Positions 1 to 64,000 of a DNA stretch of 64,000 nucleotides are shown one piece after another. Positions within the stretch are counted from its first letter, which is position 1, and every line of letters starts with the position of its first letter. Below the pieces are notes generated by a model. That model had not been told where the DNA came from. It searched no databases and worked only from the letters and a program-made list of their open reading frames with translations. The DNA comes from a virus. Taxonomy: Duplodnaviria > Caudoviricetes. The position numbers and the translations under genes were made by a program. The DNA is taken from the IMG/VR virus record IMGVR_UViG_3300027740_000003, positions 32,001-96,000 of that record. The stretch is one strand, 5' to 3'.

Positions 1-166
1 TAAAAGCCCCAGGGCAAACAATGCTGAAATAGCAACCTCAGCACCTTTACTAGTAATACCAAGAGCTTGCAATACAACTTTACGGCTTGTAGGCTCTCCT
101 GCATCAAGCCTCCGCTGAATTTCTGTTTTAACCGATGCTACGAAATTTGTATCAAATATTTCCATC
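1..166 (-). pseudogene. Frameshifted, window-truncated paralog of the small protein at 47389-47715
   Basis: ATG at 166 stops after 4 codons. Deleting one base of the T4 run at 159-162 gives MEIFDTNFVASVKTEIQRRLDAGEPTSRKVVLQALGITSKGAEVAISALFALGLL, which aligns by eye to the 47389 protein. Confidence 0.55.
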
Positions 167-228
167 TTCAATTATCCTTTGTTTTAGACGTGTTGTCTTC
201 GGCAAAATGATTAGATGGTAAAAACTAG

Positions 229-429
229 CTACTCGACACAGATTTTTGCAATTAATGCTTTCAACGCTTCTTCCTCAGATTGATACAATGTAGTTTCGGC
301 AACCACCTTTCCTCCTATTTCAATAGAGGCTCTCCAACCAATTTTGTTAGCAAAAGCACACTTATCAATGCAGATATCGTCTACATGGCAATCAAATAAT
401 TCAGCAATTGTTTTAAGAAGATCTTTCAC
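229..429 (-). CDS. hypothetical protein
   Basis: 66-aa ORF overlapping the stop of the ABC ATPase gene. Confidence 0.6.
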   Translation of the reverse strand: MKDLLKTIAELFDCHVDDICIDKCAFANKIGWRASIEIGGKVVAETTLYQSEEEALKALIAKICVE

Positions 430-1229
430 GACATGTAGTCTTCAATTTCTTGAACCATTGATGTGAACTCTGGAGATCTTTTCATCTTTCTATTTCTTTC
501 TAACGGCAATGGAGAGACAAACTTCTTGGTAATATTCGCCGGCTTGCCGCCCATAACATAAATGTCATCACCAAGATATACTGCCTCCGAGATATCATGC
601 GTTACCATGATAATTGTAGGCTCAATGTGAATCCAAATCTTGGCTAACAAATCCTGCATTTGAGTCCTAGTCTCAATGTCTAATGCTCCAAAAGGTTCGT
701 CCATTAACAATATTTTAGAATCGTAAGCAAGACTCCTAGCAATTGCAACTCTTTGTAATTGTCCTCCAGATAGATTAGGATACTTTGCAAATTTGTTCTC
801 CTGGCCCTCTAATCCAACTTTGACAATCATCTCCATTGCTTTTTCATTGCGTTCCTTCTTTGGAACACCACGATAACGTAATCCTAAAGAAACATTGTCT
901 AGGACCGTCATGTGCTCCAATGAAGAATATTTTTGGAATACCATTCCTACTCTGTCATCCTCCTTGCGGGGCCTCCCACAAATCAAAACTTCACCAGATG
1001 TAGGGCTTCTCAAACCTGAGATATATGAAAGGATATGCGTTTTTCCAGATCCAGAGGCCCCAAGCACAACAATGAACTCACCTTTGCCTGGCAAATCTTC
1101 AATAAGAAGATTCAGTCCATCGATAACAACATTCTCTTTTCCGTCCTGATAATATACTTGGCGAACATTTTTCAGCTCAACAAGATCGGGAAGCTCCGTA
1201 TTAATCATCTCTACAGGTTGTGTTGTCAT
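426..1229 (-). CDS. ABC transporter ATP-binding protein, NitT/TauT family
   Basis: Walker A GASGSGKT, Q-loop VFQ, signature LSGGQLQR, Walker B/D-loop LLMDEPFGALD, H-loop VTHD. Confidence 0.95.
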   Translation of the reverse strand: MTTQPVEMINTELPDLVELKNVRQVYYQDGKENVVIDGLNLLIEDLPGKGEFIVVLGASGSGKTHILSYISGLRSPTSGEVLICGRPRKEDDRVGMVFQKYSSLEHMTVLDNVSLGLRYRGVPKKERNEKAMEMIVKVGLEGQENKFAKYPNLSGGQLQRVAIARSLAYDSKILLMDEPFGALDIETRTQMQDLLAKIWIHIEPTIIMVTHDISEAVYLGDDIYVMGGKPANITKKFVSPLPLERNRKMKRSPEFTSMVQEIEDYMS

Positions 1230-1238
1230 ATATACCTT

Positions 1239-2024
1239 TTAAACATATTTATATGGGAAAATTGTTTTGTCAAGCAATTGAAACAGTTTATCTTGAATGA
1301 ATCCAACAAAGACAATCACAAACAATAGGGCAAATACTTTGTCTATCCTGCCTTGCCGAGCACAAACAAACAACATTCCACCGATTCCTCCTGTGTTATT
1401 TACCATCTCGGCAACAATAACATAGGTCCATGATATGGCAACCAGAACACGAATGTCATTCATCAGCTGGCCAATAACATGAGGAAAGAAAACCGTCCTG
1501 AACATCTGCCATCTGTTTGCTGACAGAGTAAAGGCCGTTTGTTGATATACTTCCGGAACCTCTAAAACCCTTTGAACAACAACAGGCAGAAGATAAACCA
1601 TGATTCCGAAAGCCAGAAACTGAACCTTCATCGTGTTGTCAATACCAAACCACACAATGAACAGCCCCGTCACAGCAGTTAGCGGTATAAACCTAATGGA
1701 GTCTATAGACCTGCTAAACATGCTCTTAAAGATCGGAAACAGCCCAATCAGGAAACCAATTGGCAAACAGATTGCAATAGCTTCTATGTATCCCATTCCG
1801 TTAAGATACATGGAGTATATGAGATTCCTTACCATTGCGTCTTTGAAGTGTAGGTCTGGCAAAGAAGCAACCACTGACATAGGAGACGGCAGCAACTTGT
1901 CGGACACAACGCCAATTGAGCTAATCAACCACCAGGTTCCTAAAAGAAGAAGGATACCGGCAACCTCCAAGGCTGCCGATACCCTCTTGTCTAGGATCCC
2001 TCTTATCGAGAAAAGGGTTTCCAT
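1239..2024 (-). CDS. ABC transporter permease, NitT/TauT family
   Basis: About 6 hydrophobic helices, EAA-like loop (QQTAFTLSANRWQ), VIVAEM motif; lies between the binding-protein and ATPase genes. Confidence 0.92.
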   Translation of the reverse strand: METLFSIRGILDKRVSAALEVAGILLLLGTWWLISSIGVVSDKLLPSPMSVVASLPDLHFKDAMVRNLIYSMYLNGMGYIEAIAICLPIGFLIGLFPIFKSMFSRSIDSIRFIPLTAVTGLFIVWFGIDNTMKVQFLAFGIMVYLLPVVVQRVLEVPEVYQQTAFTLSANRWQMFRTVFFPHVIGQLMNDIRVLVAISWTYVIVAEMVNNTGGIGGMLFVCARQGRIDKVFALLFVIVFVGFIQDKLFQLLDKTIFPYKYV

Positions 2025-2032
2025 TTTATTTT

Positions 2033-3580
2033 TTAGTTCTCCAGGATTTGGAAATCTGTTCTTCGGTTTCTGGCACGACAGATTTCAGTATCATCGCTGC
2101 ACTGTGGCTTGTCAGGTCCATTGCCTACCACTACAAACCTGTTCTGATCCATCTTATGAGTCTCCACAAGATAGCTTACAACAGTCTGTGCCCTGGCCTT
2201 GCTGATCTTCCTATTGACATCAGCACTTCCTGTAGAATCCGTATTGCCCTCAATTCGAATTCGTGATGTGGGGAATGCCTTTGCTTGCTCAACGAACATC
2301 ATATCAATGATTCCTTTGGCATTCTCGTCAAGCTCAGAGCTTCCATGGGCAAAAGACACCCTAACCGGCTTACTAGCAACCGCTTTTGCCGCTACTTCCA
2401 CCTTGGTTGGTGCTGTAAATGCAGCCTTCTTCTCAGCAACCATGCCAATCTCCTGCTCTAAGTTTATCTCTTTGATGAAGGCTGTGTCTACAATCTGAGC
2501 CCAAGGCAGAGATCCGCTGGCCAGATTAAGCTTTCCATATACCGTTGTCATCTTCTCATACAGATCCTTGCCAGTGACGCCAGTATAGCCAGGATTCAAG
2601 CCAAAGAAGTCCAGGTTGTCTCCATATGTAGTAAGCCTAACATTATTGATTGCTCCAATACAGAACTCAGCATCAACCGAAGAGCCCAGTCCATCAGCAA
2701 GTACCTTGGCCGCCTTTGCCTTCACCTCATTGGAAGCATTAATTTCTGCCGCTCCTTTTAGCCAACCACGAACAAGCTTCACAAGCTCTGGCCTGCGTTT
2801 ATTATAGGTAGATTCCTTGATAAAGAACCCATCAGAGATGATATGAGTGGCTTGTTTGGTATTCACAAGGATTTTTGCTCCTGAAACAGCCTGGACACAA
2901 GCGGCATCATCAGGGCTCCAAACCACAGCGGCATCAACTTTGCCAGCCTTGAATGCTGCGGCAGCATCAATTGCTGAGTTTACCTTGACAACATTAACAT
3001 CCATTATTGATAGGCCTGCCATATCGAGCATCCAAAGCAAGAATGTATGTGATGGAGTCGCTTCGGCCACAGCAATCTTCTTTCCAGCAAGATCACCAAC
3101 AGCACCAACATTACCCTTGGTCACGATAGCGTCTCCACCGCGGGACCAATCAGCTTGGAAAAGCCACTTAACCGGCTCACCAAAACTACCCGACTCGGTT
3201 GGAAAGGAATCTATGGTAGACCACATCAGATCCATCTTGCCTGCCTTAAAAGCAGCTCGAGAGGCAGCAAAATCATCCATTACAGAGAAGTTAACACAGA
3301 TGTCGTCTTGATGATATCTCGAATTGGGATTATCTTTAAACCCTCCGTTCCACCACTGGCCACCGATATATCCTCCCCACGTCACCACCCCAATCTCTAA
3401 GCATTTATTCGTGGTTGTAGAAGCTGTTGCAGAAGCAGAGCCTCTCATCATACCAGAAACATCCTGAGCCTTATCTCCTTCTGGAAGAACCAGGGGACGA
3501 AGGAAAATGATGCTACCAACAATCGCGGAAGCAACAAGGACCGTGATTGCAATCTTACCAGCTGGTTTAATTTTTGCCAT
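2033..3580 (-). CDS. ABC substrate-binding protein (NMT1/THI5/SsuA-like) fused to a C-terminal OmpA peptidoglycan-binding domain
   Basis: N-terminal membrane anchor; DWSRGGDAIV, LAGKKIAV and GKVDAAVVWSP motifs; C-terminal IEGNTDSTG...N..ISKARA...NRRTDF OmpA signature. Confidence 0.9.
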   Translation of the reverse strand: MAKIKPAGKIAITVLVASAIVGSIIFLRPLVLPEGDKAQDVSGMMRGSASATASTTTNKCLEIGVVTWGGYIGGQWWNGGFKDNPNSRYHQDDICVNFSVMDDFAASRAAFKAGKMDLMWSTIDSFPTESGSFGEPVKWLFQADWSRGGDAIVTKGNVGAVGDLAGKKIAVAEATPSHTFLLWMLDMAGLSIMDVNVVKVNSAIDAAAAFKAGKVDAAVVWSPDDAACVQAVSGAKILVNTKQATHIISDGFFIKESTYNKRRPELVKLVRGWLKGAAEINASNEVKAKAAKVLADGLGSSVDAEFCIGAINNVRLTTYGDNLDFFGLNPGYTGVTGKDLYEKMTTVYGKLNLASGSLPWAQIVDTAFIKEINLEQEIGMVAEKKAAFTAPTKVEVAAKAVASKPVRVSFAHGSSELDENAKGIIDMMFVEQAKAFPTSRIRIEGNTDSTGSADVNRKISKARAQTVVSYLVETHKMDQNRFVVVGNGPDKPQCSDDTEICRARNRRTDFQILEN

Positions 3581-3614
3581 TATTTATTGTTCTACCTTTC
3601 TTTATCTTCTTAAT

Positions 3615-4631
3615 TCACTTAAGAAAAATCTTTGAAAACTCATTTGAGCTTGCTTCTGTTTCAGCTTGATATTGTTCAGCCTCAACTAAAGATGCCGAAG
3701 AACTATCGACACGAACCTTGCCAGTTAGATCTCCTGCTTTGTAAGAAAGGATTTCTGAACCGTTCTTTTCCCACTGTTCTAACAGAGCCAGGCCGTCCTC
3801 ATTGAACACACCGTTCTGCAAATCCATGGACAGCATAAAGTCTTTGCTGGTATCCATGAACCGATCCATTTCACCAAGTTTCATAGCAATATCATTGGCG
3901 GTGTATTCCATTGTCTGCTCAAACATTGCTTTGGCTTTATCGCCTTCAATAAGAGCCTCCGCACCCTTCATTGCTTTAAAAGAAGCCGTAATGCTCTTAT
4001 ATTCTATCTCACGAATATAAACCTCATGCTTCGTATCTTCGTACAGATCATTAAGATTGCTTTTCATCTTGCTTAGAATTCTTAGAATGTTTTCAGTCTT
4101 ATCAAGAATTACTGAAAGTTTCTCGGCAAAATGCTTTTCTCGGGCTGCCATATTGGCTTTTAGAGCCGCCTGATTTGGTTGCCCAGCTTTCTTGGCGGCA
4201 TTTGCTAACTTAATGTATTGCTCAATGTTCTGTAGTCTCTCAGTAATATTTCTCTCAAGACTAACTTTCTGGCCGCTAACTTCTTTGATATGCTTTTCAA
4301 CTTTGGCCAAACGTTCTTGCATTTCTTCTAGATAATTTTTTAGAATACCAATTGGGTCAACCGCAATAACCCAGCCAGTAAGCCAGCGCATTGCGCTTTG
4401 GAACAAAGAGGAACAAACGAACCTAAACTTATCATTCATCAACAGAGTAAAGATGGCAAACAGTCCGGCCCCGAGCAAGCTGGCATAAAGAAGATTAGAA
4501 AGGATAACGATAATTACTGGAAGCAGATACCAGCAAGCAACACCAGCACCAACAACGCCTGCTCCAATGAAAATTAGGCCAGTATTGCCCTCAGGCTTCT
4601 CGAAAAAACTCTTGATTTTAGGCTGTTCCAT
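3615..4631 (-). CDS. Membrane-anchored coiled-coil protein, PspA/IM30 (ESCRT-III)-like
   Basis: Two N-terminal TM segments, then DPIGILKNYLEEMQERL (resembles the PspA helix DPxxxLxQxIxDM) and a long heptad region. Confidence 0.6.
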   Translation of the reverse strand: MEQPKIKSFFEKPEGNTGLIFIGAGVVGAGVACWYLLPVIIVILSNLLYASLLGAGLFAIFTLLMNDKFRFVCSSLFQSAMRWLTGWVIAVDPIGILKNYLEEMQERLAKVEKHIKEVSGQKVSLERNITERLQNIEQYIKLANAAKKAGQPNQAALKANMAAREKHFAEKLSVILDKTENILRILSKMKSNLNDLYEDTKHEVYIREIEYKSITASFKAMKGAEALIEGDKAKAMFEQTMEYTANDIAMKLGEMDRFMDTSKDFMLSMDLQNGVFNEDGLALLEQWEKNGSEILSYKAGDLTGKVRVDSSSASLVEAEQYQAETEASSNEFSKIFLK

Positions 4632-4638
4632 ATTTTCC

Positions 4639-5277
4639 TTACTTAAGGTATGTTTCCATTTTCTGTTGGTCTTGTTGCAATCTTGCTAGAATATCTGCCT
4701 TGGTAGCTTCAAAAGCTGAAACCTTTTGCTGCACAGCGATTCTTTCCTGTGAAACCTCAGCCAACATATTTTCTCTACCAATACGAAGTTCCTGAATCTC
4801 TTTCGTAAGTTTTTCGATCTCTTGGGCTTTTTGCTGCATTGTATTGTTTACATCAGCAATTTTCTTCTCCTTAGTAGCAATTTCTGCATTAGGAGAGGTT
4901 TCAATGAACTTATTGAACTCAACGGCTTTTTTATTTACAACGCCGACGTAGTGAGTGATTGAATCAACCAGAGATTTTTTGTCTACATTGCCCATAACCT
5001 GAGCTGTGGCGAACACCGCTTGGTATTTTTGCTCCTCTGTCATTGGCATCCCTGCCATTTTTGCCAGGGAGTCTTTGAATTCAAAGTAATCGAAGCCGGG
5101 CAGATTACCCGCAACAATTGCTTCTTCAAAAATCTTAACAATTTCAGGATCGGCTTGTCCAGGAATAACGGGAACCACAGCAATGGGGGTCGGCTTTTCT
5201 GGTGCTTTAGTTTTTGGTGCCTCTTTCTTTTCCTCATCACCGGTTTCGACAAACAGACTAGTAAATTTTTTGAACAC
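4639..5277 (-). CDS. Coiled-coil hypothetical protein, first gene of the ABC/PspA-like cluster
   Basis: Low-complexity N-terminal linker, LPGFDYFEF motif, C-terminal heptad repeats. Confidence 0.75.
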   Translation of the reverse strand: MFKKFTSLFVETGDEEKKEAPKTKAPEKPTPIAVVPVIPGQADPEIVKIFEEAIVAGNLPGFDYFEFKDSLAKMAGMPMTEEQKYQAVFATAQVMGNVDKKSLVDSITHYVGVVNKKAVEFNKFIETSPNAEIATKEKKIADVNNTMQQKAQEIEKLTKEIQELRIGRENMLAEVSQERIAVQQKVSAFEATKADILARLQQDQQKMETYLK

Positions 5278-5287
5278 TATATTTTAC

Positions 5288-5557
5288 TCACTTTCCTTCT
5301 GGAACATCGGCCAGTCTTGTTTTTGCGTTATGTATTGCACACTGAGCTTTGTCTAAAAGTTTTTTAAAGTCGGGAGCTTGTATAATTACTTCAAGAATAT
5401 CGTCTTGATCTATTGTTCCGTTATAATTAATAGAAATAGTTTGTTCTAGTTTTTGATCTAGAACGACACAAACTTTAATACCGTTGATATCAACGGATCC
5501 AAGTTCTATTGTTTTTGTTGTAGTATTTTTTGTGGTGGACACTGTTAATTTGCTCAA
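5288..5557 (-). CDS. hypothetical protein (start uncertain)
   Basis: 89-aa ORF with TTG start. Confidence 0.55.
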   Translation of the reverse strand: MSKLTVSTTKNTTTKTIELGSVDINGIKVCVVLDQKLEQTISINYNGTIDQDDILEVIIQAPDFKKLLDKAQCAIHNAKTRLADVPEGK

Positions 5558-5671
5558 TTAGGGGATGGCAACCGCCGCCAGTGGTAAAAAACTAAAGACT
5601 TAACAAAATGAGGAATTAACATTTTTATCCAACTTTACTTTAACGAACCATCTTCATATAACAAATACATC

Positions 5672-5689
5672 TTGAATTCCGGAATTCAA
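5672..5689. repeat. 18-bp perfect palindrome TTGAATTCCGGAATTCAA
   Basis: Read directly; a second TTCCGGAAT copy follows at about 5692-5700. Confidence 0.9.
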
Positions 5690-5776
5690 ATTTCCGGAAT
5701 CATCTTTTTAAGATTTTGCTTATTAGTTTCGATTCCCGTTTTCTCAATACAAAAAGGATCAGAAAATTTAATCATA

Positions 5777-6514
5777 CTACAAATCTGCCAGCATATTAAC
5801 AATCCCAGGATTAACATTCTGTTCAATCCATGGAATTAAATCATGGCGAATCCTGTTTCTAGTATATTTGTTAGTAGAGTTAGACGCATCTTCCGACCAG
5901 GAAAGGTTCCAAATTGCTGCGTATCTTTCAATATCTTTTCTTGTTAACTTAAGCATGGGACGCTTGAACACAACGCCTCCCCACTCTAGATCTTTTAGAT
6001 CTTTTACCTCATATCCTTTGAGGAATTTAAACAGTTTCGTTTCAACATTGTCATTGGCATTATGAGCCAAAAGTCCAATCCCACCATAATCTACAGCAAT
6101 CACATCAGATAAAACATTATACCTGGCGTCTCTTGCTAAAGCCTGGATATTACTGTTTTTTTTATCAATATTTACAGTGAGAATTTTTACATCAAATCCA
6201 AGCTCTAGTCCTAGATTAGAAATAAAAGAAATGTCAGTATCTGTTTCTTCTTTGGAACGAAGCTGATGGTTAACATAGATAAGACATTTTTTAATAGGAA
6301 TATTAGATATAAATGTTTTAGATGTAATTGAAAAAGCGTGAGCCATTACTGTTGAATCAATTCCTCCCGAACACGCAATGGCAATAGGAATATAGTGTTC
6401 ACCAACAATAGAATTTAGAAAAAGTCTAAATGACGAATAAATATTCCTGCAAAATTTTTTATCATCTGTTGTAATTTTGTCGGGCCACAAAATATTTTGT
6501 CTGTCTGGTTTCAT
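5777..6514 (-). CDS. tilS: tRNA(Ile)-lysidine synthetase (catalytic domain only)
   Basis: PP-loop IACSGGIDS, YVNHQLR, ARDARY, AHNANDNVET, RPML, WSEDASN...YTRNRIRH. Confidence 0.93.
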   Translation of the reverse strand: MKPDRQNILWPDKITTDDKKFCRNIYSSFRLFLNSIVGEHYIPIAIACSGGIDSTVMAHAFSITSKTFISNIPIKKCLIYVNHQLRSKEETDTDISFISNLGLELGFDVKILTVNIDKKNSNIQALARDARYNVLSDVIAVDYGGIGLLAHNANDNVETKLFKFLKGYEVKDLKDLEWGGVVFKRPMLKLTRKDIERYAAIWNLSWSEDASNSTNKYTRNRIRHDLIPWIEQNVNPGIVNMLADL

Positions 6515-6521
6515 AATTTAG

Positions 6522-6594
6522 TAGCCCTTGTTGGGATCGAACCAACGACCGATCGATTATGAGTCGATTGCTCTAACCACTGAGCTAAAGGGCC
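6522..6594 (-). tRNA. tRNA-Ile2 (anticodon CAT, lysidine-modified)
   Basis: Full cloverleaf GGCCCTTTAGCTCAGTGGTTAGAGCAATCGACTCATAATCGATCGGTCGTTGGTTCGATCCCAACAAGGGCTA; C4-G69/C5-G68 TilS determinants; adjacent to tilS; no CCA. Confidence 0.95.
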
Positions 6595-6640
6595 ATATTG
6601 TTAGGGTTTCAGAAAAGCTTGTTGACTCTCGAACGCCAAC

Positions 6641-6668
6641 AACCTAAGGCTCGGATGGGCCTTGTCAA
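6641..6668 (-). promoter_or_regulatory. sigma70-like promoter for the tRNA-Ile2/tilS unit
   Basis: TTGACA-N16-TAGGTT; the -35 box is embedded in the inverted repeat GATGGGCCTT-GTC-AAGGCCCCATC (6654-6677). Confidence 0.75.
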
Positions 6669-6726
6669 GGCCCCATCATTTACAGTTTATTAGATAGTTG
6701 TGCACTAATATTCCGGCATAAATTAT

Positions 6727-7329
6727 ATGATGTTAAACAAGTTAGAAACATTAGCCAATATTTTTTATGTGGTTGGTAGCGACACTATTCGGTTTGACCA
6801 AATAGAAACGCCAGAAAATTTTCTTAAATGGATGGACCGCATAGAATACGGATGGTTAGATAGTTATAACAAAAAAATGAAAGGTGATGATAAGTTTGGG
6901 GAATTTTGGTGGGATAATTATTTATTTGCAACTCCAACATTAGTTGTTAAATATCTAATTGGCACCTGTTATGAACAGGCAATTTTAGAACATTATGTAT
7001 TCGATCGTAAATTATACCTGGAAAACAAAGTGTTTTTCGCGGCTGATTCTAATAATAAGTTTGATATTTTGGACACCAACGCTAATACCCATATGTTTCT
7101 AGTATACCAACAGGATGGAAAATGGTATTGGTTTGAACATAGTTGGGATAAAGAAAAAGGTATACATGGACCTTTTGATAATATCAACGATATTCAAGAA
7201 GCTTATAAAAAGAAAACAGGCTCTAAAAATTTCTTCTTTAAAGAAATTGATCCTAAAAAATATACCAAAAGAATTGATGCAAAAGAATTTTATAAGTCAG
7301 TAGGTTTTCTTGATTATATCAATTCATGA
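6727..7329 (+). CDS. Putative transglutaminase-like/papain-fold Cys-His-Glu protein
   Basis: Only convincing intact plus-strand gene; motifs IGTCYEQ, NTHMFLVY, WYWFEHSW. Confidence 0.6.
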   Translation: MMLNKLETLANIFYVVGSDTIRFDQIETPENFLKWMDRIEYGWLDSYNKKMKGDDKFGEFWWDNYLFATPTLVVKYLIGTCYEQAILEHYVFDRKLYLENKVFFAADSNNKFDILDTNANTHMFLVYQQDGKWYWFEHSWDKEKGIHGPFDNINDIQEAYKKKTGSKNFFFKEIDPKKYTKRIDAKEFYKSVGFLDYINS

Positions 7330-7371
7330 CTTGATATAATACTGCTCCTTAATATTTAAAGCCACGTCATA

Positions 7372-7616
7372 TCACTTTTCGTTGGATAATGTGATTGTTT
7401 CATTTGGATCCAAAATTCTCCATGTTGATAGATCATCAACATCAATCCAATGTTCTTTAATATGTCCTATATTACATTTTGTAGAGTCTTTAGATACAAC
7501 AATTCCCTTCGCTGGCGAAATAAATAATACCACAAATTTTTCTTTAATATTTTCGGCCAGTATTGGAAATTTTATTTTTCTATTTCTTGTAGATTGTTTT
7601 TAACAGAACTAATCAT
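7372..7616 (-). pseudogene. Frameshifted hypothetical phage protein
   Basis: ATG directly after the upstream stop; adding one base to the T5 run (7597-7601) restores an 81-aa ORF (..KFPILAENIKEKFVVLFISP..ETITLSNEK). Confidence 0.6.
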
Positions 7617-7617
7617 T

Positions 7618-7800
7618 TTATTTATTCTCCGTATATTCGTAATATCCTACAACATTGCAACAGTCTTCAATGAATTCATATGCATTTTCGATAACACTAT
7701 CTGTTTGTGCTATCTTTTCAGAGCAATTAATTTGCTCTTGTTGAATAAAGTTCTCGACAACATTCCACAGATCAGTTAGTTGTTTCTCGGTTGGTTTCAT
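7618..7800 (-). CDS. hypothetical protein
   Basis: 60-aa ORF tiling with neighbours. Confidence 0.65.
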   Translation of the reverse strand: MKPTEKQLTDLWNVVENFIQQEQINCSEKIAQTDSVIENAYEFIEDCCNVVGYYEYTENK

Positions 7801-8312
7801 TCTATTATGTCTTTAATTGTTTTTTCGTCATATGTTAGAACATAATTATCTTTACAAACTAGATTAAATAAATCACCAACTGCCGCTGGTCCAACAAATT
7901 TATTTGTAATATTAGGATGAAGTAAAATTTCAGAATAATTTTCTTCTATTTCTGAATCTGAAACTGAATAATAATAACTTCTTCTTATTTTTATAAAAAT
8001 ACTAAGTTCGCCATAACTCGAAATAAACAGCCCAATGTTTTTTATTTTTGCAGCATCAAAACTTGTTTTAAGTTTGCCATAACTACAAAATAAATTTACA
8101 TTAAAATTAATAGTTATAAAATAATGTTCGGTACCAGACAAATCATAACCAACAGTAAATTCTTTTGTATATTTTTTCAATTCTGGAACAAATAACTTAA
8201 CAGTTTGTTTTATTAATTCTAATCTGTACCTATCAGCTTCAATACATTTATATAATCCATTTTCATCTAATAAATTGTTTTTATTATCATTTAACGTTTT
8301 ATGTAATTTCAT
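7797..8312 (-). CDS. hypothetical protein with C-terminal KDIIE tail
   Basis: Ends VLTYDEKTIKDIIE. Confidence 0.75.
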   Translation of the reverse strand: MKLHKTLNDNKNNLLDENGLYKCIEADRYRLELIKQTVKLFVPELKKYTKEFTVGYDLSGTEHYFITINFNVNLFCSYGKLKTSFDAAKIKNIGLFISSYGELSIFIKIRRSYYYSVSDSEIEENYSEILLHPNITNKFVGPAAVGDLFNLVCKDNYVLTYDEKTIKDIIE

Positions 8313-8315
8313 TGT

Positions 8316-8654
8316 TCATCCAAATGTGAATCCGAAAGATTCTTCTAAACCCTCTGGTGTTTTATCTAATTTTCTACACTGACCGAAATGACCATCTTCC
8401 ATATAAGCTTTCCAATACGAAATCACTTCATCTAAAGTTCCAGCGCCTTGATAGCACTTTTCAATAACGGCATAATTCCAACGACATTCAAATGGATCTC
8501 CGTGATAATAATGTTCTCTAATCTTCTTCCCCGCATCGTTTAAATACTTTTCGGCATCTTCTAATTTGAAGAACCAAATCTTCTTTCCCCATTCAGAAAT
8601 GCAATTATCTTTTATATTGAAAGAAGTTATAACAAATATAAAATCATTCGTCAT
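8316..8654 (-). CDS. hypothetical protein
   Basis: Tiling minus-strand ORF. Confidence 0.7.
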   Translation of the reverse strand: MTNDFIFVITSFNIKDNCISEWGKKIWFFKLEDAEKYLNDAGKKIREHYYHGDPFECRWNYAVIEKCYQGAGTLDEVISYWKAYMEDGHFGQCRKLDKTPEGLEESFGFTFG

Positions 8655-9085
8655 TTGATGATACCGTTTTCAACAACAAGGGCTATCAATTCGTCTCTGG
8701 ATAATTCTGAAGCTTTGGAATAGGTTTTCTCTTTCTCAGTGGGTTTTACTTTTTTAGCAAAGGGGAAATAATATTCTTCTCCGGAAGCAATTGCGTTTTT
8801 GGTAATTGTTCTATAACAGATCTTTCTTTCCAATACTTTTGCCGCTTCATCTAGTATTGTAAGTCTGGCTCCTTTTAAATGATGTCCGTCTTTTATAAGA
8901 TATTTTATTAGATTTCTTAAATTATCATCTGACCAATCGTCAAAACTTTCTTTAATTGCATCCTCTGCTAAGCCATATAGAGAGACTATATAATTTGCCG
9001 TATATTCGAAATCATCCTCAGGAGATGTTTTCAAAGCCTCTAGCTTGTTTCTTTGCAAGAATTGTTCTACGTCATCAAAGTTCAT
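8651..9085 (-). CDS. hypothetical protein
   Basis: Tiling minus-strand ORF with 4-bp overlaps. Confidence 0.7.
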   Translation of the reverse strand: MNFDDVEQFLQRNKLEALKTSPEDDFEYTANYIVSLYGLAEDAIKESFDDWSDDNLRNLIKYLIKDGHHLKGARLTILDEAAKVLERKICYRTITKNAIASGEEYYFPFAKKVKPTEKEKTYSKASELSRDELIALVVENGIIK

Positions 9086-18289: not shown

Positions 18290-18552
18290 TAGAACGAGTT
18301 TCCATCTGGGCGAAGCATTCTTTCTGGCATGTTTTTGTTATTACATTTTAACCAAGCCTCGATTAATTTTGCATGTTTACAATAATTAGAGCACCTACAT
18401 CCTGGACTATCACAGGACCATTTCTTTTTAGACCGGTGGATAATATAAATTGCTACAGGCTCCTTGTCAAGGTCCCATTTTGATACTTCAAAAGTATCCC
18501 AACGAAGTTCACGAATCAGGTAGCCTACTTCCATTTGGTTCCTATTATTCAA
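18289..18552 (-). CDS. SWIM zinc-finger protein
   Basis: WSCDSPGC....YCKH motif. Confidence 0.65.
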   Translation of the reverse strand: MNNRNQMEVGYLIRELRWDTFEVSKWDLDKEPVAIYIIHRSKKKWSCDSPGCRCSNYCKHAKLIEAWLKCNNKNMPERMLRPDGNSF

Positions 18553-19063
18553 TAATATCTTTTATAGCCAATTCATCTTCTGATAAGGCTCTAGAGCCGG
18601 CAGGAAACACATATTCTGTTATTCTTTTTATTTTTGGGTTATAGATTTTAATAGAAACTAATTTCTTTTCGGAAATTAATTCCCTGATTATTTTTAAAAA
18701 ATAAGAACATGCATCTTCTTCACCCGGATATTGTTCAAAATCATTTATGTATTCCCCTTGATCAACAATTTCAACAAGCGGGAGTTCAGCATTTGTCATA
18801 AATTTTTGGATAATATTTTTATTCCGTTTATATACATTTTTCACATAATTTTCATTTATGTCAATCCAGAATTTAGGTGTAGTTTTAAACGCCTTTGCTA
18901 AACCTTTTGCGATATTTTCATTTATACAAATTTCATCATAATACAAGTTATACAACTCTTCCGCTGATATACCAGATAATTTTGAAATTTCTTCATCGGA
19001 AAAATTTAAATCTGTCTTTTTTTCACCGAGAACTTCTCCTGGAGATTTTATCTTTCTGTTCAT
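18545..19063 (-). CDS. HigA-like (XRE/Cro) HTH protein with C-terminal KDIIE tail
   Basis: SPGEVL, ELYNLYYDEICINENIAKGLAKAFKTTPKFWIDINENY; ends LSEDELAIKDIIE. Confidence 0.8.
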   Translation of the reverse strand: MNRKIKSPGEVLGEKKTDLNFSDEEISKLSGISAEELYNLYYDEICINENIAKGLAKAFKTTPKFWIDINENYVKNVYKRNKNIIQKFMTNAELPLVEIVDQGEYINDFEQYPGEEDACSYFLKIIRELISEKKLVSIKIYNPKIKRITEYVFPAGSRALSEDELAIKDIIE

Positions 19064-19094
19064 ATTATTTATCCATACTTTGTTGTGAAAACAA

Positions 19095-19427
19095 TTATGT
19101 TATGATGTCTTTTATCATTAATTCGTCTGGAGATAATTTTCTTAAGTTAGGCAATAGGTTGTTTATAAAATCTGACAAACGCCAATCTCCCTTGTCTTCA
19201 TAAATAACCAATATACTGTTCTGCTTTCTGTTCCGCTTTTTTCTAAAGAATTCCATATAAAATTTAGTAGATTCTAGCCACTTAAAAAAATCAAATTTTA
19301 TTAAATTAAATTTTATTGATATCATTTCATTTTGATGAAAATCAATGCCTAAATTTTTTAAACAACAATCATTAAGAACAACATATTCACCCTCAGATAT
19401 AAAACACTCTAGAATTACTCTGTCCAT
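19095..19427 (-). CDS. Paralog family member 3 (conserved ends, variable centre)
   Basis: ILECFISEGEYVVLNDC ... DFINNLLPNLRKLSPDELMIKDIIT. Confidence 0.8.
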   Translation of the reverse strand: MDRVILECFISEGEYVVLNDCCLKNLGIDFHQNEMISIKFNLIKFDFFKWLESTKFYMEFFRKKRNRKQNSILVIYEDKGDWRLSDFINNLLPNLRKLSPDELMIKDIIT

Positions 19428-19450
19428 ACTACGCCTTAAATTTAATTATA

Positions 19451-19786
19451 TTAAGTAATAATGTCTTTTATCATTAGTTCGTCTGGAGTTAGTTTTTTAA
19501 GATTGGGAAGAAGGTTGTTTATAAACGCATCTAAAGTAGGCAAACCATTGATATATTTAGTATTTTCCCAAATAGCAAGATTAAATCTTGCGCCACAAAT
19601 GATTAAAACAAAACTATGTAAAATCATTTTAGGATTGGGGTTTAAAACAATTTTTTCTTCACGAAATTTAACTTGTACCAATTCGTCTTTATTAAACGGA
19701 TAATAGCAACTACAATCATTCAGGACAACATATTCTCCTTCCGATATAAAACACTCTAGAAATATTTTGTCGTTAGGAAATCTCAT
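19451..19786 (-). CDS. Paralog family member 2
   Basis: FLECFISEGEYVVLNDC ... AFINNLLPNLKKLTPDELMIKDIIT. Confidence 0.8.
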   Translation of the reverse strand: MRFPNDKIFLECFISEGEYVVLNDCSCYYPFNKDELVQVKFREEKIVLNPNPKMILHSFVLIICGARFNLAIWENTKYINGLPTLDAFINNLLPNLKKLTPDELMIKDIIT

Positions 19787-20067
19787 GTTATGATGTCTTT
19801 TATCATTAATTCATCTGGAGATAATTTTCTTAAGTTAGGCAATATGTCGTTTATAAAATCTATTAAATGCCGAGTATCAAAATCATAATTAATACAAAAC
19901 CCAGTATATCCATAATCTCTATTTTTTGAGATGATTAAATAGTTTTCATCAATTTTAACTTGTACCAATTCGTTTTCATAAAACGGAAAATAACAATAAC
20001 AATTATTCAGGACAACATATTCTCCGTCCAATATAAAACACTCTAGAATTATTTGTTGGTTATTCAT
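19783..20067 (-). CDS. Paralog family member 1
   Basis: ILECFILDGEYVVLNNC ... DFINDILPNLRKLSPDELMIKDIIT. Confidence 0.8.
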   Translation of the reverse strand: MNNQQIILECFILDGEYVVLNNCYCYFPFYENELVQVKIDENYLIISKNRDYGYTGFCINYDFDTRHLIDFINDILPNLRKLSPDELMIKDIIT

Positions 20068-20138
20068 GCTATTTGGTTTGCCAACCGGATTCTATTCATA
20101 TTCTATCAAACAACAGCTGTTATTAAAAATTTCAAAGT

Positions 20139-20444
20139 TTAATAATAATGTTTACATTCGCTAACCAAATCATAACTATTTTGCGATGTTGGGTTGTTGT
20201 CTACACGACTATTTGCCGGAAAAATTTTAACAATTAAAACTTCTTCGGGATTATCTTTTGAATAACGAAGAACTGTATAATCTTCATATTTTAAATCTCC
20301 AATATCTAGCTCATTAGGGGCCTGTTCAAATCCTAATTTTTTAGCAAGCTTGTTTGATTCGGCTGGTGTTTTTATTTCATCTGAATAATCATCTTCAGAC
20401 GAAAAGCGTGAAACTCCATAAAATTCCTTTTCGTTCACAATCAT
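20139..20444 (-). CDS. hypothetical protein
   Basis: Tiling ORF. Confidence 0.65.
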   Translation of the reverse strand: MIVNEKEFYGVSRFSSEDDYSDEIKTPAESNKLAKKLGFEQAPNELDIGDLKYEDYTVLRYSKDNPEEVLIVKIFPANSRVDNNPTSQNSYDLVSECKHYY

Positions 20445-21169
20445 ATATTTGCCTTTGATTTTAAAATTTCATTAATTGTTTTTTCTTTTTCTGGATCTAA
20501 TTTTGTGATTTCTACAATGTCAACAATTTTACCTATATCATTTGTTTTCAACTCAATACCATAAATTAAACTAACTCCTGGATTATAAATATTTCGTAAT
20601 GTTCCGGTACTGAAATAAAGTTCATAACTAAAACTTTGATCATTAATTGCTTTTTCAGCATTGTAATCTGCTTCTTTTTGACTACAAGCCGCTTCAGTGG
20701 TAAAATAATAATTTTTGTGGGGCTCATTAACTTTATAAGGAGTCTTGTCTAGATTCCTATTATAAGGATCTTCGTCATTTGATAATTTAAAACATTTTCC
20801 ATTATCTGGTAAAAGTTGGGCCCAATTATTTTTTTCTAATTCTAATTCTATATCTTCAAAAGAATTTGATTTGAAATATTCTTCTATATCATTTTTTATT
20901 AGATTATAAAAACCCTCAGTCAGGATTTTATATTTTTTATCGTAGTTGTTGTAAATATGATTTACTGATTCTAAATTGTATTTTTCCAAAAATTTATTAT
21001 ATTTATCTTTATTCGTTGGAATATTATAATTCATTGGAATATTATATTTTTCTATTAAAAACTTTAACATATAAATTATTTCTTCACCGGCTTGTAAAAA
21101 TTTATTAGTTAATTCAGCAAACAAATCATTTTCTTTTTTAGTTATCAACATATTTTTCTTTCTTTTCAT
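20441..21169 (-). CDS. hypothetical protein
   Basis: 242-aa ORF directly downstream of a promoter. Confidence 0.7.
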   Translation of the reverse strand: MKRKKNMLITKKENDLFAELTNKFLQAGEEIIYMLKFLIEKYNIPMNYNIPTNKDKYNKFLEKYNLESVNHIYNNYDKKYKILTEGFYNLIKNDIEEYFKSNSFEDIELELEKNNWAQLLPDNGKCFKLSNDEDPYNRNLDKTPYKVNEPHKNYYFTTEAACSQKEADYNAEKAINDQSFSYELYFSTGTLRNIYNPGVSLIYGIELKTNDIGKIVDIVEITKLDPEKEKTINEILKSKANI

Positions 21170-21197
21170 TTGCGGTGTTTCCGCGGGGTAGGCAACT

Positions 21198-21225
21198 AAT
21201 CTAGCTGATATTTTTCTTTTGTCAA
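21198..21225 (-). promoter_or_regulatory. sigma70-like promoter
   Basis: TTGACA-N16-TAGATT. Confidence 0.75.
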
Positions 21226-21255
21226 GCTCAGACTAAGGTTTTTTTTTGGCTGAAA

Positions 21256-21280
21256 ATTTGTTCAGGTAGTGTGAACAAAT
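21256..21280 (-). terminator. Putative intrinsic terminator
   Basis: ATTTGTTCA-N7-TGAACAAAT hairpin followed by TTT, just downstream of the lipoprotein gene. Confidence 0.45.
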
Positions 21281-21296
21281 GGATACAGGTGGGAGG

Positions 21297-22007
21297 CTAG
21301 AAGGTTTCTTCTGGGGGCGAACCACATTCACACACCTGTTCACCGGCTGAGTTAGAATTTATAATATAGGTGCATATATAGCCGGCAGGGTAATTTTCCC
21401 ATATAAGCTGGGACTCGATAGCTTCGCTTTGGAGCTGAGACAGGGGAAAAATATCATCATCTTCATCATTTAGAGGATCATCAGGATCATAAGGCACACA
21501 TGATGCTTTTTCCCAGCATACATCACCGTGTCCTAGTAGTTGGATATAATTATGCATTCCCACATAATGATAACAGTTCCAATCTGTTGTTATGTCTGAA
21601 TAAGTATTGGTGTTAGTTATTCTAATTGGATTTGTTTCTGTTGTTATGTCTGTTTCTGTAGAAGTTGTTATTTCTGTTGTTGTATTTATCTGAGATTGTG
21701 TTTCGGGGGATGTTTCAATTTGAGATTCTGTTGTTGTTTCTTGGAAGGTTTCTGTTTCGGTGGAAATTGTTATTTCTGTCTCTGTATTTATTTGAGATTC
21801 GGTGAATGTTTCCGGGGAGGTTTCAATTTGAGACGCGGTTTCTGTATTTATTTGGGTTTCAATTTGAGTTTCGGGGAAAGTTTCAGCTCCGGTGGAAGTT
21901 TCCGTTGTTGTTTGGGTTCGGTATTCTATCTCGGGAAAGAGGTAGGTGTCATTTCCACCGCAGGCGGAAAGAGCAACTAGGACCGGAATAATTAGTAGTT
22001 TTTTCAT
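21297..22007 (-). CDS. Putative lipoprotein with Thr/Glu-rich repeats and a Cys-rich C-terminal domain
   Basis: MKK + hydrophobic stretch + lipobox LSAC; repeats of type ETQINTET/IETSPET. Confidence 0.8.
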   Translation of the reverse strand: MKKLLIIPVLVALSACGGNDTYLFPEIEYRTQTTTETSTGAETFPETQIETQINTETASQIETSPETFTESQINTETEITISTETETFQETTTESQIETSPETQSQINTTTEITTSTETDITTETNPIRITNTNTYSDITTDWNCYHYVGMHNYIQLLGHGDVCWEKASCVPYDPDDPLNDEDDDIFPLSQLQSEAIESQLIWENYPAGYICTYIINSNSAGEQVCECGSPPEETF

Positions 22008-22028
22008 GGTTTTCCTTTTAGATTTTTT

Positions 22029-22197
22029 TTATTTATCACAAATCACAGGTTTAAATGAATATTCTTCAAATGGTTCAATATTTTGACCACAATAGTCAAT
22101 TGACTCCGCTGGGTGTAAATTCCTAATCGGTTGGTTGGGTATAACAAATAATGTCTGTTGATTTCTCTTTGCTTGTATTAGGTTTTTTAATTTTCAT
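22029..22197 (-). pseudogene. Frameshifted small hypothetical protein
   Basis: Deleting one base of the T6 run (22183-22188) gives a 55-aa ORF MKIKNLIQAKRNQQTLFVIP... Confidence 0.5.
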
Positions 22198-22200
22198 TCT

Positions 22201-22794
22201 TCATTTCCTTGCAACATTTTTTTTAATGAATGGAAGGATTCTTCTGAACGTATAAACATCAACAATAATAAACCTTCTGCCAGACAATATCATCTTATAA
22301 TCACCATCTTGTTTTTTTATACCTAGAACCATACGTCCAAGATCTTTAAATATCCACTCTCTAGTTTCAGAGTTTTCTTTTGATAAAACTTTGGCAGCAT
22401 CTTTATGTTTCGACCAATCTAAAACCGATTCTGTTCCCTGAATAAAAAAACTTGCATCATCATATAAACTACAATAAAGAAGAGTATATCCGTCTATCCA
22501 TACCAAACCTTCCCTCTTTATCTGATCATAAAAAGATGAAGGCAAAATTATTGCAGGAACTTTAATCCCAACACTCCTTGCTGCCGCAATCCTGTGAGAT
22601 CCTGTAATAGAATAATACTTCCACCGTTTTGAATTACGCAATTTAATTACTACTAATGGCCTGTTCTTCCACCCTACATCTAAAAACCTTTTAGACAAAA
22701 CAATAGATCTTAACCTGCAAGTCTCTCCATGTGGCGGACGTATCGAATTAGGATCTAACCATTTCATTTCTGCTATACCCTGTTTCTTTTCCAA
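22201..22794 (-). CDS. ParB/sulfiredoxin-like domain protein
   Basis: LDPNSIRP, RPLVV, YYSITGSHRIAAARSVGIKVPAIIL. Confidence 0.7.
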   Translation of the reverse strand: MEKKQGIAEMKWLDPNSIRPPHGETCRLRSIVLSKRFLDVGWKNRPLVVIKLRNSKRWKYYSITGSHRIAAARSVGIKVPAIILPSSFYDQIKREGLVWIDGYTLLYCSLYDDASFFIQGTESVLDWSKHKDAAKVLSKENSETREWIFKDLGRMVLGIKKQDGDYKMILSGRRFIIVDVYTFRRILPFIKKNVARK

Positions 22795-22912
22795 ATTAGA
22801 TCAAAAAGTGTACAATAAGTATAAGTTGCTAAAAATAAGATTAAAGCAAGTATAGCGTCGCCAAATAGAAAATAATGTATACACGCAGCAAACAACGACA
22901 TTACAAAATTCA

Positions 22913-23131
22913 TTAATTTAACTCCACTAGAAGATAGGGCAAACCAGCTCGATAAAAAATATCATTATCATCAGCTACACAATGTGTGATCTTTACTATT
23001 TCAAATGATCCCGAACCGTCCGTGGATTGCACATAATCACCAACCATAGGCCTACAAGCAAATTCAATTGGCCAGTCCCCAAATTCAGGATTGTTATTAA
23101 CTACACACGCCACTCTAATCTTTTCCATCAC
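22913..23131 (-). CDS. hypothetical protein
   Basis: Tiling ORF. Confidence 0.6.
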   Translation of the reverse strand: MMEKIRVACVVNNNPEFGDWPIEFACRPMVGDYVQSTDGSGSFEIVKITHCVADDNDIFYRAGLPYLLVELN

Positions 23132-24873
23132 GCCTCTTCCTTCTTAGATGCTTCAGGTTTCCCAACCACATATGTCAACCAATTCTTAGCCCTAGTAATT
23201 GCGACATACATTAAGTGTGCCTCTTCTTCATTCGCATCCCTGGGTGCATACGTGTCCACTAATACATAAACGTGAGGCCTCTCCAAACCTTTGAAACGGT
23301 GCGTGCTAGAAAGTGTAATGCATTCCTTCCCATCTTTATCTTCCTTGTTCTCCTCAGGAGAAAACACATTGCACCTATCTAGAATTTCCTGAACAGATTT
23401 GACACTATTCAAAGCCGAATCCAAATCACTAGTTAATGCAACCACAGTCTCCCATTCATCCCTTAGCCTGTCCGCAGCTACTTTATAATCACTTTCCTTC
23501 TTGTTCTGGGAATGATGCCTAAGCCACTCATCATTATAATTCAATACCTCCTGTCCAGTAAACAACCCGCAAACCTCACCCTTCTCCACCAATACATCAT
23601 GTCGCCTCTTCCAACACTTGATCCGATACGAAAGCATCCTTCCATAATCCCGGCCAATAAACTTTACTTTCCTCTGCTGCTTTGCTAGCTGAAAAAATAC
23701 CCTAACCAATGGAGCATTGGTCCTGCTAATCAATACATCACCAGCCTCAATCTTCTCAAGCAACTCTTTGCATTCACATTTATCCACAATTCCCGCTGGT
23801 GCATTGGGCCTTGCCGTAATAATTGGATTAAATTGCTGAGCTTCGTTAATAATCAGTTCATCACACCTCCAGGAACAGGAAAGAGGCAAGCTAACACAAT
23901 TGAATTGCTCAACCATTTCTGGCAAAGCATTGCTGTCTGCACAAGCAAAGCCGAAAATTGCTTGGCAAATATCACCCACGATAAAAATTCTTCCCGAATC
24001 CTTAACGGACTTTGCAACAAGCTCTCGCCTTGCTTTGCTTAGGTCTTGACATTCATCAACAAAAACCTCATCATATTGGTCCACAGCCCAATCATTCACA
24101 ATGGGCAGCCAAATCTCGTCATCGAATGTCAACGCAGCTTTAACGAAAGTCTTTCCTCCTTTGCCTTGACAAATGGTTGTTCCGGCCCTATGCTTTGTGA
24201 ACTCCATGATCTTCAAAGCATACTTGACAAATTCCTTCCTATCATAACCGGTTTCAATATTAAACCGATCCATTAGCTTAATCATTCCTTGTGCACCACT
24301 TGTCAATGTCATCTTAGCTTTGGAGATCAGGTCCATCAAAGCATCTCTGTCATCAGCTTTTTCTTTCTCGGGGCCAAGTTCATTCTCTACCAACCCTCGC
24401 ATATAAGGACCAGAAGAATCCTGAACATCGAATTGCTTTCCTGCCCAGGCTTTCTTTAAGGAACGATAGCCAAGGCCATGACAGGTTAGAACATCAACAT
24501 TATTATATCCAGCAAGCCTTTTTGCTCCTTCTTCTTTGATGGAAACATTAAAAGCCACAAAGAGAATCTTGTGGCTTGGGTTCTTTTCGGAGCACCGAAT
24601 AATACTTTCTACAATGGAGGCCGTTTTTCCCGATCCAGCTACGGCCTCAATACAACCATTTCCTGTTCCATTCTCGACAAAGTCAAAAACAGTTTGGAAT
24701 TGTTCATTCCAGCCATCCTGTGGAACATATCTTGGAAGCCTTTCTTTTGATGCCTCTGGCTTGGCCCAGGAACGGCTTTTGATTCCTCCTGCCCCCTGGG
24801 GGCCGGACTTCTTGAAAGAGCTTCCAGCGGGCGGATAAGAGGCTTTGCGGGCAGCATTAGAATAATAGGCCAT
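23128..24873 (-). CDS. UvrD/Rep-like superfamily 1 helicase
   Basis: AVAGSGKT, VDECQD, GDICQAIFGF, SWRC, STHRFKGLE, YVAITRAK. Confidence 0.92.
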   Translation of the reverse strand: MAYYSNAARKASYPPAGSSFKKSGPQGAGGIKSRSWAKPEASKERLPRYVPQDGWNEQFQTVFDFVENGTGNGCIEAVAGSGKTASIVESIIRCSEKNPSHKILFVAFNVSIKEEGAKRLAGYNNVDVLTCHGLGYRSLKKAWAGKQFDVQDSSGPYMRGLVENELGPEKEKADDRDALMDLISKAKMTLTSGAQGMIKLMDRFNIETGYDRKEFVKYALKIMEFTKHRAGTTICQGKGGKTFVKAALTFDDEIWLPIVNDWAVDQYDEVFVDECQDLSKARRELVAKSVKDSGRIFIVGDICQAIFGFACADSNALPEMVEQFNCVSLPLSCSWRCDELIINEAQQFNPIITARPNAPAGIVDKCECKELLEKIEAGDVLISRTNAPLVRVFFQLAKQQRKVKFIGRDYGRMLSYRIKCWKRRHDVLVEKGEVCGLFTGQEVLNYNDEWLRHHSQNKKESDYKVAADRLRDEWETVVALTSDLDSALNSVKSVQEILDRCNVFSPEENKEDKDGKECITLSSTHRFKGLERPHVYVLVDTYAPRDANEEEAHLMYVAITRAKNWLTYVVGKPEASKKEEA

Positions 24874-24939
24874 GGGATCCTTGGGGGTGTGGCGGGTGCA
24901 GCTGTGTCAGCCACAAGTGGCTGCTGGTGTAGCAACACC

Positions 24940-24967
24940 AGTATAGCCACTCTAGGGAGGGGCGCAA
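24940..24967 (-). promoter_or_regulatory. sigma70-like promoter for the helicase gene
   Basis: TTGCGC-N16-TATACT. Confidence 0.65.
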
Positions 24968-24986
24968 GTGTCGGAGATTGTTTATG

Positions 24987-25340
24987 TTATGGCCGCCAGC
25001 CTGCCGCCAGAGCCTCTCTCATCCAAGGTTTAGTGTCTTTTTCTAGCAACCCATCAGCAATTTTCTCTGTTGCCAGCAAGGCTTTTAGCGGATTTTTAAA
25101 AAACCTTGTTTTCTTTATTGTTCTGAAACGGTTTCTAGTTATAGGATAAAACGATACTTGACCAATATATCCTTTATCATTTCTATCCACTGAACAAAAA
25201 CAACTTTGCGGCCAAACAATGGTTTTAATATTTAATGTCCAGGAGCCATGTTGTAATGGCGGACTTGCCCAAAGATATTTGGTACCTTTTGGCGGAAAGT
25301 AATCTAATTTATATTCTCCACTCATTGTATTTTCTTTCAA
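24987..25340 (-). CDS. hypothetical protein
   Basis: Tiling ORF. Confidence 0.65.
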   Translation of the reverse strand: MKENTMSGEYKLDYFPPKGTKYLWASPPLQHGSWTLNIKTIVWPQSCFCSVDRNDKGYIGQVSFYPITRNRFRTIKKTRFFKNPLKALLATEKIADGLLEKDTKPWMREALAAGWRP

Positions 25341-25849
25341 AAATATACAACAGATTGTTGTCGATTGGGGTATAGAATATTAAGGCCGCAGTTCTGGGCT
25401 TCTGGGAAGGTATCTAATGTATAATCATTTCCTTTTGTCTGGCGGGCATTTTTCTTGATATAATCACCACAAGCATCCTTAACAAGGAATACATTTATAG
25501 GTGTATTGTTAATGTGATAATAATTTTTCAAAGAATAAGCTGTTTCAAAAACACAAACACTAGATTGAACGCCACAGATTCTGACGTTATTATTTTGTAA
25601 TACTTTAACTACTTCATCGGAACCATCATCGGTAGTTTTTCTTACAAAGACTTTGTTAGTATATCCTTTGAGAGCTTTTAAAATGTAGTCGTTTGTCCTA
25701 CCATATCCAGCAAAATGGGCAACAACAATTTGCCTATTATATTTTCGGGCCAGAGCAATTTCTCTAAGGATAGGTTCCTTAAGAGAGGGTTGTCTTGCTG
25801 CCAAAAACCCCCGCTGCATATCAATAATAACTAAAGAATATGATTTCAT
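25337..25849 (-). CDS. Isochorismatase/nicotinamidase-like cysteine hydrolase
   Basis: LVIIDMQRGF (catalytic Asp), RK, ICGVQSSVCVFETA (catalytic Cys), DAC. Confidence 0.8.
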   Translation of the reverse strand: MKSYSLVIIDMQRGFLAARQPSLKEPILREIALARKYNRQIVVAHFAGYGRTNDYILKALKGYTNKVFVRKTTDDGSDEVVKVLQNNNVRICGVQSSVCVFETAYSLKNYYHINNTPINVFLVKDACGDYIKKNARQTKGNDYTLDTFPEAQNCGLNILYPNRQQSVVYF

Positions 25850-25852
25850 TAT

Positions 25853-26155
25853 TTAATCACCATCAGATAGTTCTTGTTCTTTTATTTCATAATAAATAAA
25901 AGAGGCATCGTCATTAAATTTCGTGAAATAATCATTTAATAAATATTCAAGAAGACTAAAGTTTGAAGATTTCAATGCAGCTTCTGCATGAAATAAAACT
26001 TCCTCGTAATCATCATTGTTGTCAATTCTTGAATTAAAATTATTTACAATATGAAACAAACATGCTAAAGCAGACGCTTTTGTGTTTTTGATATCAAGAG
26101 TAAAGTTTCCTGAGAAATCCTGATCAAAGAAGCAAACGATGTATACTTTTTTCAT
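25853..26155 (-). CDS. hypothetical protein
   Basis: Start likely MKKVYI at 26155. Confidence 0.65.
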   Translation of the reverse strand: MKKVYIVCFFDQDFSGNFTLDIKNTKASALACLFHIVNNFNSRIDNNDDYEEVLFHAEAALKSSNFSLLEYLLNDYFTKFNDDASFIYYEIKEQELSDGD

Positions 26156-26178
26156 TTTATTTCCTTTCATTTTACACG

Positions 26179-26679
26179 TTAACAATTAAGCTGTAGTTCA
26201 TATAGGTCTTTCATAATTGGAGAATAGAAACATTTAGATTTAATAATATTTGTAATTCTTTGTTTTGCCGAAGTTTTAGACAAAGAGTTAAGATGTATCA
26301 TCTCTTGTTTAACAGCACCAATAGCATCTTGTGTTAAGATATTAATGCCTTTAGCGACATTGCACCATTCACACATAGTTTGCAGATTAGACAATACGTT
26401 TTCCCCACCAAAATAAACCGGAATAATATGATCTTTTGTCATCAAAACAAAAGACCCATCATCTCTTTTGGCATATAGATTAAAGAATGGAGCTCCATCG
26501 GTTTCGACATGTTTTTGCAGTTTGATTATAGTTCCTTTAATTCCACAACATACACAGCAAGGATTTCTTTTAAAGCATTGTAGTTTTAAAGAATTTCTGG
26601 ATATTTTATATTTGCCGTATTTAAATCTGTTTATTGATTCGAAGATTGATTCAGCACTATAAGTTTCTAGAGTAATCAT
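26179..26679 (-). CDS. HNH endonuclease
   Basis: CVCCG ... TKDHIIP..GG.N..SNLQTMCEWCN..KG. Confidence 0.9.
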   Translation of the reverse strand: MITLETYSAESIFESINRFKYGKYKISRNSLKLQCFKRNPCCVCCGIKGTIIKLQKHVETDGAPFFNLYAKRDDGSFVLMTKDHIIPVYFGGENVLSNLQTMCEWCNVAKGINILTQDAIGAVKQEMIHLNSLSKTSAKQRITNIIKSKCFYSPIMKDLYELQLNC

Positions 26680-26682
26680 ATA

Positions 26683-26844
26683 TTATGGGCGGGGGAATAT
26701 TGTTTCCAAGTTTTCAATAAGCCCAATAACCCAAGGGGCAAAAATACTTTCAACCAAATAGGTGTAAGGTTGAAGAGGAGTTCCTATGCAATAACTTCGA
26801 ATTATTCTACTCAATGATTCTTGTTCTTCATTTGTCAGTTTCAT
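26683..26844 (-). CDS. hypothetical protein (53 aa, not in the ORF track)
   Basis: MKLTNEEQESLSRIIRSY..; GGAGG upstream. Confidence 0.55.
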   Translation of the reverse strand: MKLTNEEQESLSRIIRSYCIGTPLQPYTYLVESIFAPWVIGLIENLETIFPRP

Positions 26845-27076
26845 TTTCCAAACCTCCATTAGGACAGGTCCAGCCTTGAATATAGCCTTTAGGATATTTA
26901 TATTTCAATTCAATTAGCACGGCTACAAGATTGTCATAATCATTGCTAGAAACAATTAGACCAAAACGTCCAGGCTCTTGAACAACACAGAATCCTCTTA
27001 CAAGTAGAAATCCAATTATTTTATTGAAAACCCTTTTAGTTGTTTCTACATGTGCTGAGTATTTTTTATTCTTCAT
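26828..27076 (-). CDS. hypothetical protein
   Basis: Start likely MKNKKY at 27076. Confidence 0.55.
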   Translation of the reverse strand: MKNKKYSAHVETTKRVFNKIIGFLLVRGFCVVQEPGRFGLIVSSNDYDNLVAVLIELKYKYPKGYIQGWTCPNGGLENETDK

Positions 27077-27248
27077 CCCAGTCTTCTTCTTTCGGAGCCT
27101 TCTCTTCTTTAGTATCCAATCCGGAATGAGTGCCGGCACCAGAATGCAAAATAGCAGCAAGACAGGCAGAACTTCTCACCCGCAATTTGCTGCGTCGCTT
27201 TTTAACTCTACGTATCTTTGCCTTCCGGCTTAATCTGTTCTGGGACAT
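27066..27248 (-). CDS. small basic protein with acidic tail
   Basis: Arg/Lys-rich N-half; ends EEDWDEE. Confidence 0.55.
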   Translation of the reverse strand: MSQNRLSRKAKIRRVKKRRSKLRVRSSACLAAILHSGAGTHSGLDTKEEKAPKEEDWDEE

Positions 27249-27610
27249 TAGTTAATTCCATAATCATATATTTTCAATCTTCTTTTGGAATCATAACCAA
27301 CCTGGGCACAATCAACATAATCGGTCCACCTAGGAAGATTATTCCTACTACCAACATCAATGTCTAATTTTTCCATTACAAGAATATGTGGCCCACACAT
27401 TCTACATCTTGCATATGGCCAGTCTTTATGTCGTTTAAAAGCAAACGCTTCGTGCCAATTATCATGCAAACCAGATTCACATGTTGGAATTTTTGCTACA
27501 TATCCTTTGCTAAGGTCATATGTTTTTCTAAACCTTCCCTCACCAATAATAGGAAACCTACTACTAAAGTAGGCCTCTAGTTTTTCCAGCTCAATACTAA
27601 GTTCTTCCAT
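27248..27610 (-). CDS. Minimal protein-kinase-like protein
   Basis: IGEGRFRKTY, VAKIP, NWHE, LVMEKL, DCAQVG, IYDYG. Confidence 0.6.
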   Translation of the reverse strand: MEELSIELEKLEAYFSSRFPIIGEGRFRKTYDLSKGYVAKIPTCESGLHDNWHEAFAFKRHKDWPYARCRMCGPHILVMEKLDIDVGSRNNLPRWTDYVDCAQVGYDSKRRLKIYDYGIN

Positions 27611-27819
27611 AACAAATGGGTAGTGTATTCTAACAGCCTCTAAGAAAGCACACCTTTATGAACAACATGGTTTGATGACGAACGAGCAGAAGATTGTTCA
27701 CAAATATAGAGGTTCCCCATGTTAGTCTTACGACATTTTTAGATGCTAGCCAAAACATATTAACCGAAACTAATTTGCTCAGGGCAACACCTAAAATTAT
27801 TTTTTCCTTTTTGGTCTTA

Positions 27820-28272
27820 CTACCTTGTGCTATATTCTTTCTTTGCAATCCTAATTAGAGAGAAAAGATCCTTATTTGACAGTTGTTTAATTTGCTCGTT
27901 GGCAGTAATTTCAAATACTGACGGCCTCAGTCCAATCTTGTAATTCTTCTTCCTAATTCCTTTCCTAAGCCAGTCAGGGATTTTATCATTTAAATCTACA
28001 ACGTCAAATTTAAACATATACTCTACTAGAGCTGTGTTTAGAACATCGTTCCAATCACCATTGCAAATAAACTCAATTCTAGATTTAGAAATAAGTTTTG
28101 CTTCAGCTTTCATTCTTCCATTTTTCTTCGTAAAAGTGTCCTCCAAAGAACAGAAAGCAAATGCCGCAACATGCTTCCCAGTCGTATCTCCCTTCTCAGG
28201 TCGGCTAATTGCCACCGTAAGATACCCATTGCCCTTGTTTGTTGGGAAAACTACATAACCATACTTTACCAT
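27820..28272 (-). CDS. hypothetical phage protein
   Basis: AFAFCSLEDTFTKKNGRMKA motif. Confidence 0.7.
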   Translation of the reverse strand: MVKYGYVVFPTNKGNGYLTVAISRPEKGDTTGKHVAAFAFCSLEDTFTKKNGRMKAEAKLISKSRIEFICNGDWNDVLNTALVEYMFKFDVVDLNDKIPDWLRKGIRKKNYKIGLRPSVFEITANEQIKQLSNKDLFSLIRIAKKEYSTR

Positions 28273-28290
28273 TGTTTTATTCCTTTCTTT

Positions 28291-28575
28291 CTAGATTAGA
28301 TCGATTTCTTTCATTTGATAGAATGTCAAATGTAATTTTTGAGAAAACTCAACAGCATTAACAATCAATTTGTTATTATCTACTTCTACATCTGAGTCTT
28401 TTTTAATTTGGATTAATTCATACTCGTCAAGAATGAGAAGCAAATCCTCATCAGGATCTTTCAGATGATCTTCAGAAATAGTAGCATTGCCCACAAATTT
28501 TGTTCCATTACAAGTGCAAACTGCAACAGTTCCAGTTTGAGGAAAAACTTTGTTAAAAATATCAATTGCCTTCAT
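28291..28575 (-). CDS. hypothetical protein
   Basis: First gene after a promoter. Confidence 0.7.
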   Translation of the reverse strand: MKAIDIFNKVFPQTGTVAVCTCNGTKFVGNATISEDHLKDPDEDLLLILDEYELIQIKKDSDVEVDNNKLIVNAVEFSQKLHLTFYQMKEIDLI

Positions 28576-28600
28576 TTGCCATCACTCCCGTCAGAAGCAC

Positions 28601-28628
28601 AATATAAGGCTCACTTGGCCGTTGTCAA
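28601..28628 (-). promoter_or_regulatory. sigma70-like promoter
   Basis: TTGACA-N16-TATATT. Confidence 0.8.
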
Positions 28629-28647
28629 CAACTTCGGCCGGCCGGAC

Positions 28648-28893
28648 TCACTTGGATACTTTAGCTTCCTGTTTTAGCCGCTCGCCAAACTTAATCAAAT
28701 CATCTGCTAATTCTTCTAATTGTTTTTCATTGTTAACCCAGATAAAATCTGCACGACATGGGTTCTCAATACAAAAATCACCTTCCGGACCTTTGCTTAT
28801 AAAGTTTGCCAGGAAGAGCTTCTTAAAATTAGAATAGTTCTGATGGCTTGACATTGTTTTGTCTTTCTCAACAATCAAATTACTGCAAGACAA
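28648..28893 (-). CDS. hypothetical protein
   Basis: Tiling ORF; start probably the second Met. Confidence 0.6.
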   Translation of the reverse strand: MSCSNLIVEKDKTMSSHQNYSNFKKLFLANFISKGPEGDFCIENPCRADFIWVNNEKQLEELADDLIKFGERLKQEAKVSK

Positions 28894-29735
28894 CTATAGA
28901 ATTCTTCTGGTGAAGTTATAATACTTGCCGTGCCACCATCATTTAATTCAATTATTGTCCAAGATCCGTTGGTTGTTTCAGCTACATCAACGGCAAAAAA
29001 CATACTGGAAACAAAAGGAATAATATTTTCTACAAATTGTTGTGGTGGTTTTTCTGAATTAGAATAATCTCGACTGTCCCAGCGAATACTTTGTGTTAAT
29101 ATTTTCCCTTTATAAACGAACAAACGATGCTCATTTGGTAGAGGAAGATCCGTTTTAGGATGTTTTCCACTGCATTTCAGAGGAACATATTCTCTAAAAA
29201 CAAGCCCTCCTTCTAGATCACAAGATTGCAATCGAAGAAAATTGTTCACTACCCGTTTAATATCAACGGAACTAGATGCAGACGGTATATAACAAGCATC
29301 CTCCCATTCATAACACCGACTTTTTACATAGTCTTTAACTATAAGAGGTTTATCTCCAAACTCAGAAGCAAGTTTACTAACAATCTCGTCTAAATCAAAT
29401 TTAGACCCGGGAAACCAAATTGATTTTGGAGTATTTTTTACACCTAATCTAGGATACCAACAAGGGAACTGATTACAGAATTGGTATTCTTCTAGTTTGG
29501 TAATTAAATTCTTTCCACAATTATTAACACCATCAGCCATTTTTGCATAGTTGTCTAACGATAAAATCCATCCACGATAAAGAACATCTCCTGGGCCAAT
29601 CGGAAGATTATTTTTTCCACCATCACATACTAAACCAACATCAAAACCCGCCTTCTTGGCCGCCTCTATTTCTTTCAAAAAGAACTGGTCTGGATTCTTT
29701 TTAAGAATAGGATCTGTAGGAAATAAAATATACAT
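28875..29735 (-). CDS. ATP-grasp domain protein (R2K/DUF4343-like)
   Basis: LYRGW, LIVKDYVKS, VFREYV, EHRLF, FFAVDVA, IIELNDGG. Confidence 0.85.
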   Translation of the reverse strand: MYILFPTDPILKKNPDQFFLKEIEAAKKAGFDVGLVCDGGKNNLPIGPGDVLYRGWILSLDNYAKMADGVNNCGKNLITKLEEYQFCNQFPCWYPRLGVKNTPKSIWFPGSKFDLDEIVSKLASEFGDKPLIVKDYVKSRCYEWEDACYIPSASSSVDIKRVVNNFLRLQSCDLEGGLVFREYVPLKCSGKHPKTDLPLPNEHRLFVYKGKILTQSIRWDSRDYSNSEKPPQQFVENIIPFVSSMFFAVDVAETTNGSWTIIELNDGGTASIITSPEEFYSCLAVI

Positions 29736-29742
29736 TTTTTAA

Positions 29743-29910
29743 CTACCTATTAGAAATCAACATCCTTGCTGCGCCTTCAGTAGAAAGACCGTTATCAAAC
29801 AACCCTCTAATTCTTTCGTCATTATTGCAAACATCAGATAAACATATTCCAGCTATAAACTGAACCTGTTTGTCTAACTCCGCTTTCCACTTAAGATATT
29901 TTTTAATCAT
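29743..29910 (-). CDS. hypothetical protein (55 aa, not in the ORF track)
   Basis: MIKKYLKWKAELDKQ..; 4-bp overlap with the upstream gene. Confidence 0.55.
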   Translation of the reverse strand: MIKKYLKWKAELDKQVQFIAGICLSDVCNNDERIRGLFDNGLSTEGAARMLISNR

Positions 29911-30677
29911 ATTGTAAATACTTTTGCAATAGCTGGGTTTCTATATTCAGCTGCCCCGACAAACATTATCATATTATGAGACACGCGATAGGTATATGGC
30001 TTGTGCCTATGTCCTGCAAGGATTGTAAAAGAAGTTTCTGGGAAATCAGCAGCAATATCTGCTAGTTTATTTCCCATTGAGATGTGAACGAACCAAGGAT
30101 CCCATACTCCATCTTTTCTTTCAGGGTCTGGAAAAGGTGGCACATGAGTTGCAAAGTAGATATTTTTGTATTGCTTTGCAATATTTCTGATTTGAAAATC
30201 AGCCTGTTGTGCCAACGTATCAGCTTCTACTTTTGATAGCCTAATGATTTCATCTTTATGGCAAAATTTAAATTCTTCAATTACATGATGGTCGGTCATA
30301 TCTAAAAGATAAGGATTTTCCCCACAACGACAATCATACCATCCATCTGAGCCAACAAGAATTGTTTCATTGTTTAAAACGACTGGTTGGCAAGGAAGAT
30401 AGAAAAGGTTTTCCGTATATTTGCTTATCTTTTTTGCAAGCTCCCTGGTTCCACTAATAGAATTTCCATAACAACAATGATTGCCATTTACAAAATAAAT
30501 AGGCTTCTCAAATCCATCAGCAAGCTCACACAAATTATACTCTAAAGAAGTAGATTCTGCTGTGTCTCCAGTAATAACCAACACATCACCGTGTTTAGAC
30601 AGTTCTTTTCCGAATTCTTTAGGGAAAGATGGAGGTAGAAAATTAAGATGTAGATCTGTACAATGAATAAGTTTCAT
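29907..30677 (-). CDS. Calcineurin-like metallophosphoesterase (Icc/CpdA-like)
   Basis: DLH, GD, GNH, THVPP, AGHRH motifs. Confidence 0.88.
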   Translation of the reverse strand: MKLIHCTDLHLNFLPPSFPKEFGKELSKHGDVLVITGDTAESTSLEYNLCELADGFEKPIYFVNGNHCCYGNSISGTRELAKKISKYTENLFYLPCQPVVLNNETILVGSDGWYDCRCGENPYLLDMTDHHVIEEFKFCHKDEIIRLSKVEADTLAQQADFQIRNIAKQYKNIYFATHVPPFPDPERKDGVWDPWFVHISMGNKLADIAADFPETSFTILAGHRHKPYTYRVSHNMIMFVGAAEYRNPAIAKVFTI

Positions 30678-30844
30678 TTTCTAAATTTTCTTTTCTCATC
30701 ATCGGTTAGAACTGGATAGCTTTTGATTTCAAAAGCAACATTCTCTCCTTTAATGCTTGCACGAAGATCAAGTTCATACTGTGTACAATCAGGACAACGA
30801 CATTTACAATCATAATTGTGAGGAATATAATTTTGGAACTGCAT
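30674..30844 (-). CDS. small Cys-containing protein (56 aa, not in the ORF track)
   Basis: HNYDCKCRCPDC; 4-bp overlap. Confidence 0.55.
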   Translation of the reverse strand: MQFQNYIPHNYDCKCRCPDCTQYELDLRASIKGENVAFEIKSYPVLTDDEKRKFRK

Positions 30845-30866
30845 AATAATATTCTTTTTTATTGCT

Positions 30867-31283
30867 TTATTTTGGAACAGGAAACAAAATGTATCCGTTA
30901 TCTACTAACAGTTTTCTTATTCTATCATATCCTGTTCTGTCTTGAAGAGCTTTAAGAATTATAACTTGGCTTTCTTTTTTTGGACCGGACCAATAAATTG
31001 CATCGTGAACTAGGTTTAATACATATCTTTCTTCAGAGACTCTCGAAGCTTCACATCTAAACTCTAATTCGTTTAATAAATCTTCTTGGTTCAAATAAAA
31101 TAGTTCACTATAAAAACCGTCTGTCAAATGATGGATTTTGTGAAAAAACTCTTTGGCCGACAAATGATCAATAGGCTCAAGTTCACCACAAATCTTGCAT
31201 CTCCAATACCTAGACTTGAATGTTCCAAACCAGAAAATTATAAGTTTTCTTTTAATCCTAGAAAACATTCTTTTACCAAACAT
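30867..31283 (-). CDS. hypothetical protein
   Basis: CKIC motif; start likely MFGKR. Confidence 0.6.
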   Translation of the reverse strand: MFGKRMFSRIKRKLIIFWFGTFKSRYWRCKICGELEPIDHLSAKEFFHKIHHLTDGFYSELFYLNQEDLLNELEFRCEASRVSEERYVLNLVHDAIYWSGPKKESQVIILKALQDRTGYDRIRKLLVDNGYILFPVPK

Positions 31284-31285
31284 TA

Positions 31286-31579
31286 TTAAAACTCCAGAAT
31301 ATCTAGAATATCTTCTGTATCCCAACAGTCCCTATATGATCTGCTAATCGGATTATAAATCTCTCGATATGTTTGAGGATGATTACGTTCCGAATCTGGC
31401 TCAGTCCATTCTGACAATTCCTCAACCGTTTTTCCAACCAACCCAATTTTAGAATATGCTCCGCCAAGTTTTTGAACATCAACAACTTTATTATTAGCAA
31501 TTGTTAAAATGAATTCCGAATGGCACTCATCGTCCAGCACATTGTCAGAAATCCTAGCTTTAATAGTTGCTGTTCTCAT
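31286..31579 (-). CDS. hypothetical protein
   Basis: Tiling ORF. Confidence 0.65.
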   Translation of the reverse strand: MRTATIKARISDNVLDDECHSEFILTIANNKVVDVQKLGGAYSKIGLVGKTVEELSEWTEPDSERNHPQTYREIYNPISRSYRDCWDTEDILDILEF

Positions 31580-31956
31580 GTGTTCCTTTTATAAATTTTA
31601 ACTGGAAGAATTTGTTTCTTTCCATCAACTACGACTTCTTTTTCCTCAATATAAAATACTAAATCGGCCGCCACGGTTGCCGCAACGGTTGGTTTTATTT
31701 CTTCCTGCACTTGTTCTTTAGGATACTTGTTTTTGCGTCCTCTAGAATCCTCATCTGATAATGTTTTATAACCAAGACAGGCCCGAATAAATTCTCCAAA
31801 CTGGAAATTGTCCAACGCGGAATCAGGAAAAACCCTGCCGTTTATTTCAACAAGAAGATCTGGAACAAAATTCTTAACTTCTTCTTTTGTTGCATTTTTC
31901 GGCGGTTTGGTTAATCCCAAGATGCCTACGTTAAACAATCCAGCGGTTTTTATCAT
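31576..31956 (-). CDS. hypothetical protein
   Basis: Tiling ORF. Confidence 0.65.
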   Translation of the reverse strand: MIKTAGLFNVGILGLTKPPKNATKEEVKNFVPDLLVEINGRVFPDSALDNFQFGEFIRACLGYKTLSDEDSRGRKNKYPKEQVQEEIKPTVAATVAADLVFYIEEKEVVVDGKKQILPVKIYKRNT

Positions 31957-31965
31957 GCGTTCCTT

Positions 31966-32709
31966 TTAATTTTTCAAAGTATTCTTGGTTAGAGATACAT
32001 TATTCCCGGCAGAAATTCCTGCTCGATAAGCATCACCATTGACATTGCTTCTGCTTAACTGCTTGGTTTTAGAAGAAATTCTATTAACATATGCTGCAAC
32101 ATCTTTGTCTCTATTATCAATAATAGCAAGGGCCGTAGTTGCATTGTCTAAAACAGCTTGTTGTTTTGCTTCAACGGCCGCTGCTTTAAGCCTTTGACAA
32201 ATACTTGCAGTGCAACCAAGTTTAAAACTTGTTGCCCAGTTCTTTCCTTCTCCTCTGGCCAGATCTCCTGGATTATAAACCTTTGCAAGGTGTTCAATAG
32301 TATCTCTAATTGAACAATAAAAAGCCCCACATAGAACAGCATCACTCTCTGTTCCAATTACTTCAAGGTGTTGAAGCCTTGCTCTCCTATAAGATCCAGG
32401 TTTATATCCAAGGTTATCTGACGAAATCAACACACGACATCCGTTAATAACACAAATAGCATTAAGAAGAGCAATTTTCCATTGAGCAATCTTTTGCCCA
32501 CTTTCTGGACCATTATTTTGTTTAATAACGTTATCCGTATTAATGCTATTTGCAGGATTATTTTCCACATCCACCAGTGAGACGCGATATTTGCTCATTA
32601 GCATTTGAGCATGATGTGAGGCATTTGCTGCTTCGGCTTCTGTTCCAGCCCTTTCTGCCAAAAACAAAAGGTGTTTGATTTTATCAATAATAGAAGTCGT
32701 GTCAGTCAT
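31966..32709 (-). CDS. DUF2786-domain protein
   Basis: IDKIKHLLFLAE..TEAEA..A..HAQMLMSKY; SFKLG; start moved to ATG at 32709 downstream of the promoter. Confidence 0.8.
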   Translation of the reverse strand: MTDTTSIIDKIKHLLFLAERAGTEAEAANASHHAQMLMSKYRVSLVDVENNPANSINTDNVIKQNNGPESGQKIAQWKIALLNAICVINGCRVLISSDNLGYKPGSYRRARLQHLEVIGTESDAVLCGAFYCSIRDTIEHLAKVYNPGDLARGEGKNWATSFKLGCTASICQRLKAAAVEAKQQAVLDNATTALAIIDNRDKDVAAYVNRISSKTKQLSRSNVNGDAYRAGISAGNNVSLTKNTLKN

Positions 32710-32716
32710 GAGATAC

Positions 32717-32744
32717 AGTTTAACCACGGTGCGGGCCAGGTCAA
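32717..32744 (-). promoter_or_regulatory. sigma70-like promoter
   Basis: TTGACC-N16-TAAACT. Confidence 0.7.
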
Positions 32745-32749
32745 GGGCG

Positions 32750-33649
32750 TCAGTTCATTTTTTTGTCGTTTTTAAAAATCCTATCAAGACCAAGTCTGTT
32801 AATAACTTTTTGCAAATCATTATCGATACCAACAAAAGAAAACTTAGCTCCTTCGCCCAAGTAAGCTGTTTTTACATTTCGTTGTATGTCAATAATTTTT
32901 GCAAGAGCTTTAAGCCAATCTTCTTGTGGACAAGCAATTCCTTGCGTAAAATCTAAAGTCGGAAATGACAATGTTTTATATTCTCTATATGACCATTCGT
33001 AAGATAGTGCAAAAGATAATATCAATTCGTTTGCTGGAACGATAATGTTAATTGGACCATTGTGATCCTTGGGCTGAAATGATCTTAAAAGACTTTGGGT
33101 CTTTACAAAAGGAAGACCATAATTCAACGCCATATTTTCTTCTTGTTGTAGACGTCTTACTAAATCAGAGTGGTATTCAAATATTCGCAATTGATCTTCT
33201 TGATCCTTTGCAAAATATGCATTAATTGCACCGGCTAATTCGTTTGCCCTTTCATAACCAATGCATACGCTGAAATTTCTAGATCCTTTTCGGAAGCCGG
33301 GAAATACCCAAGATTTATCAAACCCCTCAAAATAACATGGGCTCAAATAAAAACTTGTACCGGCCGTAATGCCAAACAGATCGTGTTCAATATTGTCTGC
33401 ACATTCGAAACTAATCTTTACATCATGGAAATTATCCCTAAGATATATTGTTCCTGCTCTGCCAGAAACCCTAATCACTGGTAGTCTAATACTTTTGCTG
33501 GTATGAGAACTAACCACTTCAATTTCATCGTCCTCTCCGGCCCAAGCTTTAGCAAAAGAAACCATTCCTGGAAAAGATTTCTCGGCCGCTCCTTTCCAAC
33601 ACATTTCTTCGCGGACTGGATTTTCTTGCACCCATTGTTCTAAATTCAT
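32750..33649 (-). CDS. hypothetical protein
   Basis: Start likely MNLEQW; GAGG upstream. Confidence 0.7.
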   Translation of the reverse strand: MNLEQWVQENPVREEMCWKGAAEKSFPGMVSFAKAWAGEDDEIEVVSSHTSKSIRLPVIRVSGRAGTIYLRDNFHDVKISFECADNIEHDLFGITAGTSFYLSPCYFEGFDKSWVFPGFRKGSRNFSVCIGYERANELAGAINAYFAKDQEDQLRIFEYHSDLVRRLQQEENMALNYGLPFVKTQSLLRSFQPKDHNGPINIIVPANELILSFALSYEWSYREYKTLSFPTLDFTQGIACPQEDWLKALAKIIDIQRNVKTAYLGEGAKFSFVGIDNDLQKVINRLGLDRIFKNDKKMN

Positions 33650-33651
33650 TA

Positions 33652-33984
33652 TTACTCGTCCTCTTCTTCGTAATCCTCGTGCCAAATGATCTTTATTTCT
33701 TTTGGAATAAAGTTCTTTTCTGAATACCAGGTCCTAACTTCCACTTTATAATTTAACGGTTCTTCTTCAAGATATGCAACAATTCGTTTGCCATGACAAC
33801 TGCGTTTAATTTCGTAATAAACAAATTCCATACCAAGGTCAGATAGGTCTAAAATCTTTTTTTTAATATGAATTAACTCGTCTTCAAAAGACACGCCTTT
33901 TAATTTATAAGTGTTGGCAATTTCTCTTGCTCGTTCTGCTGATGGCAATTTGGGCAGCTTTTCTTTTTTCCAAAAATTAAACAT
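33652..33984 (-). CDS. hypothetical protein
   Basis: Tiling ORF. Confidence 0.65.
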   Translation of the reverse strand: MFNFWKKEKLPKLPSAERAREIANTYKLKGVSFEDELIHIKKKILDLSDLGMEFVYYEIKRSCHGKRIVAYLEEEPLNYKVEVRTWYSEKNFIPKEIKIIWHEDYEEEDE

Positions 33985-33997
33985 AGTTTATTCCTAA

Positions 33998-34348
33998 TTA
34001 TGGAGCTTTCATCTTTCCAACATCCCACACTCCCCATTCTTTTGGAGCAATGGTATAATAAACTCTCTTAACCCCCTTAGCCCGAATCAGGGCTTGACAA
34101 CGGGGACAAGGCTTGGCGCTGGCCCAGGTGCCGTCTCGCAACACCCTGGCAACATAAAGAGTACAACCAGTGTCAGCCTTTCTAAGACTCCTTGCCTCAG
34201 CATGGGCCGCGGGCTGTGGTTCTTTGGTCAGCGCATTGTTGGAACTAACAAGGGCCCCGTCACGCCTTTGAATAACAGAAGCAAGACGGTAGTTCCTCTT
34301 CTGGTCCCCTCCCGCAGCAATCCTTGCAGCAATCTCAAGCAGCCTCAT
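33998..34348 (-). CDS. Zinc-dependent cytidine/dCMP-deaminase-superfamily protein
   Basis: AHAE and KPCPRC zinc motifs; GVKRVYY. Confidence 0.88.
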   Translation of the reverse strand: MRLLEIAARIAAGGDQKRNYRLASVIQRRDGALVSSNNALTKEPQPAAHAEARSLRKADTGCTLYVARVLRDGTWASAKPCPRCQALIRAKGVKRVYYTIAPKEWGVWDVGKMKAP

Positions 34349-34362
34349 AACTCCTCGCAGAC

Positions 34363-34390
34363 AACATAACTACGAAAGGCCGCCTGTCAA
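34363..34390 (-). promoter_or_regulatory. sigma70-like promoter for the deaminase gene
   Basis: TTGACA-N16-TATGTT; GAGGAG precedes the ATG. Confidence 0.8.
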
Positions 34391-34401
34391 CCCTCGCCGT
34401 T

Positions 34402-34758
34402 TTAATATTTGGCAAATGTTTTTTGAATTTTAATTATGGCGTTAGGCCATATATTATTTATTCTATCAATCTCTTCAGCAATTACTTTTACTTCTCTAAG
34501 TTTCTGATATCCTTCCACAACTGCTTTAATCGGTACAGATGCTACCGGAATATCCCCCAAATAAGCATTAACATAAGCTACAACCTCAGTGTATCTTCTA
34601 GTATAAATTTCGTTCCAAACAATATTACCTTCGCTTTCGGTAAGCAATTTAAGTACAGCTATTGGCTTATTTTTTCCGGCAAGTTTATATGCTGAAGCAA
34701 GATTGTTCGCCTCGAACATATAAATCTTGCCATCAATATAAGTTGCCTCGAACATCAT
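34402..34758 (-). CDS. hypothetical protein
   Basis: Tiling ORF. Confidence 0.65.
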   Translation of the reverse strand: MMFEATYIDGKIYMFEANNLASAYKLAGKNKPIAVLKLLTESEGNIVWNEIYTRRYTEVVAYVNAYLGDIPVASVPIKAVVEGYQKLREVKVIAEEIDRINNIWPNAIIKIQKTFAKY

Positions 34759-35744
34759 TGATCTAATAGCCTTAACTCATCAAAGATAACATAATTTGTT
34801 CCAACACAAGTATAATTTATAGCAGACAAAACAATTTTATTAAACATAACAGTTTGTGTAAAAGAAATCTGTTGACAACCATCAGCAGAAAGCTCAATAA
34901 AATCATCCGTTAACAGGTTCTGCTCCCAATATTCTCCAATGCTTTCCGGAGTATAGAAAAAGTTTCTAATAGCTAAACTGTCATCATTATACAGATCAAA
35001 ACTTACAGAGGAAAAGTTGTAAAAAGAAGGCTCGGGAGAAGTAATCCTAGAAGCATCAAGAGCAAAACACAGCTCTATACTATCAGAAGACATGGTTTGA
35101 TTAAACAAATATTCTTTGTAATTATAGATCGTACCACAGGCCGATTCTGTTTCACCAATGGCAGAAAATTGAATTATTTCACCATCCGAATTACAGGAAA
35201 CAATTGGGTTGCTTCCTTCGTTGGTATTAAGAATCCATCCGTCCAAAGAACTCATATCATCAACAACAGTATATTGATTTGTATCAGTAGCAGAACCGGC
35301 TGTATTAATCAATCCGGCAGAACCAGCAATATAAATAGAACCAGCGGCGCCTGCATAATCAAAAGATACAGAGCCGGCTAATTCAGCAGAAAATTTCCCT
35401 CCTCCAACACCACCAGTAGATTTAACCAGATGAATGTCTTCATCAATATAAGACGAAGTGGTTCCAGAGCTTCCGCCATTAGGGACAGATGGAGAACCAG
35501 AATTTTCTACAACAACTGTTCCTCCAGTATAATTTGAACCACCATTGTCAATATTAACTGTTCCTGAGGAACCGCTCTGAGCTACATTATAAATAGCCTC
35601 ACCAGAAGACCCGGCATACGTTGCTTCTCCACCATTATCTGCTGTTCCACCATTATCAGAATGGCTGATAGTAGTTAGTCCTGTTCCGGAAATTTGTCCA
35701 CAAGATAAACATAAAACAAAAGCTGCAATATAACAATTTCTCAT
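34755..35744 (-). CDS. Putative lipoprotein with Gly/Ser-rich linker and a C-terminal globular domain
   Basis: Signal ending LCLSC-G; repeated GG/SG/AGS motifs. Confidence 0.75.
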   Translation of the reverse strand: MRNCYIAAFVLCLSCGQISGTGLTTISHSDNGGTADNGGEATYAGSSGEAIYNVAQSGSSGTVNIDNGGSNYTGGTVVVENSGSPSVPNGGSSGTTSSYIDEDIHLVKSTGGVGGGKFSAELAGSVSFDYAGAAGSIYIAGSAGLINTAGSATDTNQYTVVDDMSSLDGWILNTNEGSNPIVSCNSDGEIIQFSAIGETESACGTIYNYKEYLFNQTMSSDSIELCFALDASRITSPEPSFYNFSSVSFDLYNDDSLAIRNFFYTPESIGEYWEQNLLTDDFIELSADGCQQISFTQTVMFNKIVLSAINYTCVGTNYVIFDELRLLDQ

Positions 35745-35746
35745 TT

Positions 35747-35989
35747 TTATTTTCTCGCTGGTGAACTGCTTGGAGGTTTTGATATCCTAACAGGACTCAT
35801 TCGAATGAATTTAATTTCATATTTTGAACAATACTTCTTAAAATCAGTTTCGTTGGTTTCTGGAACATCAATATCCCAATCGAAAGTTTTATCTGATAAA
35901 GATGAATATCTGTTTTTGACAGTAGCATCAAATGCATAAACAACAGTTTGAATTTTCTCAGATAATGCTTTAACGTTATACTTTACCAT
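35747..35989 (-). CDS. hypothetical protein
   Basis: Tiling ORF. Confidence 0.65.
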   Translation of the reverse strand: MVKYNVKALSEKIQTVVYAFDATVKNRYSSLSDKTFDWDIDVPETNETDFKKYCSKYEIKFIRMSPVRISKPPSSSPARK

Positions 35990-36004
35990 TTAATTAAACC
36001 TTTC

Positions 36005-36119
36005 GGGCTAAGTGTAGGATTTGAACCTACGTCTCCAAGATCCCTCTTGGGCTTTTCCAGATGCTATTCTTCTATTTCCTGGCGCAATAAAATTGTAGCA
36101 CACCTAAGCTAACTTAGCC
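36005..36119 (-). ncRNA. tRNA-like RNA with no anticodon (GGGA tetraloop), G-1:C73 His-type acceptor and an expanded D-loop
   Basis: G-GCTAAGT/ACTTAGC-C acceptor; GCTT/AAGC D-stem; CAAGA-GGGA-TCTTG; GAGAC; GTAGG-TTCAAAT-CCTAC T-arm. Confidence 0.8.
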
Positions 36120-36124
36120 AAATA

Positions 36125-36355
36125 TTATTCTTCGTAAGTAAGTTTATATTCTGTCTGTGGAGGAAACTCTTCAATCCAGTGATGTGGCTCAATGTCTTTA
36201 AGCTCATACGATTTGCTAGTTGTTGTATCAATAACAACTAGGTTGGTATTGCAGCCACCAAATTCAATACGCAGCCCTAGCTCGTCTGCTTTACAACAAA
36301 GCTCATCAAATTTTTTAAAGAACGGACTCTCTTCCAATAAGCGAAATGTAGGCAT
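36125..36355 (-). CDS. hypothetical protein
   Basis: Tiling ORF. Confidence 0.7.
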   Translation of the reverse strand: MPTFRLLEESPFFKKFDELCCKADELGLRIEFGGCNTNLVVIDTTTSKSYELKDIEPHHWIEEFPPQTEYKLTYEE

Positions 36356-36402
36356 TTTATGTTCTCGTCCTTAGCTAACTTAACCAAGATTTAGAAATTT
36401 AT

Positions 36403-36618
36403 TTATTCGTTATTAGTTGTCGTGGCGTTCTTGGGCATTTTTGCTTTGGCAATAATTTTTGCAATTCCCACAATGCTTCTTTGGAACTGGTTGCTTCCGG
36501 CTATTTTTGGAATTAAAGAAATTGGATTGCTTCAGGCGGCTGGAATTAATTTGCTTTGTGGAATTCTTTTCAAGGACACCACGACAACTGCTCCCAAAAT
36601 AACAACCAACTTATCCAT
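36403..36618 (-). pseudogene. Small membrane-protein gene whose internal segment is inverted
   Basis: Promoter, SD and ATG on the minus strand; body on the plus strand (36422-36578); re-inverting between the inverted repeats gives an in-frame 71-aa protein. Confidence 0.8.
36415..36589. repeat. Imperfect 19-bp inverted repeats (36415-36433 and 36571-36589) with a perfect 11-bp core AGTTGTCGTGG
   Basis: 17/19 match, read directly. Confidence 0.9.
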
Positions 36619-36651
36619 TTGTTTCTCCTTCTTTCATCCAACGGTCAGCAC

Positions 36652-36679
36652 AACATAAGACCTATCGGCCCCGCGTCAA
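36652..36679 (-). promoter_or_regulatory. sigma70-like promoter
   Basis: TTGACG-N16-TATGTT. Confidence 0.8.
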
Positions 36680-36830
36680 GGGCTTACCGCCTATAGAAGC
36701 ATCTTCTTTCACGGGATTTTGATTAGAATACACAATTAGGTTAAGAGGCCCGGCACTATGAACACATTTGTATTTTGCCGCAATGTAATTGTCGGTTTTC
36801 CACTTGCCAATAAAAATTATAGATTTAACT

Positions 36831-37142
36831 TTATTGTCCTCCACAAACCCTCTTCCAGCTTTTTAGAAAGCTATGTATGTTTAGTTTTCCAATTGGATTA
36901 GCAGAATGAACATCATATTCTGGTACTGGTCCATCAGGATATTTTTCTACCAACCATTTAAGAAAATCCATTGTTGTTTCGTTTTTACCAAGGTCATGAT
37001 CTAAATCCATAAACTCTGGCAAACCAAGAACATTAATAAAACTTTTAGCCTCTGCAATAGAAGTTGCCGGAAGAAATCCATCAGGAGCCTCCCGTTCTTT
37101 TACTTCAAAAGACTGATCGTCTAACCAAAGTTTCCAGGACAT
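36831..37142 (-). CDS. Cyclic-phosphate-processing receiver domain protein
   Basis: LWLDD, MDLDHDLG, DFLKWL, VHSANPIG. Confidence 0.8.
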   Translation of the reverse strand: MSWKLWLDDQSFEVKEREAPDGFLPATSIAEAKSFINVLGLPEFMDLDHDLGKNETTMDFLKWLVEKYPDGPVPEYDVHSANPIGKLNIHSFLKSWKRVCGGQ

Positions 37143-37145
37143 ATG

Positions 37146-37466
37146 TTAAAACAATGTAAATAGAAATACAATACCACCAAAACAACCAAGCAACATTAAC
37201 ACGAATACAAAACAACCAACGCTTCCAACAATAGCATTAGTAATACATTGTGTGGTTGGATTTGTTCCTTCTAATTCTAAGGAATTAAAATACTTTAAAG
37301 CCCTGCTTGTGTCATCAAATTTAAACAGCCCGTAAAAAACAGACCTAAATTGATCTTTGTCTACACAAGGATTGTGTAGATCATACCAATCACAAATACC
37401 TTCTAAATCTTTTGCTTTAATCAAATCACGAGCAACTTCAATATCAAGGCTGGTTATTCTTGCCAT
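37146..37466 (-). CDS. hypothetical protein with C-terminal TM helix
   Basis: Hydrophobic C-terminus. Confidence 0.65.
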   Translation of the reverse strand: MARITSLDIEVARDLIKAKDLEGICDWYDLHNPCVDKDQFRSVFYGLFKFDDTSRALKYFNSLELEGTNPTTQCITNAIVGSVGCFVFVLMLLGCFGGIVFLFTLF

Positions 37467-37647
37467 TTGTTTTAATCCTTCTGTTCAAAAGAATTTTTCT
37501 AGCCAGCTGAAGAAGTTCTACTGGAATGTTGCTCCCAGCAATGTTGAACTCATATTTGGCTTCTTCAGCAAGTTCAACGACATTATAGCCGTCCAACCCA
37601 GAAGTATCTTCCATGAATTTTTTAATTCTATCTACTCTGTCCATCAC
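37444..37647 (-). CDS. hypothetical protein
   Basis: Tiling ORF. Confidence 0.6.
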   Translation of the reverse strand: MMDRVDRIKKFMEDTSGLDGYNVVELAEEAKYEFNIAGSNIPVELLQLARKILLNRRIKTNGKNNQP

Positions 37648-37659
37648 TCTTTTCCATAT

Positions 37660-38001
37660 TTAGATTAGATCCAAAAATCCACCATGCAAAAGACAATCCA
37701 AAACATATTGTCTGCGGGCTCCGGCAGTTTGTTTACGAAGATTTTCTCTTTCATCATCTGATAGAGAAGAAGTAGACTCCAAATGATCTAGGTATCCAGC
37801 CTTTTTTAAGCCTTCACGCATACTGTACCAATCAATTGGCACAGAACATTTCTTAGCAATATTTGCCAATGCGCCATACCAAGTTCCAGGCAATCCTAAA
37901 TTGGTCCAGGCGTCCAAAATGTCTTGATCTGATTGTTTTGCAATGTTCTTAAGCCAAGTAAGAACAATAATCTCGTCCGGAGCAAATGTATTCATTGCCA
38001 T
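37660..38001 (-). CDS. hypothetical protein
   Basis: Tiling ORF. Confidence 0.65.
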   Translation of the reverse strand: MAMNTFAPDEIIVLTWLKNIAKQSDQDILDAWTNLGLPGTWYGALANIAKKCSVPIDWYSMREGLKKAGYLDHLESTSSLSDDERENLRKQTAGARRQYVLDCLLHGGFLDLI

Positions 38002-38016
38002 AATTAATTTCCTTTC

Positions 38017-38469
38017 TTAAATAATCCATTTGGGTTCTTTTCCTAGAATCCACATTCCTTTGTCATCACAAATTTGAAGCCCAGAATTAAGTCTTTGCCA
38101 TATAATATCTTTGTCTGTTTTGAAACTCCAACCATTTGGAGCATTTCCCATCTCAGCATACCAGTTTTTGATGTAATTAGTAATTTCTTCAGAAGTTTTT
38201 GCGGGGCAAACACCACAATTCATCAAAGAACAGTTCCCACCAAATGGTTCTGTTGTAAACATTACATCATAAATATACCAACCCGAATGATTATTTCTAA
38301 CTACTTCTAGTTCAAAACTTCGTACAATAACATTAAAACCAGAACAGTCGTTAATTAAATCTCCCTTAGATAAATTCAGAGCCCATTGTAGAATGTCTCT
38401 CTGAGACTTTGGTACAGATTTTAGAAAAGCAAGCCTGTTATAATTGTGATATAACCTATGGGGTTTCAT
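38017..38469 (-). CDS. hypothetical protein
   Basis: Tiling ORF. Confidence 0.65.
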   Translation of the reverse strand: MKPHRLYHNYNRLAFLKSVPKSQRDILQWALNLSKGDLINDCSGFNVIVRSFELEVVRNNHSGWYIYDVMFTTEPFGGNCSLMNCGVCPAKTSEEITNYIKNWYAEMGNAPNGWSFKTDKDIIWQRLNSGLQICDDKGMWILGKEPKWII

Positions 38470-38954
38470 TTAATTTCTGTTTCGCAATTGATGTCAATAA
38501 ATTTTTGCGATAATTCTTCGGCCGCTTGTTTTGATATTTGATATCCAATAATCACTGGAAGTGAATTTAGATGTTTAACAGCTTCGGCCACTGTAATATC
38601 AACAAGTTCTCTAAGAAGTTTTGCTGTTTTTATTTTATCAACGAAAGATATTAGATAACAATTATAAAATTGTTCATTGTCATTTTCGAATGGCATTGCA
38701 TAGGCACTTGGCCCATTAAATATGTATGAATCATCATCGTCATTTGCTCGATCTAAAAATTCATCGTACCACATGGTTAAACTATAATCTGTCTCGTCGT
38801 TAATGATAGAATCGAAAACAATACCCTCATCATTCAAAGTATAATGACGTTGGCAAATATCTCCATCAATTTCGCCATCCTCAAAAATAACCTTCACCGA
38901 ATCTGCCGAAGCAATCTCGGTATAATTCTCACCTTTGAATACTAATACTTTCAT
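38466..38954 (-). CDS. Protein with a C-terminal ribosomal L7/L12-CTD-like domain
   Basis: KIKTAKLLRELVDITVAEAVKHLNSLPVIIGYQISKQAAEELSQKF. Confidence 0.6.
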   Translation of the reverse strand: MKVLVFKGENYTEIASADSVKVIFEDGEIDGDICQRHYTLNDEGIVFDSIINDETDYSLTMWYDEFLDRANDDDDSYIFNGPSAYAMPFENDNEQFYNCYLISFVDKIKTAKLLRELVDITVAEAVKHLNSLPVIIGYQISKQAAEELSQKFIDINCETEIK

Positions 38955-38962
38955 TGCTTCTC

Positions 38963-39352
38963 CTATGAGTTTGGTGCAATTACGGTTTGAATTGCGGCCC
39001 CAGCAATCTTTGCCATTGTTTTAACAACATCTTCATCAGATTTGGCAAAAAAGAAATACCACTCGTTGTCTCTTACCTCAAATGCATAACAAATAACTTG
39101 TGAAGAATTACAGTTATTACAAAAGAAATAGAAATCCCAGTTGGCAATAAAACCCAAACTATTTATCATATCCTCCATTCCGCAACCTAGTTTGTTAGAA
39201 CAAACCGATCCATGACAAAATTGAGCCAATCCATTTTTGCTACCATTATCCTTGTGAAGGATATCACATAGCGAATCATATAGCTTTTCTGCTTTTAAAA
39301 AGCAGTAAAAAGCATCACTAACAGATCCTGTTTTTGGAAATACAAATTTCAT
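38963..39352 (-). CDS. hypothetical protein
   Basis: Start likely MKFVFP. Confidence 0.6.
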   Translation of the reverse strand: MKFVFPKTGSVSDAFYCFLKAEKLYDSLCDILHKDNGSKNGLAQFCHGSVCSNKLGCGMEDMINSLGFIANWDFYFFCNNCNSSQVICYAFEVRDNEWYFFFAKSDEDVVKTMAKIAGAAIQTVIAPNS

Positions 39353-39357
39353 TACTT

Positions 39358-39684
39358 TTATTCCTTTCCTGCTTCTACACAATCGGCTCTCATTTTACAA
39401 ATAATTCTGCCGTTCTTAACAGTTCCAAAACTTACGCCAGGAATCATACAAAGAGATTCAAGAAAACCAACTGTGTTGTCCAGCGAAAATGCTGGGCCAT
39501 AAACACACCACCTATTAAATAAATAAGTGTCGGCCATCTTGGCATCATAAACAACCGTTCCGTCTGAACAATTCTCTAGAAACTCTCTGATTGGTTTTAG
39601 ATTAATCACTAAAGGCTTCTCGCCATCATACCCATCAAGATGCCATTGGCCTTTTCCCCGGCCCAGAATAGCTTTGGTTAACAT
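39358..39684 (-). CDS. hypothetical protein
   Basis: Tiling ORF. Confidence 0.65.
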   Translation of the reverse strand: MLTKAILGRGKGQWHLDGYDGEKPLVINLKPIREFLENCSDGTVVYDAKMADTYLFNRWCVYGPAFSLDNTVGFLESLCMIPGVSFGTVKNGRIICKMRADCVEAGKE

Positions 39685-39687
39685 AAT

Positions 39688-39939
39688 TTATTTTGACCAA
39701 CCTTCCCAGTTTTCCCTATCTTTTACAAGATAGTCTGTACAGGTTTTGCAAGCATTGTCGTTGTATGGCCGTTTTAGTTTACCACATATGAAACATATAG
39801 AATTTTCATATAGCTCAAAAACTTTGAAAGCCAAAACAAAAGAATAAGCAAAGAGAAAAATGGCCAGTATTAAAATTACTATAAGTAGTAGTAAATTTGC
39901 CATAAGTCCCATTACAGACCACATATTATTTTCCAACAC
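39688..39939 (-). CDS. membrane protein with CxxC...CxxC motif
   Basis: N-terminal TM; CFICG...CKTC. Confidence 0.65.
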   Translation of the reverse strand: MLENNMWSVMGLMANLLLLIVILILAIFLFAYSFVLAFKVFELYENSICFICGKLKRPYNDNACKTCTDYLVKDRENWEGWSK

Positions 39940-40117
39940 TCCTTCTTTTTACACAAAACTCACAATTGCAGCATTCGCCATTACATTTAATGTTTCCACA
40001 TGTTTCACATGGTTCAGGATCCGGTTCACATAAATCACAGTAAACATCACATCCTTCTAGTTCTTTTTCAAGAACAGGATTAACACAAATATCTGCATTG
40101 CATTTAATGCACTTCAT
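39926..40117 (-). CDS. small Cys-rich protein
   Basis: Multiple CxxC pairs. Confidence 0.6.
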   Translation of the reverse strand: MKCIKCNADICVNPVLEKELEGCDVYCDLCEPDPEPCETCGNIKCNGECCNCEFCVKRRSVGK

Positions 40118-40368
40118 TCTTCCTCTTCAATAAATTCTCCGCAATCATCAATAACACCGTTATCAACAAGAAATTGCTTTAGAGAACCTCCAGTGCCAAA
40201 GTATTCCTCGGCTTTAATGCCAGTCTCAAGGCTGGCCAGCCAATATGCTCTGGCACGATTATATTCATTAGAAGAAGCATTGACTCTAAAAATATCTGTT
40301 AGTTTACTATAATCAGCGCACATTCTATCATAGATATCAGATAGATCTCTTCGGTCCTGTTGTCGCAT
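40114..40368 (-). CDS. hypothetical protein
   Basis: Start moved to ATG at 40368 (GGAGG upstream, downstream of the promoter). Confidence 0.7.
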   Translation of the reverse strand: MRQQDRRDLSDIYDRMCADYSKLTDIFRVNASSNEYNRARAYWLASLETGIKAEEYFGTGGSLKQFLVDNGVIDDCGEFIEEEE

Positions 40369-40393
40369 AATGTCCTCCGGTGGTTCAGGCTCC

Positions 40394-40421
40394 AATGTAG
40401 CCACTCACTGGCCAGAGTCAA
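40394..40421 (-). promoter_or_regulatory. sigma70-like promoter
   Basis: TTGACT-N16-TACATT. Confidence 0.7.
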
Positions 40422-40548
40422 GGCTCCGCGTCAATTTTAGCATGAATGACGTGGGGCCAATCTAAAAACCCCCTCATTAAAGAAATCACGAATCTTTCTA
40501 GCATAATAGCCCTAGTTCTTAATCAGAATAAACTTCTACTTATAATTA

Positions 40549-41076
40549 TTAGGGCTTCATAGTTTTGGCCATATCAACCAGATCTAAAATCGCACTATAT
40601 TCTGGATTAATTAGATGCTGTATGGAGGCGTCAATATTAAAAATCATAATAATAGAAACAAGAACAGCTGCAATTGCAGGCAATATTCTACAGCAAACAA
40701 TCCAGGCATCATCATCATAATCTGGTTTTTTATACCATTTATTAATGGTACGATAGTACATATAAGTCAAAAGGAAAAACATTAAAGAAACAAAAATGTT
40801 TTTCATTGCTTTAACATACTGTTGTAAAATCAAAATGCGCCACACCTCGGGAGCAACTTTTTTAACAGTGTCCCCAACAACAGAAGCACTATCCCTAATA
40901 ATAGAGAATGTTTCTGATACTGTCTTGTCTGCTACTCCAGCAAATGTTGAAGCCGTTGCAACACTAGAAACAGGCGCTGGGGCAGCCACGGCACTGGCAG
41001 ATGTTGCTTGAGCAAATGCCATATTGGCACAGAAAAACATCGTTAAAATGGATCCTAGAAACATATTCTTCTTCAT
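40549..41076 (-). CDS. Membrane protein with signal peptide
   Basis: AFA|QA signal peptidase-like site, Ala-rich linker, two TM helices. Confidence 0.75.
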   Translation of the reverse strand: MKKNMFLGSILTMFFCANMAFAQATSASAVAAPAPVSSVATASTFAGVADKTVSETFSIIRDSASVVGDTVKKVAPEVWRILILQQYVKAMKNIFVSLMFFLLTYMYYRTINKWYKKPDYDDDAWIVCCRILPAIAAVLVSIIMIFNIDASIQHLINPEYSAILDLVDMAKTMKP

Positions 41077-41088
41077 TTTATTTTACTT

Positions 41089-41235
41089 TTAATCATGATC
41101 ATGATCATGATCATTGCAATTACAACTACGATTACCGAACTTAACTCTTAGCCAACACAAACATGGCGAAAGAAAAGTCAACGCAAACACAATCCACATT
41201 GGCGCATCATGAATTGGATTTCCACAACAGTGCAT
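41089..41235 (-). CDS. small membrane protein with CC/H N-terminus and (DH)n tail
   Basis: MHCCGNPIHD..TM..CNCNDHDHDHD. Confidence 0.55.
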   Translation of the reverse strand: MHCCGNPIHDAPMWIVFALTFLSPCLCWLRVKFGNRSCNCNDHDHDHD

Positions 41236-41237
41236 AA

Positions 41238-41543
41238 TCAGACCCTTTCCTCTAAGGAAATTGAAGGAACAACTACCCACGGCCCACTATTAGATCCTTG
41301 ATGTTGGTTTCCCCACCGAATAAAATACTTGTCAGAATTATACATTTCCATTTTTTTAAGAAACGAACGGAATTCTTTTGAATCAACAGAAATTTTCGAC
41401 TCAAAAGAACGCCAATTTTCTTTTATATAACAGTGGCCAAAAGAATTTCTGGCCCATTCAATAATGTTTGGATAACAAACCGTCATCCAATTAAACTCAT
41501 CATAAATACTATTGTGGATAACAAGAACGACATTAGTTATCAT
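41238..41543 (-). CDS. hypothetical protein
   Basis: Tiling ORF. Confidence 0.65.
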   Translation of the reverse strand: MITNVVLVIHNSIYDEFNWMTVCYPNIIEWARNSFGHCYIKENWRSFESKISVDSKEFRSFLKKMEMYNSDKYFIRWGNQHQGSNSGPWVVVPSISLEERV

Positions 41544-41546
41544 TTG

Positions 41547-41882
41547 TTAATCCTTTAGTTCAATCGTTTGAATTGAATAATCCAAGTAATAACCTGTTAC
41601 TCTAGAGTGTCCGTCTGAATCAAATTCAGAAATTACCTGCTTTAAAATATTTATTGATATAGACCATTTGATATCATAGCTACGTTTGTTATTTGTATTT
41701 ACAACAATATCTGGAAAACTATTACTGTATTTCTTAACAGCAGAAATAATCCTCTCCAAGAATTCTTCTGCACTATTCAGTGTCTCAAAAGCAACTACGT
41801 TCCATTCCTGGTTAAATTCGTATCCATCATAATTTTCCGCCTTGACAATATATATCTTTTTCACCACGGATTGTTTTCCCAT
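41547..41882 (-). CDS. hypothetical protein
   Basis: Tiling ORF. Confidence 0.65.
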   Translation of the reverse strand: MGKQSVVKKIYIVKAENYDGYEFNQEWNVVAFETLNSAEEFLERIISAVKKYSNSFPDIVVNTNNKRSYDIKWSISINILKQVISEFDSDGHSRVTGYYLDYSIQTIELKD

Positions 41883-42208
41883 AGTTTTATGACCTCCTCT
41901 AAAGAATCACATTGCTTCGGCAATGGCCTGTCATCTTTAACCTCAGAACACTTAATGACACGTTCAAAATCTTTCGGATTTCTTGTGGCAAATTCTATTT
42001 CATACTTAGCTTTTTCATCACTACAACCGGCTAGTGTTGCTCCAATAAATTTTAACTCGAACCGATCTGGCATATCACACCAAGTTAGTTTATTGTTCCT
42101 ATCAAATACATAGGTAATAATAATTCTGCCACCGTTCAAGCTAGATACAAAATCAGGTTCCCAATTCTCTGTATCATCAATCTTTACATAACGAAAATCA
42201 CTGGCCAT
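41861..42208 (-). CDS. hypothetical protein
   Basis: First gene after a promoter. Confidence 0.7.
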   Translation of the reverse strand: MASDFRYVKIDDTENWEPDFVSSLNGGRIIITYVFDRNNKLTWCDMPDRFELKFIGATLAGCSDEKAKYEIEFATRNPKDFERVIKCSEVKDDRPLPKQCDSLEEVIKLWENNPW

Positions 42209-42226
42209 AGCTTGCCTTCACAGCCC

Positions 42227-42254
42227 ATCATAACCACCAGACCCGCAGTGTCAA
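42227..42254 (-). promoter_or_regulatory. sigma70-like promoter
   Basis: TTGACA-N16-TATGAT; the upstream gene's TGA lies within the -35 box. Confidence 0.8.
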
Positions 42255-42511
42255 CCCGGCCCGATTTCCTCAATCAGCGTCTTTAGTGCTCTTAATTGCC
42301 TTTCTAAATTCGCTTGCTCTTCCTTGGCCAGAGGCAGCAACGCCAAGCTAGCAGCCTTTGTTGAGGTAAATTTTCCAACTTCAGTTTTGTCTGGCCCGTG
42401 TCCATCATACAATGTATAATTTCCATTCAGATGATTTAATAATGAAAATGTTTTAGAACCAACATTAACTATGCTGGTTTTGCAACCGCAATCGCAATAT
42501 GTCCACTTCAT
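42251..42511 (-). CDS. hypothetical protein
   Basis: CDCGC N-terminus; C-terminal coiled coil. Confidence 0.7.
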   Translation of the reverse strand: MKWTYCDCGCKTSIVNVGSKTFSLLNHLNGNYTLYDGHGPDKTEVGKFTSTKAASLALLPLAKEEQANLERQLRALKTLIEEIGPG

Positions 42512-43452
42512 AAAGCATCTACTTTCTCGTTAAATCTACATTTGAAATCCATACAATATTTTTTGCAAATAGGATCTTCGTAAGAATCATGCTTTTCAAA
42601 CCAAGCATATCTTTCAGCTTCATTGTTAGAATTAAATTCACCAATAGGAGAACCACCTTCTCTAGCATAAACAGCACAAGGAAAATAATACTTACCAGCA
42701 ATCGTTATGTCATCTTTAACCAGATGACACTTGTGAGATAGCCCGAGACTAGAACCTCTCATATTTTTGCCAGCATTAAAATTGTCTACTCTAAATTTTA
42801 GAATAGGATGCTTAGACAAAATATCATCCGGAATATCTAGCTCCAGAACTTTATTATACTTTGTTGCAGTCATTAACCGAATATCATCAACTCCAAGATC
42901 AGAAACAAATTTAATAATATCCTGATAAAAACCTATATTATCATCGTTTAACACGACACCAACATTAGTATAAACTAACGAAGATATTTCTTTAATGTTA
43001 TTAACAACTGTATCGAAAACATTGTCTACTAATGTGAACTGTCGATTAAGTTGTTTTTTATGAACATCAAGAGATATAGAAAATAATTCTATTCCGGAAT
43101 CAACCAAAAAAGTATAGTATGAAAGCGGTTTAGATCCATTAGTTGAAATGCCTGCTCTCATACCGTGAGATTTAATCTCATTGATTATTTCTGGCAAATC
43201 TTTTCTTGTGGAAGGTTCTCCGCCAGTTAAATGAACATATTTGCACTGCTCCCAAGACAACAGTGTAATTATGTTTTTCGCCTGATTATAGGTGGGGTCT
43301 ATAGCAAGCTCCCCTTTTAGAGGATTGCAATATGGACATTTAAAATTACAATGCGAAGTAATTATCCATTCACAATATGAAATCCTGCCGGGAGCAATTG
43401 TTTTTGCCCGCTCTTCAATTACTTCTAGAAACCCTATGTCCTCAAGTTTCAT
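42508..43452 (-). CDS. radical SAM protein with C-terminal Cys cluster (SPASM/twitch-like)
   Basis: CNFKCPYC, TGGEP, STNG; C-terminal CHL..YFPC..CKKYC. Confidence 0.9.
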   Translation of the reverse strand: MKLEDIGFLEVIEERAKTIAPGRISYCEWIITSHCNFKCPYCNPLKGELAIDPTYNQAKNIITLLSWEQCKYVHLTGGEPSTRKDLPEIINEIKSHGMRAGISTNGSKPLSYYTFLVDSGIELFSISLDVHKKQLNRQFTLVDNVFDTVVNNIKEISSLVYTNVGVVLNDDNIGFYQDIIKFVSDLGVDDIRLMTATKYNKVLELDIPDDILSKHPILKFRVDNFNAGKNMRGSSLGLSHKCHLVKDDITIAGKYYFPCAVYAREGGSPIGEFNSNNEAERYAWFEKHDSYEDPICKKYCMDFKCRFNEKVDAL

Positions 43453-43453
43453 G

Positions 43454-43636
43454 TTAAAAATTTCTCAAATTAATACGTTTCTTTTGCCATTTATAACACC
43501 AACCATTTGGTTCGGTATTAGAATCCCAATTGCTACAATAAGTATAAGGCTCCCACTCTGCGATGTTGTCGCAACAACAACAAAGTTTTTTGAAAATAGG
43601 TAGTCTTTTTCCTCTTGTTAATTTAAACTTGAGCAT
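43454..43636 (-). CDS. small Cys-rich protein
   Basis: CCCCD...YC...GWC. Confidence 0.55.
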   Translation of the reverse strand: MLKFKLTRGKRLPIFKKLCCCCDNIAEWEPYTYCSNWDSNTEPNGWCYKWQKKRINLRNF

Positions 43637-43655
43637 TACTTAATTCCTTCAACAT

Positions 43656-43964
43656 TTACCTCAGATATGCTACTGAATGTGGATTGCATCCATACAAAGG
43701 ATTTGCTCCAAAAATATTACCTCTGGGAACCTTTTTTGGTTCAGGGGCCTTCCAGCCGGCTGGCTTTAGAATGTTTCCATTGGATTTATCAATGAAACAA
43801 TATACGCAACGCTGAGAATCAACCTGAACTACCCTAATATACTTTAAACCAGGTTCAAGTTCAACCTTTGGAGGTTGAAGATTAGTATAGTGCTGCGCAA
43901 AATATGCCCTCCACATATCTTGCAAAAGATTAACCCAATTCTGTAGAGCAGTATCAAAGTCCAT
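43656..43964 (-). CDS. conserved phage hypothetical protein
   Basis: KYIRVV....VYCFIDK.NG.ILKPAGWKAP...RGNIF motif. Confidence 0.75.
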   Translation of the reverse strand: MDFDTALQNWVNLLQDMWRAYFAQHYTNLQPPKVELEPGLKYIRVVQVDSQRCVYCFIDKSNGNILKPAGWKAPEPKKVPRGNIFGANPLYGCNPHSVAYLR

Positions 43965-44129
43965 TATTTACATACCTCACAACATTTGTCATAAGATTCT
44001 AGACACTTTGTATTATCCATACCTTTGTCAAGGCAAGTTTCCATGTTGTTCCCACATTGGATTATGCATTCGCTTTTACAAGAGAAACAAAACATGGAAA
44101 CTACAAAAATTAGAATTAGCTTATTCATA

Positions 44130-44333
44130 TTACTCCAGAATATATGTAATCTCTCTCTTGGTTTCTACTCTAGAAACCTTAATTGGTCCATGTTTTGTAT
44201 TACAGTCCTCAACAACACTCTCTGTAATAACAATTGCCCACTTGCCAAGCCTCATCTCAATTTTAAATTGAGCATTATCATACACTGAACACAAATCTTC
44301 AGCAAGACTAGTAATATCGTTTATGTCGAACAT
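44130..44333 (-). CDS. hypothetical protein
   Basis: Tiling ORF. Confidence 0.6.
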   Translation of the reverse strand: MFDINDITSLAEDLCSVYDNAQFKIEMRLGKWAIVITESVVEDCNTKHGPIKVSRVETKREITYILE

Positions 44334-44521
44334 TGGATCTCCTCAAAAAACCTAACATCATAACCTTCCCAACTTTTGGGGATTCTATCCTCTAGATACG
44401 CCGGGCCATAAACTGAAATGTATTCCGACGAATCTCCCGGAAAAACAAATGTAATATACTTTGCCCCTTTTAACCAAGAAGATAACGACCTAATCAACTC
44501 ATCCCTGTTCTCAAGCTTCAT
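44321..44521 (-). CDS. hypothetical protein
   Basis: Tiling ORF. Confidence 0.6.
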   Translation of the reverse strand: MKLENRDELIRSLSSWLKGAKYITFVFPGDSSEYISVYGPAYLEDRIPKSWEGYDVRFFEEIQCST

Positions 44522-44523
44522 AT

Positions 44524-44718
44524 CTATACCTTTGCAACCTTTACGAACGTTGCCATTTCTTCAATTTTATTACACAATGCTTTTTGCGAAATGTTCTTTG
44601 GCAAATTCATTGCTAGTACAATTGCCTGTCTATTATCTTTGGTAAGCTGCTTTATGAAAGCTTTTCTTTCATCAGGCAGCATTATCAAAAGATCGTGTAG
44701 CGTTTTTTGTAGCTCCAT
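44524..44718 (-). CDS. hypothetical protein
   Basis: Tiling ORF. Confidence 0.55.
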   Translation of the reverse strand: MELQKTLHDLLIMLPDERKAFIKQLTKDNRQAIVLAMNLPKNISQKALCNKIEEMATFVKVAKV

Positions 44719-45322
44719 TGTAGAACCTAAAACAGTTTTCCGATTCTACCCAGTATACCAGCCCCATGGATTCCATTTTCTTCCAAACAGAAAAAGCTTC
44801 TTTTGTTATACAGGTAGAGCTCCTTAGTGCCAAACCTTTTTCTGCATAATGTTTTGCAGCTTCTTGATATAGTGCCAAAGCAATTCCTTTCCTTCTATAT
44901 TCTCGTTTTACGCTAATATAGGCAGGAAACGGATTGTCTACATGACACTTCCTAAAAGTGTCAAATTGATCTTCGTATCTATTTTTAACCAAAGCCTCTG
45001 TTTCTAGAAATAATTCATCAAAATTTTTATAAACAGGTTTAACATAATACCTATGATGGAGATTAATCAAATCATCTAATGTAAGATGAGATTTTATATC
45101 AATAGTGTCTCTTGAGCAACTAAGACAATGCCCACCAATCCTACAAATATAATCAAAAATTGATTTGTACCATTTGTTGTATTCAACAAGTGGAATGTTT
45201 TCCACTTTTAGATAGGCAGCTTCTTCACCATCAATAACAGCAGTTAGCTGATCTACAACCCATCCCCGATTCTCTGGATAAATATTCTCTTGCCAGATAA
45301 GTTCCACGACTAATTCCTCCAA
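44672..45322 (-). CDS. GNAT-fold acetyltransferase domain protein
   Basis: YISVKREYRRKGIALALY (motif A R/QxxGxA), EAFSVWKKM. Confidence 0.75.
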   Translation of the reverse strand: MEELVVELIWQENIYPENRGWVVDQLTAVIDGEEAAYLKVENIPLVEYNKWYKSIFDYICRIGGHCLSCSRDTIDIKSHLTLDDLINLHHRYYVKPVYKNFDELFLETEALVKNRYEDQFDTFRKCHVDNPFPAYISVKREYRRKGIALALYQEAAKHYAEKGLALRSSTCITKEAFSVWKKMESMGLVYWVESENCFRFYNGATKNATRSFDNAA

Positions 45323-45498
45323 ACAATACTAGAAAAAATGATGGCAAAAATAATTCCAACAAATGGAGCTGCCGTAGTATAAATAGCAGCAACACAAAAT
45401 GCCACGGCTGCTAGAATAAATACAACAACAAACCGCCCGAGATAATTTAAACTAGACATAGAAAAACTCTCCATTTTTGTATTCAACAATTTCTTCAT
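45310..45498 (-). CDS. small membrane protein (start uncertain)
   Basis: Two TM-like segments. Confidence 0.55.
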   Translation of the reverse strand: MKKLLNTKMESFSMSSLNYLGRFVVVFILAAVAFCVAAIYTTAAPFVGIIFAIIFSSIVWRN

Positions 45499-45802
45499 AA
45501 TCAATACCTTCTTCTTCGTCATCATCTTCTTCACACAAAAGAAAAGAAGGCATGGTCCCGTTTTCAATATCCGTTTCCCAATAATTATTCCAATGATCTG
45601 GAAAACCATTTAGTTTTTTAACATTATTTTCTATGTTTACAAATCTTTTAATAAGACCTTTGTGTTGTTGTGCCTTTTTAATACCTTTTAAATCTGACAG
45701 AACAAATTTAATGTATTTGATTATCGCCTGTGCTCTGTTTTCCACGGAATCAAAAATACAACAATCTTCTTCACTTCCTCCGACTGTTGCAATATAAATC
45801 AT
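45452..45802 (-). CDS. hypothetical protein
   Basis: Acidic C-terminus. Confidence 0.65.
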   Translation of the reverse strand: MIYIATVGGSEEDCCIFDSVENRAQAIIKYIKFVLSDLKGIKKAQQHKGLIKRFVNIENNVKKLNGFPDHWNNYWETDIENGTMPSFLLCEEDDDEEEGIDYEEIVEYKNGEFFYV

Positions 45803-46154
45803 TGGTGCCCCTTTGCTGAACTTGCCCAGCCCAAATCAACGTTAGATTATCGTCCCCTTATTCTACTATCCAACATGAGAATATTGGGAAAAGGGCAAAA
45901 AGTAATAATTTTGTTGCTCCCACTATTGTTGGAATTAAATGGGCAAAACTATTCCCGGCAATCATTCGATCAAAAACAATTACGGATTTGAAGAAACAAT
46001 TACCAACTATTTTTAAATTGGTTTATGAATCGTAAGAACAATAGGCACACCACCCTTAATGAAGGCATAGCTCTTAGCAATAAATCCTTCATATCGCCAT
46101 CGCCTAATAATCATTCTTGGAACTCTTTGTTTTGTCATAACAACTCCACATCAA

Positions 46155-46478
46155 CTATACAGCACTACAGTATTTATAATACTCCCAAGTTAAACATACA
46201 ACTTTTTCATCAGAACCATTAATAATGGTATCAGTACCAATAAATCCACATTCAATTCCATCTCGTCCGTCTGTATATTTGAATTCTTCTCTATATGGTG
46301 AAAGCTCAATAGCAATAATTGGCTTCAAAAGCCCATCTAAAATATCACCTGCTATGAAGCCGGAAAGTTCTGTGTCCCTATTGTTCAAATTGGGTTCGAA
46401 AATAATCTTCATATCTTTTGGAAACTGTTGCAAAACATTTATTAATTCTTGAACGGTATGGGCAGTTCTATAAGACAT
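46155..46478 (-). CDS. hypothetical phage protein
   Basis: TVQELINVLQQFPKDMKI motif. Confidence 0.7.
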   Translation of the reverse strand: MSYRTAHTVQELINVLQQFPKDMKIIFEPNLNNRDTELSGFIAGDILDGLLKPIIAIELSPYREEFKYTDGRDGIECGFIGTDTIINGSDEKVVCLTWEYYKYCSAV

Positions 46479-46530
46479 GTGTTTCTCCTATTATTATTTT
46501 ATGGTTGTTCCAAATGCTACAAATAAAAAG

Positions 46531-46650
46531 CCGGGAAACCTTCCGAAAACAAAAACTGGATCGGTTTTTTGTTTACACTAGCGAGATGCCGTTGTAGGTG
46601 GATGGTCTACAACCATATTTGCTACCACAAATTAGGAAAGAATTTCCCCG
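46531..46650 (-). ncRNA. Candidate multi-stem RNA immediately 3' of the atypical tRNA
   Basis: GGGAAA/TTTCCC closing stem with three hairpins, followed by a T5 run. Confidence 0.45.
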
Positions 46651-46724
46651 AACAACACCTAGGATTTGAACCTTAGACCTTCTGGATCCGTTCCAGACGC
46701 TCTGCCTGGTTGAGCTAGTGTTGT
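46651..46724 (-). tRNA. Atypical tRNA-like element (loop AACGGAT, nominal anticodon CGG)
   Basis: ACAACAC/GTGTTGT acceptor, GCTC/GAGC D-stem, TCTGG/CCAGA stem, TTCAAAT T-loop; A33, U73 and a T-stem mismatch. Confidence 0.65.
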
Positions 46725-46786
46725 CATCCCATTGATCTTTTTCAGCCGGCAAGATCTATAGCCTATGGGAAAGACTAAGCTTCCAA

Positions 46787-47248
46787 CTATTCAGTTGAAC
46801 TATATTGGTCATTGAATTCCTGAATAAATTCTTCTCTCTCTTCTCCTTCTAACCCCTCACATTCTTCTTCAAGAATCTTTTCATACAAAGGATGGGCTAA
46901 AGAAGAAATTTTCTCTTTAATCTCTTGCAAAGAATCTCCAACCCAAACAAAAGCCTGATCGTTCCCACCATGGGGCCAATCATCATCTCTTACATAAGCA
47001 TAAATTGCTTTATGTCCTTCTTCAAGAAGAGTTTTCAAATTGTCAAAACCACAAAGCCAAGATCCACATTGTATTGAGTAATATGGCTCTAGTGTTTTTT
47101 CAATCTTATTGAACGTACTACACTCGGCATCTTCATCATAATATGAGAAATCTTGTGAATCAATAATATAAGGAAGTTCCCTACATAGGCTTTTGCCGTC
47201 CTTAAACCAAGTGTCAATTCTAATTTCCATATTTCTTTCTTTTGACAT
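46787..47248 (-). CDS. hypothetical acidic protein
   Basis: Lies between two tRNA-like genes. Confidence 0.7.
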   Translation of the reverse strand: MSKERNMEIRIDTWFKDGKSLCRELPYIIDSQDFSYYDEDAECSTFNKIEKTLEPYYSIQCGSWLCGFDNLKTLLEEGHKAIYAYVRDDDWPHGGNDQAFVWVGDSLQEIKEKISSLAHPLYEKILEEECEGLEGEEREEFIQEFNDQYSSTE

Positions 47249-47260
47249 TCACGGGTTTAG

Positions 47261-47333
47261 TAGCAGTGCTTGGCCTTGCACCAAGATCTCCTGGCCTTAA
47301 GACCAGTCGCTTTAACAAATAAGCTACACTGCT
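47261..47333 (-). tRNA. Atypical tRNA with a 6-nt anticodon loop (CTTAAG) and TGCAAGG T-loop
   Basis: AGCAGTG/CACTGCT acceptor, GCTT/AAGC, CTGGT/GCCAG, CTTGG/CCAAG. Confidence 0.7.
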
Positions 47334-47349
47334 ATAGTTTCGGCATTGA

Positions 47350-47367
47350 GGGCTAGTCTCCTAGCCC
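47350..47367. other. GC-rich hairpin GGGCTAG-N4-CTAGCCC between the protein gene and the tRNA
   Basis: Read directly; no U-tract, so more likely a processing or stability stem than a terminator. Confidence 0.5.
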
Positions 47368-47388
47368 CCAATCCCATTGTGTTGTGAA

Positions 47389-47715
47389 TTACGCAGCCTT
47401 GAGCTTGGCAAGCTCTGCCTCCAACTTGGCAGCCTTCTCGGCAGCCTTGGCAGCCTTCTTCTCAGCAGCCTCAGCCTTCTTGGCAACCGACGCCGGAACG
47501 AAACTGGTAGGGACAATGCCCAGCTTTTGCTGGGTTTGGTAGCCCTCAATCAGCCCGTTGGCAAGCAGATAACTGACCACCTTGGCCCCGCCATCCTCCG
47601 CATCCGGAAGACCAAGAGCCGCTGCAACCGACTTACAGGTAGTCTTACCAACCTCACCACTAACAACCTCAGCCTTAACCGCCTCAACCAACACGTTCAG
47701 ATTAACATTTGTCAT
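47389..47715 (-). CDS. Small putative DNA-binding protein with Lys/Ala-rich tail
   Basis: Start MTNVNL after AAGG; helical N-domain; tail KKAEAAEKKAAKAAEKAAK; GC-richer than the surroundings. Confidence 0.75.
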   Translation of the reverse strand: MTNVNLNVLVEAVKAEVVSGEVGKTTCKSVAAALGLPDAEDGGAKVVSYLLANGLIEGYQTQQKLGIVPTSFVPASVAKKAEAAEKKAAKAAEKAAKLEAELAKLKAA

Positions 47716-47780
47716 ATTGTACCTTCTCTTTCTTTTTTTTGTTGTTGTGTCGGCCTTAGTCAATCCGTCCGACACCATCA

Positions 47781-47809
47781 ATCATAAGGCTCGATAACTA
47801 CTTCGTCAA
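47781..47809 (-). promoter_or_regulatory. sigma70-like promoter
   Basis: TTGACG-N17-TATGAT. Confidence 0.8.
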
Positions 47810-47818
47810 CCCCCGGCC

Positions 47819-48217
47819 TCACTTTTCTTTTTCGGACCGCGGGCCGGCCAAACTACCATTGGCCACCTCTGAAAATGCCTCGGCCAATGCACAACATGCT
47901 GAATTAGAAATTTTTTCTGCAACTATACTCTCAGATCCAAACCAAAGATAATAATTATAATTATCATTGCCAACTTGGAAAACAAATACTTCCCTTTCCA
48001 TTGAATGCTTTATAAAAGGATCGGAAAACATAAAAAGATTATCTTCAAAAGAAGCTGATTTATCATTGATAATCCAGCTGTCAGCAAAATCGCCCAACGG
48101 CTCATCAGAATGTGTCATTTTTTGACAAAGCTTTTCAACTTCCAAAAAATAATCAAAAACAACCTTCAGTGCACTATCCGAATTTTTATTGATTAAATTA
48201 ATTTTCATTTTGTCCAT
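47819..48217 (-). CDS. hypothetical protein
   Basis: Start likely MDKMKI after GAGGA. Confidence 0.65.
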   Translation of the reverse strand: MDKMKINLINKNSDSALKVVFDYFLEVEKLCQKMTHSDEPLGDFADSWIINDKSASFEDNLFMFSDPFIKHSMEREVFVFQVGNDNYNYYLWFGSESIVAEKISNSACCALAEAFSEVANGSLAGPRSEKEK

Positions 48218-48438
48218 TCCTCTTCTGGAGGCTGCTGATATCCCCAGCATCCTTCTGGCCTTGTATCATACATATCAGCAACGGTATGTAGCTCATATGA
48301 TAAACTATTGTTTTTGTATGGATTTATAATTTTAATCATGCCAATTAACATGATAGTAATCCTATCAGTAATAGCAAATCTAATATCTCTAAACTTCATC
48401 ATGACTGATCTGTATATGCACCAAATTTCAAAAATCAT
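48205..48438 (-). CDS. hypothetical protein
   Basis: Tiling ORF. Confidence 0.55.
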   Translation of the reverse strand: MIFEIWCIYRSVMMKFRDIRFAITDRITIMLIGMIKIINPYKNNSLSYELHTVADMYDTRPEGCWGYQQPPEEEWTK

Positions 48439-49193
48439 TTAAATTCCTCCGGGCATGGAGCATAATGCTCTGTCAACCAAGCACACTTAATCCCTGTAGC
48501 AGCCTGAAACTGTCCTTCACAAGCCAACCTATGAGCTTGTTTCCTAAAACTTTCCTTCTCAGGAACTTTCCCAGCCAACTTGCAATTCTTCAAACCAACC
48601 TGAATATGATTTCCGTCCTTATCAACGCCATACACAGTAGTGTTGCTTCTATCAGGCCGATTATATCCTTTGGCATAAAACTTGCCAAAACTTTTCCAGT
48701 TTTTCACAATAATCTGGGTTCCAACTGGAATATGAACCCATTCAATCTTATCCCTCTTCTTTTCGAGATATCCTTTGCCACTGCAAGTAAAACACTCTCG
48801 AATGTCCATATGGTTTTTCGGGTTAATCCACTTGCCAGAACCATCGCATTTCTTGCAAGGCTCTCGGTCCTTGAGCTGAAATTTACAAGCGATATTAACC
48901 TCAAGAACCAAACCCTCAAAAAGATGATCTGGTTCCGGACTCTCGTGGTTATGTTTGTTAAGATTATAAATAGAATTAATAATGAATTCTTCAAGAGCTT
49001 TGTAGGCCTGAAGAATACCAGGATGGCCGGCAGCAACCTTCTCCCCTGCCTTTTGGAAGCCTCCGGCATGGCGGGTTGACCTGACTAGTGGGGCTGAGAA
49101 AAAACCCGTCTCCGTGTCAAATACGGCCGTATGCCAATCCGAATCAGAATAACCATTAATTTCCCAATGACACAACTCAATAAGCATAATCAA
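48435..49193 (-). CDS. Protein with DnaJ-type CxxCxGxG zinc-finger repeats
   Basis: CKKCDGSG and CFTCSGKG. Confidence 0.75.
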   Translation of the reverse strand: MIMLIELCHWEINGYSDSDWHTAVFDTETGFFSAPLVRSTRHAGGFQKAGEKVAAGHPGILQAYKALEEFIINSIYNLNKHNHESPEPDHLFEGLVLEVNIACKFQLKDREPCKKCDGSGKWINPKNHMDIRECFTCSGKGYLEKKRDKIEWVHIPVGTQIIVKNWKSFGKFYAKGYNRPDRSNTTVYGVDKDGNHIQVGLKNCKLAGKVPEKESFRKQAHRLACEGQFQAATGIKCAWLTEHYAPCPEEFK

Positions 49194-49210
49194 CTCCTCG
49201 ACTCAGGACC

Positions 49211-49238
49211 AACTTAACCACGCCTAGCGAGGCGTCAA
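49211..49238 (-). promoter_or_regulatory. sigma70-like promoter
   Basis: TTGACG-N16-TAAGTT. Confidence 0.8.
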
Positions 49239-49247
49239 GGCTTCCAT

Positions 49248-49577
49248 CTAAAGTATTTGATACTCATCTAGATCAATTTTGATCTTCAGATCGTCTGGGA
49301 TTTCCTTTTCCGAAAAAACAGTGATAGGAATAATTTTGCAAAATTTGCCATAAACAATTTTATAAATTACTATATTGTCTAAATTAATTAGATTATCTTC
49401 ATTGAGAAGATTATATTGTTTTATATATTTAATAGAATCTTCTTTTGCTCCTTCCGGAGAATCTCCAAGTCCCCAGCAAACATCTTCAACAATACCTACA
49501 TAATCATTAATATCGTCATCGTTTATATCATCACCAGCAACTAAACATTGAACTTCGTATAAAGAAATTTCATTCAT
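49248..49577 (-). CDS. hypothetical protein
   Basis: Tiling ORF. Confidence 0.65.
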   Translation of the reverse strand: MNEISLYEVQCLVAGDDINDDDINDYVGIVEDVCWGLGDSPEGAKEDSIKYIKQYNLLNEDNLINLDNIVIYKIVYGKFCKIIPITVFSEKEIPDDLKIKIDLDEYQIL

Positions 49578-49864
49578 TTTATCTTCCTATCGTTCAACAA
49601 AACCCGAAGCATTACATCATAGAATTTACAATCTAAATCAAATTCTTTATCTGTTAAAAATCCTTCTGGATTATAATTGTATAATACACACGGCAAATCC
49701 CGACCTAATTCATCTTTTGGATAAGCTTCCAGGTCATAATTAAAGTTGCAGGAACAAGGGCTTCTTGGCACACAATCATCACAATAACCTTTGAACGTTC
49801 TGTAAAGAATATCACAAGGCATATAAATCCAAACAGCCAACTTGTCGCATTTACATTTAATCAT
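49574..49864 (-). CDS. Cys-rich hypothetical protein
   Basis: CKCDK..WIYMP...YCDDCVPR..CSC...DELGRDLPC. Confidence 0.7.
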   Translation of the reverse strand: MIKCKCDKLAVWIYMPCDILYRTFKGYCDDCVPRSPCSCNFNYDLEAYPKDELGRDLPCVLYNYNPEGFLTDKEFDLDCKFYDVMLRVLLNDRKIK

Positions 49865-49879
49865 TTGGTGTTTTCTTTA

Positions 49880-50113
49880 CTATACACGCCTAATATTTCT
49901 CAATTTTTCGTAAACAAGATTGCTGATCTCATTAAGTTTCTTTTCATAGGGTGCCTTAGCTTCTTCTAGCTTTGCTCTAAGAACCTCATATTCTAAATAT
50001 AGCTCTTCTGGAATTTCATGTCCTCTAGGATCCAACTGGACAGACACTGGTTTATTATAGTCATTATAATAAAAAGAAATTGATACGTTTTTCATTTTTG
50101 AATTCCTTAGCAA
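49880..50113 (-). CDS. hypothetical protein
   Basis: Tiling ORF. Confidence 0.6.
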   Translation of the reverse strand: MLRNSKMKNVSISFYYNDYNKPVSVQLDPRGHEIPEELYLEYEVLRAKLEEAKAPYEKKLNEISNLVYEKLRNIRRV

Positions 50114-50140
50114 TCAAAACACAACTCGTCCCCAGATCTA

Positions 50141-50364
50141 GGGATAAAAATAGCAGAAGGCCATTAGCCAGCTTCAACTAGGTTTCCCTATCCACCGACA
50201 CAGGCTTTATAACAATTCAATTCTAAAACAAGCATCATAGAGTTTCCTCTCAACTTATTTCCATGAACTGTTAATCGACACTTCCATACCGAGGCTTGTC
50301 GCCAAACTGTTTTTGCTGAAACCACTCAGCTTCACTTCGTAGGTTTTTCAGCTCCTACTATCCC
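50141..50364 (-). ncRNA. Candidate ~224-nt structured RNA downstream of the tRNA-Leu pair
   Basis: GGGATA/TATCCC termini; two GAAA-tetraloop hairpins; further stems; no ORF of 60 aa or more. Confidence 0.55.
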
Positions 50365-50382
50365 TTGGTTAAAAAGGATGGG

Positions 50383-50465
50383 TCCCACATATAGGACTTG
50401 AACCTATACCTAGATTACTAGAAAGGCTTCTAAAGCCTTCGCGCCTGCCATTACGCCAATGTGGG
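50383..50465 (-). tRNA. tRNA-Leu (TAG)
   Basis: CCCACAT/ATGTGGG, AAGGC-TTTAGAA-GCCTT, long variable arm, A73. Confidence 0.9.
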
Positions 50466-50481
50466 ATTATATTCTTGCTAG

Positions 50482-50566
50482 TAGCTCCTTCCCGACTTGA
50501 ACGGGAAATACCTTCCGGTAAATAGGGCTTGAACCTATCGCGTTTGCCAAATTTCGCCAAGGAGCC
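50482..50566 (-). tRNA. tRNA-Leu (CAA)
   Basis: GGCTCCT/AGGAGCT, ATAGG-TTCAAGC-CCTAT, long variable arm, A73. Confidence 0.92.
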
Positions 50567-50571
50567 AAACT

Positions 50572-50964
50572 TCATTTATTCATCTCTGTCCACTCTATAT
50601 ACGATTTCTTTACCTCCTCATCTTTGCATTCTAATTCTTTTTTAACTACTAGAAGTTGGTCAGCATAATCTGTCAGGCCTTCCACGGTAGTGCCAATCAC
50701 AGTATAATGCTCACCAGAGCTTCTGTCAACTAGAAAAACATGCCCGTCTAAAATATTAGCATAGTAGTTTTTAAAAGAATCTTTCGAAAAAGGATCAGAA
50801 GAAAAAACGCACATCCTCTCATTCTTAGTAAACCGTGGTATCTCCACGATCATCCAATGGTAATCGGAATATATTTTAATAGTTGCACCAATCTCTCCAA
50901 GAACATCACAAATTGCTTTTTGTGCCGAAAAATATTGGTCAATATTGTTGTCAAAATCAGTCAT
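50572..50964 (-). CDS. hypothetical protein, tandem paralog B
   Basis: MTDFDNNIDQYF ... ECKDEEVKKSYIEW. Confidence 0.8.
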   Translation of the reverse strand: MTDFDNNIDQYFSAQKAICDVLGEIGATIKIYSDYHWMIVEIPRFTKNERMCVFSSDPFSKDSFKNYYANILDGHVFLVDRSSGEHYTVIGTTVEGLTDYADQLLVVKKELECKDEEVKKSYIEWTEMNK

Positions 50965-50973
50965 GGCTTTTTC

Positions 50974-51393
50974 CTAAAGTTCAGAATTCATCATAGGAAA
51001 CTGGAGTCTTTCCATGAAACGTTCATTTCGCTCATCTTCACATTTTTCTCTCCACTCTATATATGACTTCTTTACTTCCTCATCTTTACATTCATGATCT
51101 TTTCTAAAAATCAAATGCTGTTGCTCATAACTTTCTGCACTAGAATCATAAAAAATATATACATTAACATAAATATCACTACTGTTGCTGTCAACACTTA
51201 ACACAACATAATCTAAATCAAATGGACCAGAAAATTCCACGGCTGGCGTATCAAAAAAGATACAAATATTATCATTAGAAGTCGTTCTTGGCGAATTTAT
51301 AATCATCCAATATTTGTTTCTATAATCTTTTGGATTGCCAATTTCTTTTTCAGCTGCAAAATATTGTTCAACGTTTTTGTCAAAATCAGTCAT
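50974..51393 (-). CDS. hypothetical protein, tandem paralog A
   Basis: MTDFDKNVEQYF ... ECKDEEVKKSYIEW. Confidence 0.8.
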   Translation of the reverse strand: MTDFDKNVEQYFAAEKEIGNPKDYRNKYWMIINSPRTTSNDNICIFFDTPAVEFSGPFDLDYVVLSVDSNSSDIYVNVYIFYDSSAESYEQQHLIFRKDHECKDEEVKKSYIEWREKCEDERNERFMERLQFPMMNSEL

Positions 51394-51403
51394 GGTTTTT
51401 CTC

Positions 51404-52270
51404 CTACAGAATTATAGATCCTTCAGCGTCCCAGCGATGTCGAATTCTTCCATCAGGAAAATAAATCAAATTCCTCATCTGATCATTACTAGTAGGTTTA
51501 GGATCTAAACAATTATTTATACATACATTCTGCCCAAAAACATCATACACCCTGGCTCCGTGCGCTAGCTCCAACACAACCATACCATGGAACTCTAACC
51601 ACTTGTGAATCTCACGCAAGGCCCCACGTGATAATGTGTGCTCTTCAACCCACTTCGAAACATTAGCATTGCTTGAATTGTCTGGCTTCGATACCGGCAA
51701 TAATGTAAGCTGCTCAACATGGTTCTGTTTTGCAAAATCAATCATGCATTTGATCTGCTCCGGAGTATCAGTAAAGTCTTTGCAAAGAATACAGATAAGC
51801 CTTACACCAAAACCAATTCCGTGCAGTTTCTTAATGGTCGGAATAAGATCTGGATATTTTTTACCTCCAGTATAAATTTTACTATTGATATCTGGGGAAA
51901 TGCTAGCGATACTAATCGCTATAGTAGATAGCCCTTTGGCGTACCAGTCAACCAAAATATCATTACTAATTTTTCCTCTAGCAATGCTCAAACCATTAGT
52001 CTGAAGTTCAACAATAGGAACAGGGTATTCGTTTAGAACATCTAGGTATTTAGAAATCAGTTCTGGCCAAAGAGTAGGCTCTCCTTTACCAGTAAGCATT
52101 GCTGTGGTTGCCCCCGCTTGAACAGCTAGTTTACAAGCAATATCAAAGTTCCTCCAATTGGGTTCAATTGGCTTTACTTCTGCTTCTCCAGTCATTCTAG
52201 AGACACAAAACGGACACCTGGCATCACAAGCACCACTTCCCGTCACTATACTAAATGTTTGAATTTGCAT
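51404..52270 (-). CDS. radical SAM protein
   Basis: CDARCPFC, LTGKGEPTL, ELQTNG. Confidence 0.9.
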   Translation of the reverse strand: MQIQTFSIVTGSGACDARCPFCVSRMTGEAEVKPIEPNWRNFDIACKLAVQAGATTAMLTGKGEPTLWPELISKYLDVLNEYPVPIVELQTNGLSIARGKISNDILVDWYAKGLSTIAISIASISPDINSKIYTGGKKYPDLIPTIKKLHGIGFGVRLICILCKDFTDTPEQIKCMIDFAKQNHVEQLTLLPVSKPDNSSNANVSKWVEEHTLSRGALREIHKWLEFHGMVVLELAHGARVYDVFGQNVCINNCLDPKPTSNDQMRNLIYFPDGRIRHRWDAEGSIIL

Positions 52271-52272
52271 AA

Positions 52273-52509
52273 CTAAACTCCCCTTAGGTCTACAACCACA
52301 TCATCTTGTTCAAGAAAATCCCTGTCCTCGTCAGAAAGAGCCATACGATTTTTAGATTCTAGTTGACTGGTAGCAATTTGAACAAATAGATTCCCTGAAC
52401 ATAGATTACCGTGTTGATAAGATCTTTTGAAAAGATCGTGTCTAACCTTTATAGGCAAATTAAAATTATTTTTTGCATCAACAACTTTGATTTCTCGATA
52501 TTTAATCAT
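52273..52509 (-). CDS. hypothetical protein
   Basis: Tiling ORF. Confidence 0.6.
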   Translation of the reverse strand: MIKYREIKVVDAKNNFNLPIKVRHDLFKRSYQHGNLCSGNLFVQIATSQLESKNRMALSDEDRDFLEQDDVVVDLRGV

Positions 52510-52856
52510 ACATCACATCCCGTATCGTCAGCAATTGACGATCCTTCTGCATAATCGTCTTCATTAAGAGCCTCTGCATCGCTGATATAAGGAACGTCAG
52601 GGAAGTATACAATCGTTCCCCGGCCTAATGAATCTGTTTTGGCCCCCTTCAAAAGCTGACCAATATCATATACTTCAGAATCTGACTCTCCAGAGGCATC
52701 TATTGCCGTAAAAATAGTCTCAACTACCAAAGTTGCTACAATATTTCCCACATTATCGTCTATACAAACCCCTAGACATTCCTTTCCATACATCCCCCTG
52801 CCAGAATAACTCCTTGTTCCGTATCCAGCTTCTTCAATAGCTTCTTGCAGATTCAT
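52506..52856 (-). CDS. conserved phage hypothetical protein
   Basis: RSYSGRGMYGKECLG ... DSLGRGTIVYFP. Confidence 0.75.
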   Translation of the reverse strand: MNLQEAIEEAGYGTRSYSGRGMYGKECLGVCIDDNVGNIVATLVVETIFTAIDASGESDSEVYDIGQLLKGAKTDSLGRGTIVYFPDVPYISDAEALNEDDYAEGSSIADDTGCDV

Positions 52857-53033
52857 AACTTATTTTCCTTCATTGCTTCTTTTGTGGTATCCCAAATTCG
52901 TTCCACTGTTGTTTGTAATCTGTTGGCTTTTTCAACAGTTCCTTTAAAAGGACAATTGCCAGCACCATATAAAGCCCCCTCAATAACTTTTTTAAAATCC
53001 ATTATGTGTTTTCTTTTCGAAGCCTATATGCTA

Positions 53034-53375
53034 TTAACACATGATGTAAGTTTCAAAAAACAATTGGTGATCAATTCCAAGTTCATCTGCTAACTTATCA
53101 GAGTTGGAACAGACGGCATTAATCCTTGCTTGGAAAACTTCCCGTCTTGTCTTCATCTGTTCTTCATATTGTTTACTCACAGCATCCCAAAACATATAAT
53201 CACTACCAACACCATCTACTTCAGTAAATTCATCCCCATCTTCCCAATATAGTTTAACTCCTTTATCAAAGGTCAGAACAATATCGATCTCTTCTCCCAA
53301 AATAAGTTTTCGGTATTCTTCTTTTAGAACGGAAATTCTATCAATAATATCTTTTGAAAAATTCTCTGTATTCAT
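53034..53375 (-). CDS. hypothetical protein
   Basis: Tiling ORF. Confidence 0.65.
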   Translation of the reverse strand: MNTENFSKDIIDRISVLKEEYRKLILGEEIDIVLTFDKGVKLYWEDGDEFTEVDGVGSDYMFWDAVSKQYEEQMKTRREVFQARINAVCSNSDKLADELGIDHQLFFETYIMC

Positions 53376-53522
53376 GATTTAATCTTCTCTCGAAATTAGT
53401 ACAAGAATATATGTTATTATATCAAGCTCCACCCAAACAATAGCGAACGTACAAACCAAATCCCACAATGTGTAGGTCATGTTTAATCAACTTTCTTAGT
53501 TAGCCCTGTAATTATTTTATTA

Positions 53523-53705
53523 TCAATCTCTAAAATATATATTATGAATATATTCGAAGTGATCTTTTATTGCCCCCAACGAATTTCGGAGACTTTCATG
53601 TTTTTTATTGTTAAGTGTCTCTCCCATATTAACAACACGAATTTCCTTTCCCAAAAACTCTCATCAAGAGAATTTAAAAAAATCTTTTAAATATTGAACT
53701 GTCAT
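53523..53705 (-). pseudogene. Small gene with two compensating homopolymer indels
   Basis: MTVQYLKDF..TGA TGA..EFLGKEIRVV; changing A7 (53676-53682) to A6 and A5 (53653-53657) to A6 restores MTVQYLKDFLNSLDESFLGKEIRVVN. Confidence 0.6.
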
Positions 53706-53956
53706 TATTTGTTCCTTAATTTTTCATTAATCTTTTCAGCTGCGTCAAAAGCTTCATCTGCAAATTCTTCTGCCAGTTCTTCAACAAAAGGAAAGAACAT
53801 AGTTCTGTCATCATCGTTGCCTTCAAAGGTATTTTGAAATACTACGCCTAGTTCTTTTGAAACCGCATCGCAGATCTTTTTAATTTTAACCAATGGTGGT
53901 TTAAACGCATTGACTTCATTTATTGTCAAGCCGGCAGAATCAATACTTATATCCAT
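53705..53956 (-). CDS. hypothetical protein
   Basis: GGAG upstream. Confidence 0.7.
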   Translation of the reverse strand: MDISIDSAGLTINEVNAFKPPLVKIKKICDAVSKELGVVFQNTFEGNDDDRTMFFPFVEELAEEFADEAFDAAEKINEKLRNK

Positions 53957-54026
53957 ATGAACTCCTGCTTATTTCTCTTTTCTTAATTTGAAAAACTTAT
54001 CATATATTAATGCTTTTCCGGTTTAG

Positions 54027-54102
54027 CATCCCAGGTAGGATTCGAACCTACATTATAGCCAAATTAGAAATTTGGTGCCATATCCAGTTAGGCGACTGGG
54101 AC
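54027..54102 (-). tRNA. tRNA-Arg (TCT)
   Basis: GTCCCAG/CTGGGAT, CCAAA-TTTCTAA-TTTGG, GTAGG-TTCGAAT-CCTAC. Confidence 0.92.
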
Positions 54103-54150
54103 ATATTATTAACATTATACCTGTTTATCCTTTAGTATAAATCCTCTTTT

Positions 54151-54423
54151 TTACACGCCGTTAGCAAGTAGCCAATTTGCCCACAATTCTGCAACCAAAC
54201 ACAGGGCTTCATTTTCAGAAGAACACTCCCACTCCTTGTAGGCCACATCCACACTTAAAACCAAAGGACATTCGCCGATGATCTTGTCATTCATCCATCG
54301 GGCATCATCCGGCGTGTAGTCAAAGTCTGCCAATGCGACGATCCATTTGTTTCCGCCGACCAAGAAAAGAAATGGAATTGCTTGGTCAGGTATAACACCT
54401 TCTCTCTCATAGACGATTTTCAT
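54151..54423 (-). CDS. hypothetical protein
   Basis: Tiling ORF. Confidence 0.7.
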   Translation of the reverse strand: MKIVYEREGVIPDQAIPFLFLVGGNKWIVALADFDYTPDDARWMNDKIIGECPLVLSVDVAYKEWECSSENEALCLVAELWANWLLANGV

Positions 54424-54428
54424 GAACG

Positions 54429-54713
54429 TTATCCTTGCAATACATCGTCATCCAAGCTGTTCCAGAAGCTCAACCGAATGTTGTGCTCAGGCCTGCCTGT
54501 ATTCAAATTGCTTTCATTATTTGGTTTGACCCAACTGCCATACCTGGCTAGCAACGAAATCACATTGTTTTTCTGATTATACCCAATCTTGTTAGAGAAT
54601 TGTAGCCTAACCAATGCTTGGCTTCCCTCGTGCTTGTCCACAGACAAAACTTTGCCAACCATTCCTTTCTTAATGTGCAATGGCTGACATCCTTTTTTAA
54701 CTGTAAAATGCAT
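54429..54713 (-). CDS. hypothetical protein (SH3-like beta barrel possible)
   Basis: Start moved to MHFTVK after GAGGGA. Confidence 0.65.
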   Translation of the reverse strand: MHFTVKKGCQPLHIKKGMVGKVLSVDKHEGSQALVRLQFSNKIGYNQKNNVISLLARYGSWVKPNNESNLNTGRPEHNIRLSFWNSLDDDVLQG

Positions 54714-54720
54714 TGTTCCC

Positions 54721-54846
54721 TCACACAAATAGAACGTACATTCCAATAGCCGCGGCAGCAACTCCTAACATAAGGATAATCCCACCAACAGCTACTGTAA
54801 TCATTAGTTCAAGCAACGTAAATCCGCGGCTATTATTCTTTGACAT
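54721..54846 (-). CDS. 41-aa prepilin-like peptide (type IV pilin N-terminal cleavage/methylation motif only)
   Basis: MSKNNSRG|FTLLELMITVAVGGIILMLGVAAAAIGMYVLFV; not in the ORF track. Confidence 0.8.
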   Translation of the reverse strand: MSKNNSRGFTLLELMITVAVGGIILMLGVAAAAIGMYVLFV

Positions 54847-54850
54847 ATTT

Positions 54851-55042
54851 TTACCTGTGTTCAATTGTCCAACTTCGCAATGCACAATAAGCAGGCTCTT
54901 TCTTGCCTCCCTTTGTACACTTCTTCATCATGTCAATGTACGCTTCTGCATCCTTCTTATCATCGTATCCAATGAAAGGATTTCCATCACACTTGACTAG
55001 ATATGTTTTACTTGCACCAATTGGCGTATCCAAAATTCCCAT
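54851..55042 (-). CDS. hypothetical protein
   Basis: GGAG upstream. Confidence 0.65.
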   Translation of the reverse strand: MGILDTPIGASKTYLVKCDGNPFIGYDDKKDAEAYIDMMKKCTKGGKKEPAYCALRSWTIEHR

Positions 55043-55071
55043 TGTTTTTCTCCTTGTTTAATAGACCTAAC

Positions 55072-55284
55072 TTAGATCATAGACCTAGACCTAGACCCAG
55101 ACCCAGACTTAGACCCAGACCCAGACCAAGAATTAGACCCAGAATCAGACCCAGAATTAGACCAAGACTTAGACCCAGACCCAGACCTAGACCCAGACTT
55201 AGACCCAGACCCAGACCAAGAATTAGACCCAGACCAAGACCAAGACCAAAACTTTAAATATTTATTTATTCTTGATTTTATCAT
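55072..55284 (-). CDS. Ser/Gly/Trp/Arg low-complexity repeat protein
   Basis: WSWSWSGSNSWSGSGSKSGSRS..; Ser-X dipeptide hexamer repeats at about 55083-55250. Confidence 0.7.
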   Translation of the reverse strand: MIKSRINKYLKFWSWSWSGSNSWSGSGSKSGSRSGSGSKSWSNSGSDSGSNSWSGSGSKSGSGSRSRSMI

Positions 55285-55607
55285 ACAATCCTCTTTACTG
55301 CAAAAAGAGACTCAATATGATCAATATTTACAAAAGCAAACTCAGTCGGAAGCCTTTGGTTATCTTTCCAATTTTTCTGATTCCATGGACCAGTTTCATA
55401 GACAATACTAGGGTCCATAATTTCAATAATAGAGCTATTAACTCCAATTAAAACCCCAGTATATGCATAATTTCCACAACTAACATATACTTCTTTGCCC
55501 AGAAGGTTAATATAACCATTATCAACATCCTGAATCTCTTCCACGTATTCGGTTACCTTCTCAACAACCTTCTCAACAACAACCGGCTTCTTTACTGACT
55601 TCTTCAT
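55281..55607 (-). CDS. Putative Sm/LSm-like fold protein
   Basis: LLGKEVYVSC..YTGVLIGVN..IEIMDP..AFVNIDHIESL pattern. Confidence 0.55.
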   Translation of the reverse strand: MKKSVKKPVVVEKVVEKVTEYVEEIQDVDNGYINLLGKEVYVSCGNYAYTGVLIGVNSSIIEIMDPSIVYETGPWNQKNWKDNQRLPTEFAFVNIDHIESLFAVKRIV

Positions 55608-55632
55608 TTTTTAATTACCTACTTTCTTTAAA

Positions 55633-55836
55633 TCACTTTCCTAAATATTTCACCATAGCTTTTGCAACTTCTTCTGCATGTTCTTTTGTAAGAATAATTG
55701 CTTGTCCTTTTACCCCGTCTTGGACTTGGAAAAGTTCCACTAAATCAAGGCCGTCTCGATCCTCCCCAATACTTACATAATCTCCGGTTTTGTCATTATA
55801 GACTTTGTATTCTACACATGTAGTGAACTCTGACAT
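55633..55836 (-). CDS. hypothetical protein
   Basis: Tiling ORF. Confidence 0.7.
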   Translation of the reverse strand: MSEFTTCVEYKVYNDKTGDYVSIGEDRDGLDLVELFQVQDGVKGQAIILTKEHAEEVAKAMVKYLGK

Positions 55837-55847
55837 ATTATCCTCAT

Positions 55848-56147
55848 TTACAGAATGAATCCAGAAAGAACTACCTTCTGAATGTTTGCACAGAAGGGCT
55901 TGAGTTTATCTTCATCAGACAGTTTATACTGATCAAGAAGGCCAGTACAATCATCACCGCCATTTTTGGCAGTATATACTAGCCTCATTAGCCCAAGAGC
56001 GGCATCGCCATCAACATTATTGATGGCATGTCCAGCCGCTTCGTCAATAACTTTCTGGTTGTCTAGGTATACGTTCCAAGGAACCAGATACAAATCTGTG
56101 TCCTCAGGCACCTCTTCCCAAATGATTAGTAGATATGTGTCGTCCAT
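55848..56147 (-). CDS. hypothetical protein
   Basis: Tiling ORF. Confidence 0.7.
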   Translation of the reverse strand: MDDTYLLIIWEEVPEDTDLYLVPWNVYLDNQKVIDEAAGHAINNVDGDAALGLMRLVYTAKNGGDDCTGLLDQYKLSDEDKLKPFCANIQKVVLSGFIL

Positions 56148-56351
56148 TTACTTCTTTTCCTTTGGGGTCCGCTTGGGATAAATCACCCCCGGCGGGTTAT
56201 TGCTGAAACGAATCTCTTCCTGCTCCTGGCGGGTCAGAGGCGACGTCAAGTCATCATAAGGCACCAAACCGCTTCTGGCAACCCCCTCGCCCCCAAGACT
56301 CTCCACGTATCCATACTTAACCGCCATATTGTACTGGTCATCCTTAATCAT
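56148..56351 (-). CDS. hypothetical protein
   Basis: Tiling ORF. Confidence 0.65.
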   Translation of the reverse strand: MIKDDQYNMAVKYGYVESLGGEGVARSGLVPYDDLTSPLTRQEQEEIRFSNNPPGVIYPKRTPKEKK

Positions 56352-56411
56352 TTTCTTTATTCCTTTCTATTACACAAATTAGAATCAACTTCTTTTCATT
56401 ACAAATGAATG

Positions 56412-56813
56412 TCATTTGAGAGGATAATCTTTAAACAAGGACATAAAATCAGGAGAAGGCCCTTCCCAAATAAAAGTATTAAAAACTCTAGAAAACTCAG
56501 CAGAATTGTACATAATACTTGAAAGTGTATTTGGGTACTTGTCTGGATTATATATCCAAGGAATTCCATTAGCAAGATTATCCACAATAGCTTTGGCTTC
56601 TTTTAAGCCAAGTCCAGTAAAAGTACGAATGACTTTAACGGCGTTAATGGACATAGGCCCGACACTAACTAGTTTATATAGTTTATGCTTGTTTTTAGAA
56701 TATCCCCAAGTATACTCCTTGGTCAACCCAAGACGCTTGCAGATACCTGCCAGGAAAGGAAGTTCAACCTTCCACTCAATACTATTTTCCGTTAGATTAA
56801 AATAAATCTTCAT
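56412..56813 (-). CDS. Protein containing a ribosomal L7/L12-CTD-like motif
   Basis: SINAVKVIRTFTGLGLKEAKAIVDNL. Confidence 0.8.
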   Translation of the reverse strand: MKIYFNLTENSIEWKVELPFLAGICKRLGLTKEYTWGYSKNKHKLYKLVSVGPMSINAVKVIRTFTGLGLKEAKAIVDNLANGIPWIYNPDKYPNTLSSIMYNSAEFSRVFNTFIWEGPSPDFMSLFKDYPLK

Positions 56814-56829
56814 GTTATTTGTTTTTCCT

Positions 56830-57039
56830 TTATCCTGGGCACAACCCTAGTTCTATAGCAACTTCTCTTGTTCTATAAGTTCTTGCATCTATCGGCAGTT
56901 TCTTCAGAAAATCTATCGCAGCCTCCGTAGAAAACAGAGTAGCAAATACAACTCCATGCTCCCTGCCGGTTCCATCAAACGGAATGCCCCAATCCCCATG
57001 TACAGGATCTCCAGCTACAAATTCAATGGTATGCTTCAT
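56830..57039 (-). CDS. hypothetical protein
   Basis: Start likely MKHTIE. Confidence 0.6.
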   Translation of the reverse strand: MKHTIEFVAGDPVHGDWGIPFDGTGREHGVVFATLFSTEAAIDFLKKLPIDARTYRTREVAIELGLCPG

Positions 57040-57040
57040 T

Positions 57041-57340
57041 TTAAATCCAGTTCTCTGGGTCCGCAGCGGCTTTGTTGACCTCCGCCTGAGATACCAGCTT
57101 AACCACCCTCTTGGCAGCACACAAGAGGGCGTGGAGAGCATTTTCCTGCCGTGTGGTGGTTTTAGAATACTTCTGCATAGTTAGAAGCCACTCGTGGCCC
57201 TCTGACCCAGGCACTGGCACAGCAATACATGTGCCATAAGAAAAAATCTTTTTACCATCTGTATGAATAGCACCAGATTTCGTTTGGTATGACTTGCCCT
57301 TCAAAAGTGCAGCAAAACAATCAACTGTGTTCTGTCTCAT
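57041..57340 (-). CDS. hypothetical phage protein
   Basis: IFSYGTCIA ... KYSKTTTRQ. Confidence 0.7.
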   Translation of the reverse strand: MRQNTVDCFAALLKGKSYQTKSGAIHTDGKKIFSYGTCIAVPVPGSEGHEWLLTMQKYSKTTTRQENALHALLCAAKRVVKLVSQAEVNKAAADPENWI

Positions 57341-57341
57341 T

Positions 57342-57650
57342 TTATTTTCCTTCGATAAAAGACATAGTCTCAGGATCTCTTTGCTCTTTAGGAAGATTCA
57401 CTTGCGTACCAGCAAGCACAGCCTTTAGCATATTCAAAGAAGATTCACCGGCCCTCTTAACAAGATCATCCTGAAGTTTACAGTATTCTTCTTGGACTTT
57501 AAGAAGCCGATCGATCTCTTTAAGCATCATTCCAAAAATGTCTACAATCTCCCTGGCAGAAAGCTCTGTAGCAATATCTTGTGGACTCATCCAAGAATAT
57601 TGACGAGCCAAACGGTTCTTTTCGTGATAATTTTCATTGCGAGTTTGCAT
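57342..57650 (-). CDS. hypothetical protein
   Basis: Start likely MQTRNE. Confidence 0.6.
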   Translation of the reverse strand: MQTRNENYHEKNRLARQYSWMSPQDIATELSAREIVDIFGMMLKEIDRLLKVQEEYCKLQDDLVKRAGESSLNMLKAVLAGTQVNLPKEQRDPETMSFIEGK

Positions 57651-57880
57651 TATATGATCCTTCAAAAAAGAATTGCCCGTTTCAAGGACGTGGGAAACGG
57701 AGCAGAAAGGCACGGATGGTTATTTAAATTTAATGTCCTAGGATACCTTAACCAACGAACCCCTTTCCTAGCAAGCCCAACACACATCCGAAGATGTTCT
57801 TTTTCAGTATTCCTCCCGGGCCAGAAGGAACCCTCACCCATATTGCTATGGATTAAGTTTAATCACTACAGAAAACTTCC

Positions 57881-58093
57881 TCAACTGTTTGAGAGCATTT
57901 CATCGTGATTACTCGGTGGCTTGAGCCTCAGATTCTTTGGATTCAAAATCCACCCTGTGGTAGCACCAGCGCCATTAGTGTTGTTTGCCACCACAGCTCC
58001 AGTCTCCGGGATGACACAATCAACCACCACAGTGGCTCCATTCAATTCAGTCTTCGGCCCATGATACACACAAACATCGCCTTGAACAAACAT
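57881..58093 (-). CDS. hypothetical protein
   Basis: GAGG upstream. Confidence 0.65.
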   Translation of the reverse strand: MFVQGDVCVYHGPKTELNGATVVVDCVIPETGAVVANNTNGAGATTGWILNPKNLRLKPPSNHDEMLSNS

Positions 58094-58175
58094 GATTTAC
58101 CAACCTCTCTCTTCTCTGTTAGCACAACTATTACACCGACACCCTCGCATAATACCAATGCGAGTTAACACGTTC

Positions 58176-58361
58176 TTAGGTTTTTTCCACCCTGTCCCAA
58201 ACAACATCTTCCTTGCTTATGAAGGACAACTTTCCGTCATCATCATAAACATTAATCTCTAGGCAAGGTTCCGCCATAATAAAATCATTCAGGTTTACAA
58301 TATCCGCATACAAACGGATATCGGATTTAACAAGAATCCCTGATGCAATATACTTTACCAT
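58176..58361 (-). CDS. hypothetical protein
   Basis: Tiling ORF. Confidence 0.6.
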   Translation of the reverse strand: MVKYIASGILVKSDIRLYADIVNLNDFIMAEPCLEINVYDDDGKLSFISKEDVVWDRVEKT

Positions 58362-58574
58362 TTAAAATCCTTTCTTGGATGCCCCAAGAGCCATTCCCAT
58401 AAGCGATACCAAAAAAGCATCAATGTTTTTGTTGCTAATAGGTTTGGGATTGATTCCAACCTCTCGGCAGATCTTTAGAAAAACTTTTACTGACATAACT
58501 TTGTTGCCTCCGAAAATGTACCCCCACGCATGATAACCCACCATGCCCGGATATACACCCTCCACCCAAGCCAA
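58362..58574 (-). CDS. hypothetical protein
   Basis: Tiling ORF. Confidence 0.55.
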   Translation of the reverse strand: MAWVEGVYPGMVGYHAWGYIFGGNKVMSVKVFLKICREVGINPKPISNKNIDAFLVSLMGMALGASKKGF

Positions 58575-58622
58575 TTGATAAGAAATCTAGCGTTGGTTGC
58601 TAAATGCTTTATTCCTACCATG

Positions 58623-59291
58623 TTATTCTTTAATGTCCTTTGGTATTGGACCGGCCCCTAATGTATGTTCACATTTCTGATACATGCCCAATACCAACTT
58701 CTGAGCTGCCGTAGCATTAGGATCACCCTTAATGAAGCGAAGTTGATCCCACAACTCCTCTGTTCCTCCCATATAACTTCTTGCAGACTGCCCAATAGCA
58801 TTGACTATGGTGCTGTCCAACAAACTGTCCCTATTAGTATCATCGACAAGATTAGCCTCCGCAAAACGCCTTGCCGAAGCTCTTAGGCCACGAAACACTT
58901 TGCTTCCTTCACTAGGACAGTTCCATTGCCAATCCTTGTTGGTTTTGTCAATGGATGCAGATGAATTGCCCCAAAGAACCCCTTTTGAACCATAACTGTG
59001 ACAAAGCTCTGCCGAGATAAGATCCCACTTGCTTTCTGGATAATCAGGAAGGTAAATTCCCGCAGATTCAAGAGCGTTCTCAACACCCTGATCTCCAATA
59101 ATATTCAAATTAACCACCGAAACCTCCGCATGGAACCAATACTCGGCTTCTTTTCCACATGCGTCTACCATGTCACCAATACAGATGAACAGATAAACCC
59201 CATTGCTAACCTTCCGGGAATATACCCACCGGCCCGAACCACCATCCTCTAACACGTCCCAATTCTTATGATAAATGTTCATTTGTCCCAA
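58623..59291 (-). CDS. hypothetical protein
   Basis: 222-aa tiling ORF. Confidence 0.7.
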   Translation of the reverse strand: MGQMNIYHKNWDVLEDGGSGRWVYSRKVSNGVYLFICIGDMVDACGKEAEYWFHAEVSVVNLNIIGDQGVENALESAGIYLPDYPESKWDLISAELCHSYGSKGVLWGNSSASIDKTNKDWQWNCPSEGSKVFRGLRASARRFAEANLVDDTNRDSLLDSTIVNAIGQSARSYMGGTEELWDQLRFIKGDPNATAAQKLVLGMYQKCEHTLGAGPIPKDIKE

Positions 59292-59530
59292 CTAACTGGC
59301 AAAACAGCATGACCTCTGTTGTAAATATGACCGGGTAAAATTGGCAACAGACCTCCAATAGGACTATTCCTATCACGCAAACCAGCAAGATATAACTTCT
59401 CATAATAGTCATCAGACACAACAAGAACAACAAGAAATCTTGCTCCCGTATCATCGGTTAAAGTCTTGCCAAGATCATCCTGGGTTAAAGTCAAATGCGC
59501 AGCCAACTTATTTATATTAGACTTTGCCAT
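59279..59530 (-). CDS. hypothetical protein
   Basis: AGAGGGG upstream. Confidence 0.65.
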   Translation of the reverse strand: MAKSNINKLAAHLTLTQDDLGKTLTDDTGARFLVVLVVSDDYYEKLYLAGLRDRNSPIGGLLPILPGHIYNRGHAVLPVSWDK

Positions 59531-59550
59531 GTTGCGGCCCCCTCTCTTAC

Positions 59551-60003
59551 TTAATATCCCATTGCCCTCTCATGAGCACTTTCACGAGCATATCGATAAT
59601 CAGCCTCTTCCTTATGCCTCCATTGCTTTAGAACTTCTTTCTGCCTATCAGAAAGATGCTCTTCGTCAATCTCTGGAACCACCCGCTCTCCCTTACATTC
59701 ATAACACTGCACATCATATGTTCCAGAAATATAGTCTTCCCGGAAATCAGGATCATCCGAAAAATCCTCCGATGTCAAACCACAACAATCAACACCCGGA
59801 TCAACATGAGTTCCTTTTCCCTGACATGTGGAACATACCTCGTACTTGGCCGGAAACTCCATGACCTCGCCAGTTTCCTCATCATCCTCATCAAGAACAG
59901 GAAGAGAGATGGTCATGTTCTGCTTATCGAAAGCAGGCTTGTCCCGCTGTCCTGCCAACACTCGGGAGTCATTGAAGTAGTTAGAGTCTTCTAGAGAGTA
60001 CAT
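59551..60003 (-). CDS. Phage protein with DnaJ-type CxxCxGxG zinc motifs
   Basis: VCSTCQGKG ... CYECKGERVV. Confidence 0.75.
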   Translation of the reverse strand: MYSLEDSNYFNDSRVLAGQRDKPAFDKQNMTISLPVLDEDDEETGEVMEFPAKYEVCSTCQGKGTHVDPGVDCCGLTSEDFSDDPDFREDYISGTYDVQCYECKGERVVPEIDEEHLSDRQKEVLKQWRHKEEADYRYARESAHERAMGY

Positions 60004-60227
60004 CGTTCATTCTTTCATGGAAGTTGGCAGGTTTACCTGTTTTACTAATCCTGCGAAAACCTGAAAAAGTCAGGATAGGTTCCGTTTTCTATGATTGTCA
60101 GAAATAGGAACAACAAAGATACAGATGGTTGCCTGTTCCTCTGAAGATATTAACCAACAAGTTCTCTTCATAAGGACATGTTTCCAACATGCTTCGCTAA
60201 ACCATCTTGGTTATGATGGCTAAGTTT

Positions 60228-60536
60228 TTAACTCACCTTTGCTTTGGGATACATTCCCAACACCACAGCCTTTGCTCCCTCATGGCCTTCGGCCCGGAAA
60301 CAAAAATCAACGGTATTGTCTTTGTTGGCACACCAATACAAAGCTCGGCCATGCCCCCAGTAAGTTCCATTTTTGTCGTACCCACCAGCATCCAAACGGA
60401 TGCGAGTTAGATACAACCTTTCACTAAACACTGCCTTGTCCTCCAAATGAATCGGAAACCTTCCTAAAGCAGCTCCCCGCTTTGGATCTCCACACCATCC
60501 CTTTGGATCGTTCTTGCAATAATCTGGTTGAGTCAT
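60228..60536 (-). CDS. hypothetical phage protein
   Basis: RIRLDAGGYDKNGTYWG..LYW motif. Confidence 0.7.
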   Translation of the reverse strand: MTQPDYCKNDPKGWCGDPKRGAALGRFPIHLEDKAVFSERLYLTRIRLDAGGYDKNGTYWGHGRALYWCANKDNTVDFCFRAEGHEGAKAVVLGMYPKAKVS

Positions 60537-60779
60537 TTAGCCGTTCTCCTCAATCTCAATTTCTTGTACATAAGGATTTACATTACATAGTTTCCACTCA
60601 TAATCCATGAGATTAATATCTTTCAAAACAATTTGATATGTCGTTTTTCTGAATTCAGGAAGGAATTTGTGGGCCTCTTCAGTGGTTTTGAAACCGTTTG
60701 AACAAATCTTATGTATTAGTATGTCTGCCCCAGAATACGCCATACCTCTTGCTTCAGCAACAACAATGTAAATTTTCAT
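60537..60779 (-). CDS. hypothetical protein
   Basis: AAGGAG upstream. Confidence 0.7.
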   Translation of the reverse strand: MKIYIVVAEARGMAYSGADILIHKICSNGFKTTEEAHKFLPEFRKTTYQIVLKDINLMDYEWKLCNVNPYVQEIEIEENG

Positions 60780-60794
60780 GTTTATTCTCCTTTG

Positions 60795-60876
60795 TGCGGT
60801 AAGTAGGATTTGAACCTACAGTGTCCGAAGACGCCGGAGCTACAATCCGGTGCACTACCAATTGTGCGTCTACCGC
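60795..60876 (-). tRNA. tRNA-Tyr (GTA)
   Basis: GCGGTAG/TTACCGC, CCGGA-TTGTAGC-TCCGG, Tyr-type variable arm C-GTC-TTCG-GAC-ACT, A73. Confidence 0.85.
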
Positions 60877-61069
60877 CTAAACTTTATTCTACCTCTTTTT
60901 CTGCCTCAAAATGGATTTACCCACGTATCATACTGCTTCTGCGTGATTCTTCCGTCTTTACACAAAAAATCCGTAAAATTATTCCAGGCCTCACACAACC
61001 AAACCTTGTCCCCTTTGGGAACACTCGGGAGCACATCCTCCCGAAACTCTGCCAATGCTTCTTTCTTGG

Positions 61070-61279
61070 TCATATCTGTACCTTCGATCTTCTTCTATAC
61101 CAATAGGATAACTTCGTAGCAGAAATAAAATATTTCTTGCCATTACATTTAAGTAAACACATTCCTGTTGCTTGGTTTATATCCAACAAACTATAGCTGT
61201 TGTAAAAATCAGGAATGATACTATAGTTCCATCCTATTTCTACTGGAGTAGGCCCTTGCTCAAGTGCATGATAGGCCAT
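61070..61279 (-). CDS. hypothetical protein
   Basis: GAGG upstream. Confidence 0.6.
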   Translation of the reverse strand: MAYHALEQGPTPVEIGWNYSIIPDFYNSYSLLDINQATGMCLLKCNGKKYFISATKLSYWYRRRSKVQI

Positions 61280-61294
61280 ATTCCTCTTTCTTGG

Positions 61295-63454
61295 TCATTC
61301 TGGCCTCCAAATCTCCTCAAAACTACCTTTCAACTGACGCCGATATCGGCACAAAATCCTTTCCAGAACCCTGAATGCCATATCGTCCTCTTCCATTAGC
61401 CCGGTTGCCGCTAACCAATGCCCAATGCTTGCATCCGGCCGATTGAAGCCTTTATAATCCTTCTCCACAGCCCCATCACATACCGACACCATATATGACA
61501 AGGCATGTCTAAGCATCTGCTTTCGTGAAGCAGTCAATACAGGCTCCGGAACCCCAGAAACTTTCGCTGCCTCTCTACCAGCTATCGCTGAAAGCCTGCC
61601 AAGTGCATATTGCCTCTCAACCTCAGCCTCTGCATTGGCCATCCTTGCCGCAAGCTCTTCCGCAGTTTCTTCAACCAACTTGATGTCTTGCGCCAATGGC
61701 CTGGCCTTCGGATGACTGAACTTATAGGATGCCTCCAATGCTTTTTGATAAAGCTTCATTTTATACTCAATCAGATCGTTGACCCTCTTGTCCAAAGGAT
61801 GCGTGCTAGTCATCCTCATCACAAGAATATTATTGCTGGTCTGACCAATCCGATGCAATCGGTCTTCCGCCTGAATATTAAGGGCAGGAGTCCAGTCCAG
61901 ATCCACAAACAACACATTAGAAGCATGTGTAAGTGTGATTCCTACTCCGCCAGCTTGAATGGTTAGCCCAACTCCCTTCAACTTCCCAGCCTGAAATTCA
62001 GAAACAATATTAGTCCTTTCCTCTGCTTTGGTTTCCCCAGTGATAACCTTCCAATCTTCACGGGTAGCCAATGCAGCAATAGGAGCCTTGTGAGCACTGA
62101 AGACAACCAGAGGAACATCAGATTCCTCATAGCTCTCTACAATCTCCATCATCGCAGGAATCCTAGCTTCCGCCAACATTGCCCGGATCTTGGAGAACTC
62201 CTCAAAAGAAGGAAGAGAAGTGATCTCTAGCTTGTCAACTAGATCATCAATGTCTCCCTTTTCCTCAGCAGCATCATAAACCAAAGCGTTGATCTTGGCA
62301 TAAAGAACGTTATCAAGATTGTTAACCTCAATGGTCTTGTATGTCTTTGGAGGAAGGTCCGAAAGAACCTCGCTCTTCAAACGACGCAACATAACCCTCT
62401 TCATTCTCTCAGGGACCTCAGCAGATGGCATTCCAAACTTCCACCCGTACTTGTCTTTATACCCATCAAATAAAGACACGAACTTGTCCCATCCACCAAG
62501 AACACTCATGTTCCCCGCAGAAAGAACCCCGTACAGATCCGTGGGCCTGGTCATCAATGGAGTGCCAGTAAGGAACCATACAGCCTTGCACATACGAGAA
62601 AGCTTATTCACCTTCTCACTTCTGGCCGCCTTGTAGTTCTTTACCATATGTGCCTCATCTGCAATCAAATGAGTCTCTTTAAGCTGAGCTTTAGTCTCCT
62701 CGGGAATAGAATCAGAAGCCAACCAAGCGGGGAGAATATCATAGTTCACAATGATAACCTCACCCTTATCAGGCAGACGGAAATTGCCCCTGCCTTCCAA
62801 AATGGAAGCTTTGTACTCAGGCCTCCACATCTTGATCTCATTCCGCCAGTTGTACTTAACAACCGCTGGGCAGATCAGAATAACCCTTGCTCCTTCAGGC
62901 AAGGCAACAAGAGCCTGAATCGTCTTTCCTGTCCCTTGGTCGTCTGCCAACAAAGCATGATCTTTTAGAGCAAGGAACTCAACCCCGACCTTCTGAAAAT
63001 CATAGAGTTCAGATCCATCTACACGCTTCCTAGAAGCCCTTTCCAAAGCCTCCCGGCTCTCAGTCGTCCCTTCTTTAAGATTGCTCCGAAGGGCCTCAGG
63101 GACCGAAAGTTGTAGCTTGTCAGCAATCTCAATAACCCTGGGAAGGTCCCCAGGCTTGATAGAACAGGTCCAACACTTGCTCTGAAGATTCCACCTGGCA
63201 CCAGGCAATGACCGAAGCAACACAATTGCGTCTCTGTCATATGGCATCGAAATAACACCATCCTCAGAAAGCGTCTTCTCTTGCTTTGCCTCTGCTCCGG
63301 GAGGAGAGATTCCGAGCTTGGCCAGACACGCAGTTGAAGTGCAGCACTGCAACCAAGCATAACCATTTTTGTAGGCAAAACCTTCCCCGGCTCCCAGCTT
63401 AGTCTTGCAACTCTGACACTTGCCAGGATATCGATTAACCATTGCTGTCGCCAT
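61295..63454 (-). CDS. SNF2/SWI2-family (SF2, DEAH) helicase with N-terminal Cys motif
   Basis: LLADDQGTGKT, IADEAH, LTGTP, VMLRRLKSEVL, GGVGITLT, QAEDRLHRIGQ. Confidence 0.93.
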   Translation of the reverse strand: MATAMVNRYPGKCQSCKTKLGAGEGFAYKNGYAWLQCCTSTACLAKLGISPPGAEAKQEKTLSEDGVISMPYDRDAIVLLRSLPGARWNLQSKCWTCSIKPGDLPRVIEIADKLQLSVPEALRSNLKEGTTESREALERASRKRVDGSELYDFQKVGVEFLALKDHALLADDQGTGKTIQALVALPEGARVILICPAVVKYNWRNEIKMWRPEYKASILEGRGNFRLPDKGEVIIVNYDILPAWLASDSIPEETKAQLKETHLIADEAHMVKNYKAARSEKVNKLSRMCKAVWFLTGTPLMTRPTDLYGVLSAGNMSVLGGWDKFVSLFDGYKDKYGWKFGMPSAEVPERMKRVMLRRLKSEVLSDLPPKTYKTIEVNNLDNVLYAKINALVYDAAEEKGDIDDLVDKLEITSLPSFEEFSKIRAMLAEARIPAMMEIVESYEESDVPLVVFSAHKAPIAALATREDWKVITGETKAEERTNIVSEFQAGKLKGVGLTIQAGGVGITLTHASNVLFVDLDWTPALNIQAEDRLHRIGQTSNNILVMRMTSTHPLDKRVNDLIEYKMKLYQKALEASYKFSHPKARPLAQDIKLVEETAEELAARMANAEAEVERQYALGRLSAIAGREAAKVSGVPEPVLTASRKQMLRHALSYMVSVCDGAVEKDYKGFNRPDASIGHWLAATGLMEEDDMAFRVLERILCRYRRQLKGSFEEIWRPE

Positions 63455-63483
63455 TGCTCTTCACCTTACCTAATGAACTCTTT

Positions 63484-63699
63484 TTATTTCTCTAGAACCA
63501 GTTTATAACTCCATTGAAAATCAAGCTCCTCATTGTCCTCCCCAGGCCAATCAGGATCTCGATCCCACGCAACCATCACGGAAAGATTATTGTCCTCTAC
63601 AACAGCCACCCGGCCTTTTAAACAATAGTCCTTCCGATGCTGAACCCTATCGCCAACTTTAAAAGTTGTTGACTCTACAGATGAACCTAACATTATCAC
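63484..63699 (-). CDS. small SH3-like hypothetical protein
   Basis: FKVGDRVQHR..KGRVAVV..VAWD. Confidence 0.65.
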   Translation of the reverse strand: MIMLGSSVESTTFKVGDRVQHRKDYCLKGRVAVVEDNNLSVMVAWDRDPDWPGEDNEELDFQWSYKLVLEK

Positions 63700-63721
63700 C
63701 TACTATCTGCCACTTGGCCAT

Positions 63722-63916
63722 TTAGTCTTTTTTAACTGCCACAGCCCCACATTTTTTACAAATCCAATCCTTGTCAGAAGGATTGCCAACATCCGTGCAC
63801 CCTAGAGTCTCAATATAGTTCCCCTCTGAATCTATAACCTGATCCTCTTGTACACAACATGATACAATAAACAGCTTGTGCTCAGAACTGTTAGGACATA
63901 TTGTTTTCATTTTCAC
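63722..63916 (-). CDS. small zinc-ribbon-like protein
   Basis: CPNSSEH ... WICKKCG. Confidence 0.65.
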   Translation of the reverse strand: MKMKTICPNSSEHKLFIVSCCVQEDQVIDSEGNYIETLGCTDVGNPSDKDWICKKCGAVAVKKD

Positions 63917-64000
63917 TCCGAATAATAACAGTCAAACCAAGGCCCGCTTCTCCTGGTCCGACGTTTTCCTTCTGCTTTTGTACACGTTCTCGAACTTGTC

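Follow-up and report, generated by a model that had tools for sequence, protein, structure and literature searches.

Why would a huge phage encode a membrane-anchored PspA-like protein beside a complete ABC importer, the binding protein of which is predicted to be tethered to the cell wall? Within the ESCRT-III superfamily of membrane-remodelling proteins, PspA and Vipp1 constitute the bacterial branch, and what brings them to particular sites on the membrane is, to our knowledge, not yet settled. In the locus examined here, a PspA-like protein anchored in the membrane would be coupled to a transporter with a physical attachment to the wall.

Five-gene locus in a phage genome

The locus lies in a 435,004 bp IMG/VR virus record (IMGVR_UViG_3300027740_000003), of which bases 32001-96000, a stretch of 64,000 nucleotides hereafter called the window, were analyzed. 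The ORF listing gives five intact, co-oriented genes on the minus strand at 426-5277, reproducing the coordinates and 7-34 nt gaps of a first-pass annotation made from the sequence alone. These are gene 1 (4639-5277, 212 aa, GTG start), gene 2 (3615-4631, 338 aa), gene 3 (2033-3580, 515 aa), gene 4 (1239-2024, 261 aa) and gene 5 (426-1229, 267 aa), separated, in order of transcription, by 7, 34, 8 and 9 nt. Their spacing and conserved order suggest that the five genes are co-transcribed. The co-oriented run extends past both ends of the cassette, with a small ORF (5288-5557) located 10 nt upstream of gene 1 and another (229-429) that overlaps the stop of the ATPase gene by 4 nt. Sigma-70 promoter and terminator scans revealed nothing informative apart from a hairpin in the permease gene.

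The record encodes phage helicases, Ku and a tRNA with TilS, bearing out the phage-like context proposed initially, and it contains numerous small ORFs on one strand. An Apyc1-like anti-Pycsar protein and other counter-defence genes are found in the neighborhood of the cassette. A megablast search of the first 8 kb of the window against a phage collection returned no matches.

Distribution in bacteria and residency in phages

As an operon, the cassette is widespread among bacteria, mostly Bacteroidota: at least 566 species genomes match, and cultured Aquimarina and Tenacibaculum carry it with the gene order unchanged. A survey of gene neighborhoods in bacteria and huge phages, as the first-pass annotation had proposed, recovered the order cc, PspA-like, SBP-OmpA, permease, ATPase (genes 1 to 5) in 35 of the 51 bacterial loci with enough flank and likewise in the phage loci; the PspA-like gene was kept in 44 of these 51. 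In Leptospiraceae, the PspA-like and SBP-OmpA genes form an adjacent pair only, without an adjoining permease or ATPase gene. Within IMG/VR, the cassette is present in at least 22 contigs of up to 512 kb. Every long-enough locus of the window's phage clade contains all five genes, while more distant viral contigs contain at least genes 2-5.

The GC content (0.40-0.47) and GC3 (0.37-0.47) of the module exceed the genome ORF means of 0.346 and 0.26, respectively, as might be seen if a host fragment had been misjoined to phage sequence or if the viral record were contaminated with bacterial DNA. However, the cassette sits 32 kb inside the contig and is flanked by phage genes. In addition, a diverged relative, represented by two independent assemblies (JGI and ENA), is collinear through both cassette junctions at 75-82% nucleotide identity; the phage copies form a single clade of their own (SH-aLRT 100), with none of the closest bacterial sequences exceeding 54% identity to them; and dN/dS between phage copies is 0.03-0.04 for each of the five genes. 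The last three observations exclude the chimeric host-derived join against which the first-pass annotation had cautioned, and an artifact of either kind is exceedingly improbable. A lineage of huge phages has taken up the bacterial cassette, and in this lineage purifying selection on each of the five genes is strong. As the module GC remains above the genome mean, its amelioration is incomplete.

A membrane-anchored PspA-like protein and its helical partner

The assignment of gene 2 to PspA had been considered the weakest link in the proposed module. The gene 2 protein (338 aa) begins with a short, conserved, cytoplasmic N-terminus that is followed by a single 50-residue hydrophobic stretch, a predicted 2-TM hairpin (aa 17-66, nt 4434-4583, minus strand), and then by a PspA-like body encompassing α0 to α5 (aa ~75-295, nt 3747-4409, minus strand). 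The Pfam PspA_IM30 profile (PF04012) aligns with residues 90-210 over profile positions 21-141 with a score of 26.7 bits (E 5.2e-6; 27.3 bits in the whole-genome search), which is below the 33.9-bit cut-off. PF04012 matches 24 of 32 gene-2 family members at E<0.01, whereas none of the 32 matches Snf7 (PF03357) at this threshold.

Profile-profile comparison by hhalign of 73 family members with 30 canonical Bacteroidota PspA sequences gave a probability of 94.0% (E 1.4e-7, 188 columns), the comparison being informative only with the 30 canonical sequences (a two-sequence PspA alignment gave a probability of 1%). The alignment pairs family positions 84-287 with PspA positions 2-198 and includes α0 and the "DP" junction. 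Reciprocally, the canonical-PspA HMM matched 70 of the 73 family members and the family HMM matched 28 of the 30 PspA proteins. The AF2 model of gene 2 contains a helical hairpin (residues 93-148/152-220), and the best Foldseek rows for the model were Vipp1/PspA structures (4whe, TM 0.80, rmsd 1.6). A search of PDB sequences with the family profile returned generic coiled-coil matches only (E 0.08 or more), and when the profile was run against 1.84 billion representatives, the matches listed were full-length family members only.

These data support the assignment of gene 2 as a diverged PspA/IM30 homolog of the ESCRT-III superfamily with a predicted N-terminal two-helix membrane anchor. Thus, the suspected weak link was strengthened by the profile-profile and reciprocal HMM matches to canonical PspA and by a compatible predicted fold; the Pfam comparison favored PspA and not Snf7, with the PF04012 score staying below its cut-off. 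Canonical PspA is also encoded elsewhere in the Aquimarina and Tenacibaculum genomes and hence the anchored form need not share the canonical job.

Gene 1, a near-constant companion of gene 2, encodes a soluble 212-aa helical protein that falls outside any named family, with no Pfam match and no hydrophobic stretch in a hydropathy scan. Its N-terminus carries a conserved "L-K-S-L-F-V" motif. A variable linker rich in Pro and Lys separates this motif from a conserved helical domain, and a helical hairpin lies at the C-terminus. By hhalign, the gene-1 family was significantly related neither to PspA nor to the gene-2 family, which gives no grounds for regarding gene 1 as a second PspA.

A predicted wall-tethered importer

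Together, genes 3-5 specify a complete type-I ABC importer, as had been suggested: their matches to NMT1, BPD_transp_1 and ABC_tran place it in the NitT/TauT (SsuABC/TauABC-like) group, and the ATPase motifs are intact. In gene 3, a single 515-aa ORF matches Pfam OmpA (PF00691; 63.2 bits versus a cut-off of 27.2) as well as NMT1 (34.1 bits) and NMT1_2 (25.1 bits), each above its cut-off, which confirms that the fusion of a binding protein to OmpA is real. NCBIfam matches were to SsuA_fam (69 bits), ABC_peri_uca and YiaD/Pal-type OmpA. Hydropathy identifies an N-terminal TM anchor (aa 6-34, nt 3479-3565). Next comes a substrate-binding domain of the NitT/TauT type (NMT1/SsuA/TauA-like; aa ~60-380, nt 2441-3403), and the C-terminal part is an OmpA-like peptidoglycan-binding domain (aa ~405-513, nt 2042-2368), all on the minus strand. 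Its closest PDB sequences are SsuA and TauA, which are remote (30-46 bits), and OmpA-like domains; the profile match of the OmpA-like part to solved OmpA-like domains has an E of 1e-22. Residues N446, T447, D448, R463 and A464, which form the N-T-D...R-A motif, are invariant across 24 gene-3 family sequences; in OmpA-like domains, these positions have a role in diaminopimelate binding. Gene 3 is therefore predicted to be tethered at both ends, held to the inner membrane by its N-terminal helix and to peptidoglycan by its OmpA-like domain.

Gene 4 encodes a TauC/SsuC-like permease (BPD_transp_1, Pfam 51.3 bits; NCBIfam SaoP 113, TauC 81 and SsuC 72 bits) with several hydrophobic segments in a hydropathy scan. 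Gene 5 encodes a TauB-like ATPase (Pfam ABC_tran, 94.2 bits; NCBIfam taurine ATP-binding subunit TauB, 185 bits) whose translation retains the Walker A (GASGSGKT), signature (LSGGQ), Walker B (LLMDEP) and H-loop (VTHD) motifs. One phage's copy of the cassette has an intein inside the ATPase. Because the TauB, TauC and SsuA_fam scores are all below their equivalog cut-offs, the importer subfamily was left unassigned.

In TauA, the substrate amine is bound by Glu106 and Asp205, and Trp176 is a stacking residue (PMC6906117). The invariant gene 3 residues D150, D250 and W221 align with TauA Glu106, Asp205 and Trp176, respectively, in one weak pairwise alignment (29.7 bits) in which the Asp205 match is off by one. 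We infer from these residues that the ligand may be an amine-bearing solute, taurine-like and possibly an osmolyte.

Such an importer could be an auxiliary metabolic set that brings in a sulfur, nitrogen or phosphorus source of the sulfonate, taurine or aminoethylphosphonate type for phage replication, with the PspA-like pair as no more than a housekeeping accessory that protects the membrane when a membrane complex is overexpressed. The completeness of the importer and its intact ATPase motifs fit this idea, as do the SsuA/TauA sulfur-scavenging systems that are its closest characterized relatives, and transport genes are described as common in huge phages in a recent preprint (10.64898/2026.10.24.761521). 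Nonetheless, ordinary scavenging importers have neither a wall tether nor a strict linkage to a PspA-like gene, the Leptospiraceae pair has no permease or ATPase next to it, and no gene for a sulfonate- or phosphonate-degrading enzyme adjoins the phage cassette. We thus view nutrient scavenging as an unlikely, though credible, primary role.

A conserved RNA hairpin in the permease gene

The terminator-like scan first picked up a hairpin at 1950-1986 (minus strand; extended stem about 1937-1998), within the 5′ portion of the permease coding sequence and just past the end of the binding-protein gene. It folds with -37.3 kcal/mol (z -6.1) and is found at the same position in 10 of 11 phage-clade loci. 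The consensus helix comprises 14 pairs; 85.7% of its cells are paired and 10 pairs show changes on both sides, compared to 39-55% and 2-6 pairs, respectively, when the helix is slid; the covariation score was reached by none of 500 shuffles. A search of Rfam matched no family. Through this hairpin, the three upstream genes would probably be expressed at a higher level than the permease and ATPase genes.

Proposed role of the cassette

Since the gene order is conserved across bacterial and phage loci, we read the cassette as one functional unit. The first-pass annotation had raised membrane maintenance, superinfection exclusion and metabolite scavenging as candidate functions. Our preferred interpretation, which we hold at roughly even chances, is that the phage carries a copy of a conserved bacterial five-gene cassette that acts as a single envelope-maintenance unit. 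The wall-pinned importer would take up a small amine-bearing solute (taurine-like, possibly an osmolyte), while the anchored PspA-like protein and its helical partner would polymerize on the cytoplasmic face at the importer site. The polymer would seal or stabilize the inner membrane and so preserve the proton motive force. Expression of the cassette would allow the phage to maintain an intact, energized host envelope for the duration of a long infection cycle. A link between membrane remodelling and solute transport is also the reading given to the bacterial operon in section 18 of PMC11237479.

Membrane damage of the phage secretin or holin type induces PspA. The unit might accordingly serve phage-phage competition or anti-defence, closing the inner membrane to DNA injection by other phages or to their lysis from without, or countering membrane-depolarising abortive infection. 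The counter-defence genes nearby, such as that for the Apyc1-like protein, would suit this function. Yet hundreds of bacterial species carry the cassette as an operon on the chromosome, outside any phage context, and such a function leaves the solute-binding domain and complete importer unexplained. We consider it very improbable.

A mechanical or signalling device was also considered, with the wall-pinned binding protein as a sensor of envelope strain or of a solute derived from the wall. The ABC ATPase cycle would then drive or regulate the build-up and breakdown of the PspA-like polymer, in place of a Vps4-like or double AAA+ ATPase. Some published bacterial versions have a double AAA+ ATPase, while the phage cassette, with none adjoining, keeps the ABC ATPase; moreover, the PspA-like and SBP-OmpA genes can occur as a pair. 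On the other hand, the pair-only loci lack the ABC ATPase too, which argues against an obligatory link between ATPase and polymer. BPD_transp_1 permeases are those of classical type-I importers, which also speaks against such a device, and we regard it as rather improbable.

A bolder extension, to which we give a small chance, is that bacteria and phages have in the cassette a self-contained counterpart of an ESCRT-III machine. Here the wall-pinned ABC transporter would replace the Vps4-type AAA+ ATPase as the energy-coupled partner and would relay solute binding, or strain between wall and membrane, so as to nucleate or dissolve the anchored polymer, and huge phages would use it to hold the host inner membrane to the wall in an energized state. 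If so, the hairpin would set the stoichiometry, that is, the ratio of abundant structural parts to few transporter cores.

With cultured carriers, the cassette offers a tractable system for asking how membrane repair, wall attachment and solute uptake may be coupled, and what drives large phages to invest in the envelope of their hosts.

Comparison with known systems

The operon type and its occurrence in huge phages are already known. Ravi et al. (2024, mSystems; PMC11237479, section 18 and Table S3) describe operons in which PspA/TM-anchored "Snf7" is joined by a SIG+PBPB+OmpA protein and by the permease and ATPase of an ABC system, examples being OGG56892.1 (Candidatus Handelsmanbacteria) and CBH24266.1 (Salinibacter ruber). 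As in the cassette, the genes for the anchored ESCRT-III-superfamily protein, PBPB-OmpA, permease and ABC ATPase are co-oriented together. However, those operons are bacterial and the copy described here is in a phage, no second, untethered PspA gene adjoins the phage cassette and its gene order is unlike that of the Handelsmanbacteria example. The anchored protein is labeled "divergent Snf7" in that section, whereas Pfam gives PspA_IM30 here and Snf7 for none of the 32 members (E<0.01). The section also names a double AAA+ ATPase, with an inactive and an active domain, as an occasional partner. No double AAA+ or Vps4-like partner adjoins the cassette in the 435-kb phage genome; the AAA matches in this genome are single-domain (record bases 20242 and 386547, plus weaker ones), and none has an MIT or Vps4 domain.

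Yuan & Chen (bioRxiv 10.64898/2026.10.24.761521, Oct 2026) report pspA in 667 IMG/VR phages and 189 huge-phage pspA genes, 15 of which have a full set of ABC transporter genes next to them, for binding protein, ATPase and permease. The portion of the preprint text available to us makes no mention of an OmpA fusion, TM anchor, helical partner, bacterial source operon or hairpin.

Gene 2 shares with canonical PspA/Vipp1 (IM30) the α0-α5 body, the Asp-Pro junction before α1 and, by prediction, the long helical hairpin. It differs in having an extra conserved N-terminal peptide, a 2-TM hairpin and a sub-cut-off Pfam score, and the cassette has none of the PspBC, PspF or Lia partners of canonical systems. 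SsuABC/TauABC contain a binding protein, permease and ATPase of the same families as genes 3-5, but the similarity of gene 3 to SsuA/TauA is remote, a TM anchor and OmpA-like fusion are added, and sulfonate-utilization genes are absent nearby. The OmpA-like N-T-D...R motif is common to gene 3 and to MotB/PomB, TssL, YiaD and Pal, and the N-terminal inner-membrane anchor of gene 3 resembles that of MotB. In contrast to these proteins, gene 3 has a whole solute-binding domain between the anchor and wall-binding domain, and its partner is neither a stator nor a secretion system but an ABC transporter. New in the present analysis are the covarying hairpin in the permease gene, the TauA-like amine-site residues in the binding protein and the intein in one phage's ATPase.

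Architecture of the five-gene cassette

The cassette consists of five adjacent minus-strand genes (window positions 426-5277), which the ORF listing places exactly where the first-pass annotation had put them, with gaps of 7, 34, 8 and 9 nt in transcription order. Gene 1 (4639-5277, GTG start) encodes a 212-residue helical protein, gene 2 (3615-4631) a 338-residue membrane-anchored PspA-like protein, gene 3 (2033-3580) a 515-residue solute-binding domain joined to an OmpA-like domain (SBP-OmpA), gene 4 (1239-2024) a 261-residue permease and gene 5 (426-1229) a 267-residue ATPase. All three importer components were identified by Pfam and NCBIfam. The binding domain of gene 3 matches NMT1/NMT1_2, SsuA_fam and ABC_peri_uca, and the C-terminal end is an OmpA-like domain (Pfam, 63.2 bits) with an N-T-D...R-A motif that is invariant in the family, which bears out the proposed fusion. 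Gene 4 is a TauC/SsuC-like BPD_transp_1 permease (Pfam, NCBIfam) and gene 5 a TauB-like ATPase (NCBIfam, 185 bits), the translation of which retains intact Walker A, signature, Walker B and H-loop motifs. By domain content, genes 3-5 encode a complete NitT/TauT-type ABC importer, as had been proposed. Hydropathy analysis revealed one N-terminal transmembrane helix in gene 3 and a 50-residue hydrophobic stretch, corresponding to two helices, in gene 2 (residues 17-66), and found no hydrophobic transmembrane stretch in the gene 1 protein.

Around the cassette, intergenic space of any size is confined to a 219-nt stretch (5558-5776) between tilS and a small ORF (5288-5557), with a palindromic hairpin at 5676-5700. 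Transcription of the unit probably begins in this stretch and takes in the small ORF, which a related phage also has upstream of its cassette (L002:2-232).

A ligand reading was obtained from a pairwise alignment of gene 3 with E. coli TauA (29.7 bits). In TauA, Glu106 and Asp205 bind the taurine amine and Trp176 makes van der Waals packing contacts with MES as ligand (PMC6906117). Glu106, Asp205 and Trp176 align with the family-invariant D150, D250 and W221 of gene 3, respectively, with D250 off by one beside an indel; SsuA has a Gly at the Asp205 position. The location of these invariant residues at TauA ligand-site positions provides a lead, namely that the ligand may carry an amine or other cationic group, which does not fix its identity. 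One reading of such a system is plain nutrient scavenging by the importer, which we consider unlikely; another, that the cassette is an ABC-driven regulatory device without net import, we regard as distinctly less probable.

Gene 2 is a diverged, membrane-anchored PspA homologue

The PspA assignment of gene 2 was the weakest link of the first-pass annotation. Against PF04012, gene 2 scores 26.7 bits, under the 33.9-bit Pfam cut-off; 24 of 32 members of its family match this profile at E<0.01, always in an identical register. We compared profiles of 30 canonical PspA_IM30 proteins from Bacteroidota and 73 anchored-family members from phage and bacterial loci. The two aligned by hhalign with a probability of 94% (E 1.4e-7, 188 columns), whereby family columns 84-287 correspond to PspA 2-198, a span that runs from the amphipathic α0 to α5 and includes the conserved Asp-Pro junction before α1. 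In our own HMM searches, whose E-values were computed on small sequence sets, the canonical-PspA HMM matched 70 of the 73 anchored proteins and the family HMM matched 28 of the 30 canonical ones. The AF2 model of gene 2 (pLDDT 67.6) contains a transmembrane helix block, a short helix (67-88), a long hairpin (93-148/152-220) and two further helices; its best Foldseek rows are Vipp1 and PspA (E 0.012), with a TM score of 0.80 and an rmsd of 1.6 for E. coli PspA 1-144. The earlier PspA assignment held up in the profile comparisons, and no member of the 32 matched Snf7 at E<0.01. On these profile data gene 2 is a diverged, membrane-anchored PspA/IM30 homologue that, strictly speaking, falls outside the curated Pfam family.

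The anchored family comprises 1456 representatives at 50% identity. Aquimarina and Tenacibaculum genomes encode a canonical PspA in addition to the anchored protein. In several Bacteroidota genomes (L118-L125), canonical pspA is followed in tandem by a second, weaker PspA-like ORF, which matches the canonical Bacteroidota PspA HMM with E-values of 1e-5 to 1e-12.

The family of gene 1 has no name; in most loci its gene sits immediately upstream of the one for the anchored PspA-like protein. Its layout is conserved: a short N-terminal L-K-S-L-F-V motif followed by acidic residues, a linker rich in Pro and Lys that varies, then a helical domain and, at the C-terminus, a helical hairpin. Fold and profile searches gave no convincing relation to PspA, Snf7 or another family. 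On a 3.7-Mb Bacteroidota contig (L004:9401-11011) the gene 1 and anchored PspA-like pair occurs alone, without the importer; it follows a double ATPase of the ABC-F type, and ~8 kb downstream lies a gene for a two-domain AAA+ protein. In the Salinibacter entry of Table S3 of Ravi et al., a "Rmar_0091-Coiled-coil" gene precedes a TM-anchored "Snf7" gene (PMC11237479); from its description and position, we take the former to be the counterpart of gene 1.

The cassette is resident in huge phages

The window covers bases 32001-96000 of a 435,004-bp IMG/VR virus record, which CheckV rates complete. Outside the cassette, the window has the usual look of huge-phage DNA, with nearly all genes on one strand, mostly small and unknown, together with phage helicases and radical-SAM genes. 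The phage-like context noted at first reading was substantiated. A tRNA(CAU) and the TilS gene lie just upstream of the cassette. Downstream, in the part of the record that precedes the window (L127), are HAD_SAK_2 (L127:12132-12611), Ku (L127:10607-11458) and, beyond both and ~5 kb from the cassette, a minus-strand gene for an Apyc1-like anti-Pycsar protein of metallo-β-lactamase fold (L127:7754-8554, record bases 26253-27053), which matches PF23023 with 77.8 bits against a cut-off of 50.

The GC content of the module (0.40-0.47; GC3 0.37-0.47) exceeds the genome ORF mean (0.346 ± 0.054; GC3 0.26 ± 0.08), as might be seen had host DNA been joined to phage sequence by misassembly, and a test of this artefact was thus necessary. 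The five genes recur in two independent assemblies (JGI 3300037067 and ENA ERZ27247358) of a diverged relative, together with the upstream small ORF and, on the downstream side, a small ORF plus HAD_SAK_2 and Ku; one of these assemblies runs collinear with record bases 28462-37365 at 75-82% nucleotide identity. Between the two phages, dN/dS is 0.03-0.04 for all five genes, indicating purifying selection, and 0.53 for the small downstream ORF. Moreover, the phage copies group as their own clade. In a related phage (L014, IMGVR_UViG_3300035208_002255, 169 kb), the ATPase is a single 663-residue ORF (L014:10577-12568) with an in-frame intein near the P-loop (Intein_splicing, 50.1 bits; LAGLIDADG_3, a LAGLIDADG endonuclease, 56.9 bits), which marks a gene of long residence whose function depends on its translation. 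On these four grounds we excluded the chimeric join, which we now find hardly credible.

Distribution and exchange between bacteria and phages

In the protein collection, more than 3000 entries match the SBP-OmpA fusion, many named [quoted passage not shown] by NCBI, and at least 566 species-representative genomes encode the fusion. Carriers are overwhelmingly Bacteroidota (Saprospiraceae, Chitinophagales, Bacteroidales, Flavobacteriaceae), with some Fibrobacterota, Spirochaetota, Calditrichota and Cloacimonadota. Among 51 bacterial loci with enough flank, 35 show the full five-gene set in unchanged order, including cultured Aquimarina sp. SS2-1 and Tenacibaculum xiamenense; the PspA-like gene is kept in 44, as are the permease and ATPase. 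In Leptospiraceae (GCA_024233865.1 and GCA_020440835.1; L011:8985-11563 and L012), only the PspA-like and SBP-OmpA genes are adjacent, next to recA and with no permease or ATPase nearby, which suggests a functional core made up of these two proteins.

At least 22 IMG/VR viral contigs of 12.5 to 512 kb hold a full-length copy. Eight of these, together with Logan/ENA contigs (one labeled a Lentisphaeria MAG, with phage-like gene content), carry close relatives of the window's copy. Fourteen further viral contigs (L135-L149, 24-333 kb) carry more distant cassettes, with binding proteins of 40-51% identity, that are spread over several separate branches. When the fusion protein was placed in a maximum-likelihood tree, the window's copy grouped with its 10-12 phage relatives in a single clade (SH-aLRT 100), the nearest neighbor of which is a Fibrobacterota contig with bacterial-looking flanks. 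These trees were quick searches, and the bacterial side was the best 80 genome matches only, among which identity to the window protein stays at or below 54%; phage copies share 59-94%. The viral label changes at least five times across 25 viral rows, with three changes forced by well-supported branches. Some IMG/VR contigs may be bacterial, and this number of changes indicates that, as read from the trees, the cassette has been exchanged repeatedly between bacteria and phages.

An RNA hairpin within the permease gene

A strong RNA hairpin (1937-1998, core 1950-1986, minus strand) follows immediately on the binding-protein gene, within the 5'-most 90 nt of the permease ORF. It folds with -37.3 kcal/mol (z -6.1), and 10 of 11 phage-clade loci (L002, L005, L006, L013-L016, L018, L020 and L135) have it in this position, although nucleotides and encoded residues both vary among them. 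The consensus helix has 14 pairs, with 85.7% of cells paired (39-55% in slid controls) and 10 pairs changed on both sides (2-6 in slid controls); the covariation score was reached by none of 500 shuffles. No Rfam family matched. The hairpin is weaker in bacterial loci (median z -1.3; 14 of 41 below -2). In other ABC operons, hairpins after binding-protein genes tune output; this one probably does likewise, favoring genes 1-3 over genes 4 and 5.

Proposed function and relation to known systems

Beyond the observed parts, families, conserved linkage, selection in phages and hairpin, we propose that the cassette is an envelope-maintenance unit, a view we hold to be evenly balanced between right and wrong. 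The five products would work together at one envelope site, where the binding protein would bridge the inner membrane to the wall and feed the importer, and where the anchored PspA-like protein, together with the helical gene 1 product, would stabilize or repair the membrane. The phage would gain supplies for a large, slowly replicating infection and a host membrane kept energized. A role in exclusion or anti-defence is, in our estimation, very unlikely, slightly more so than the regulatory device. Our search found no experimental study of such a cassette.

Details new in this analysis are the permease-gene hairpin, the TauA-aligned invariant residues and the N-T-D...R-A motif of the OmpA-like domain. 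Yuan & Chen (bioRxiv Oct 2026) reported 189 huge-phage pspA genes, 15 of which adjoin complete ABC transporters. Ravi et al. (2024, section 18 and Table S3; PMC11237479) described operons that combine PspA with a divergent Snf7 anchored in the membrane and, in some cases, a double AAA+ ATPase, alongside genes for an ABC ATPase, a permease and a SIG+PBPB+OmpA protein, and proposed a link between membrane remodeling and solute transport. Their anchored protein is labeled a "divergent Snf7", whereas the anchored protein described here matches PspA_IM30 below the Pfam cut-off, and the 32 family members searched gave no Snf7 match at E<0.01.

Follow-up and report, generated by a model that had tools for sequence, protein, structure and literature searches.

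Covariation between two diverged copies gives strong evidence that a short gap between two small ORFs of a jumbo phage holds a real, selected and unannotated RNA gene, with a sequence that would fold into the L shape of a tRNA. The element is without any anticodon and carries a structured insert in its D-loop. The reading that we favour, and which we judge to have about an even chance of being right, is that it acts in trans as a non-decoding tRNA mimic, processed like a tRNA and with the insert as a recognition handle. The stretch of DNA analysed here (the window, 64,000 nucleotides) corresponds to bases 32001-96000 of a 435,004-bp IMG/VR phage record, which is rated complete and comes from a soil metagenome sample. 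Within it, the element occupies a 135-nt gap between ORFs of 76 aa and 80 aa, on the same strand as all of its neighbours.

The tRNA-shaped gene lies on the minus strand, with G-1 at 36119, C73 at 36006 and C74 at 36005 (Table 1). Read from 5' to 3', it consists of G-1, a 7-bp acceptor stem, U8 and A9, the D stem (GCUU/AAGC), A14 and G15, and the 44-nt insert. After the insert come U, G18, G19, A and A21, position 26, and a 5-bp anticodon stem with a GGGA cap, then a 5-nt variable loop ending in C48, a T arm with the loop UUCAAAU, the 3' strand of the acceptor stem, and C73 and C74. The acceptor stem (GCTAAGT/ACTTAGC, lengthened by G-1:C73), the D stem (GCTT/AAGC) and the anticodon stem (CAAGA/TCTTG) are all fully paired, the variable loop is GAGAC, and the T arm (GTAGG-TTCAAAT-CCTAC) is canonical. 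The bases for tRNA tertiary contacts are all present. The MFE fold matches the cloverleaf with the insert hairpin exactly, at -36.2 kcal/mol (z = -3.05 against shuffled sequences).

Two loops set the element apart from a tRNA. The standard anticodon loop of 7 nt, with U33 and a readable anticodon, is replaced by 4 nt (GGGA) here and by 6 nt (CUCACA) in the homolog on contig L116 described below; the GUG anticodon of tRNA-His is absent, and there is no other in its place. The D-loop, typically of about 7-11 nt, has 51 nt, of which 44 belong to the insert. When the insert is taken away an ordinary 7-nt D-loop remains, so that the insert resembles an enlargement of the D-loop at its variable alpha region. 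Extra bases in the alpha region bulge outward from the tRNA elbow, and by analogy the insert arm may do the same. The insert hairpin is unique within the 435-kb genome.

Table 1. Coordinates of the tRNA-like element, its parts and its neighbours in the window.
Feature	Position	Strand	Observation
Whole tRNA-like RNA gene	36005..36119	-	Rfam tRNA 37.9 bits; MFE cloverleaf; covarying homolog
G-1 and acceptor 5' strand (positions 1-7)	36112..36119	-	Pairs with 36006-36013; in the homolog 3 double and 1 single change, all still paired; G-1:C73 the same
D-stem 5' strand (10-13)	36106..36109	-	2 double and 1 single compensatory change; preceded by U8 A9 (36111-36110), followed by A14 G15 (36105-36104)
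44-nt D-loop insert, positions 15/17	36060..36103	-	Hairpin kept in L116
Insert outer stem	36101-36096 / 36066-36061	-	One G:C to A:U double change in L116
Insert inner stem	36090-36086 / 36076-36072	-	U:G to C:G in L116
Insert 9-nt loop GCGCCWGGA	36085-36077	-	Invariant between the two copies
Remaining D-loop (U G18 G19 A A21) and D-stem 3' strand AAGC	36051..36059	-	From the sequence; G18, G19 and A21 kept in the homolog
Anticodon arm, 5-bp stem and loop GGGA (36044-36041)	36036..36049	-	5/5 pairs double-changed and still paired; loop differs in the homolog
Variable loop GAGAC and T arm	36014..36035	-	Canonical T-loop; G53:C61 in both copies
Acceptor 3' strand and discriminator C73	36006..36013	-	Followed by C74 and then no CA, as in 16/21 ordinary tRNA genes
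Upstream 76-aa ORF	36125..36355	-	Stop 5 nt before G-1; syntenic L116 homolog, 53% identical
GAAAGG, Shine-Dalgarno-like sequence of the 80-aa ORF	35999..36004	-	Directly after C74; CCGAAAGG kept in L116
Downstream 80-aa ORF	35747..35989	-	Ferredoxin-like fold in Atlas model (a lead only); L116/L117 homolog
cREC_REC gene, predicted cyclic-phosphate-processing receiver domain	36831..37142	-	PF20274, E 2.2e-18; same synteny in L116 and L373
15/17 copy of the first 17 nt of the RNA, upstream of the 76-aa ORF	36369..36385	-	2 matches against 0.11 expected by chance

Standard annotation tools overlook the element. Default ARAGORN and two Rfam scans of the whole window missed it, and the Rfam tRNA model (RF00005) reports it only in a scan of 2.5 kb with lax filters, at 37.9 bits (gathering score 29, E 8.5e-6). 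The Rfam alignment puts a 49-nt insertion in the D-loop and 4 nt in the anticodon loop. In the 2.5-kb scan there was no match of tmRNA-clan models to the element, and none of intron families, including group I, to the region. The YrlA model (RF02553), with E values up to 10 allowed, had no match between 35000 and 37500.

The 80-aa protein has one homolog of 80% identity (P0002), encoded on contigs from ENA (L116) and Logan (L117). The order of genes on these contigs is that of the window: cREC, small ORFs, a 73-aa ORF, a 137-nt gap, a 76-aa ORF and a lipoprotein-like gene. The 73-aa ORF of L116 is the homolog of the window's 76-aa ORF (53% identity), and the 76-aa ORF of L116 is the homolog of the window's 80-aa ORF. 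The 137-nt gap contains a homolog of the tRNA-like RNA, which a single-sequence model (R1) matches with 56 bits (E 1.7e-12). A third and closer relative (L373) is identical in the first 59 nt and has about 20 changes in the adjacent ORF; its contig stops inside the element. The known copies are two independent sequences and one near-identical partial sequence, and this small number counts against the favoured reading.

Base pairs were compared between the window and L116 copies, using a manual structural alignment held in a script, since a MAFFT alignment of the two misplaced the stems. Among 33 pairs, 16 are the same, 12 are double-changed and still paired, 4 are single-changed and still paired, and 1, the G:U at the end of the insert stem, is broken. 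The 12 double changes are spread over the acceptor stem (3), D stem (2), anticodon stem (5, i.e. every pair), T stem (1) and insert (1). In the four canonical stems only 17 of 42 bases are identical, yet 22 of 22 pairs hold. When the 3' partners were re-dealt among the changed pairs, the observed pairing was reached in 16 of 100,000 trials. The Levitt pair covaries as well, from G15:C48 to A15:U48 in L116, and U8, A14, G18, G19, A21, the T-loop and G53:C61 are kept there. Both copies have G-1:C73, even though every pair from 1:72 to 4:69 differs. In L116, the helices common to both copies reach -25.5 kcal/mol when folded from the sense strand and only -18.5 kcal/mol from the opposite one, a difference due to the five G:U pairs of this copy. 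For the L116 copy, the MFE structure is other than the cloverleaf (-29.7 versus -25.5 kcal/mol), which also speaks against the reading that we prefer.

Three features are common to the two copies: the lack of a normal 7-nt anticodon loop, the G-1:C73 pair, and the insert hairpin. In both, the insert has an outer stem of 5-6 bp, an inner stem YUAUU/AAUAG, the 9-nt loop GCGCCWGGA, and the string CUACAAUU. At the level of sequence, the comparison establishes the fold, the compensatory conservation, the non-canonical loop and the conserved insert. Much of the original prediction is borne out by it. The acceptor, D, anticodon and T stems and an insert stem (GTGCTA/TAGCAT) were all found, fully paired, and G-1:C73 proved to be encoded in both copies, a combination present in 0 of the 21 ordinary tRNA genes of the phage. 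Homologs with covariation were to be sought in phage genomes, and the L116 copy covaries in the acceptor, D, anticodon, T and insert stems. The view that this is not a decayed tRNA agrees with a syntenic and diverged homolog in which every canonical pair is held, with its compensatory double changes. By contrast, the claimed inner CAAT-TTT-ATTG hairpin of the insert finds no support in the comparison, as the homolog favours the YUAUU/AAUAG stem closing the 9-nt loop, and a stable GNRA tetraloop is not supported as the purpose-built feature that was proposed, as the anticodon stem of the homolog ends in the 6-nt CUCACA loop.

Further relatives of the element were sought by several routes. BLAST of the locus against 50,697 deposited phage genomes gave no near or distant match, and the exact 17-mer of the RNA 5' end gave none in IMG/VR. 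Every match of the insert-core pattern ATTGCGCCNGGAAATAG in IMG/VR, and every one among the matches listed from metagenomes, was due to chance and fell in DNA that is unrelated and mostly coding. No further homolog was recovered with a loop-plus-T-arm pattern in IMG/VR or with a 19-base pattern in GTDB genomes, and a search through the 329-aa neighbour yielded no relatives. When 1.84 billion proteins were searched with a profile of the 80-aa protein, one further, weak homolog came up, which has no room upstream for the RNA. In three more distant cREC-bearing jumbo phages model R1 had no match and there was no synteny, a further point against the element being a trans-acting mimic.

The gene for the predicted cREC protein lies 0.7 kb upstream of the element. 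A role in processing RNA ends with a 2',3'-cyclic phosphate has been proposed for this domain, which in jumbo phages is tied to RNA ligases (PMC7824862). Another phage, of 436 kb and with terminal repeats, has a cREC gene (5001-5297) amid an array of about 30 tRNA genes (L003:1-10297). The 76-aa and 80-aa ORFs flanking the element had no Pfam, PHROG or NCBIfam match and have no recognisable RNA-binding domain, which again weighs against the favoured reading. Structural neighbours of the Atlas model of the 80-aa protein are EFG_C, ACT and DUF1949. The 329-aa neighbour (34755-35744, minus strand) is a lipoprotein-like, galactose-binding-like protein with no relation to RNA. Its N-terminus is of the lipoprotein type and its C-terminal domain, in the Atlas model, is galactose-binding-like; it also has a Gly/Ser-rich linker, which is 85 residues shorter in the L116 homolog.

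Upstream of the element, the repeat at 36369-36385 suggests either a junction formed by recombination or a trace of mobile DNA. The direct repeats bracket the 76-aa ORF; in L373 the upstream copy is absent and the DNA beyond it is different. In a relative from a groundwater metagenome (run X3, 2,837-nt contig), the segment 36434-36579 is inverted relative to the window, with collinear flanks.

ARAGORN finds 21 tRNA genes and a tmRNA in the phage genome, all on the minus strand. C74 is encoded in 21 of the 21 ordinary tRNA genes, CA is missing in 16 of them, and the N73-C74 end of the element is alike. C73 occurs in one of these genes and never together with G-1. The phage's own tRNA-His(GUG) (157163-157237) has A73, T at -1 (i.e. 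no encoded G-1), and an A3-C70 mismatch. The genome also encodes a Thg1-family 3'-5' nucleotidyltransferase (111 bits; G000:C1:170355-170765, minus strand) and two adjacent proteins of the PolyA_pol/CCA-adding family (G000:C1 332101-333329, minus strand). To judge from these genes, G-1 would be added to the real tRNA-His after transcription, so it would matter for histidine identity here. Following this chain of inference, a mimic would offer no anticodon for a Thg1-type enzyme to read, and its G-1 would therefore have to be encoded, as is found.

Several other tRNA genes of this phage are unusual. In the main tRNA cluster, at G000:C1:161483-161605 (minus strand), ARAGORN with introns allowed reports a tRNA-His(GUG) whose anticodon loop has an insertion of 50 nt, and this insertion holds a T-arm-like hairpin. 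Of two odd tRNA genes at 46651-46724 and 47261-47333 (both minus strand), one has an anticodon loop without U33 (Rfam 44.3 bits) and the other an anticodon loop of 6 nt, to which ARAGORN assigns a 2-base anticodon (45.6 bits); the loop of the L116 homolog also has 6 nt.

A Pfam search of the 435-kb genome found no TROVE (PF05731), RtcB, Pth, HisRS or class-II synthetase core. The proposed link between the element and a TROVE-like protein is therefore not upheld; the 693-aa ORF (15963-18044, minus strand) has no TROVE match either. This ORF matches NCBIfam NF041916 (MXAN_6230/SCO0854 family RING domain protein) with E 1.9e-65, under the equivalog cut-off, and is followed by two repeated structured units at about 15816-15960.

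As a tRNA mimic, the element might work in the following way. The locus would be transcribed with the leftward operon, and the RNA would fold into a normal L-shaped tRNA body. It would probably be excised by the enzymes that mature the 21 ordinary tRNAs, with RNase P acting at the 5' end, a cut at the 3' end, and completion of CCA. Counted in favour of this reading is the maturation toolkit of the phage, with its Thg1-like gene, two PolyA_pol/CCA-family genes, tmRNA and nearby cREC. An anticodon loop of 4 nt, or 6 nt in the relative, would make the reading of codons impossible. What is kept instead is the acceptor end with its histidine-type G-1:C73, plus a helical arm between positions 15 and 17 that presents the invariant GCGCCWGGA loop. 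We take this arm to be a specific handle by which a partner, either a protein or an RNA, would recognise the element. The RNA would then serve as a ligand for readers of the tRNA acceptor, T arm or elbow, in the role of decoy, adaptor or carrier outside the ribosome, and the missing anticodon and the bulky elbow arm would both exclude it from translation. We infer transcription, processing, action in trans and the partner of the element; a search for RNA-seq evidence brought up no RNA run.

A bolder version of the mimic reading, of which we are doubtful, would make the element the representative of a novel class of tRNA mimic in phages. It would be an RNA of histidine identity (G-1:C73) that stays off the ribosome and docks by its GCGCCWGGA arm onto a dedicated phage or host protein. 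In the conflict between jumbo phage and host over tRNA, its part could be that of a charged carrier or of a decoy with high affinity, alongside the Thg1-like, CCA-adding and cREC enzymes.

Since the ribosome-binding site of the next gene follows the element without a gap, the role of the element could also be purely in cis. Here the tRNA shape would be a processing signal ("tRNA punctuation"), at which RNase P and a 3' nuclease would cut the mRNA between the 76-aa and 80-aa genes, and the freed RNA would have no function. The start of the element 5 nt past the upstream stop, its end at GAAAGG, the same layout in L116, and its position within a polycistronic unit on the strand of all its neighbours are consistent with such a signal. 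However, an acceptor/T-arm minihelix plus elbow would suffice for punctuation, which leaves the 44-nt insert with its invariant loop, the anticodon stem with double changes in all five pairs, and the G-1:C73 pair unexplained, and a distant homolog of the 80-aa protein (P0009) has no upstream room for such an element. We regard punctuation as unlikely. The signal might instead reside in the DNA, where an internal promoter of the 80-aa gene would have CTACAAT of the insert as its -10 box, and the 5' UTR of that gene would be formed by the 3' half of the element. There is a sigma-70-like TTGGCT-18-TACAAT with an upstream TG at 36121-36092, and TACAAT and TTGG are kept in L116. Nevertheless, promoter-like matches in the region do not exceed those in shuffled sequences (12 found versus 10.3 expected) and the spacer in L116 is 19 nt; moreover, a transcript starting inside the insert could not build the acceptor and D stems, yet both covary. 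We consider an internal promoter highly improbable. The idea of a decaying tRNA pseudogene, or of a decoding tRNA with an intron in its D-loop, is largely refuted and of all these explanations the hardest to credit. The D-loop is of normal size (7 nt) without the insert, and ARAGORN with introns allowed can be forced to a tRNA-Glu(UUC); this model is contrived, with a poor anticodon stem, and is not common to the homolog. The compensatory evolution of every stem excludes a pseudogene in decay, the anticodon loop has 4 or 6 nt even without the insert, and for an intron there is neither a group I match in Rfam, for which 44 nt would in any case be too short, nor a visible bulge-helix-bulge motif.

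The remaining explanation is a sharper form of the trans-acting mimic, and we think it rather improbable in this specific form: a histidine-accepting, non-ribosomal tRNA, charged by HisRS through G-1:C73 and acting as an aminoacyl donor or as a decoy for HisRS. G-1:C73 is the main determinant for bacterial HisRS and is effective even in minihelices. The retention of this pair while pairs 1:72 to 4:69 changed, its absence from the 21 ordinary tRNA genes (with C73 seen once), and the contrast with a real tRNA-His(GUG) that has A73 and no encoded G-1, in a phage with a Thg1-family enzyme, make histidylation of the element plausible on sequence grounds. Against it, neither a phage HisRS nor a class-II synthetase core turned up in the genome search, the neighbouring genes include no recognisable aminoacyl-transferase, and the bases flanking -1 and 73 are conserved anyway (TTTG..., ...CCGAAAGG), perhaps for other reasons.

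Phage tRNA genes are usually viewed as helpers in codon usage or as spares against anticodon nucleases. A tRNA body that is under structural selection, has lost decoding and has gained an arm suggests that the tRNA fold also serves purposes other than translation. Should the partner of the arm be identified, a new node in the conflict between phage and host over tRNA might come to light, and the element would be a natural example of D-loop positions 15 to 17 tolerating a large functional insertion.

A structural pattern scan of IMG/VR returned unrelated phage look-alikes that have acceptor, D and T arms and an anticodon stem with a short cap. In L025/L091, a small GAAA-capped hairpin in the D-loop is combined with a GAAA-capped anticodon stem (Rfam tRNA 48 bits). 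The L015 group, comprising about ten contigs, has a GUGA cap (39 bits) and is found in a tail-gene module. In L050 (5426-7988, minus strand), a Ro60 gene (TROVE + vWA_Ro60) is followed by a GCAA-capped tRNA-shaped gene (43 bits) and next by two tandem YrlA-like RNAs, which score 43 bits each with RF02553, under the gathering score. Unlike these look-alikes, which lie in other contexts (tail module, Dam/HNH region, Ro60 locus) and have no sequence homology to it, the element has the GCGCCWGGA arm. Two other candidates, L016 and L098, were discarded as pieces of permuted tmRNA. By eye, L055:1243 (plus strand) and L077:7821 (plus strand) are candidate tmRNA tRNA-like domains closed by a tetraloop, with no mRNA part.

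Of the known systems, tRNA itself and tRNA-His (RF00005) have the same four-stem cloverleaf, tertiary-contact bases, T-loop, 5-nt variable loop and 8-bp acceptor with G-1:C73. The element differs from them in having no 7-nt anticodon loop, U33 or GUG, and a D-loop of 51 nt, with a conserved hairpin arm, as opposed to 7-11 nt. YrlA and bacterial Y RNAs with a tRNA-like domain are reported to be partners of Ro60 (Chen et al. 2014; Wang et al. 2018). YrlA (RF02553) resembles the element in being a close, non-decoding tRNA mimic tied to genes of RNA repair or surveillance. In YrlA, however, the acceptor end is closed and the termini lie at the anticodon side, in the Ro60-binding helix, whereas in the element the acceptor is open and the anticodon stem capped; the element also has no RF02553 match, and the genome no Pfam TROVE gene. 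The role of bacterial Y RNA as a partner of Ro60 is summarised in PMC7824862. The tRNA-like domain of tmRNA, a molecule that this phage also has, is likewise an anticodon-less mimic that keeps the acceptor and T arm. In contrast to the element, with its covarying D stem, capped anticodon stem and no coding part, tmRNA is without a D stem and runs into a long helix and an mRNA part.

Plant mitochondrial t-elements and the mascRNA of MALAT1 are tRNA-like processing elements that recruit RNase P and RNase Z. As in these, the tRNA shape of the element, which lies between two ORFs, would be part of a longer transcript; unlike them, as they are usually minimal or degenerate, it keeps the whole core and a conserved arm. 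Other tRNA-related RNAs outside decoding, encoded by phages or cells, are the stable RNAs of the phage T4 tRNA cluster (species 1 and 2, RNA C and D) and the non-proteinogenic tRNA-Gly of Staphylococcus. We know of no sequence relation of the element to the T4 stable RNAs or the staphylococcal tRNA-Gly, and the latter, unlike the element, retains a normal anticodon loop. Our search of the literature gave no account of a tRNA body whose D-loop bears a conserved and structured arm. In its working the element would be most like the known tRNA mimics and tRNA-like processing elements. It belongs among the tRNA mimics, found so far in one narrow lineage of jumbo phages, and its D-loop arm is new.

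Follow-up and report, generated by a model that had tools for sequence, protein, structure and literature searches.

A gene split between two strands

How does a gene come to have its promoter, Shine-Dalgarno sequence and start codon on one strand and most of its codons on the other, and is such a gene switched or broken? This question is raised by a small membrane-protein locus in a 64,000-nucleotide stretch of virus DNA (hereafter the window, to which all coordinates refer unless stated otherwise). The window comprises bases 32001-96000 of an IMG/VR virus record that is 435,004 bp long, has 35% G+C and is rated complete. The assignment of this record to a phage genome is supported; the source is an uncultured giant phage of 435 kb, and nearly every gene lies on the minus strand. 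The initial annotation of the locus described a gene switched off by an intragenic inversion between coding inverted repeats and took it for a phase-variable membrane protein in a phage, naming a one-off inversion or an amplification chimera as alternatives.

The expression signals can be read directly from the minus strand, as the initial annotation had them. A promoter-like site (TTGACG, 16-nt spacer, TATGTT; 36652-36679, minus) scored 9/12 in a consensus scan, and the Shine-Dalgarno sequence AAGGAG (36625-36630, minus) stands 6 nt before the ATG at 36618. Starting from this ATG, the head of the gene with codons 2-10 (36590-36618, minus) encodes MDKLVVILGA. The tail of the gene, N-N-E-stop, lies in the same original orientation at 36403-36414 (minus). 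Between the two sits a body of 153 nt (36426-36578), 51 codons that correspond to ancestral residues 14-64, and this body reads on the plus strand. The present product of promoter, Shine-Dalgarno sequence and ATG is a truncated peptide of 28 amino acids (36532-36618, minus).

A repeat search placed an inverted repeat around the body, with arms of 19 nt at 36415-36433 and 36571-36589 that are 89% complementary (17/19) and have 137 nt between them. Reverse-complementing the segment 36415-36589 in silico opened a single minus-strand frame of 71 codons with its ATG at 36618-36616; the product begins MDKLVVILGAVVV and ends DTTTTNNE-stop. The scripted flip returned the same exact in-frame product that had been proposed before, and the position and 17/19 match of the arms were also reproduced. 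Both repeats and the invertible segment lie wholly within this one coding sequence. Judged by its sequence, the membrane-protein gene as it stands is off and would give only the 28-aa stub.

A syntenic relative carries the intact gene

The most informative relative is the metagenome contig Ga0172380_10022981 (5,743 bp; hereafter L024), which is collinear with window 38954-33998 over 12 proteins, all on one strand, at 34-94% amino acid identity. L024 carries the membrane-protein gene intact, co-oriented and between the same neighbours, and its protein is 70% identical to the flipped product over residues 1-71. Seven of the ten residues encoded by the gene head are identical to the intact L024 N-terminus. 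The arrangement AAGGAG-spacer-ATGGATAAGTTG is present in L024 as in the window, and the alignment keeps both promoter hexamers (TTGACA ... TATGTT in L024) with four substitutions in the spacer between them.

We then compared L024 with the unmodified window by blastn, which returned three segments in the order minus/plus/minus: window 37190-36577 (minus, 78% to L024), 36415-36582 (plus, 81%) and 36359-36061 (minus, 69%). On L024, the first two of these share 13 nt, which are the repeat. The strand changes fall at 36577-36589 and 36415-36427, both inside the arms, and the inverted body, 81% identical to L024 at the nucleotide level, lies on the strand opposite to both flanks. After the flip, the nucleotide alignment runs collinearly from promoter to stop with one single-codon difference, located in the Thr run. 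The flipped frame of 71 codons has the length of the L024 gene, with no gain or loss at the junctions. Because a syntenic relative carries the gene intact and the unmodified alignment switches strand at the arms, this comparison of sequences shows the flipped, co-oriented form to be ancestral and the window to be a derived inversion with breakpoints in the arms. The proposal that the gene was broken by an intragenic inversion between coding repeats is borne out by the same alignment.

The wider family agrees with this polarity. Among 95 family loci collected from IMG/VR and from metagenome scans, none has an inverted or broken arrangement. In the syntenic giant-phage relatives L005-L007, the upstream 103-aa gene is present at 50-57% identity, and the flanks examined contain no homologue of the membrane-protein gene; these relatives carry no information on orientation.

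Next, we estimated how far the broken gene has decayed. Compared with L024, the whole gene and the head alone both have a dN/dS of 0.38, the inverted body has one of 0.42, and the 51 inverted codons contain no stop and no frameshift. These values suggest that the gene was under purifying selection for most of its divergence from L024. Since neither head nor body has decayed (dN/dS of about 0.4, no stop or frameshift), we infer that the inversion is recent on the scale of that divergence.

The alignment with L024 also revealed several differences in the surroundings. The membrane-protein gene has a promoter-like element of its own (window 36640-36690, minus; L024:2395-2440), in which the hexamers are conserved and the spacer has diverged, and about 13 nt preceding the -35 hexamer (window about 36691-36703) have no counterpart in L024. 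Further upstream, a 60-aa ORF with a GTG start (36662-36844, minus) shares 14 nt with the end of the 103-aa gene; since this ORF is conserved in L024 (78% over 45 residues), the apparent intergenic gap may hold a genuine small gene. L024 also has an extra ORF of 112 aa (L024:1091-1429), placed between its counterparts of the 113-aa and 67-aa genes that abut in the window, a difference that looks like small-gene turnover between close relatives.

The plus-strand reading frame

On the plus strand, the inversion would have created an ORF of 78 amino acids with a GTG start (P0003; 36422-36658). Of the first helix it retains 14 residues, and its Thr run is followed by a new, unrelated tail of 22 residues. 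Neither a Shine-Dalgarno sequence nor a plus-strand promoter-like site upstream was found for this ORF, and it is probably not expressed.

We considered whether P0003 could be a genuine opposite-strand gene and rejected this reading on account of the absent Shine-Dalgarno sequence and promoter and the truncated first helix. It is further ruled out by the minus-strand head, whose conserved promoter, Shine-Dalgarno sequence and MDKL are orthologous to the L024 N-terminus. The short length of the plus-strand ORF is not decisive by itself, since a naturally short first helix exists elsewhere: the locus L025 (L025:2498-2668) has 13 residues before PTMLLWNW, compared with 22-35 in nearly all other members of the family.

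The flipped product belongs to a family of small membrane proteins

To which family does the restored protein belong? A tblastn search with the plus-strand body reached 262 T4-like cyanophage records, in which the match is annotated as hypothetical protein or T4-GC_444. The ORF as it stands matches the profiles phrog_705 (E 2.4e-11) and phrog_2169 ('membrane protein'; E 9.8e-8), and a Pfam search gave no family for it. Members are 64-78 aa long. Their N-terminus is short and leads into a hydrophobic helix, which is followed by the motif PTMLLWNWL-P-IFG, a second helix with ILFK at its end and, finally, 6-12 residues of polar tail. In the 95 family loci, the ATG mostly stands 22-35 aa before the MLLWN motif, and the polar tail is short.

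The flipped product has these features. Four columns are invariant in our alignment of 37 sequences (A1), namely M30, W33, N34 and G53; by inspection, the flipped product carries all four together with the near-invariant P28, L31, L32, L36, P38, A51 and L57. Its hydrophobic stretches span residues 1-37 and 46-62, and for the L024 protein AlphaFold predicts a hairpin of two helices (H3-40 and H48-61) with a mean pLDDT of 79. In the flipped product, 27 residues precede PTM, the same number as in L015, another protein that starts with MDK; the tail of the flipped product, TTTTNNE, resembles the tail TTTRRND of P0004. Only the flipped form has the two-helix architecture of N-terminal transmembrane helix, motif, second helix and polar tail. 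By these sequence features, we assign the flipped product to the phrog_705/phrog_2169/T4-GC_444 small two-helix membrane proteins, which are widespread in phages and include members from T4-like cyanophages (cyanomyoviruses) as well as from uncultured phages. Outside the window, several small ORFs share a C-terminal tag and end in ...IKDIIE or ...IKDIIL (genome positions 19431-19982, 168749-169039, 187660-188553 and 420147-420679).

The inverted repeat is coding and lineage-specific

Within the arms lies an exact core of 11 nt, AGTTGTCGTGG, at 36415-36425, with its reverse complement at 36579-36589. As had been pointed out in the initial annotation, the repeats themselves are coding: the right arm reads VVV on the minus strand and TTT(T) on the plus strand. 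The Val-Val-Val codons GTT GTC GTG of helix 1, reverse-complemented and with the frame shifted by one base, give the Thr run ACC ACG ACA AC, which sits in the C-terminal tail of the flipped product. Because the arms read as Val-Val-Val and Thr-Thr-Thr, the repeat is a by-product of coding.

The repeat is more than chance, since none of 100 codon shuffles of the membrane-protein gene produced an inverted repeat of 11 nt, the core 11-mer occurs in the 435,004-bp genome at the two arm sites only, and no second event was found. The last statement comes from a genome-wide scan, which recorded 1453 perfect inverted repeats of at least 10 nt with spacers of 20-1500 nt. At 13 of these, the membrane-gene repeat among them, a spanning ORF exists only after the flip. 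We inspected eight of the 12 other ORF-restoring flips and found fusions of intact neighbours, a single intact gene lengthened beyond its stop, or a long gene, itself intact, leaving the scanned region; these eight contain no second inversion of the membrane-gene kind, and the remaining four, outside the inspected set, are short plus-strand frames.

The relatives were then examined for the same repeat. Its counterpart in L024 is a quasi-palindrome of 10/12 without the extension, compared with 11/11 and 17/19 in the window. In 17 other homologues, the best inverted repeat measures 6-9 nt, lies at other positions and is roughly at codon-shuffle level, with the exception of L001, L020 and L023, in which at most 6 of 100 codon shuffles were as good. 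Across the sequences compared, the inverted repeat appears lineage-specific, and neither the restriction of its core to the two arms nor the comparison with these homologues gives a sign that the repeat sites are maintained.

A second repeat was noticed nearby. It is a 19-nt near-duplicate (17/19) at 36369-36387 and 36103-36121, and the window has no further copy of its 15-nt core TTGGYTAAGTTAGCT. One of the two copies falls within a spacer of 47 nt that directly precedes the 76-aa gene (36125-36355); L024 lacks this spacer, and 4 nt separate its membrane-protein gene from its homologue of the 76-aa gene. ARAGORN detected no tRNA in window 35800-36800.

Is the segment a programmed switch?

The initial annotation favoured phase variation. 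For a programmed switch, a host recombinase or an unrecognised phage recombinase would flip the segment reversibly and turn the membrane protein ON or OFF within the population. The anatomy is that of the 'premature stop' class of intragenic invertons, with the repeats inside one coding sequence, the expression signals outside and both halves undamaged. A reversible switch would also be expected to leave the body undamaged, and the better repeat in the window lineage than in L024 speaks for a switch as well.

The phage genome itself offers no candidate enzyme, however. A six-frame HMM search of the 435,004-bp genome with profiles for the three known catalytic types of invertase, serine recombinase (PF00239), tyrosine recombinase (PF00589) and IS110/Piv-type recombinase (PF01548) gave no match, whereas control genomes were matched; the earlier observation that the window holds no invertase therefore extends to the whole 435-kb genome. 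Further copies of the core in the genome could have marked a family of sites, and the 11-mer is confined to the two arms. The repeat is conserved neither in L024 nor in the 17 homologues, all 95 family loci are intact, and the coding of VVV and TTT accounts for the repeat. We therefore regard a programmed intragenic inverton as very unlikely. Of the original proposal, the inversion and a membrane-protein family member encoded by a phage stand; phase variability is not supported, and the one-off inversion that was listed as an alternative is the better reading.

A probable recent one-off inversion

We consider it likely that a recent one-off inversion, independent of any recombinase, knocked out a dispensable gene for a small membrane protein. 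The central 153-175 bp of the 71-aa gene would have been inverted once, recently, between short coding repeats, and this would have inactivated an accessory gene that the phage can spare. Two routes could achieve this without a recombinase. Replication could have switched template between the arms, with a single strand folding so that the arms form its closing stem, or short-homology recombination could have joined the arms during phage replication, which is an equally good route. The predicted single-stranded DNA fold indeed closes on the arms with -28.8 kcal/mol (z -3.06), and 0 of 200 shuffles folded as well.

[quoted passage not shown]

In yeast, template switching between short inverted repeats inverts the spacers and homogenises the arms (Abraham and Hazkani-Covo 2021, PMC8604942). 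The more perfect repeat of the window lineage (11/11 and 17/19, against 10/12 in L024) fits such homogenisation, which one outgroup at about 80% nucleotide identity cannot prove because it assigns neither direction nor timing to the changes. The template-switch spacers in the yeast study are 2-5 nt long, and with a spacer of 153 nt, far beyond this range, the exact route at our locus may have been either template switching or short-homology recombination.

In the same yeast study, inverted spacers between perfect short repeats were found to flip back within short evolutionary times (PMC8604942). This raises the possibility of an enzyme-independent flip-flop, in which the segment inverts and reverts at low frequency, both forms coexist and the assembler reports the commoner one. 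The undamaged body would agree with this. However, the yeast reversions concern spacers of 2-5 nt, and we expect a very low rate for a 153-nt spacer between 11-nt arms, so that we hold a flip-flop to be quite unlikely.

How often the inverted form occurs bears on all of these readings. A DNA-level search of the phage collection with window 35700-37500 gave zero matches, and a 31-nt degenerate pattern covering both junction orientations found nothing in IMG/VR. A protein search at more than 90% identity returned the window's own P0003 on one contig and no other, and exact look-ups of two neighbouring proteins returned no other contigs. As the phage is known from a single record, the inverted form need be neither fixed nor the major form in the sampled population.

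A single metagenome-assembled record with no second copy is also what would be seen if the phage DNA were intact and the inverted form had arisen in library preparation or amplification, from fold-back or chimeric molecules, or in assembly or polishing. Fold-back chimeras are seeded by structures of the sort predicted here, a single strand folded back on the arms, and an artefact would leave the inverted body undecayed. On the other hand, a clean inversion requires two matching chimeric junctions that both win the consensus. The repeat alone (11 nt exact, 17/19) cannot confuse an assembly graph, since 11 nt is shorter than the k-mers usually employed by de Bruijn assemblers. Nor is there a systematic sign of such errors, as no further inversion of this kind was found among the 1453 short repeats (eight of 12 candidate flips inspected). 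Taken together, we consider an artefact improbable.

If the one-off inversion is correct, the locus is one more accessory phage gene lost to a known type of spontaneous rearrangement, and alone it matters little. Its value lies in the clarity of the example: an intact syntenic relative is at hand, and a short coding repeat, a Val run against a Thr run, turned a gene into a disguised pseudogene. Gene callers annotate such a pseudogene as a plausible ORF on the opposite strand, and P0003 was indeed recorded as a 78-aa protein. For candidate 'invertons' in metagenome-assembled phages, read evidence is needed before they are called switches. Were a programmed switch nevertheless true, phage genomes would gain their first described intragenic inverton, carried by a giant lytic phage on a coding repeat of 11-19 nt.

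Comparison with known systems

In the known phage inversion systems, Mu G/Gin and P1 C/Cin, a serine invertase gene adjoins the segment, the specific crossover sites measure about 26 nt or more, and inversion exchanges alternative C-termini of tail fibres. The locus studied here resembles them in that a phage-borne inversion changes the protein that is made. Unlike Mu and P1, the window phage has no invertase gene, no specific crossover sites and no tail-fibre swap.

The intragenic invertons of bacteria come closer in anatomy. There as here, repeats and segment lie within one coding sequence, and one orientation gives the full protein while the other gives a truncated one. The definition of bacterial intragenic invertons requires both orientations among the reads of one population, and an invertase is presumed to drive them (Chanin et al., 10.1101/2023.03.11.532203), whereas our locus is known from one assembled sequence, in a phage genome without an invertase and with a repeat that is not conserved in relatives.

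As a protein, the flipped product sits well within the phrog_705/phrog_2169/T4-GC_444 family by its profile matches, its PTMLLWNWL-P-IFG motif, its ILFK end with a polar tail and its length of 71 aa within the range of 64-78. It differs in that the window copy is broken by the inversion, in a family that has neither a known function nor a Pfam model.

The closest likeness is to spontaneous inversions between short repeats. The replication system here is that of a giant phage, and the spacer between the cores is 153 nt long, compared with 2-5 nt in the template-switch inversions of yeast (PMC8604942). Other features are shared. No recombinase appears to be involved, and the event affects the coding sequence of a single lineage, with the uninverted state in L024 and in the 95 family loci. 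The arms also pair better in the window than in L024, which may reflect homogenisation. Both breakpoints fall inside short arms (11 nt exact), and the spacer between them is exactly reverse-complemented, with nothing gained or lost.

Follow-up and report, generated by a model that had tools for sequence, protein, structure and literature searches.

We describe here a structured RNA encoded by a soil phage on the minus strand at 50145-50378 of the window, the latter being the whole stretch of 64,000 nucleotides that was analyzed (bases 32001-96000 of a 435-kb virus record, complete by CheckV estimate), and we conclude that this is very probably a functional RNA. The fold on the minus strand is under selection and the RNA is non-coding; it represents a new family inside the known class of phage tRNA-array RNAs. 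The original prediction of an uncatalogued structured RNA attached to tRNA-Leu genes is borne out in that the RNA belongs to no Rfam family and its fold is kept in a homolog.

Locus and coding capacity

The RNA stretch is preceded directly, and on the same minus strand, by two tRNA-Leu genes. The first gene of the unit is tRNA-Leu with anticodon CAA (50481-50566; ARAGORN; Rfam tRNA 33.6 bits), followed by tRNA-Leu with anticodon UAG (50379-50466; ARAGORN; Rfam tRNA 56.2 bits at 50383-50465), which carries its discriminator A at 50383 and does not encode CCA; the RNA starts ~5-20 nt past the latter. The surrounding genes share this strand and comprise a radical SAM gene and two paralogous small genes upstream, and three small ORFs as well as a 252-aa protein with a DnaJ-like zinc-finger motif downstream. 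An ORF of 71 aa located 3' of the RNA (49880-50095, minus strand) begins with ATG at 50095, is equipped with a Shine-Dalgarno (SD) sequence (AAGGAA, 50103-50108) and matches no Pfam family. On the metagenome contig L024, which harbors a homolog of the RNA (see below), a 180-aa ORF 3' of the RNA has an N-terminus similar to that of the 71-aa ORF, as judged by eye. A promoter-like TTGACA-17-TATACT (11/12; 50701-50729, minus strand), identified only by consensus scan, lies inside a 130-aa gene, 135 nt upstream of the first tRNA-Leu; the consensus scan did not find a promoter-like site at the equivalent place in L032, another contig with a homolog.

The longest ORF in the RNA stretch is 45 aa (GTG start), in keeping with the earlier claim that no ORF of 60 aa or more exists here, and no open frame runs across the stretch under codes 11, 4 or 15. 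The RNA stretch is single-copy in the phage genome, with no paralog of the whole RNA anywhere in the 435 kb.

Fold strength and search of Rfam

Taking the ORF-free folded stretch as 50141-50378 on the minus strand, we obtained an MFE of -70.2 kcal/mol vs. -52.9 +/- 4.2 for shuffles (z -4.16), with none of 200 dinucleotide shuffles being as stable, while the plus strand of the same stretch had a z of only -1.64. The L024 homolog likewise showed a z of -3.62. The four hairpins originally described on the minus strand are all present, at 50339-50358, 50315-50330, 50239-50250 and 50179-50190.

The original prediction had proposed an Rfam scan as a check and had not recognized the RNA as tmRNA, RNase P, 6S or a small ribozyme. 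Searching 49900-50700 with the 4227 models of Rfam 15, which include tmRNA, RNase P, 6S, SRP, T-box, riboswitches and small ribozymes as well as ROOL, GOLLD, raiA and YrlA, at E<=10 and with permissive filters, we found nothing besides the two tRNAs; the RNA thus matches no catalogued family, and its lack of resemblance to the four types named above holds even at this threshold. With the L024 and L032 homologs as queries, the sole overlap in Rfam was STnc310 (20 bits, E 7.5).

Homologs and distribution

A homolog with ~72% identity is found on three metagenome contigs (L024:183-432, L057:2045-2294 and L032:3808-4056; model R1, 298-301 bits), positioned in each case 12-14 nt behind a tRNA-Leu(CAA). 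L024, an ENA contig reached via an 81%-identical homolog of the 252-aa neighbor protein, has one single tRNA-Leu(CAA) directly before the RNA; L057 was reached via a radical SAM homolog, and its RNA is identical to that of L024. L032, which differs from the L024 RNA by five substitutions, came from a pattern scan of JGI metagenomes, where the 5' conserved block yielded 7 contig matches of which L032 alone was genuine. The gene order (radical SAM, small 'MxxFDxxIDQYF' protein(s), tRNA-Leu, RNA) is the same in the window and on all three contigs. In addition, two near variants ~97% identical to the window RNA were found, one in a groundwater assembly, from a run that also contains L024-like contigs, and one in a landfill assembly; the sequence 3' of the RNA in the landfill variant bears no relation to that in the window, and the start of the downstream gene resides on another contig with different upstream sequence. 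The body of the tRNA-Leu upstream of the RNA differs among the window, L024 and L032, and despite this a tRNA-Leu adjoins the RNA in every case.

Beyond these sequences our searches were negative. We found only one diverged relative genome (G001, 336 kb), in which the SNF2 helicase is 52% identical. It too contains the tRNA-Leu(CAA)-Leu(UAG) pair, with tRNA-Val as the next gene and a protein-coding one after that, and blastn, nhmmer (single sequence and profile) and R1 detected no copy of the RNA anywhere in it. No homolog turned up among 50,697 GenBank phage records in blastn searches that used 2 kb of the locus, the RNA by itself or the L024 RNA as query, the sole match being a chance one of 21 nt. 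Exact-pattern scans of IMG/VR with the two most conserved blocks gave no match, and a protein-guided IMG/VR search with the radical SAM protein and the 130-aa neighbor produced no further homolog. R1 also found no match on contigs whose homologs of either the 252-aa protein or the radical SAM protein are more distant (L025, L026, L034-L037 and L051-L056), nor on the 267-kb phage record behind L046. We conclude that the RNA family is genuine but narrow, comprising two lineages and known from the window record, the three fetched contigs and the two other assemblies.

Covariation and pattern of substitution

A search for homologs and covariation had also been proposed as a check on the original prediction, and here the 72%-identical homolog keeps the fold by way of 14 compensatory pairs: RNAalifold on the window and L024 predicted 67 pairs, and in 14 of these both bases have changed in a compensatory manner. 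In the favored structure for the window, L024 and L032, pairing extends to 96.6% of cells with a covariation score of 0.362, and 14 of the 70 pairs have changed on both sides with pairing kept, in what is essentially one deep comparison between two diverged lineages and hence below R-scape-type power. Control structures in which the 3' partners were slid by 1-3 columns had 32-52% of cells paired and 0-3 pairs changed on both sides, and column shuffles never reached the observed values (0/500). The compensatory pairs are spread over H2 (2), P4 (3), the lower (2) and upper (3) stems of P5, P6 (3) and P7 (1). As an independent check, among micro-variants, i.e. L032 vs. L024 and the groundwater and landfill variants vs. 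the window, the pair was kept in all 11 substitutions at paired columns. For P1a, P1b and the K-turn cores, which are invariant, the support comes from conservation alone.

Between the window and L024, 43 of 125 paired columns differ (34%), as compared with 17 of 91 unpaired ones (19%). Stems that are more variable than the loops and junctions are the signature of a function carried by loops and junctions. At least 17 pair positions have G-U in some sequence, which would be A-C on the opposite strand, and therefore the minus strand is the functional one. The lineages are separated by indels of 1, 2, 1 and 2 nt and have no shared ORF, thus ruling out a conserved small protein.

Architecture of the fold

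The fold, as modeled, is a multi-helix junction with three GNRA loops, from which H2, P3, P4 and two long arms, P5 and P6, emanate in 5' to 3' order (all elements below are on the minus strand). Between the tRNA and the core, a linker hairpin P0 (50361-50378) is formed by UCCUU-loop-AGGGA (UCUCCU/AGGAGA in L024), with one compensatory and two one-sided changes in the RNAalifold consensus. H1 (50339-50358) reads GUAGG-AGCUGAAAAA-CCUAC, its loop AGCUGARAAA being conserved except at one A/G position; the landfill variant has GUCGG/CCGAU, a double change from A-U to C-G, and the L024 lineage has G-U in place of a G-C. The next segment, GAAG (50335-50338), is the 5' strand of P1b and is proposed to pair with CUUC at 50156-50159, closing the junction; P1b is used in the MFE structure of L024 and is invariant in all sequences. 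H2 (50315-50330; GCUGA-GUGGUU-UCAGC) pairs GCUGAG with UUCAGC around an invariant UGGU loop and differs from L024 by two compensatory pairs and one one-sided change. The single strand J2/3 that follows (AAAAACAGUUU, 50304-50314) is identical in the window and L024, with one change in L032. A search for targets of the conserved single strands gave one 14-nt complement of J2/3, inside a helicase gene (24684-24697), which was rejected as a target, as about one such 14-mer is expected by chance for the query as a whole.

P3 (50293-50303) is a small hairpin, GGC-loop-GCC, with a variable loop and a C>U change in both near variants. P4 (50275-50292) is the hairpin UCGGUAU-GGAA-GUGUCGA with a GNRA loop, supported by three compensatory pairs together with two one-sided changes. 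The long arm P5 (50210-50273) consists of a lower stem, an internal loop, an upper stem and K-turn hairpin 1 at its tip; its helices 6 and 7 contain five compensatory pairs, and its changes in the near variants (G-U>A-U, U-G>C-G and U-A>U-G) all preserve pairing. The P6 arm (50160-50205), GCC...GGC, bears K-turn hairpin 2 at its tip and has three compensatory pairs as well as a U-G>C-G change in the landfill variant. The 3' tail (50145-50159), CUUC-U-G-CUAU-UUUUA, is conserved in the window, L024 and L032 and is probably the 3' end region of the RNA, with CUUC as the partner of GAAG in P1b, CUAU as the partner of AUAG at 50358-50361 in P1a, and then a U tract; the landfill variant diverges after CUUCU and has a U tract of its own. 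Further 3', a weak hairpin P7 (50129-50144), UCCC-loop-GGGGA, may lie outside the RNA, and at its place L024 and L032 have a promoter-like TTGACA-16-TAAATT just after the RNA.

Three alternatives to these pairings were considered. The ends GGGAUA (50359-50364) and UAUCCC (50141-50146) are indeed complementary, as originally noted, but the terminal helix proposed from them finds no comparative support: the pairing is possible in both lineages, where it competes with the covarying P0 and with a CCC/GGGG hairpin, the UAUCCC partner is wholly absent from the landfill variant, and comparative folding favors the local P0 hairpin plus a closing helix nearer to the core. Similarly, GCUGAAA in the H1 loop (50346-50352) is an exact complement of UUUCAGC in H2 (50315-50321), and the single-sequence MFE structure of the window uses this pairing; the alternative fold or pseudoknot that had been suggested on this basis is nevertheless without comparative support, given that the pairing gains one mismatch and two G-U in L024 and that H2 itself covaries. 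Finally, RNAalifold on the three sequences chose a long P1 (AUAGUAGGAG/CUUCUGCUAU) that is mutually exclusive with H1. We favor H1 because the double change in the landfill variant keeps the H1 pair, the closing segments being otherwise invariant in all sequences.

Kink-turns at the tips of P5 and P6

From their sequences, P5 and P6 each end in a standard kink-turn (K-turn) capped by a 3-4 bp GAAA hairpin. K-turn hairpin 1 (50234-50252) at the tip of P5 reads UGA / GAG-GAAA-CUC / bulge UAU / GAU, and in L024 GGA / GAG-GAAA-CUC / AUU / GAA; K-turn hairpin 2 (50171-50193) at the tip of P6 reads GGA / UAGG-GAAA-CCUA / GUU / GAA / GC and is the same in all five sequences except for the bulge (GUU; GAU in L024). 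A standard kink-turn is defined by a 3-nt bulge followed by G.A and A.G pairs (PMC4382518). In both K-turns a canonical helix is found 5' of a 3-nt bulge, and the tandem G.A/A.G, as read from the sequence, is invariant in all five sequences, with GA (50236-50235) facing GA (50251-50250) in K-turn 1 and GA (50175-50174) facing GA (50192-50191) in K-turn 2. The non-canonical helices covary as well, helix 7 after K-turn 1 with three compensatory pairs and helix 9 after K-turn 2 with three plus the U-G>C-G change of the landfill variant. The GAAA hairpins of the original prediction are present; at the position that it paired as A-U in AGAG/CUCU, L024 has A opposite A, which fits the kink-turn and not a 4-bp stem. 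The kink-turns below these two GAAA hairpins had been overlooked in that prediction.

In a scan of the 435 kb for the module with a paired non-canonical stem, three sites were found vs. 0.2 expected per shuffled genome, two of them being K-turns 1 and 2, which are 59 nt apart; the module recurs in a second intergenic stretch of the phage and in one other huge phage. Across 185,579 species genomes, the K-turn hairpin pattern had 47 matches, all seemingly due to chance or coding, with a complementary stem in only 3, and none of the 80 loci listed for a generic double-K-turn pattern in IMG/VR, where at least 113 stretches matched, passed the stem filter.

The 3b.3n position is A.G in K-turn 2 of all sequences and in K-turn 1 of the L024 lineage, and is U.U in K-turn 1 of the window, as in box C/D kink-turns. 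Box C/D kink-turns are dependent on protein for folding (PMC4382518, PMC5689011). In contrast, A.G is the best ion (Mg2+)-folding type and is typical of riboswitch kink-turns; it prevails in SAM-I riboswitches, for which there is no protein partner, and hardly occurs in U4 K-turns, which depend on protein (PMC4382518). The 3n = G rule predicts that K-turn 2 and the K-turn 1 of L024 would fold upon addition of Mg2+. Because of this A.G type, and because the phage genome has no L7Ae-family gene (PF01248), we favor the view that the kink-turns are protein-independent structural kinks, with the GAAA tips presumably folded back on the body of the RNA.

Discussion

Our preferred reading, to which we assign a fair degree of probability, is that tRNA 3' processing releases the RNA from the transcript of the tRNA-Leu genes and that the released RNA acts in trans. 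The gene at 50145-50378 would yield a phage-specific structured RNA of about 220-235 nt, transcribed together with the tRNA-Leu genes; co-transcription is suggested by the shared strand, the gap of ~5-20 nt and the finding that our scan of the window predicted no terminator between tRNA and RNA, the sole terminator-like site reported in this gap overlapping the T arm and acceptor stem of the tRNA itself. We surmise that host enzymes would cut the CCA-less tRNA at its 3' end, generating the 5' end of the RNA. A tRNA without an encoded CCA is the type of substrate that undergoes RNase Z-like 3' cutting, CCA is encoded by none of the upstream tRNAs, and the phage encodes two CCA-adding-like nucleotidyltransferases; as no RNase Z was found in the phage, where the only MBL-fold match is Apyc1-like, the enzyme would have to be that of the host. 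The 3' end of the RNA would be at the conserved CUAUUUU tract. Within the RNA, the kink-turns may fold without protein and bend the arms such that their GAAA loops pack against the body, resulting in a compact and stable RNA that would work in trans. As to its role, a decoy or scaffold tied to tRNA metabolism during infection is our guess.

This mode of release would resemble that of several known units. In plant tRNA-snoRNA dicistrons, MALAT1/mascRNA and the tRNA-miRNA units of MHV68, a tRNA is the processing signal that frees the RNA behind it; the biogenesis that we propose is the same, although those units are eukaryotic or animal-virus cases. In setting and type, the RNAs nearest to that of the window are rnaC and rnaD (species 1 and 2) of phage T4, together with ROOL and GOLLD. 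The two T4 RNAs are likewise small and stable, are encoded on the strand of a tRNA gene and immediately past it, following tRNA-Arg with the start of rnaD 1 nt after it, and are released from the tRNA precursor transcript. They are shorter than the window RNA (119 and 139 nt), no K-turn hairpin arms are known in them to our knowledge, and R1 with filters off against T4 69800-72200 gave a best score of 3.5 bits (E 0.35), hence no homology. ROOL and GOLLD, which assemble into RNA-only cages, are also elaborately folded RNAs of phages and prophages with no explained function, but are 2.5-4 times larger than the window RNA, which has no Rfam match to them at E<=10. Both ROOL (RF03087) and GOLLD (RF01998) occur near phage tRNA islands, and ROOL has no known protein partner (PMC12286853). 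At the level of the motif, the window RNA shares with Kt-7 of H. marismortui and SAM-I the 3-nt bulge, G.A plus A.G, and A.G at 3b.3n (PMC4382518), a kink-turn being a motif and not a family. Unlike Kt-7 and SAM-I, the canonical helix here is 3-4 bp with a GAAA cap, and the module occurs twice in one RNA. The core of K-turn 2, GGUGGA...GAUGAA, is one that we take to be nearly the same as the SAM-I riboswitch K-turn; beyond its K-turns, however, the window RNA is not a SAM-I aptamer, as there is no Rfam match. Archaeal box C/D sRNAs similarly combine two kink-turn elements (K-turn and K-loop) in one small RNA, but the window RNA differs from them in having a multi-helix junction, no terminal box C (RUGAUGA) or box D (CUGA) and no guide regions, and both box C/D and H/ACA were rejected on the basis of architecture and the Rfam results. 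RNase P RNA, which in bacteria has a P4 pseudoknot core with CR-I to CR-V in order, was rejected as well, given the architecture and no match to an RNase P model at E<=10; the look-alikes GAGGAAA, ACAG..GGC and CCUAGAUGAA are presumably not collinear with M1 RNA.

The main rival of the stand-alone RNA acting in trans is a cis-acting leader or riboswitch. Here the small downstream gene would have the junction in its 5' UTR as an aptamer for a ligand or factor, and read-through or translation would be controlled by formation of the closing helix beside the U tract or by AUAGUAGGAG pairing instead with CUUCUGCUAU. We regard this as unlikely, even though the multi-helix junction is aptamer-like, with junction and loop nucleotides better conserved than the stems, and ion-folding kink-turns such as these (3n = G) are typically found in riboswitches (PMC4382518). 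The 5' segment can form two pairings that exclude each other, in the window as well as in L024, a conserved U tract lies 3' of the closing helix, and the ORFs downstream in the two lineages are N-terminally similar with no terminator predicted before them. On the other hand, synteny alone would be expected among such close relatives, the downstream gene has no recognizable function to sense, and we found no conserved terminator, antiterminator or SD-sequestering partner or helix. Further arguing for a stand-alone trans-acting RNA over a leader are: 1) the landfill variant, with its unrelated 3' flank and the start of the downstream gene on a different contig; 2) the promoter-like TTGACA-16-TAAATT of L024 and L032, placed right after the RNA and thus between the RNA and the gene; 3) the distance from the RNA to the start codon, which varies from ~50 nt in the window to ~190 nt in L024.

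Less probable still, we think, is a ribonucleoprotein scaffold in which the two K-turn hairpins bind two copies or a dimer of a host or phage kink-turn-binding protein, on the model of box C/D RNAs, the U4 5' stem-loop or OLE RNA with OapC. Two K-turns with very short capping hairpins do resemble protein-bound K-turns or K-loops, K-turn 1 of the window has U.U, as do box C/D kink-turns, which need protein to fold, the same module is found again at another intergenic location of this phage as well as in a single other huge phage, and OapC is bound by OLE RNA at a kink-turn (PMC12286853). Nevertheless, the phage is devoid of an L7Ae-family gene (PF01248), and A.G at 3b.3n, as in K-turn 2 everywhere and K-turn 1 of the L024 lineage, is the type that folds with Mg2+ alone (PMC4382518). 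That the stretch has no RNA function at all, being instead the decaying remnant of a tRNA or intron, a gene for a small protein or a site of attachment or recombination at the level of DNA, we hold to be scarcely credible. Such an origin could draw on the facts that tRNA genes commonly serve as sites of integration and recombination, that the upstream tRNA has been exchanged between the lineages and that a 45-aa ORF with a GTG start exists, but it is contradicted by the 14 compensatory pairs and 11/11 pair-preserving micro-variants, by the G-U pairs that make the signal strand-specific, by frame-breaking indels within the region of the 45-aa ORF, and by a single-copy RNA with no match to a tRNA or intron at E<=10.

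A more specific idea, and a long shot in our estimation, is that the window RNA may bind tRNA-Leu as a T-box-like device that would sense, sequester or protect charged or uncharged tRNA-Leu. This reading is built on two short post-hoc complementarities: UGGU in the invariant H2 loop, the stem of which covaries, is perfectly complementary to ACCA at the 3' end of tRNA-Leu, the discriminator being A73 in all four upstream tRNAs, and a UUG triplet occurs in J2/3, this being the codon decoded by tRNA-Leu(CAA), which is found ahead of the RNA in all lineages. The 4-nt logic of UGGU is also that of UGGN in the T-box bulge and of GGU in the L15 loop of RNase P, and the two kinked arms could then clamp the body of the tRNA. 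A genuine T-box has a K-turn at the base of stem I, a specifier loop and an antiterminator with UGGN, and is located upstream of an aminoacyl-tRNA synthetase or amino-acid gene. We rejected the T-box itself, with no match to RF00230, K-turns at the arm tips rather than at the stem base, UGGU located in the loop of a 5' hairpin and preceding the UUG triplet, and a downstream gene without such a function. Binding of tRNA-Leu, if true, would be unprecedented outside cis-acting T-box leaders.

The roles of the large tRNA arrays of giant phages are still debated, and for decades no function could be assigned to the handful of structured RNAs reported from these arrays (T4 rnaC/rnaD, ROOL and GOLLD). 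The RNA of ~230 nt described here is a compact and well-defined addition to them, of a size suited to probing, crystallography and cryo-EM, with an unusual plan in which a multi-helix junction bears two arms capped by kink-turns, and with a tRNA-Leu gene preceding it in every case. If its kink-turns fold without protein, the RNA would be a natural example, other than ribosomes and riboswitches, of a tertiary architecture driven by K-turns; should they bind protein, it would point to an unknown phage-host ribonucleoprotein. Either outcome would help explain the non-tRNA genes that are kept within phage tRNA operons.

Discussion

Judging from sequence comparison, the tRNA-Leu ahead of the ~230-nt structured RNA candidate has been exchanged among the window and the three metagenome contigs with ~72%-identical homologs (L024, L057 and L032), with the RNA behind the differing tRNA bodies almost unchanged. 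In the window, Leu(CAA) and Leu(UAG) stand in front of the RNA (window 50379-50566); L024 (85-170) and L057 (1947-2032) each carry a single Leu(CAA) that has a third type of body and goes unreported by the Rfam tRNA model, and the Leu(CAA) of L032 (3708-3794) has acceptor and D arms similar to those of the window Leu(UAG). Just after the RNA, a promoter-like TTGACA-16-TAAATT occurs at L024:413-440 and L032:4037-4064, located in the L024 lineage exactly at the hairpin 3' of the RNA; the window equivalent, TAGATC...TTGATT, is a poor match.

The K-turn hairpin module, present twice in the ~230-nt RNA, has a third copy in the same phage (GUGGA-GAGG-GAAA-CCUC-GUA-GAAGC), its capped stem carrying compensatory changes, within a 355-nt ORF-free gap (L039:1300-1655 = G000:C1:101297-101652, minus strand) ~5.3 kb past the window end. 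This gap scored 19.5 bits with R1, the search model of the RNA, and as a whole folds only weakly better than shuffles (z -1.6). We surmise that it may be a second RNA having the module in common. In another huge phage (IMGVR_UViG_3300005253_001115, 267 kb), a ~110-nt intergenic element (L046:9660-9778, minus strand) comprises the module (GUGGA-GCGG-GAAA-CCGC-UGA-GAAGC) followed by a hairpin, GUGG-GAAA-CCAC, and is closed by CCGGG/CCCGG; the remainder of the ~230-nt RNA is absent from this record.

As a possible target of the conserved strand J2/3, AAAAACAGUUUGGC, we considered its 14-nt exact complement at window 24684-24697, on the mRNA strand of a 581-aa helicase-like gene, but we read this as coincidence because ~1 such match is expected by chance over the whole query. 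Among genes elsewhere in the phage, all on the minus strand, are two adjacent PolyA_pol/CCA-adding-like genes (L058/L059 = G000:C1:332101-333329) and a gene for an MBL-fold protein (L060:1297-2097), rejected as RNase Z since its match is to the anti-Pycsar Apyc1 family (E 1e-21). ARAGORN reported, outside the window and likewise on the minus strand, a tmRNA with tag ANDNADLTAAAA (G000:C1:97812-98149) and an amber-reading tRNA with anticodon CUA (G000:C1:148687-148760); with TAG read as Gln, the RNA stretch stays closed, showing no open frame.

Upstream of the RNA, a radical SAM gene (window 51404-52270, minus strand) shares 63-64% identity with genes that have OmpA, Omp85 and COX1 as neighbours on the cellular contigs L051 and L052, and ~50% identity with many proteins from Patescibacteria and DPANN. 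These relatives may hint at the origin of the gene or at the phage host.
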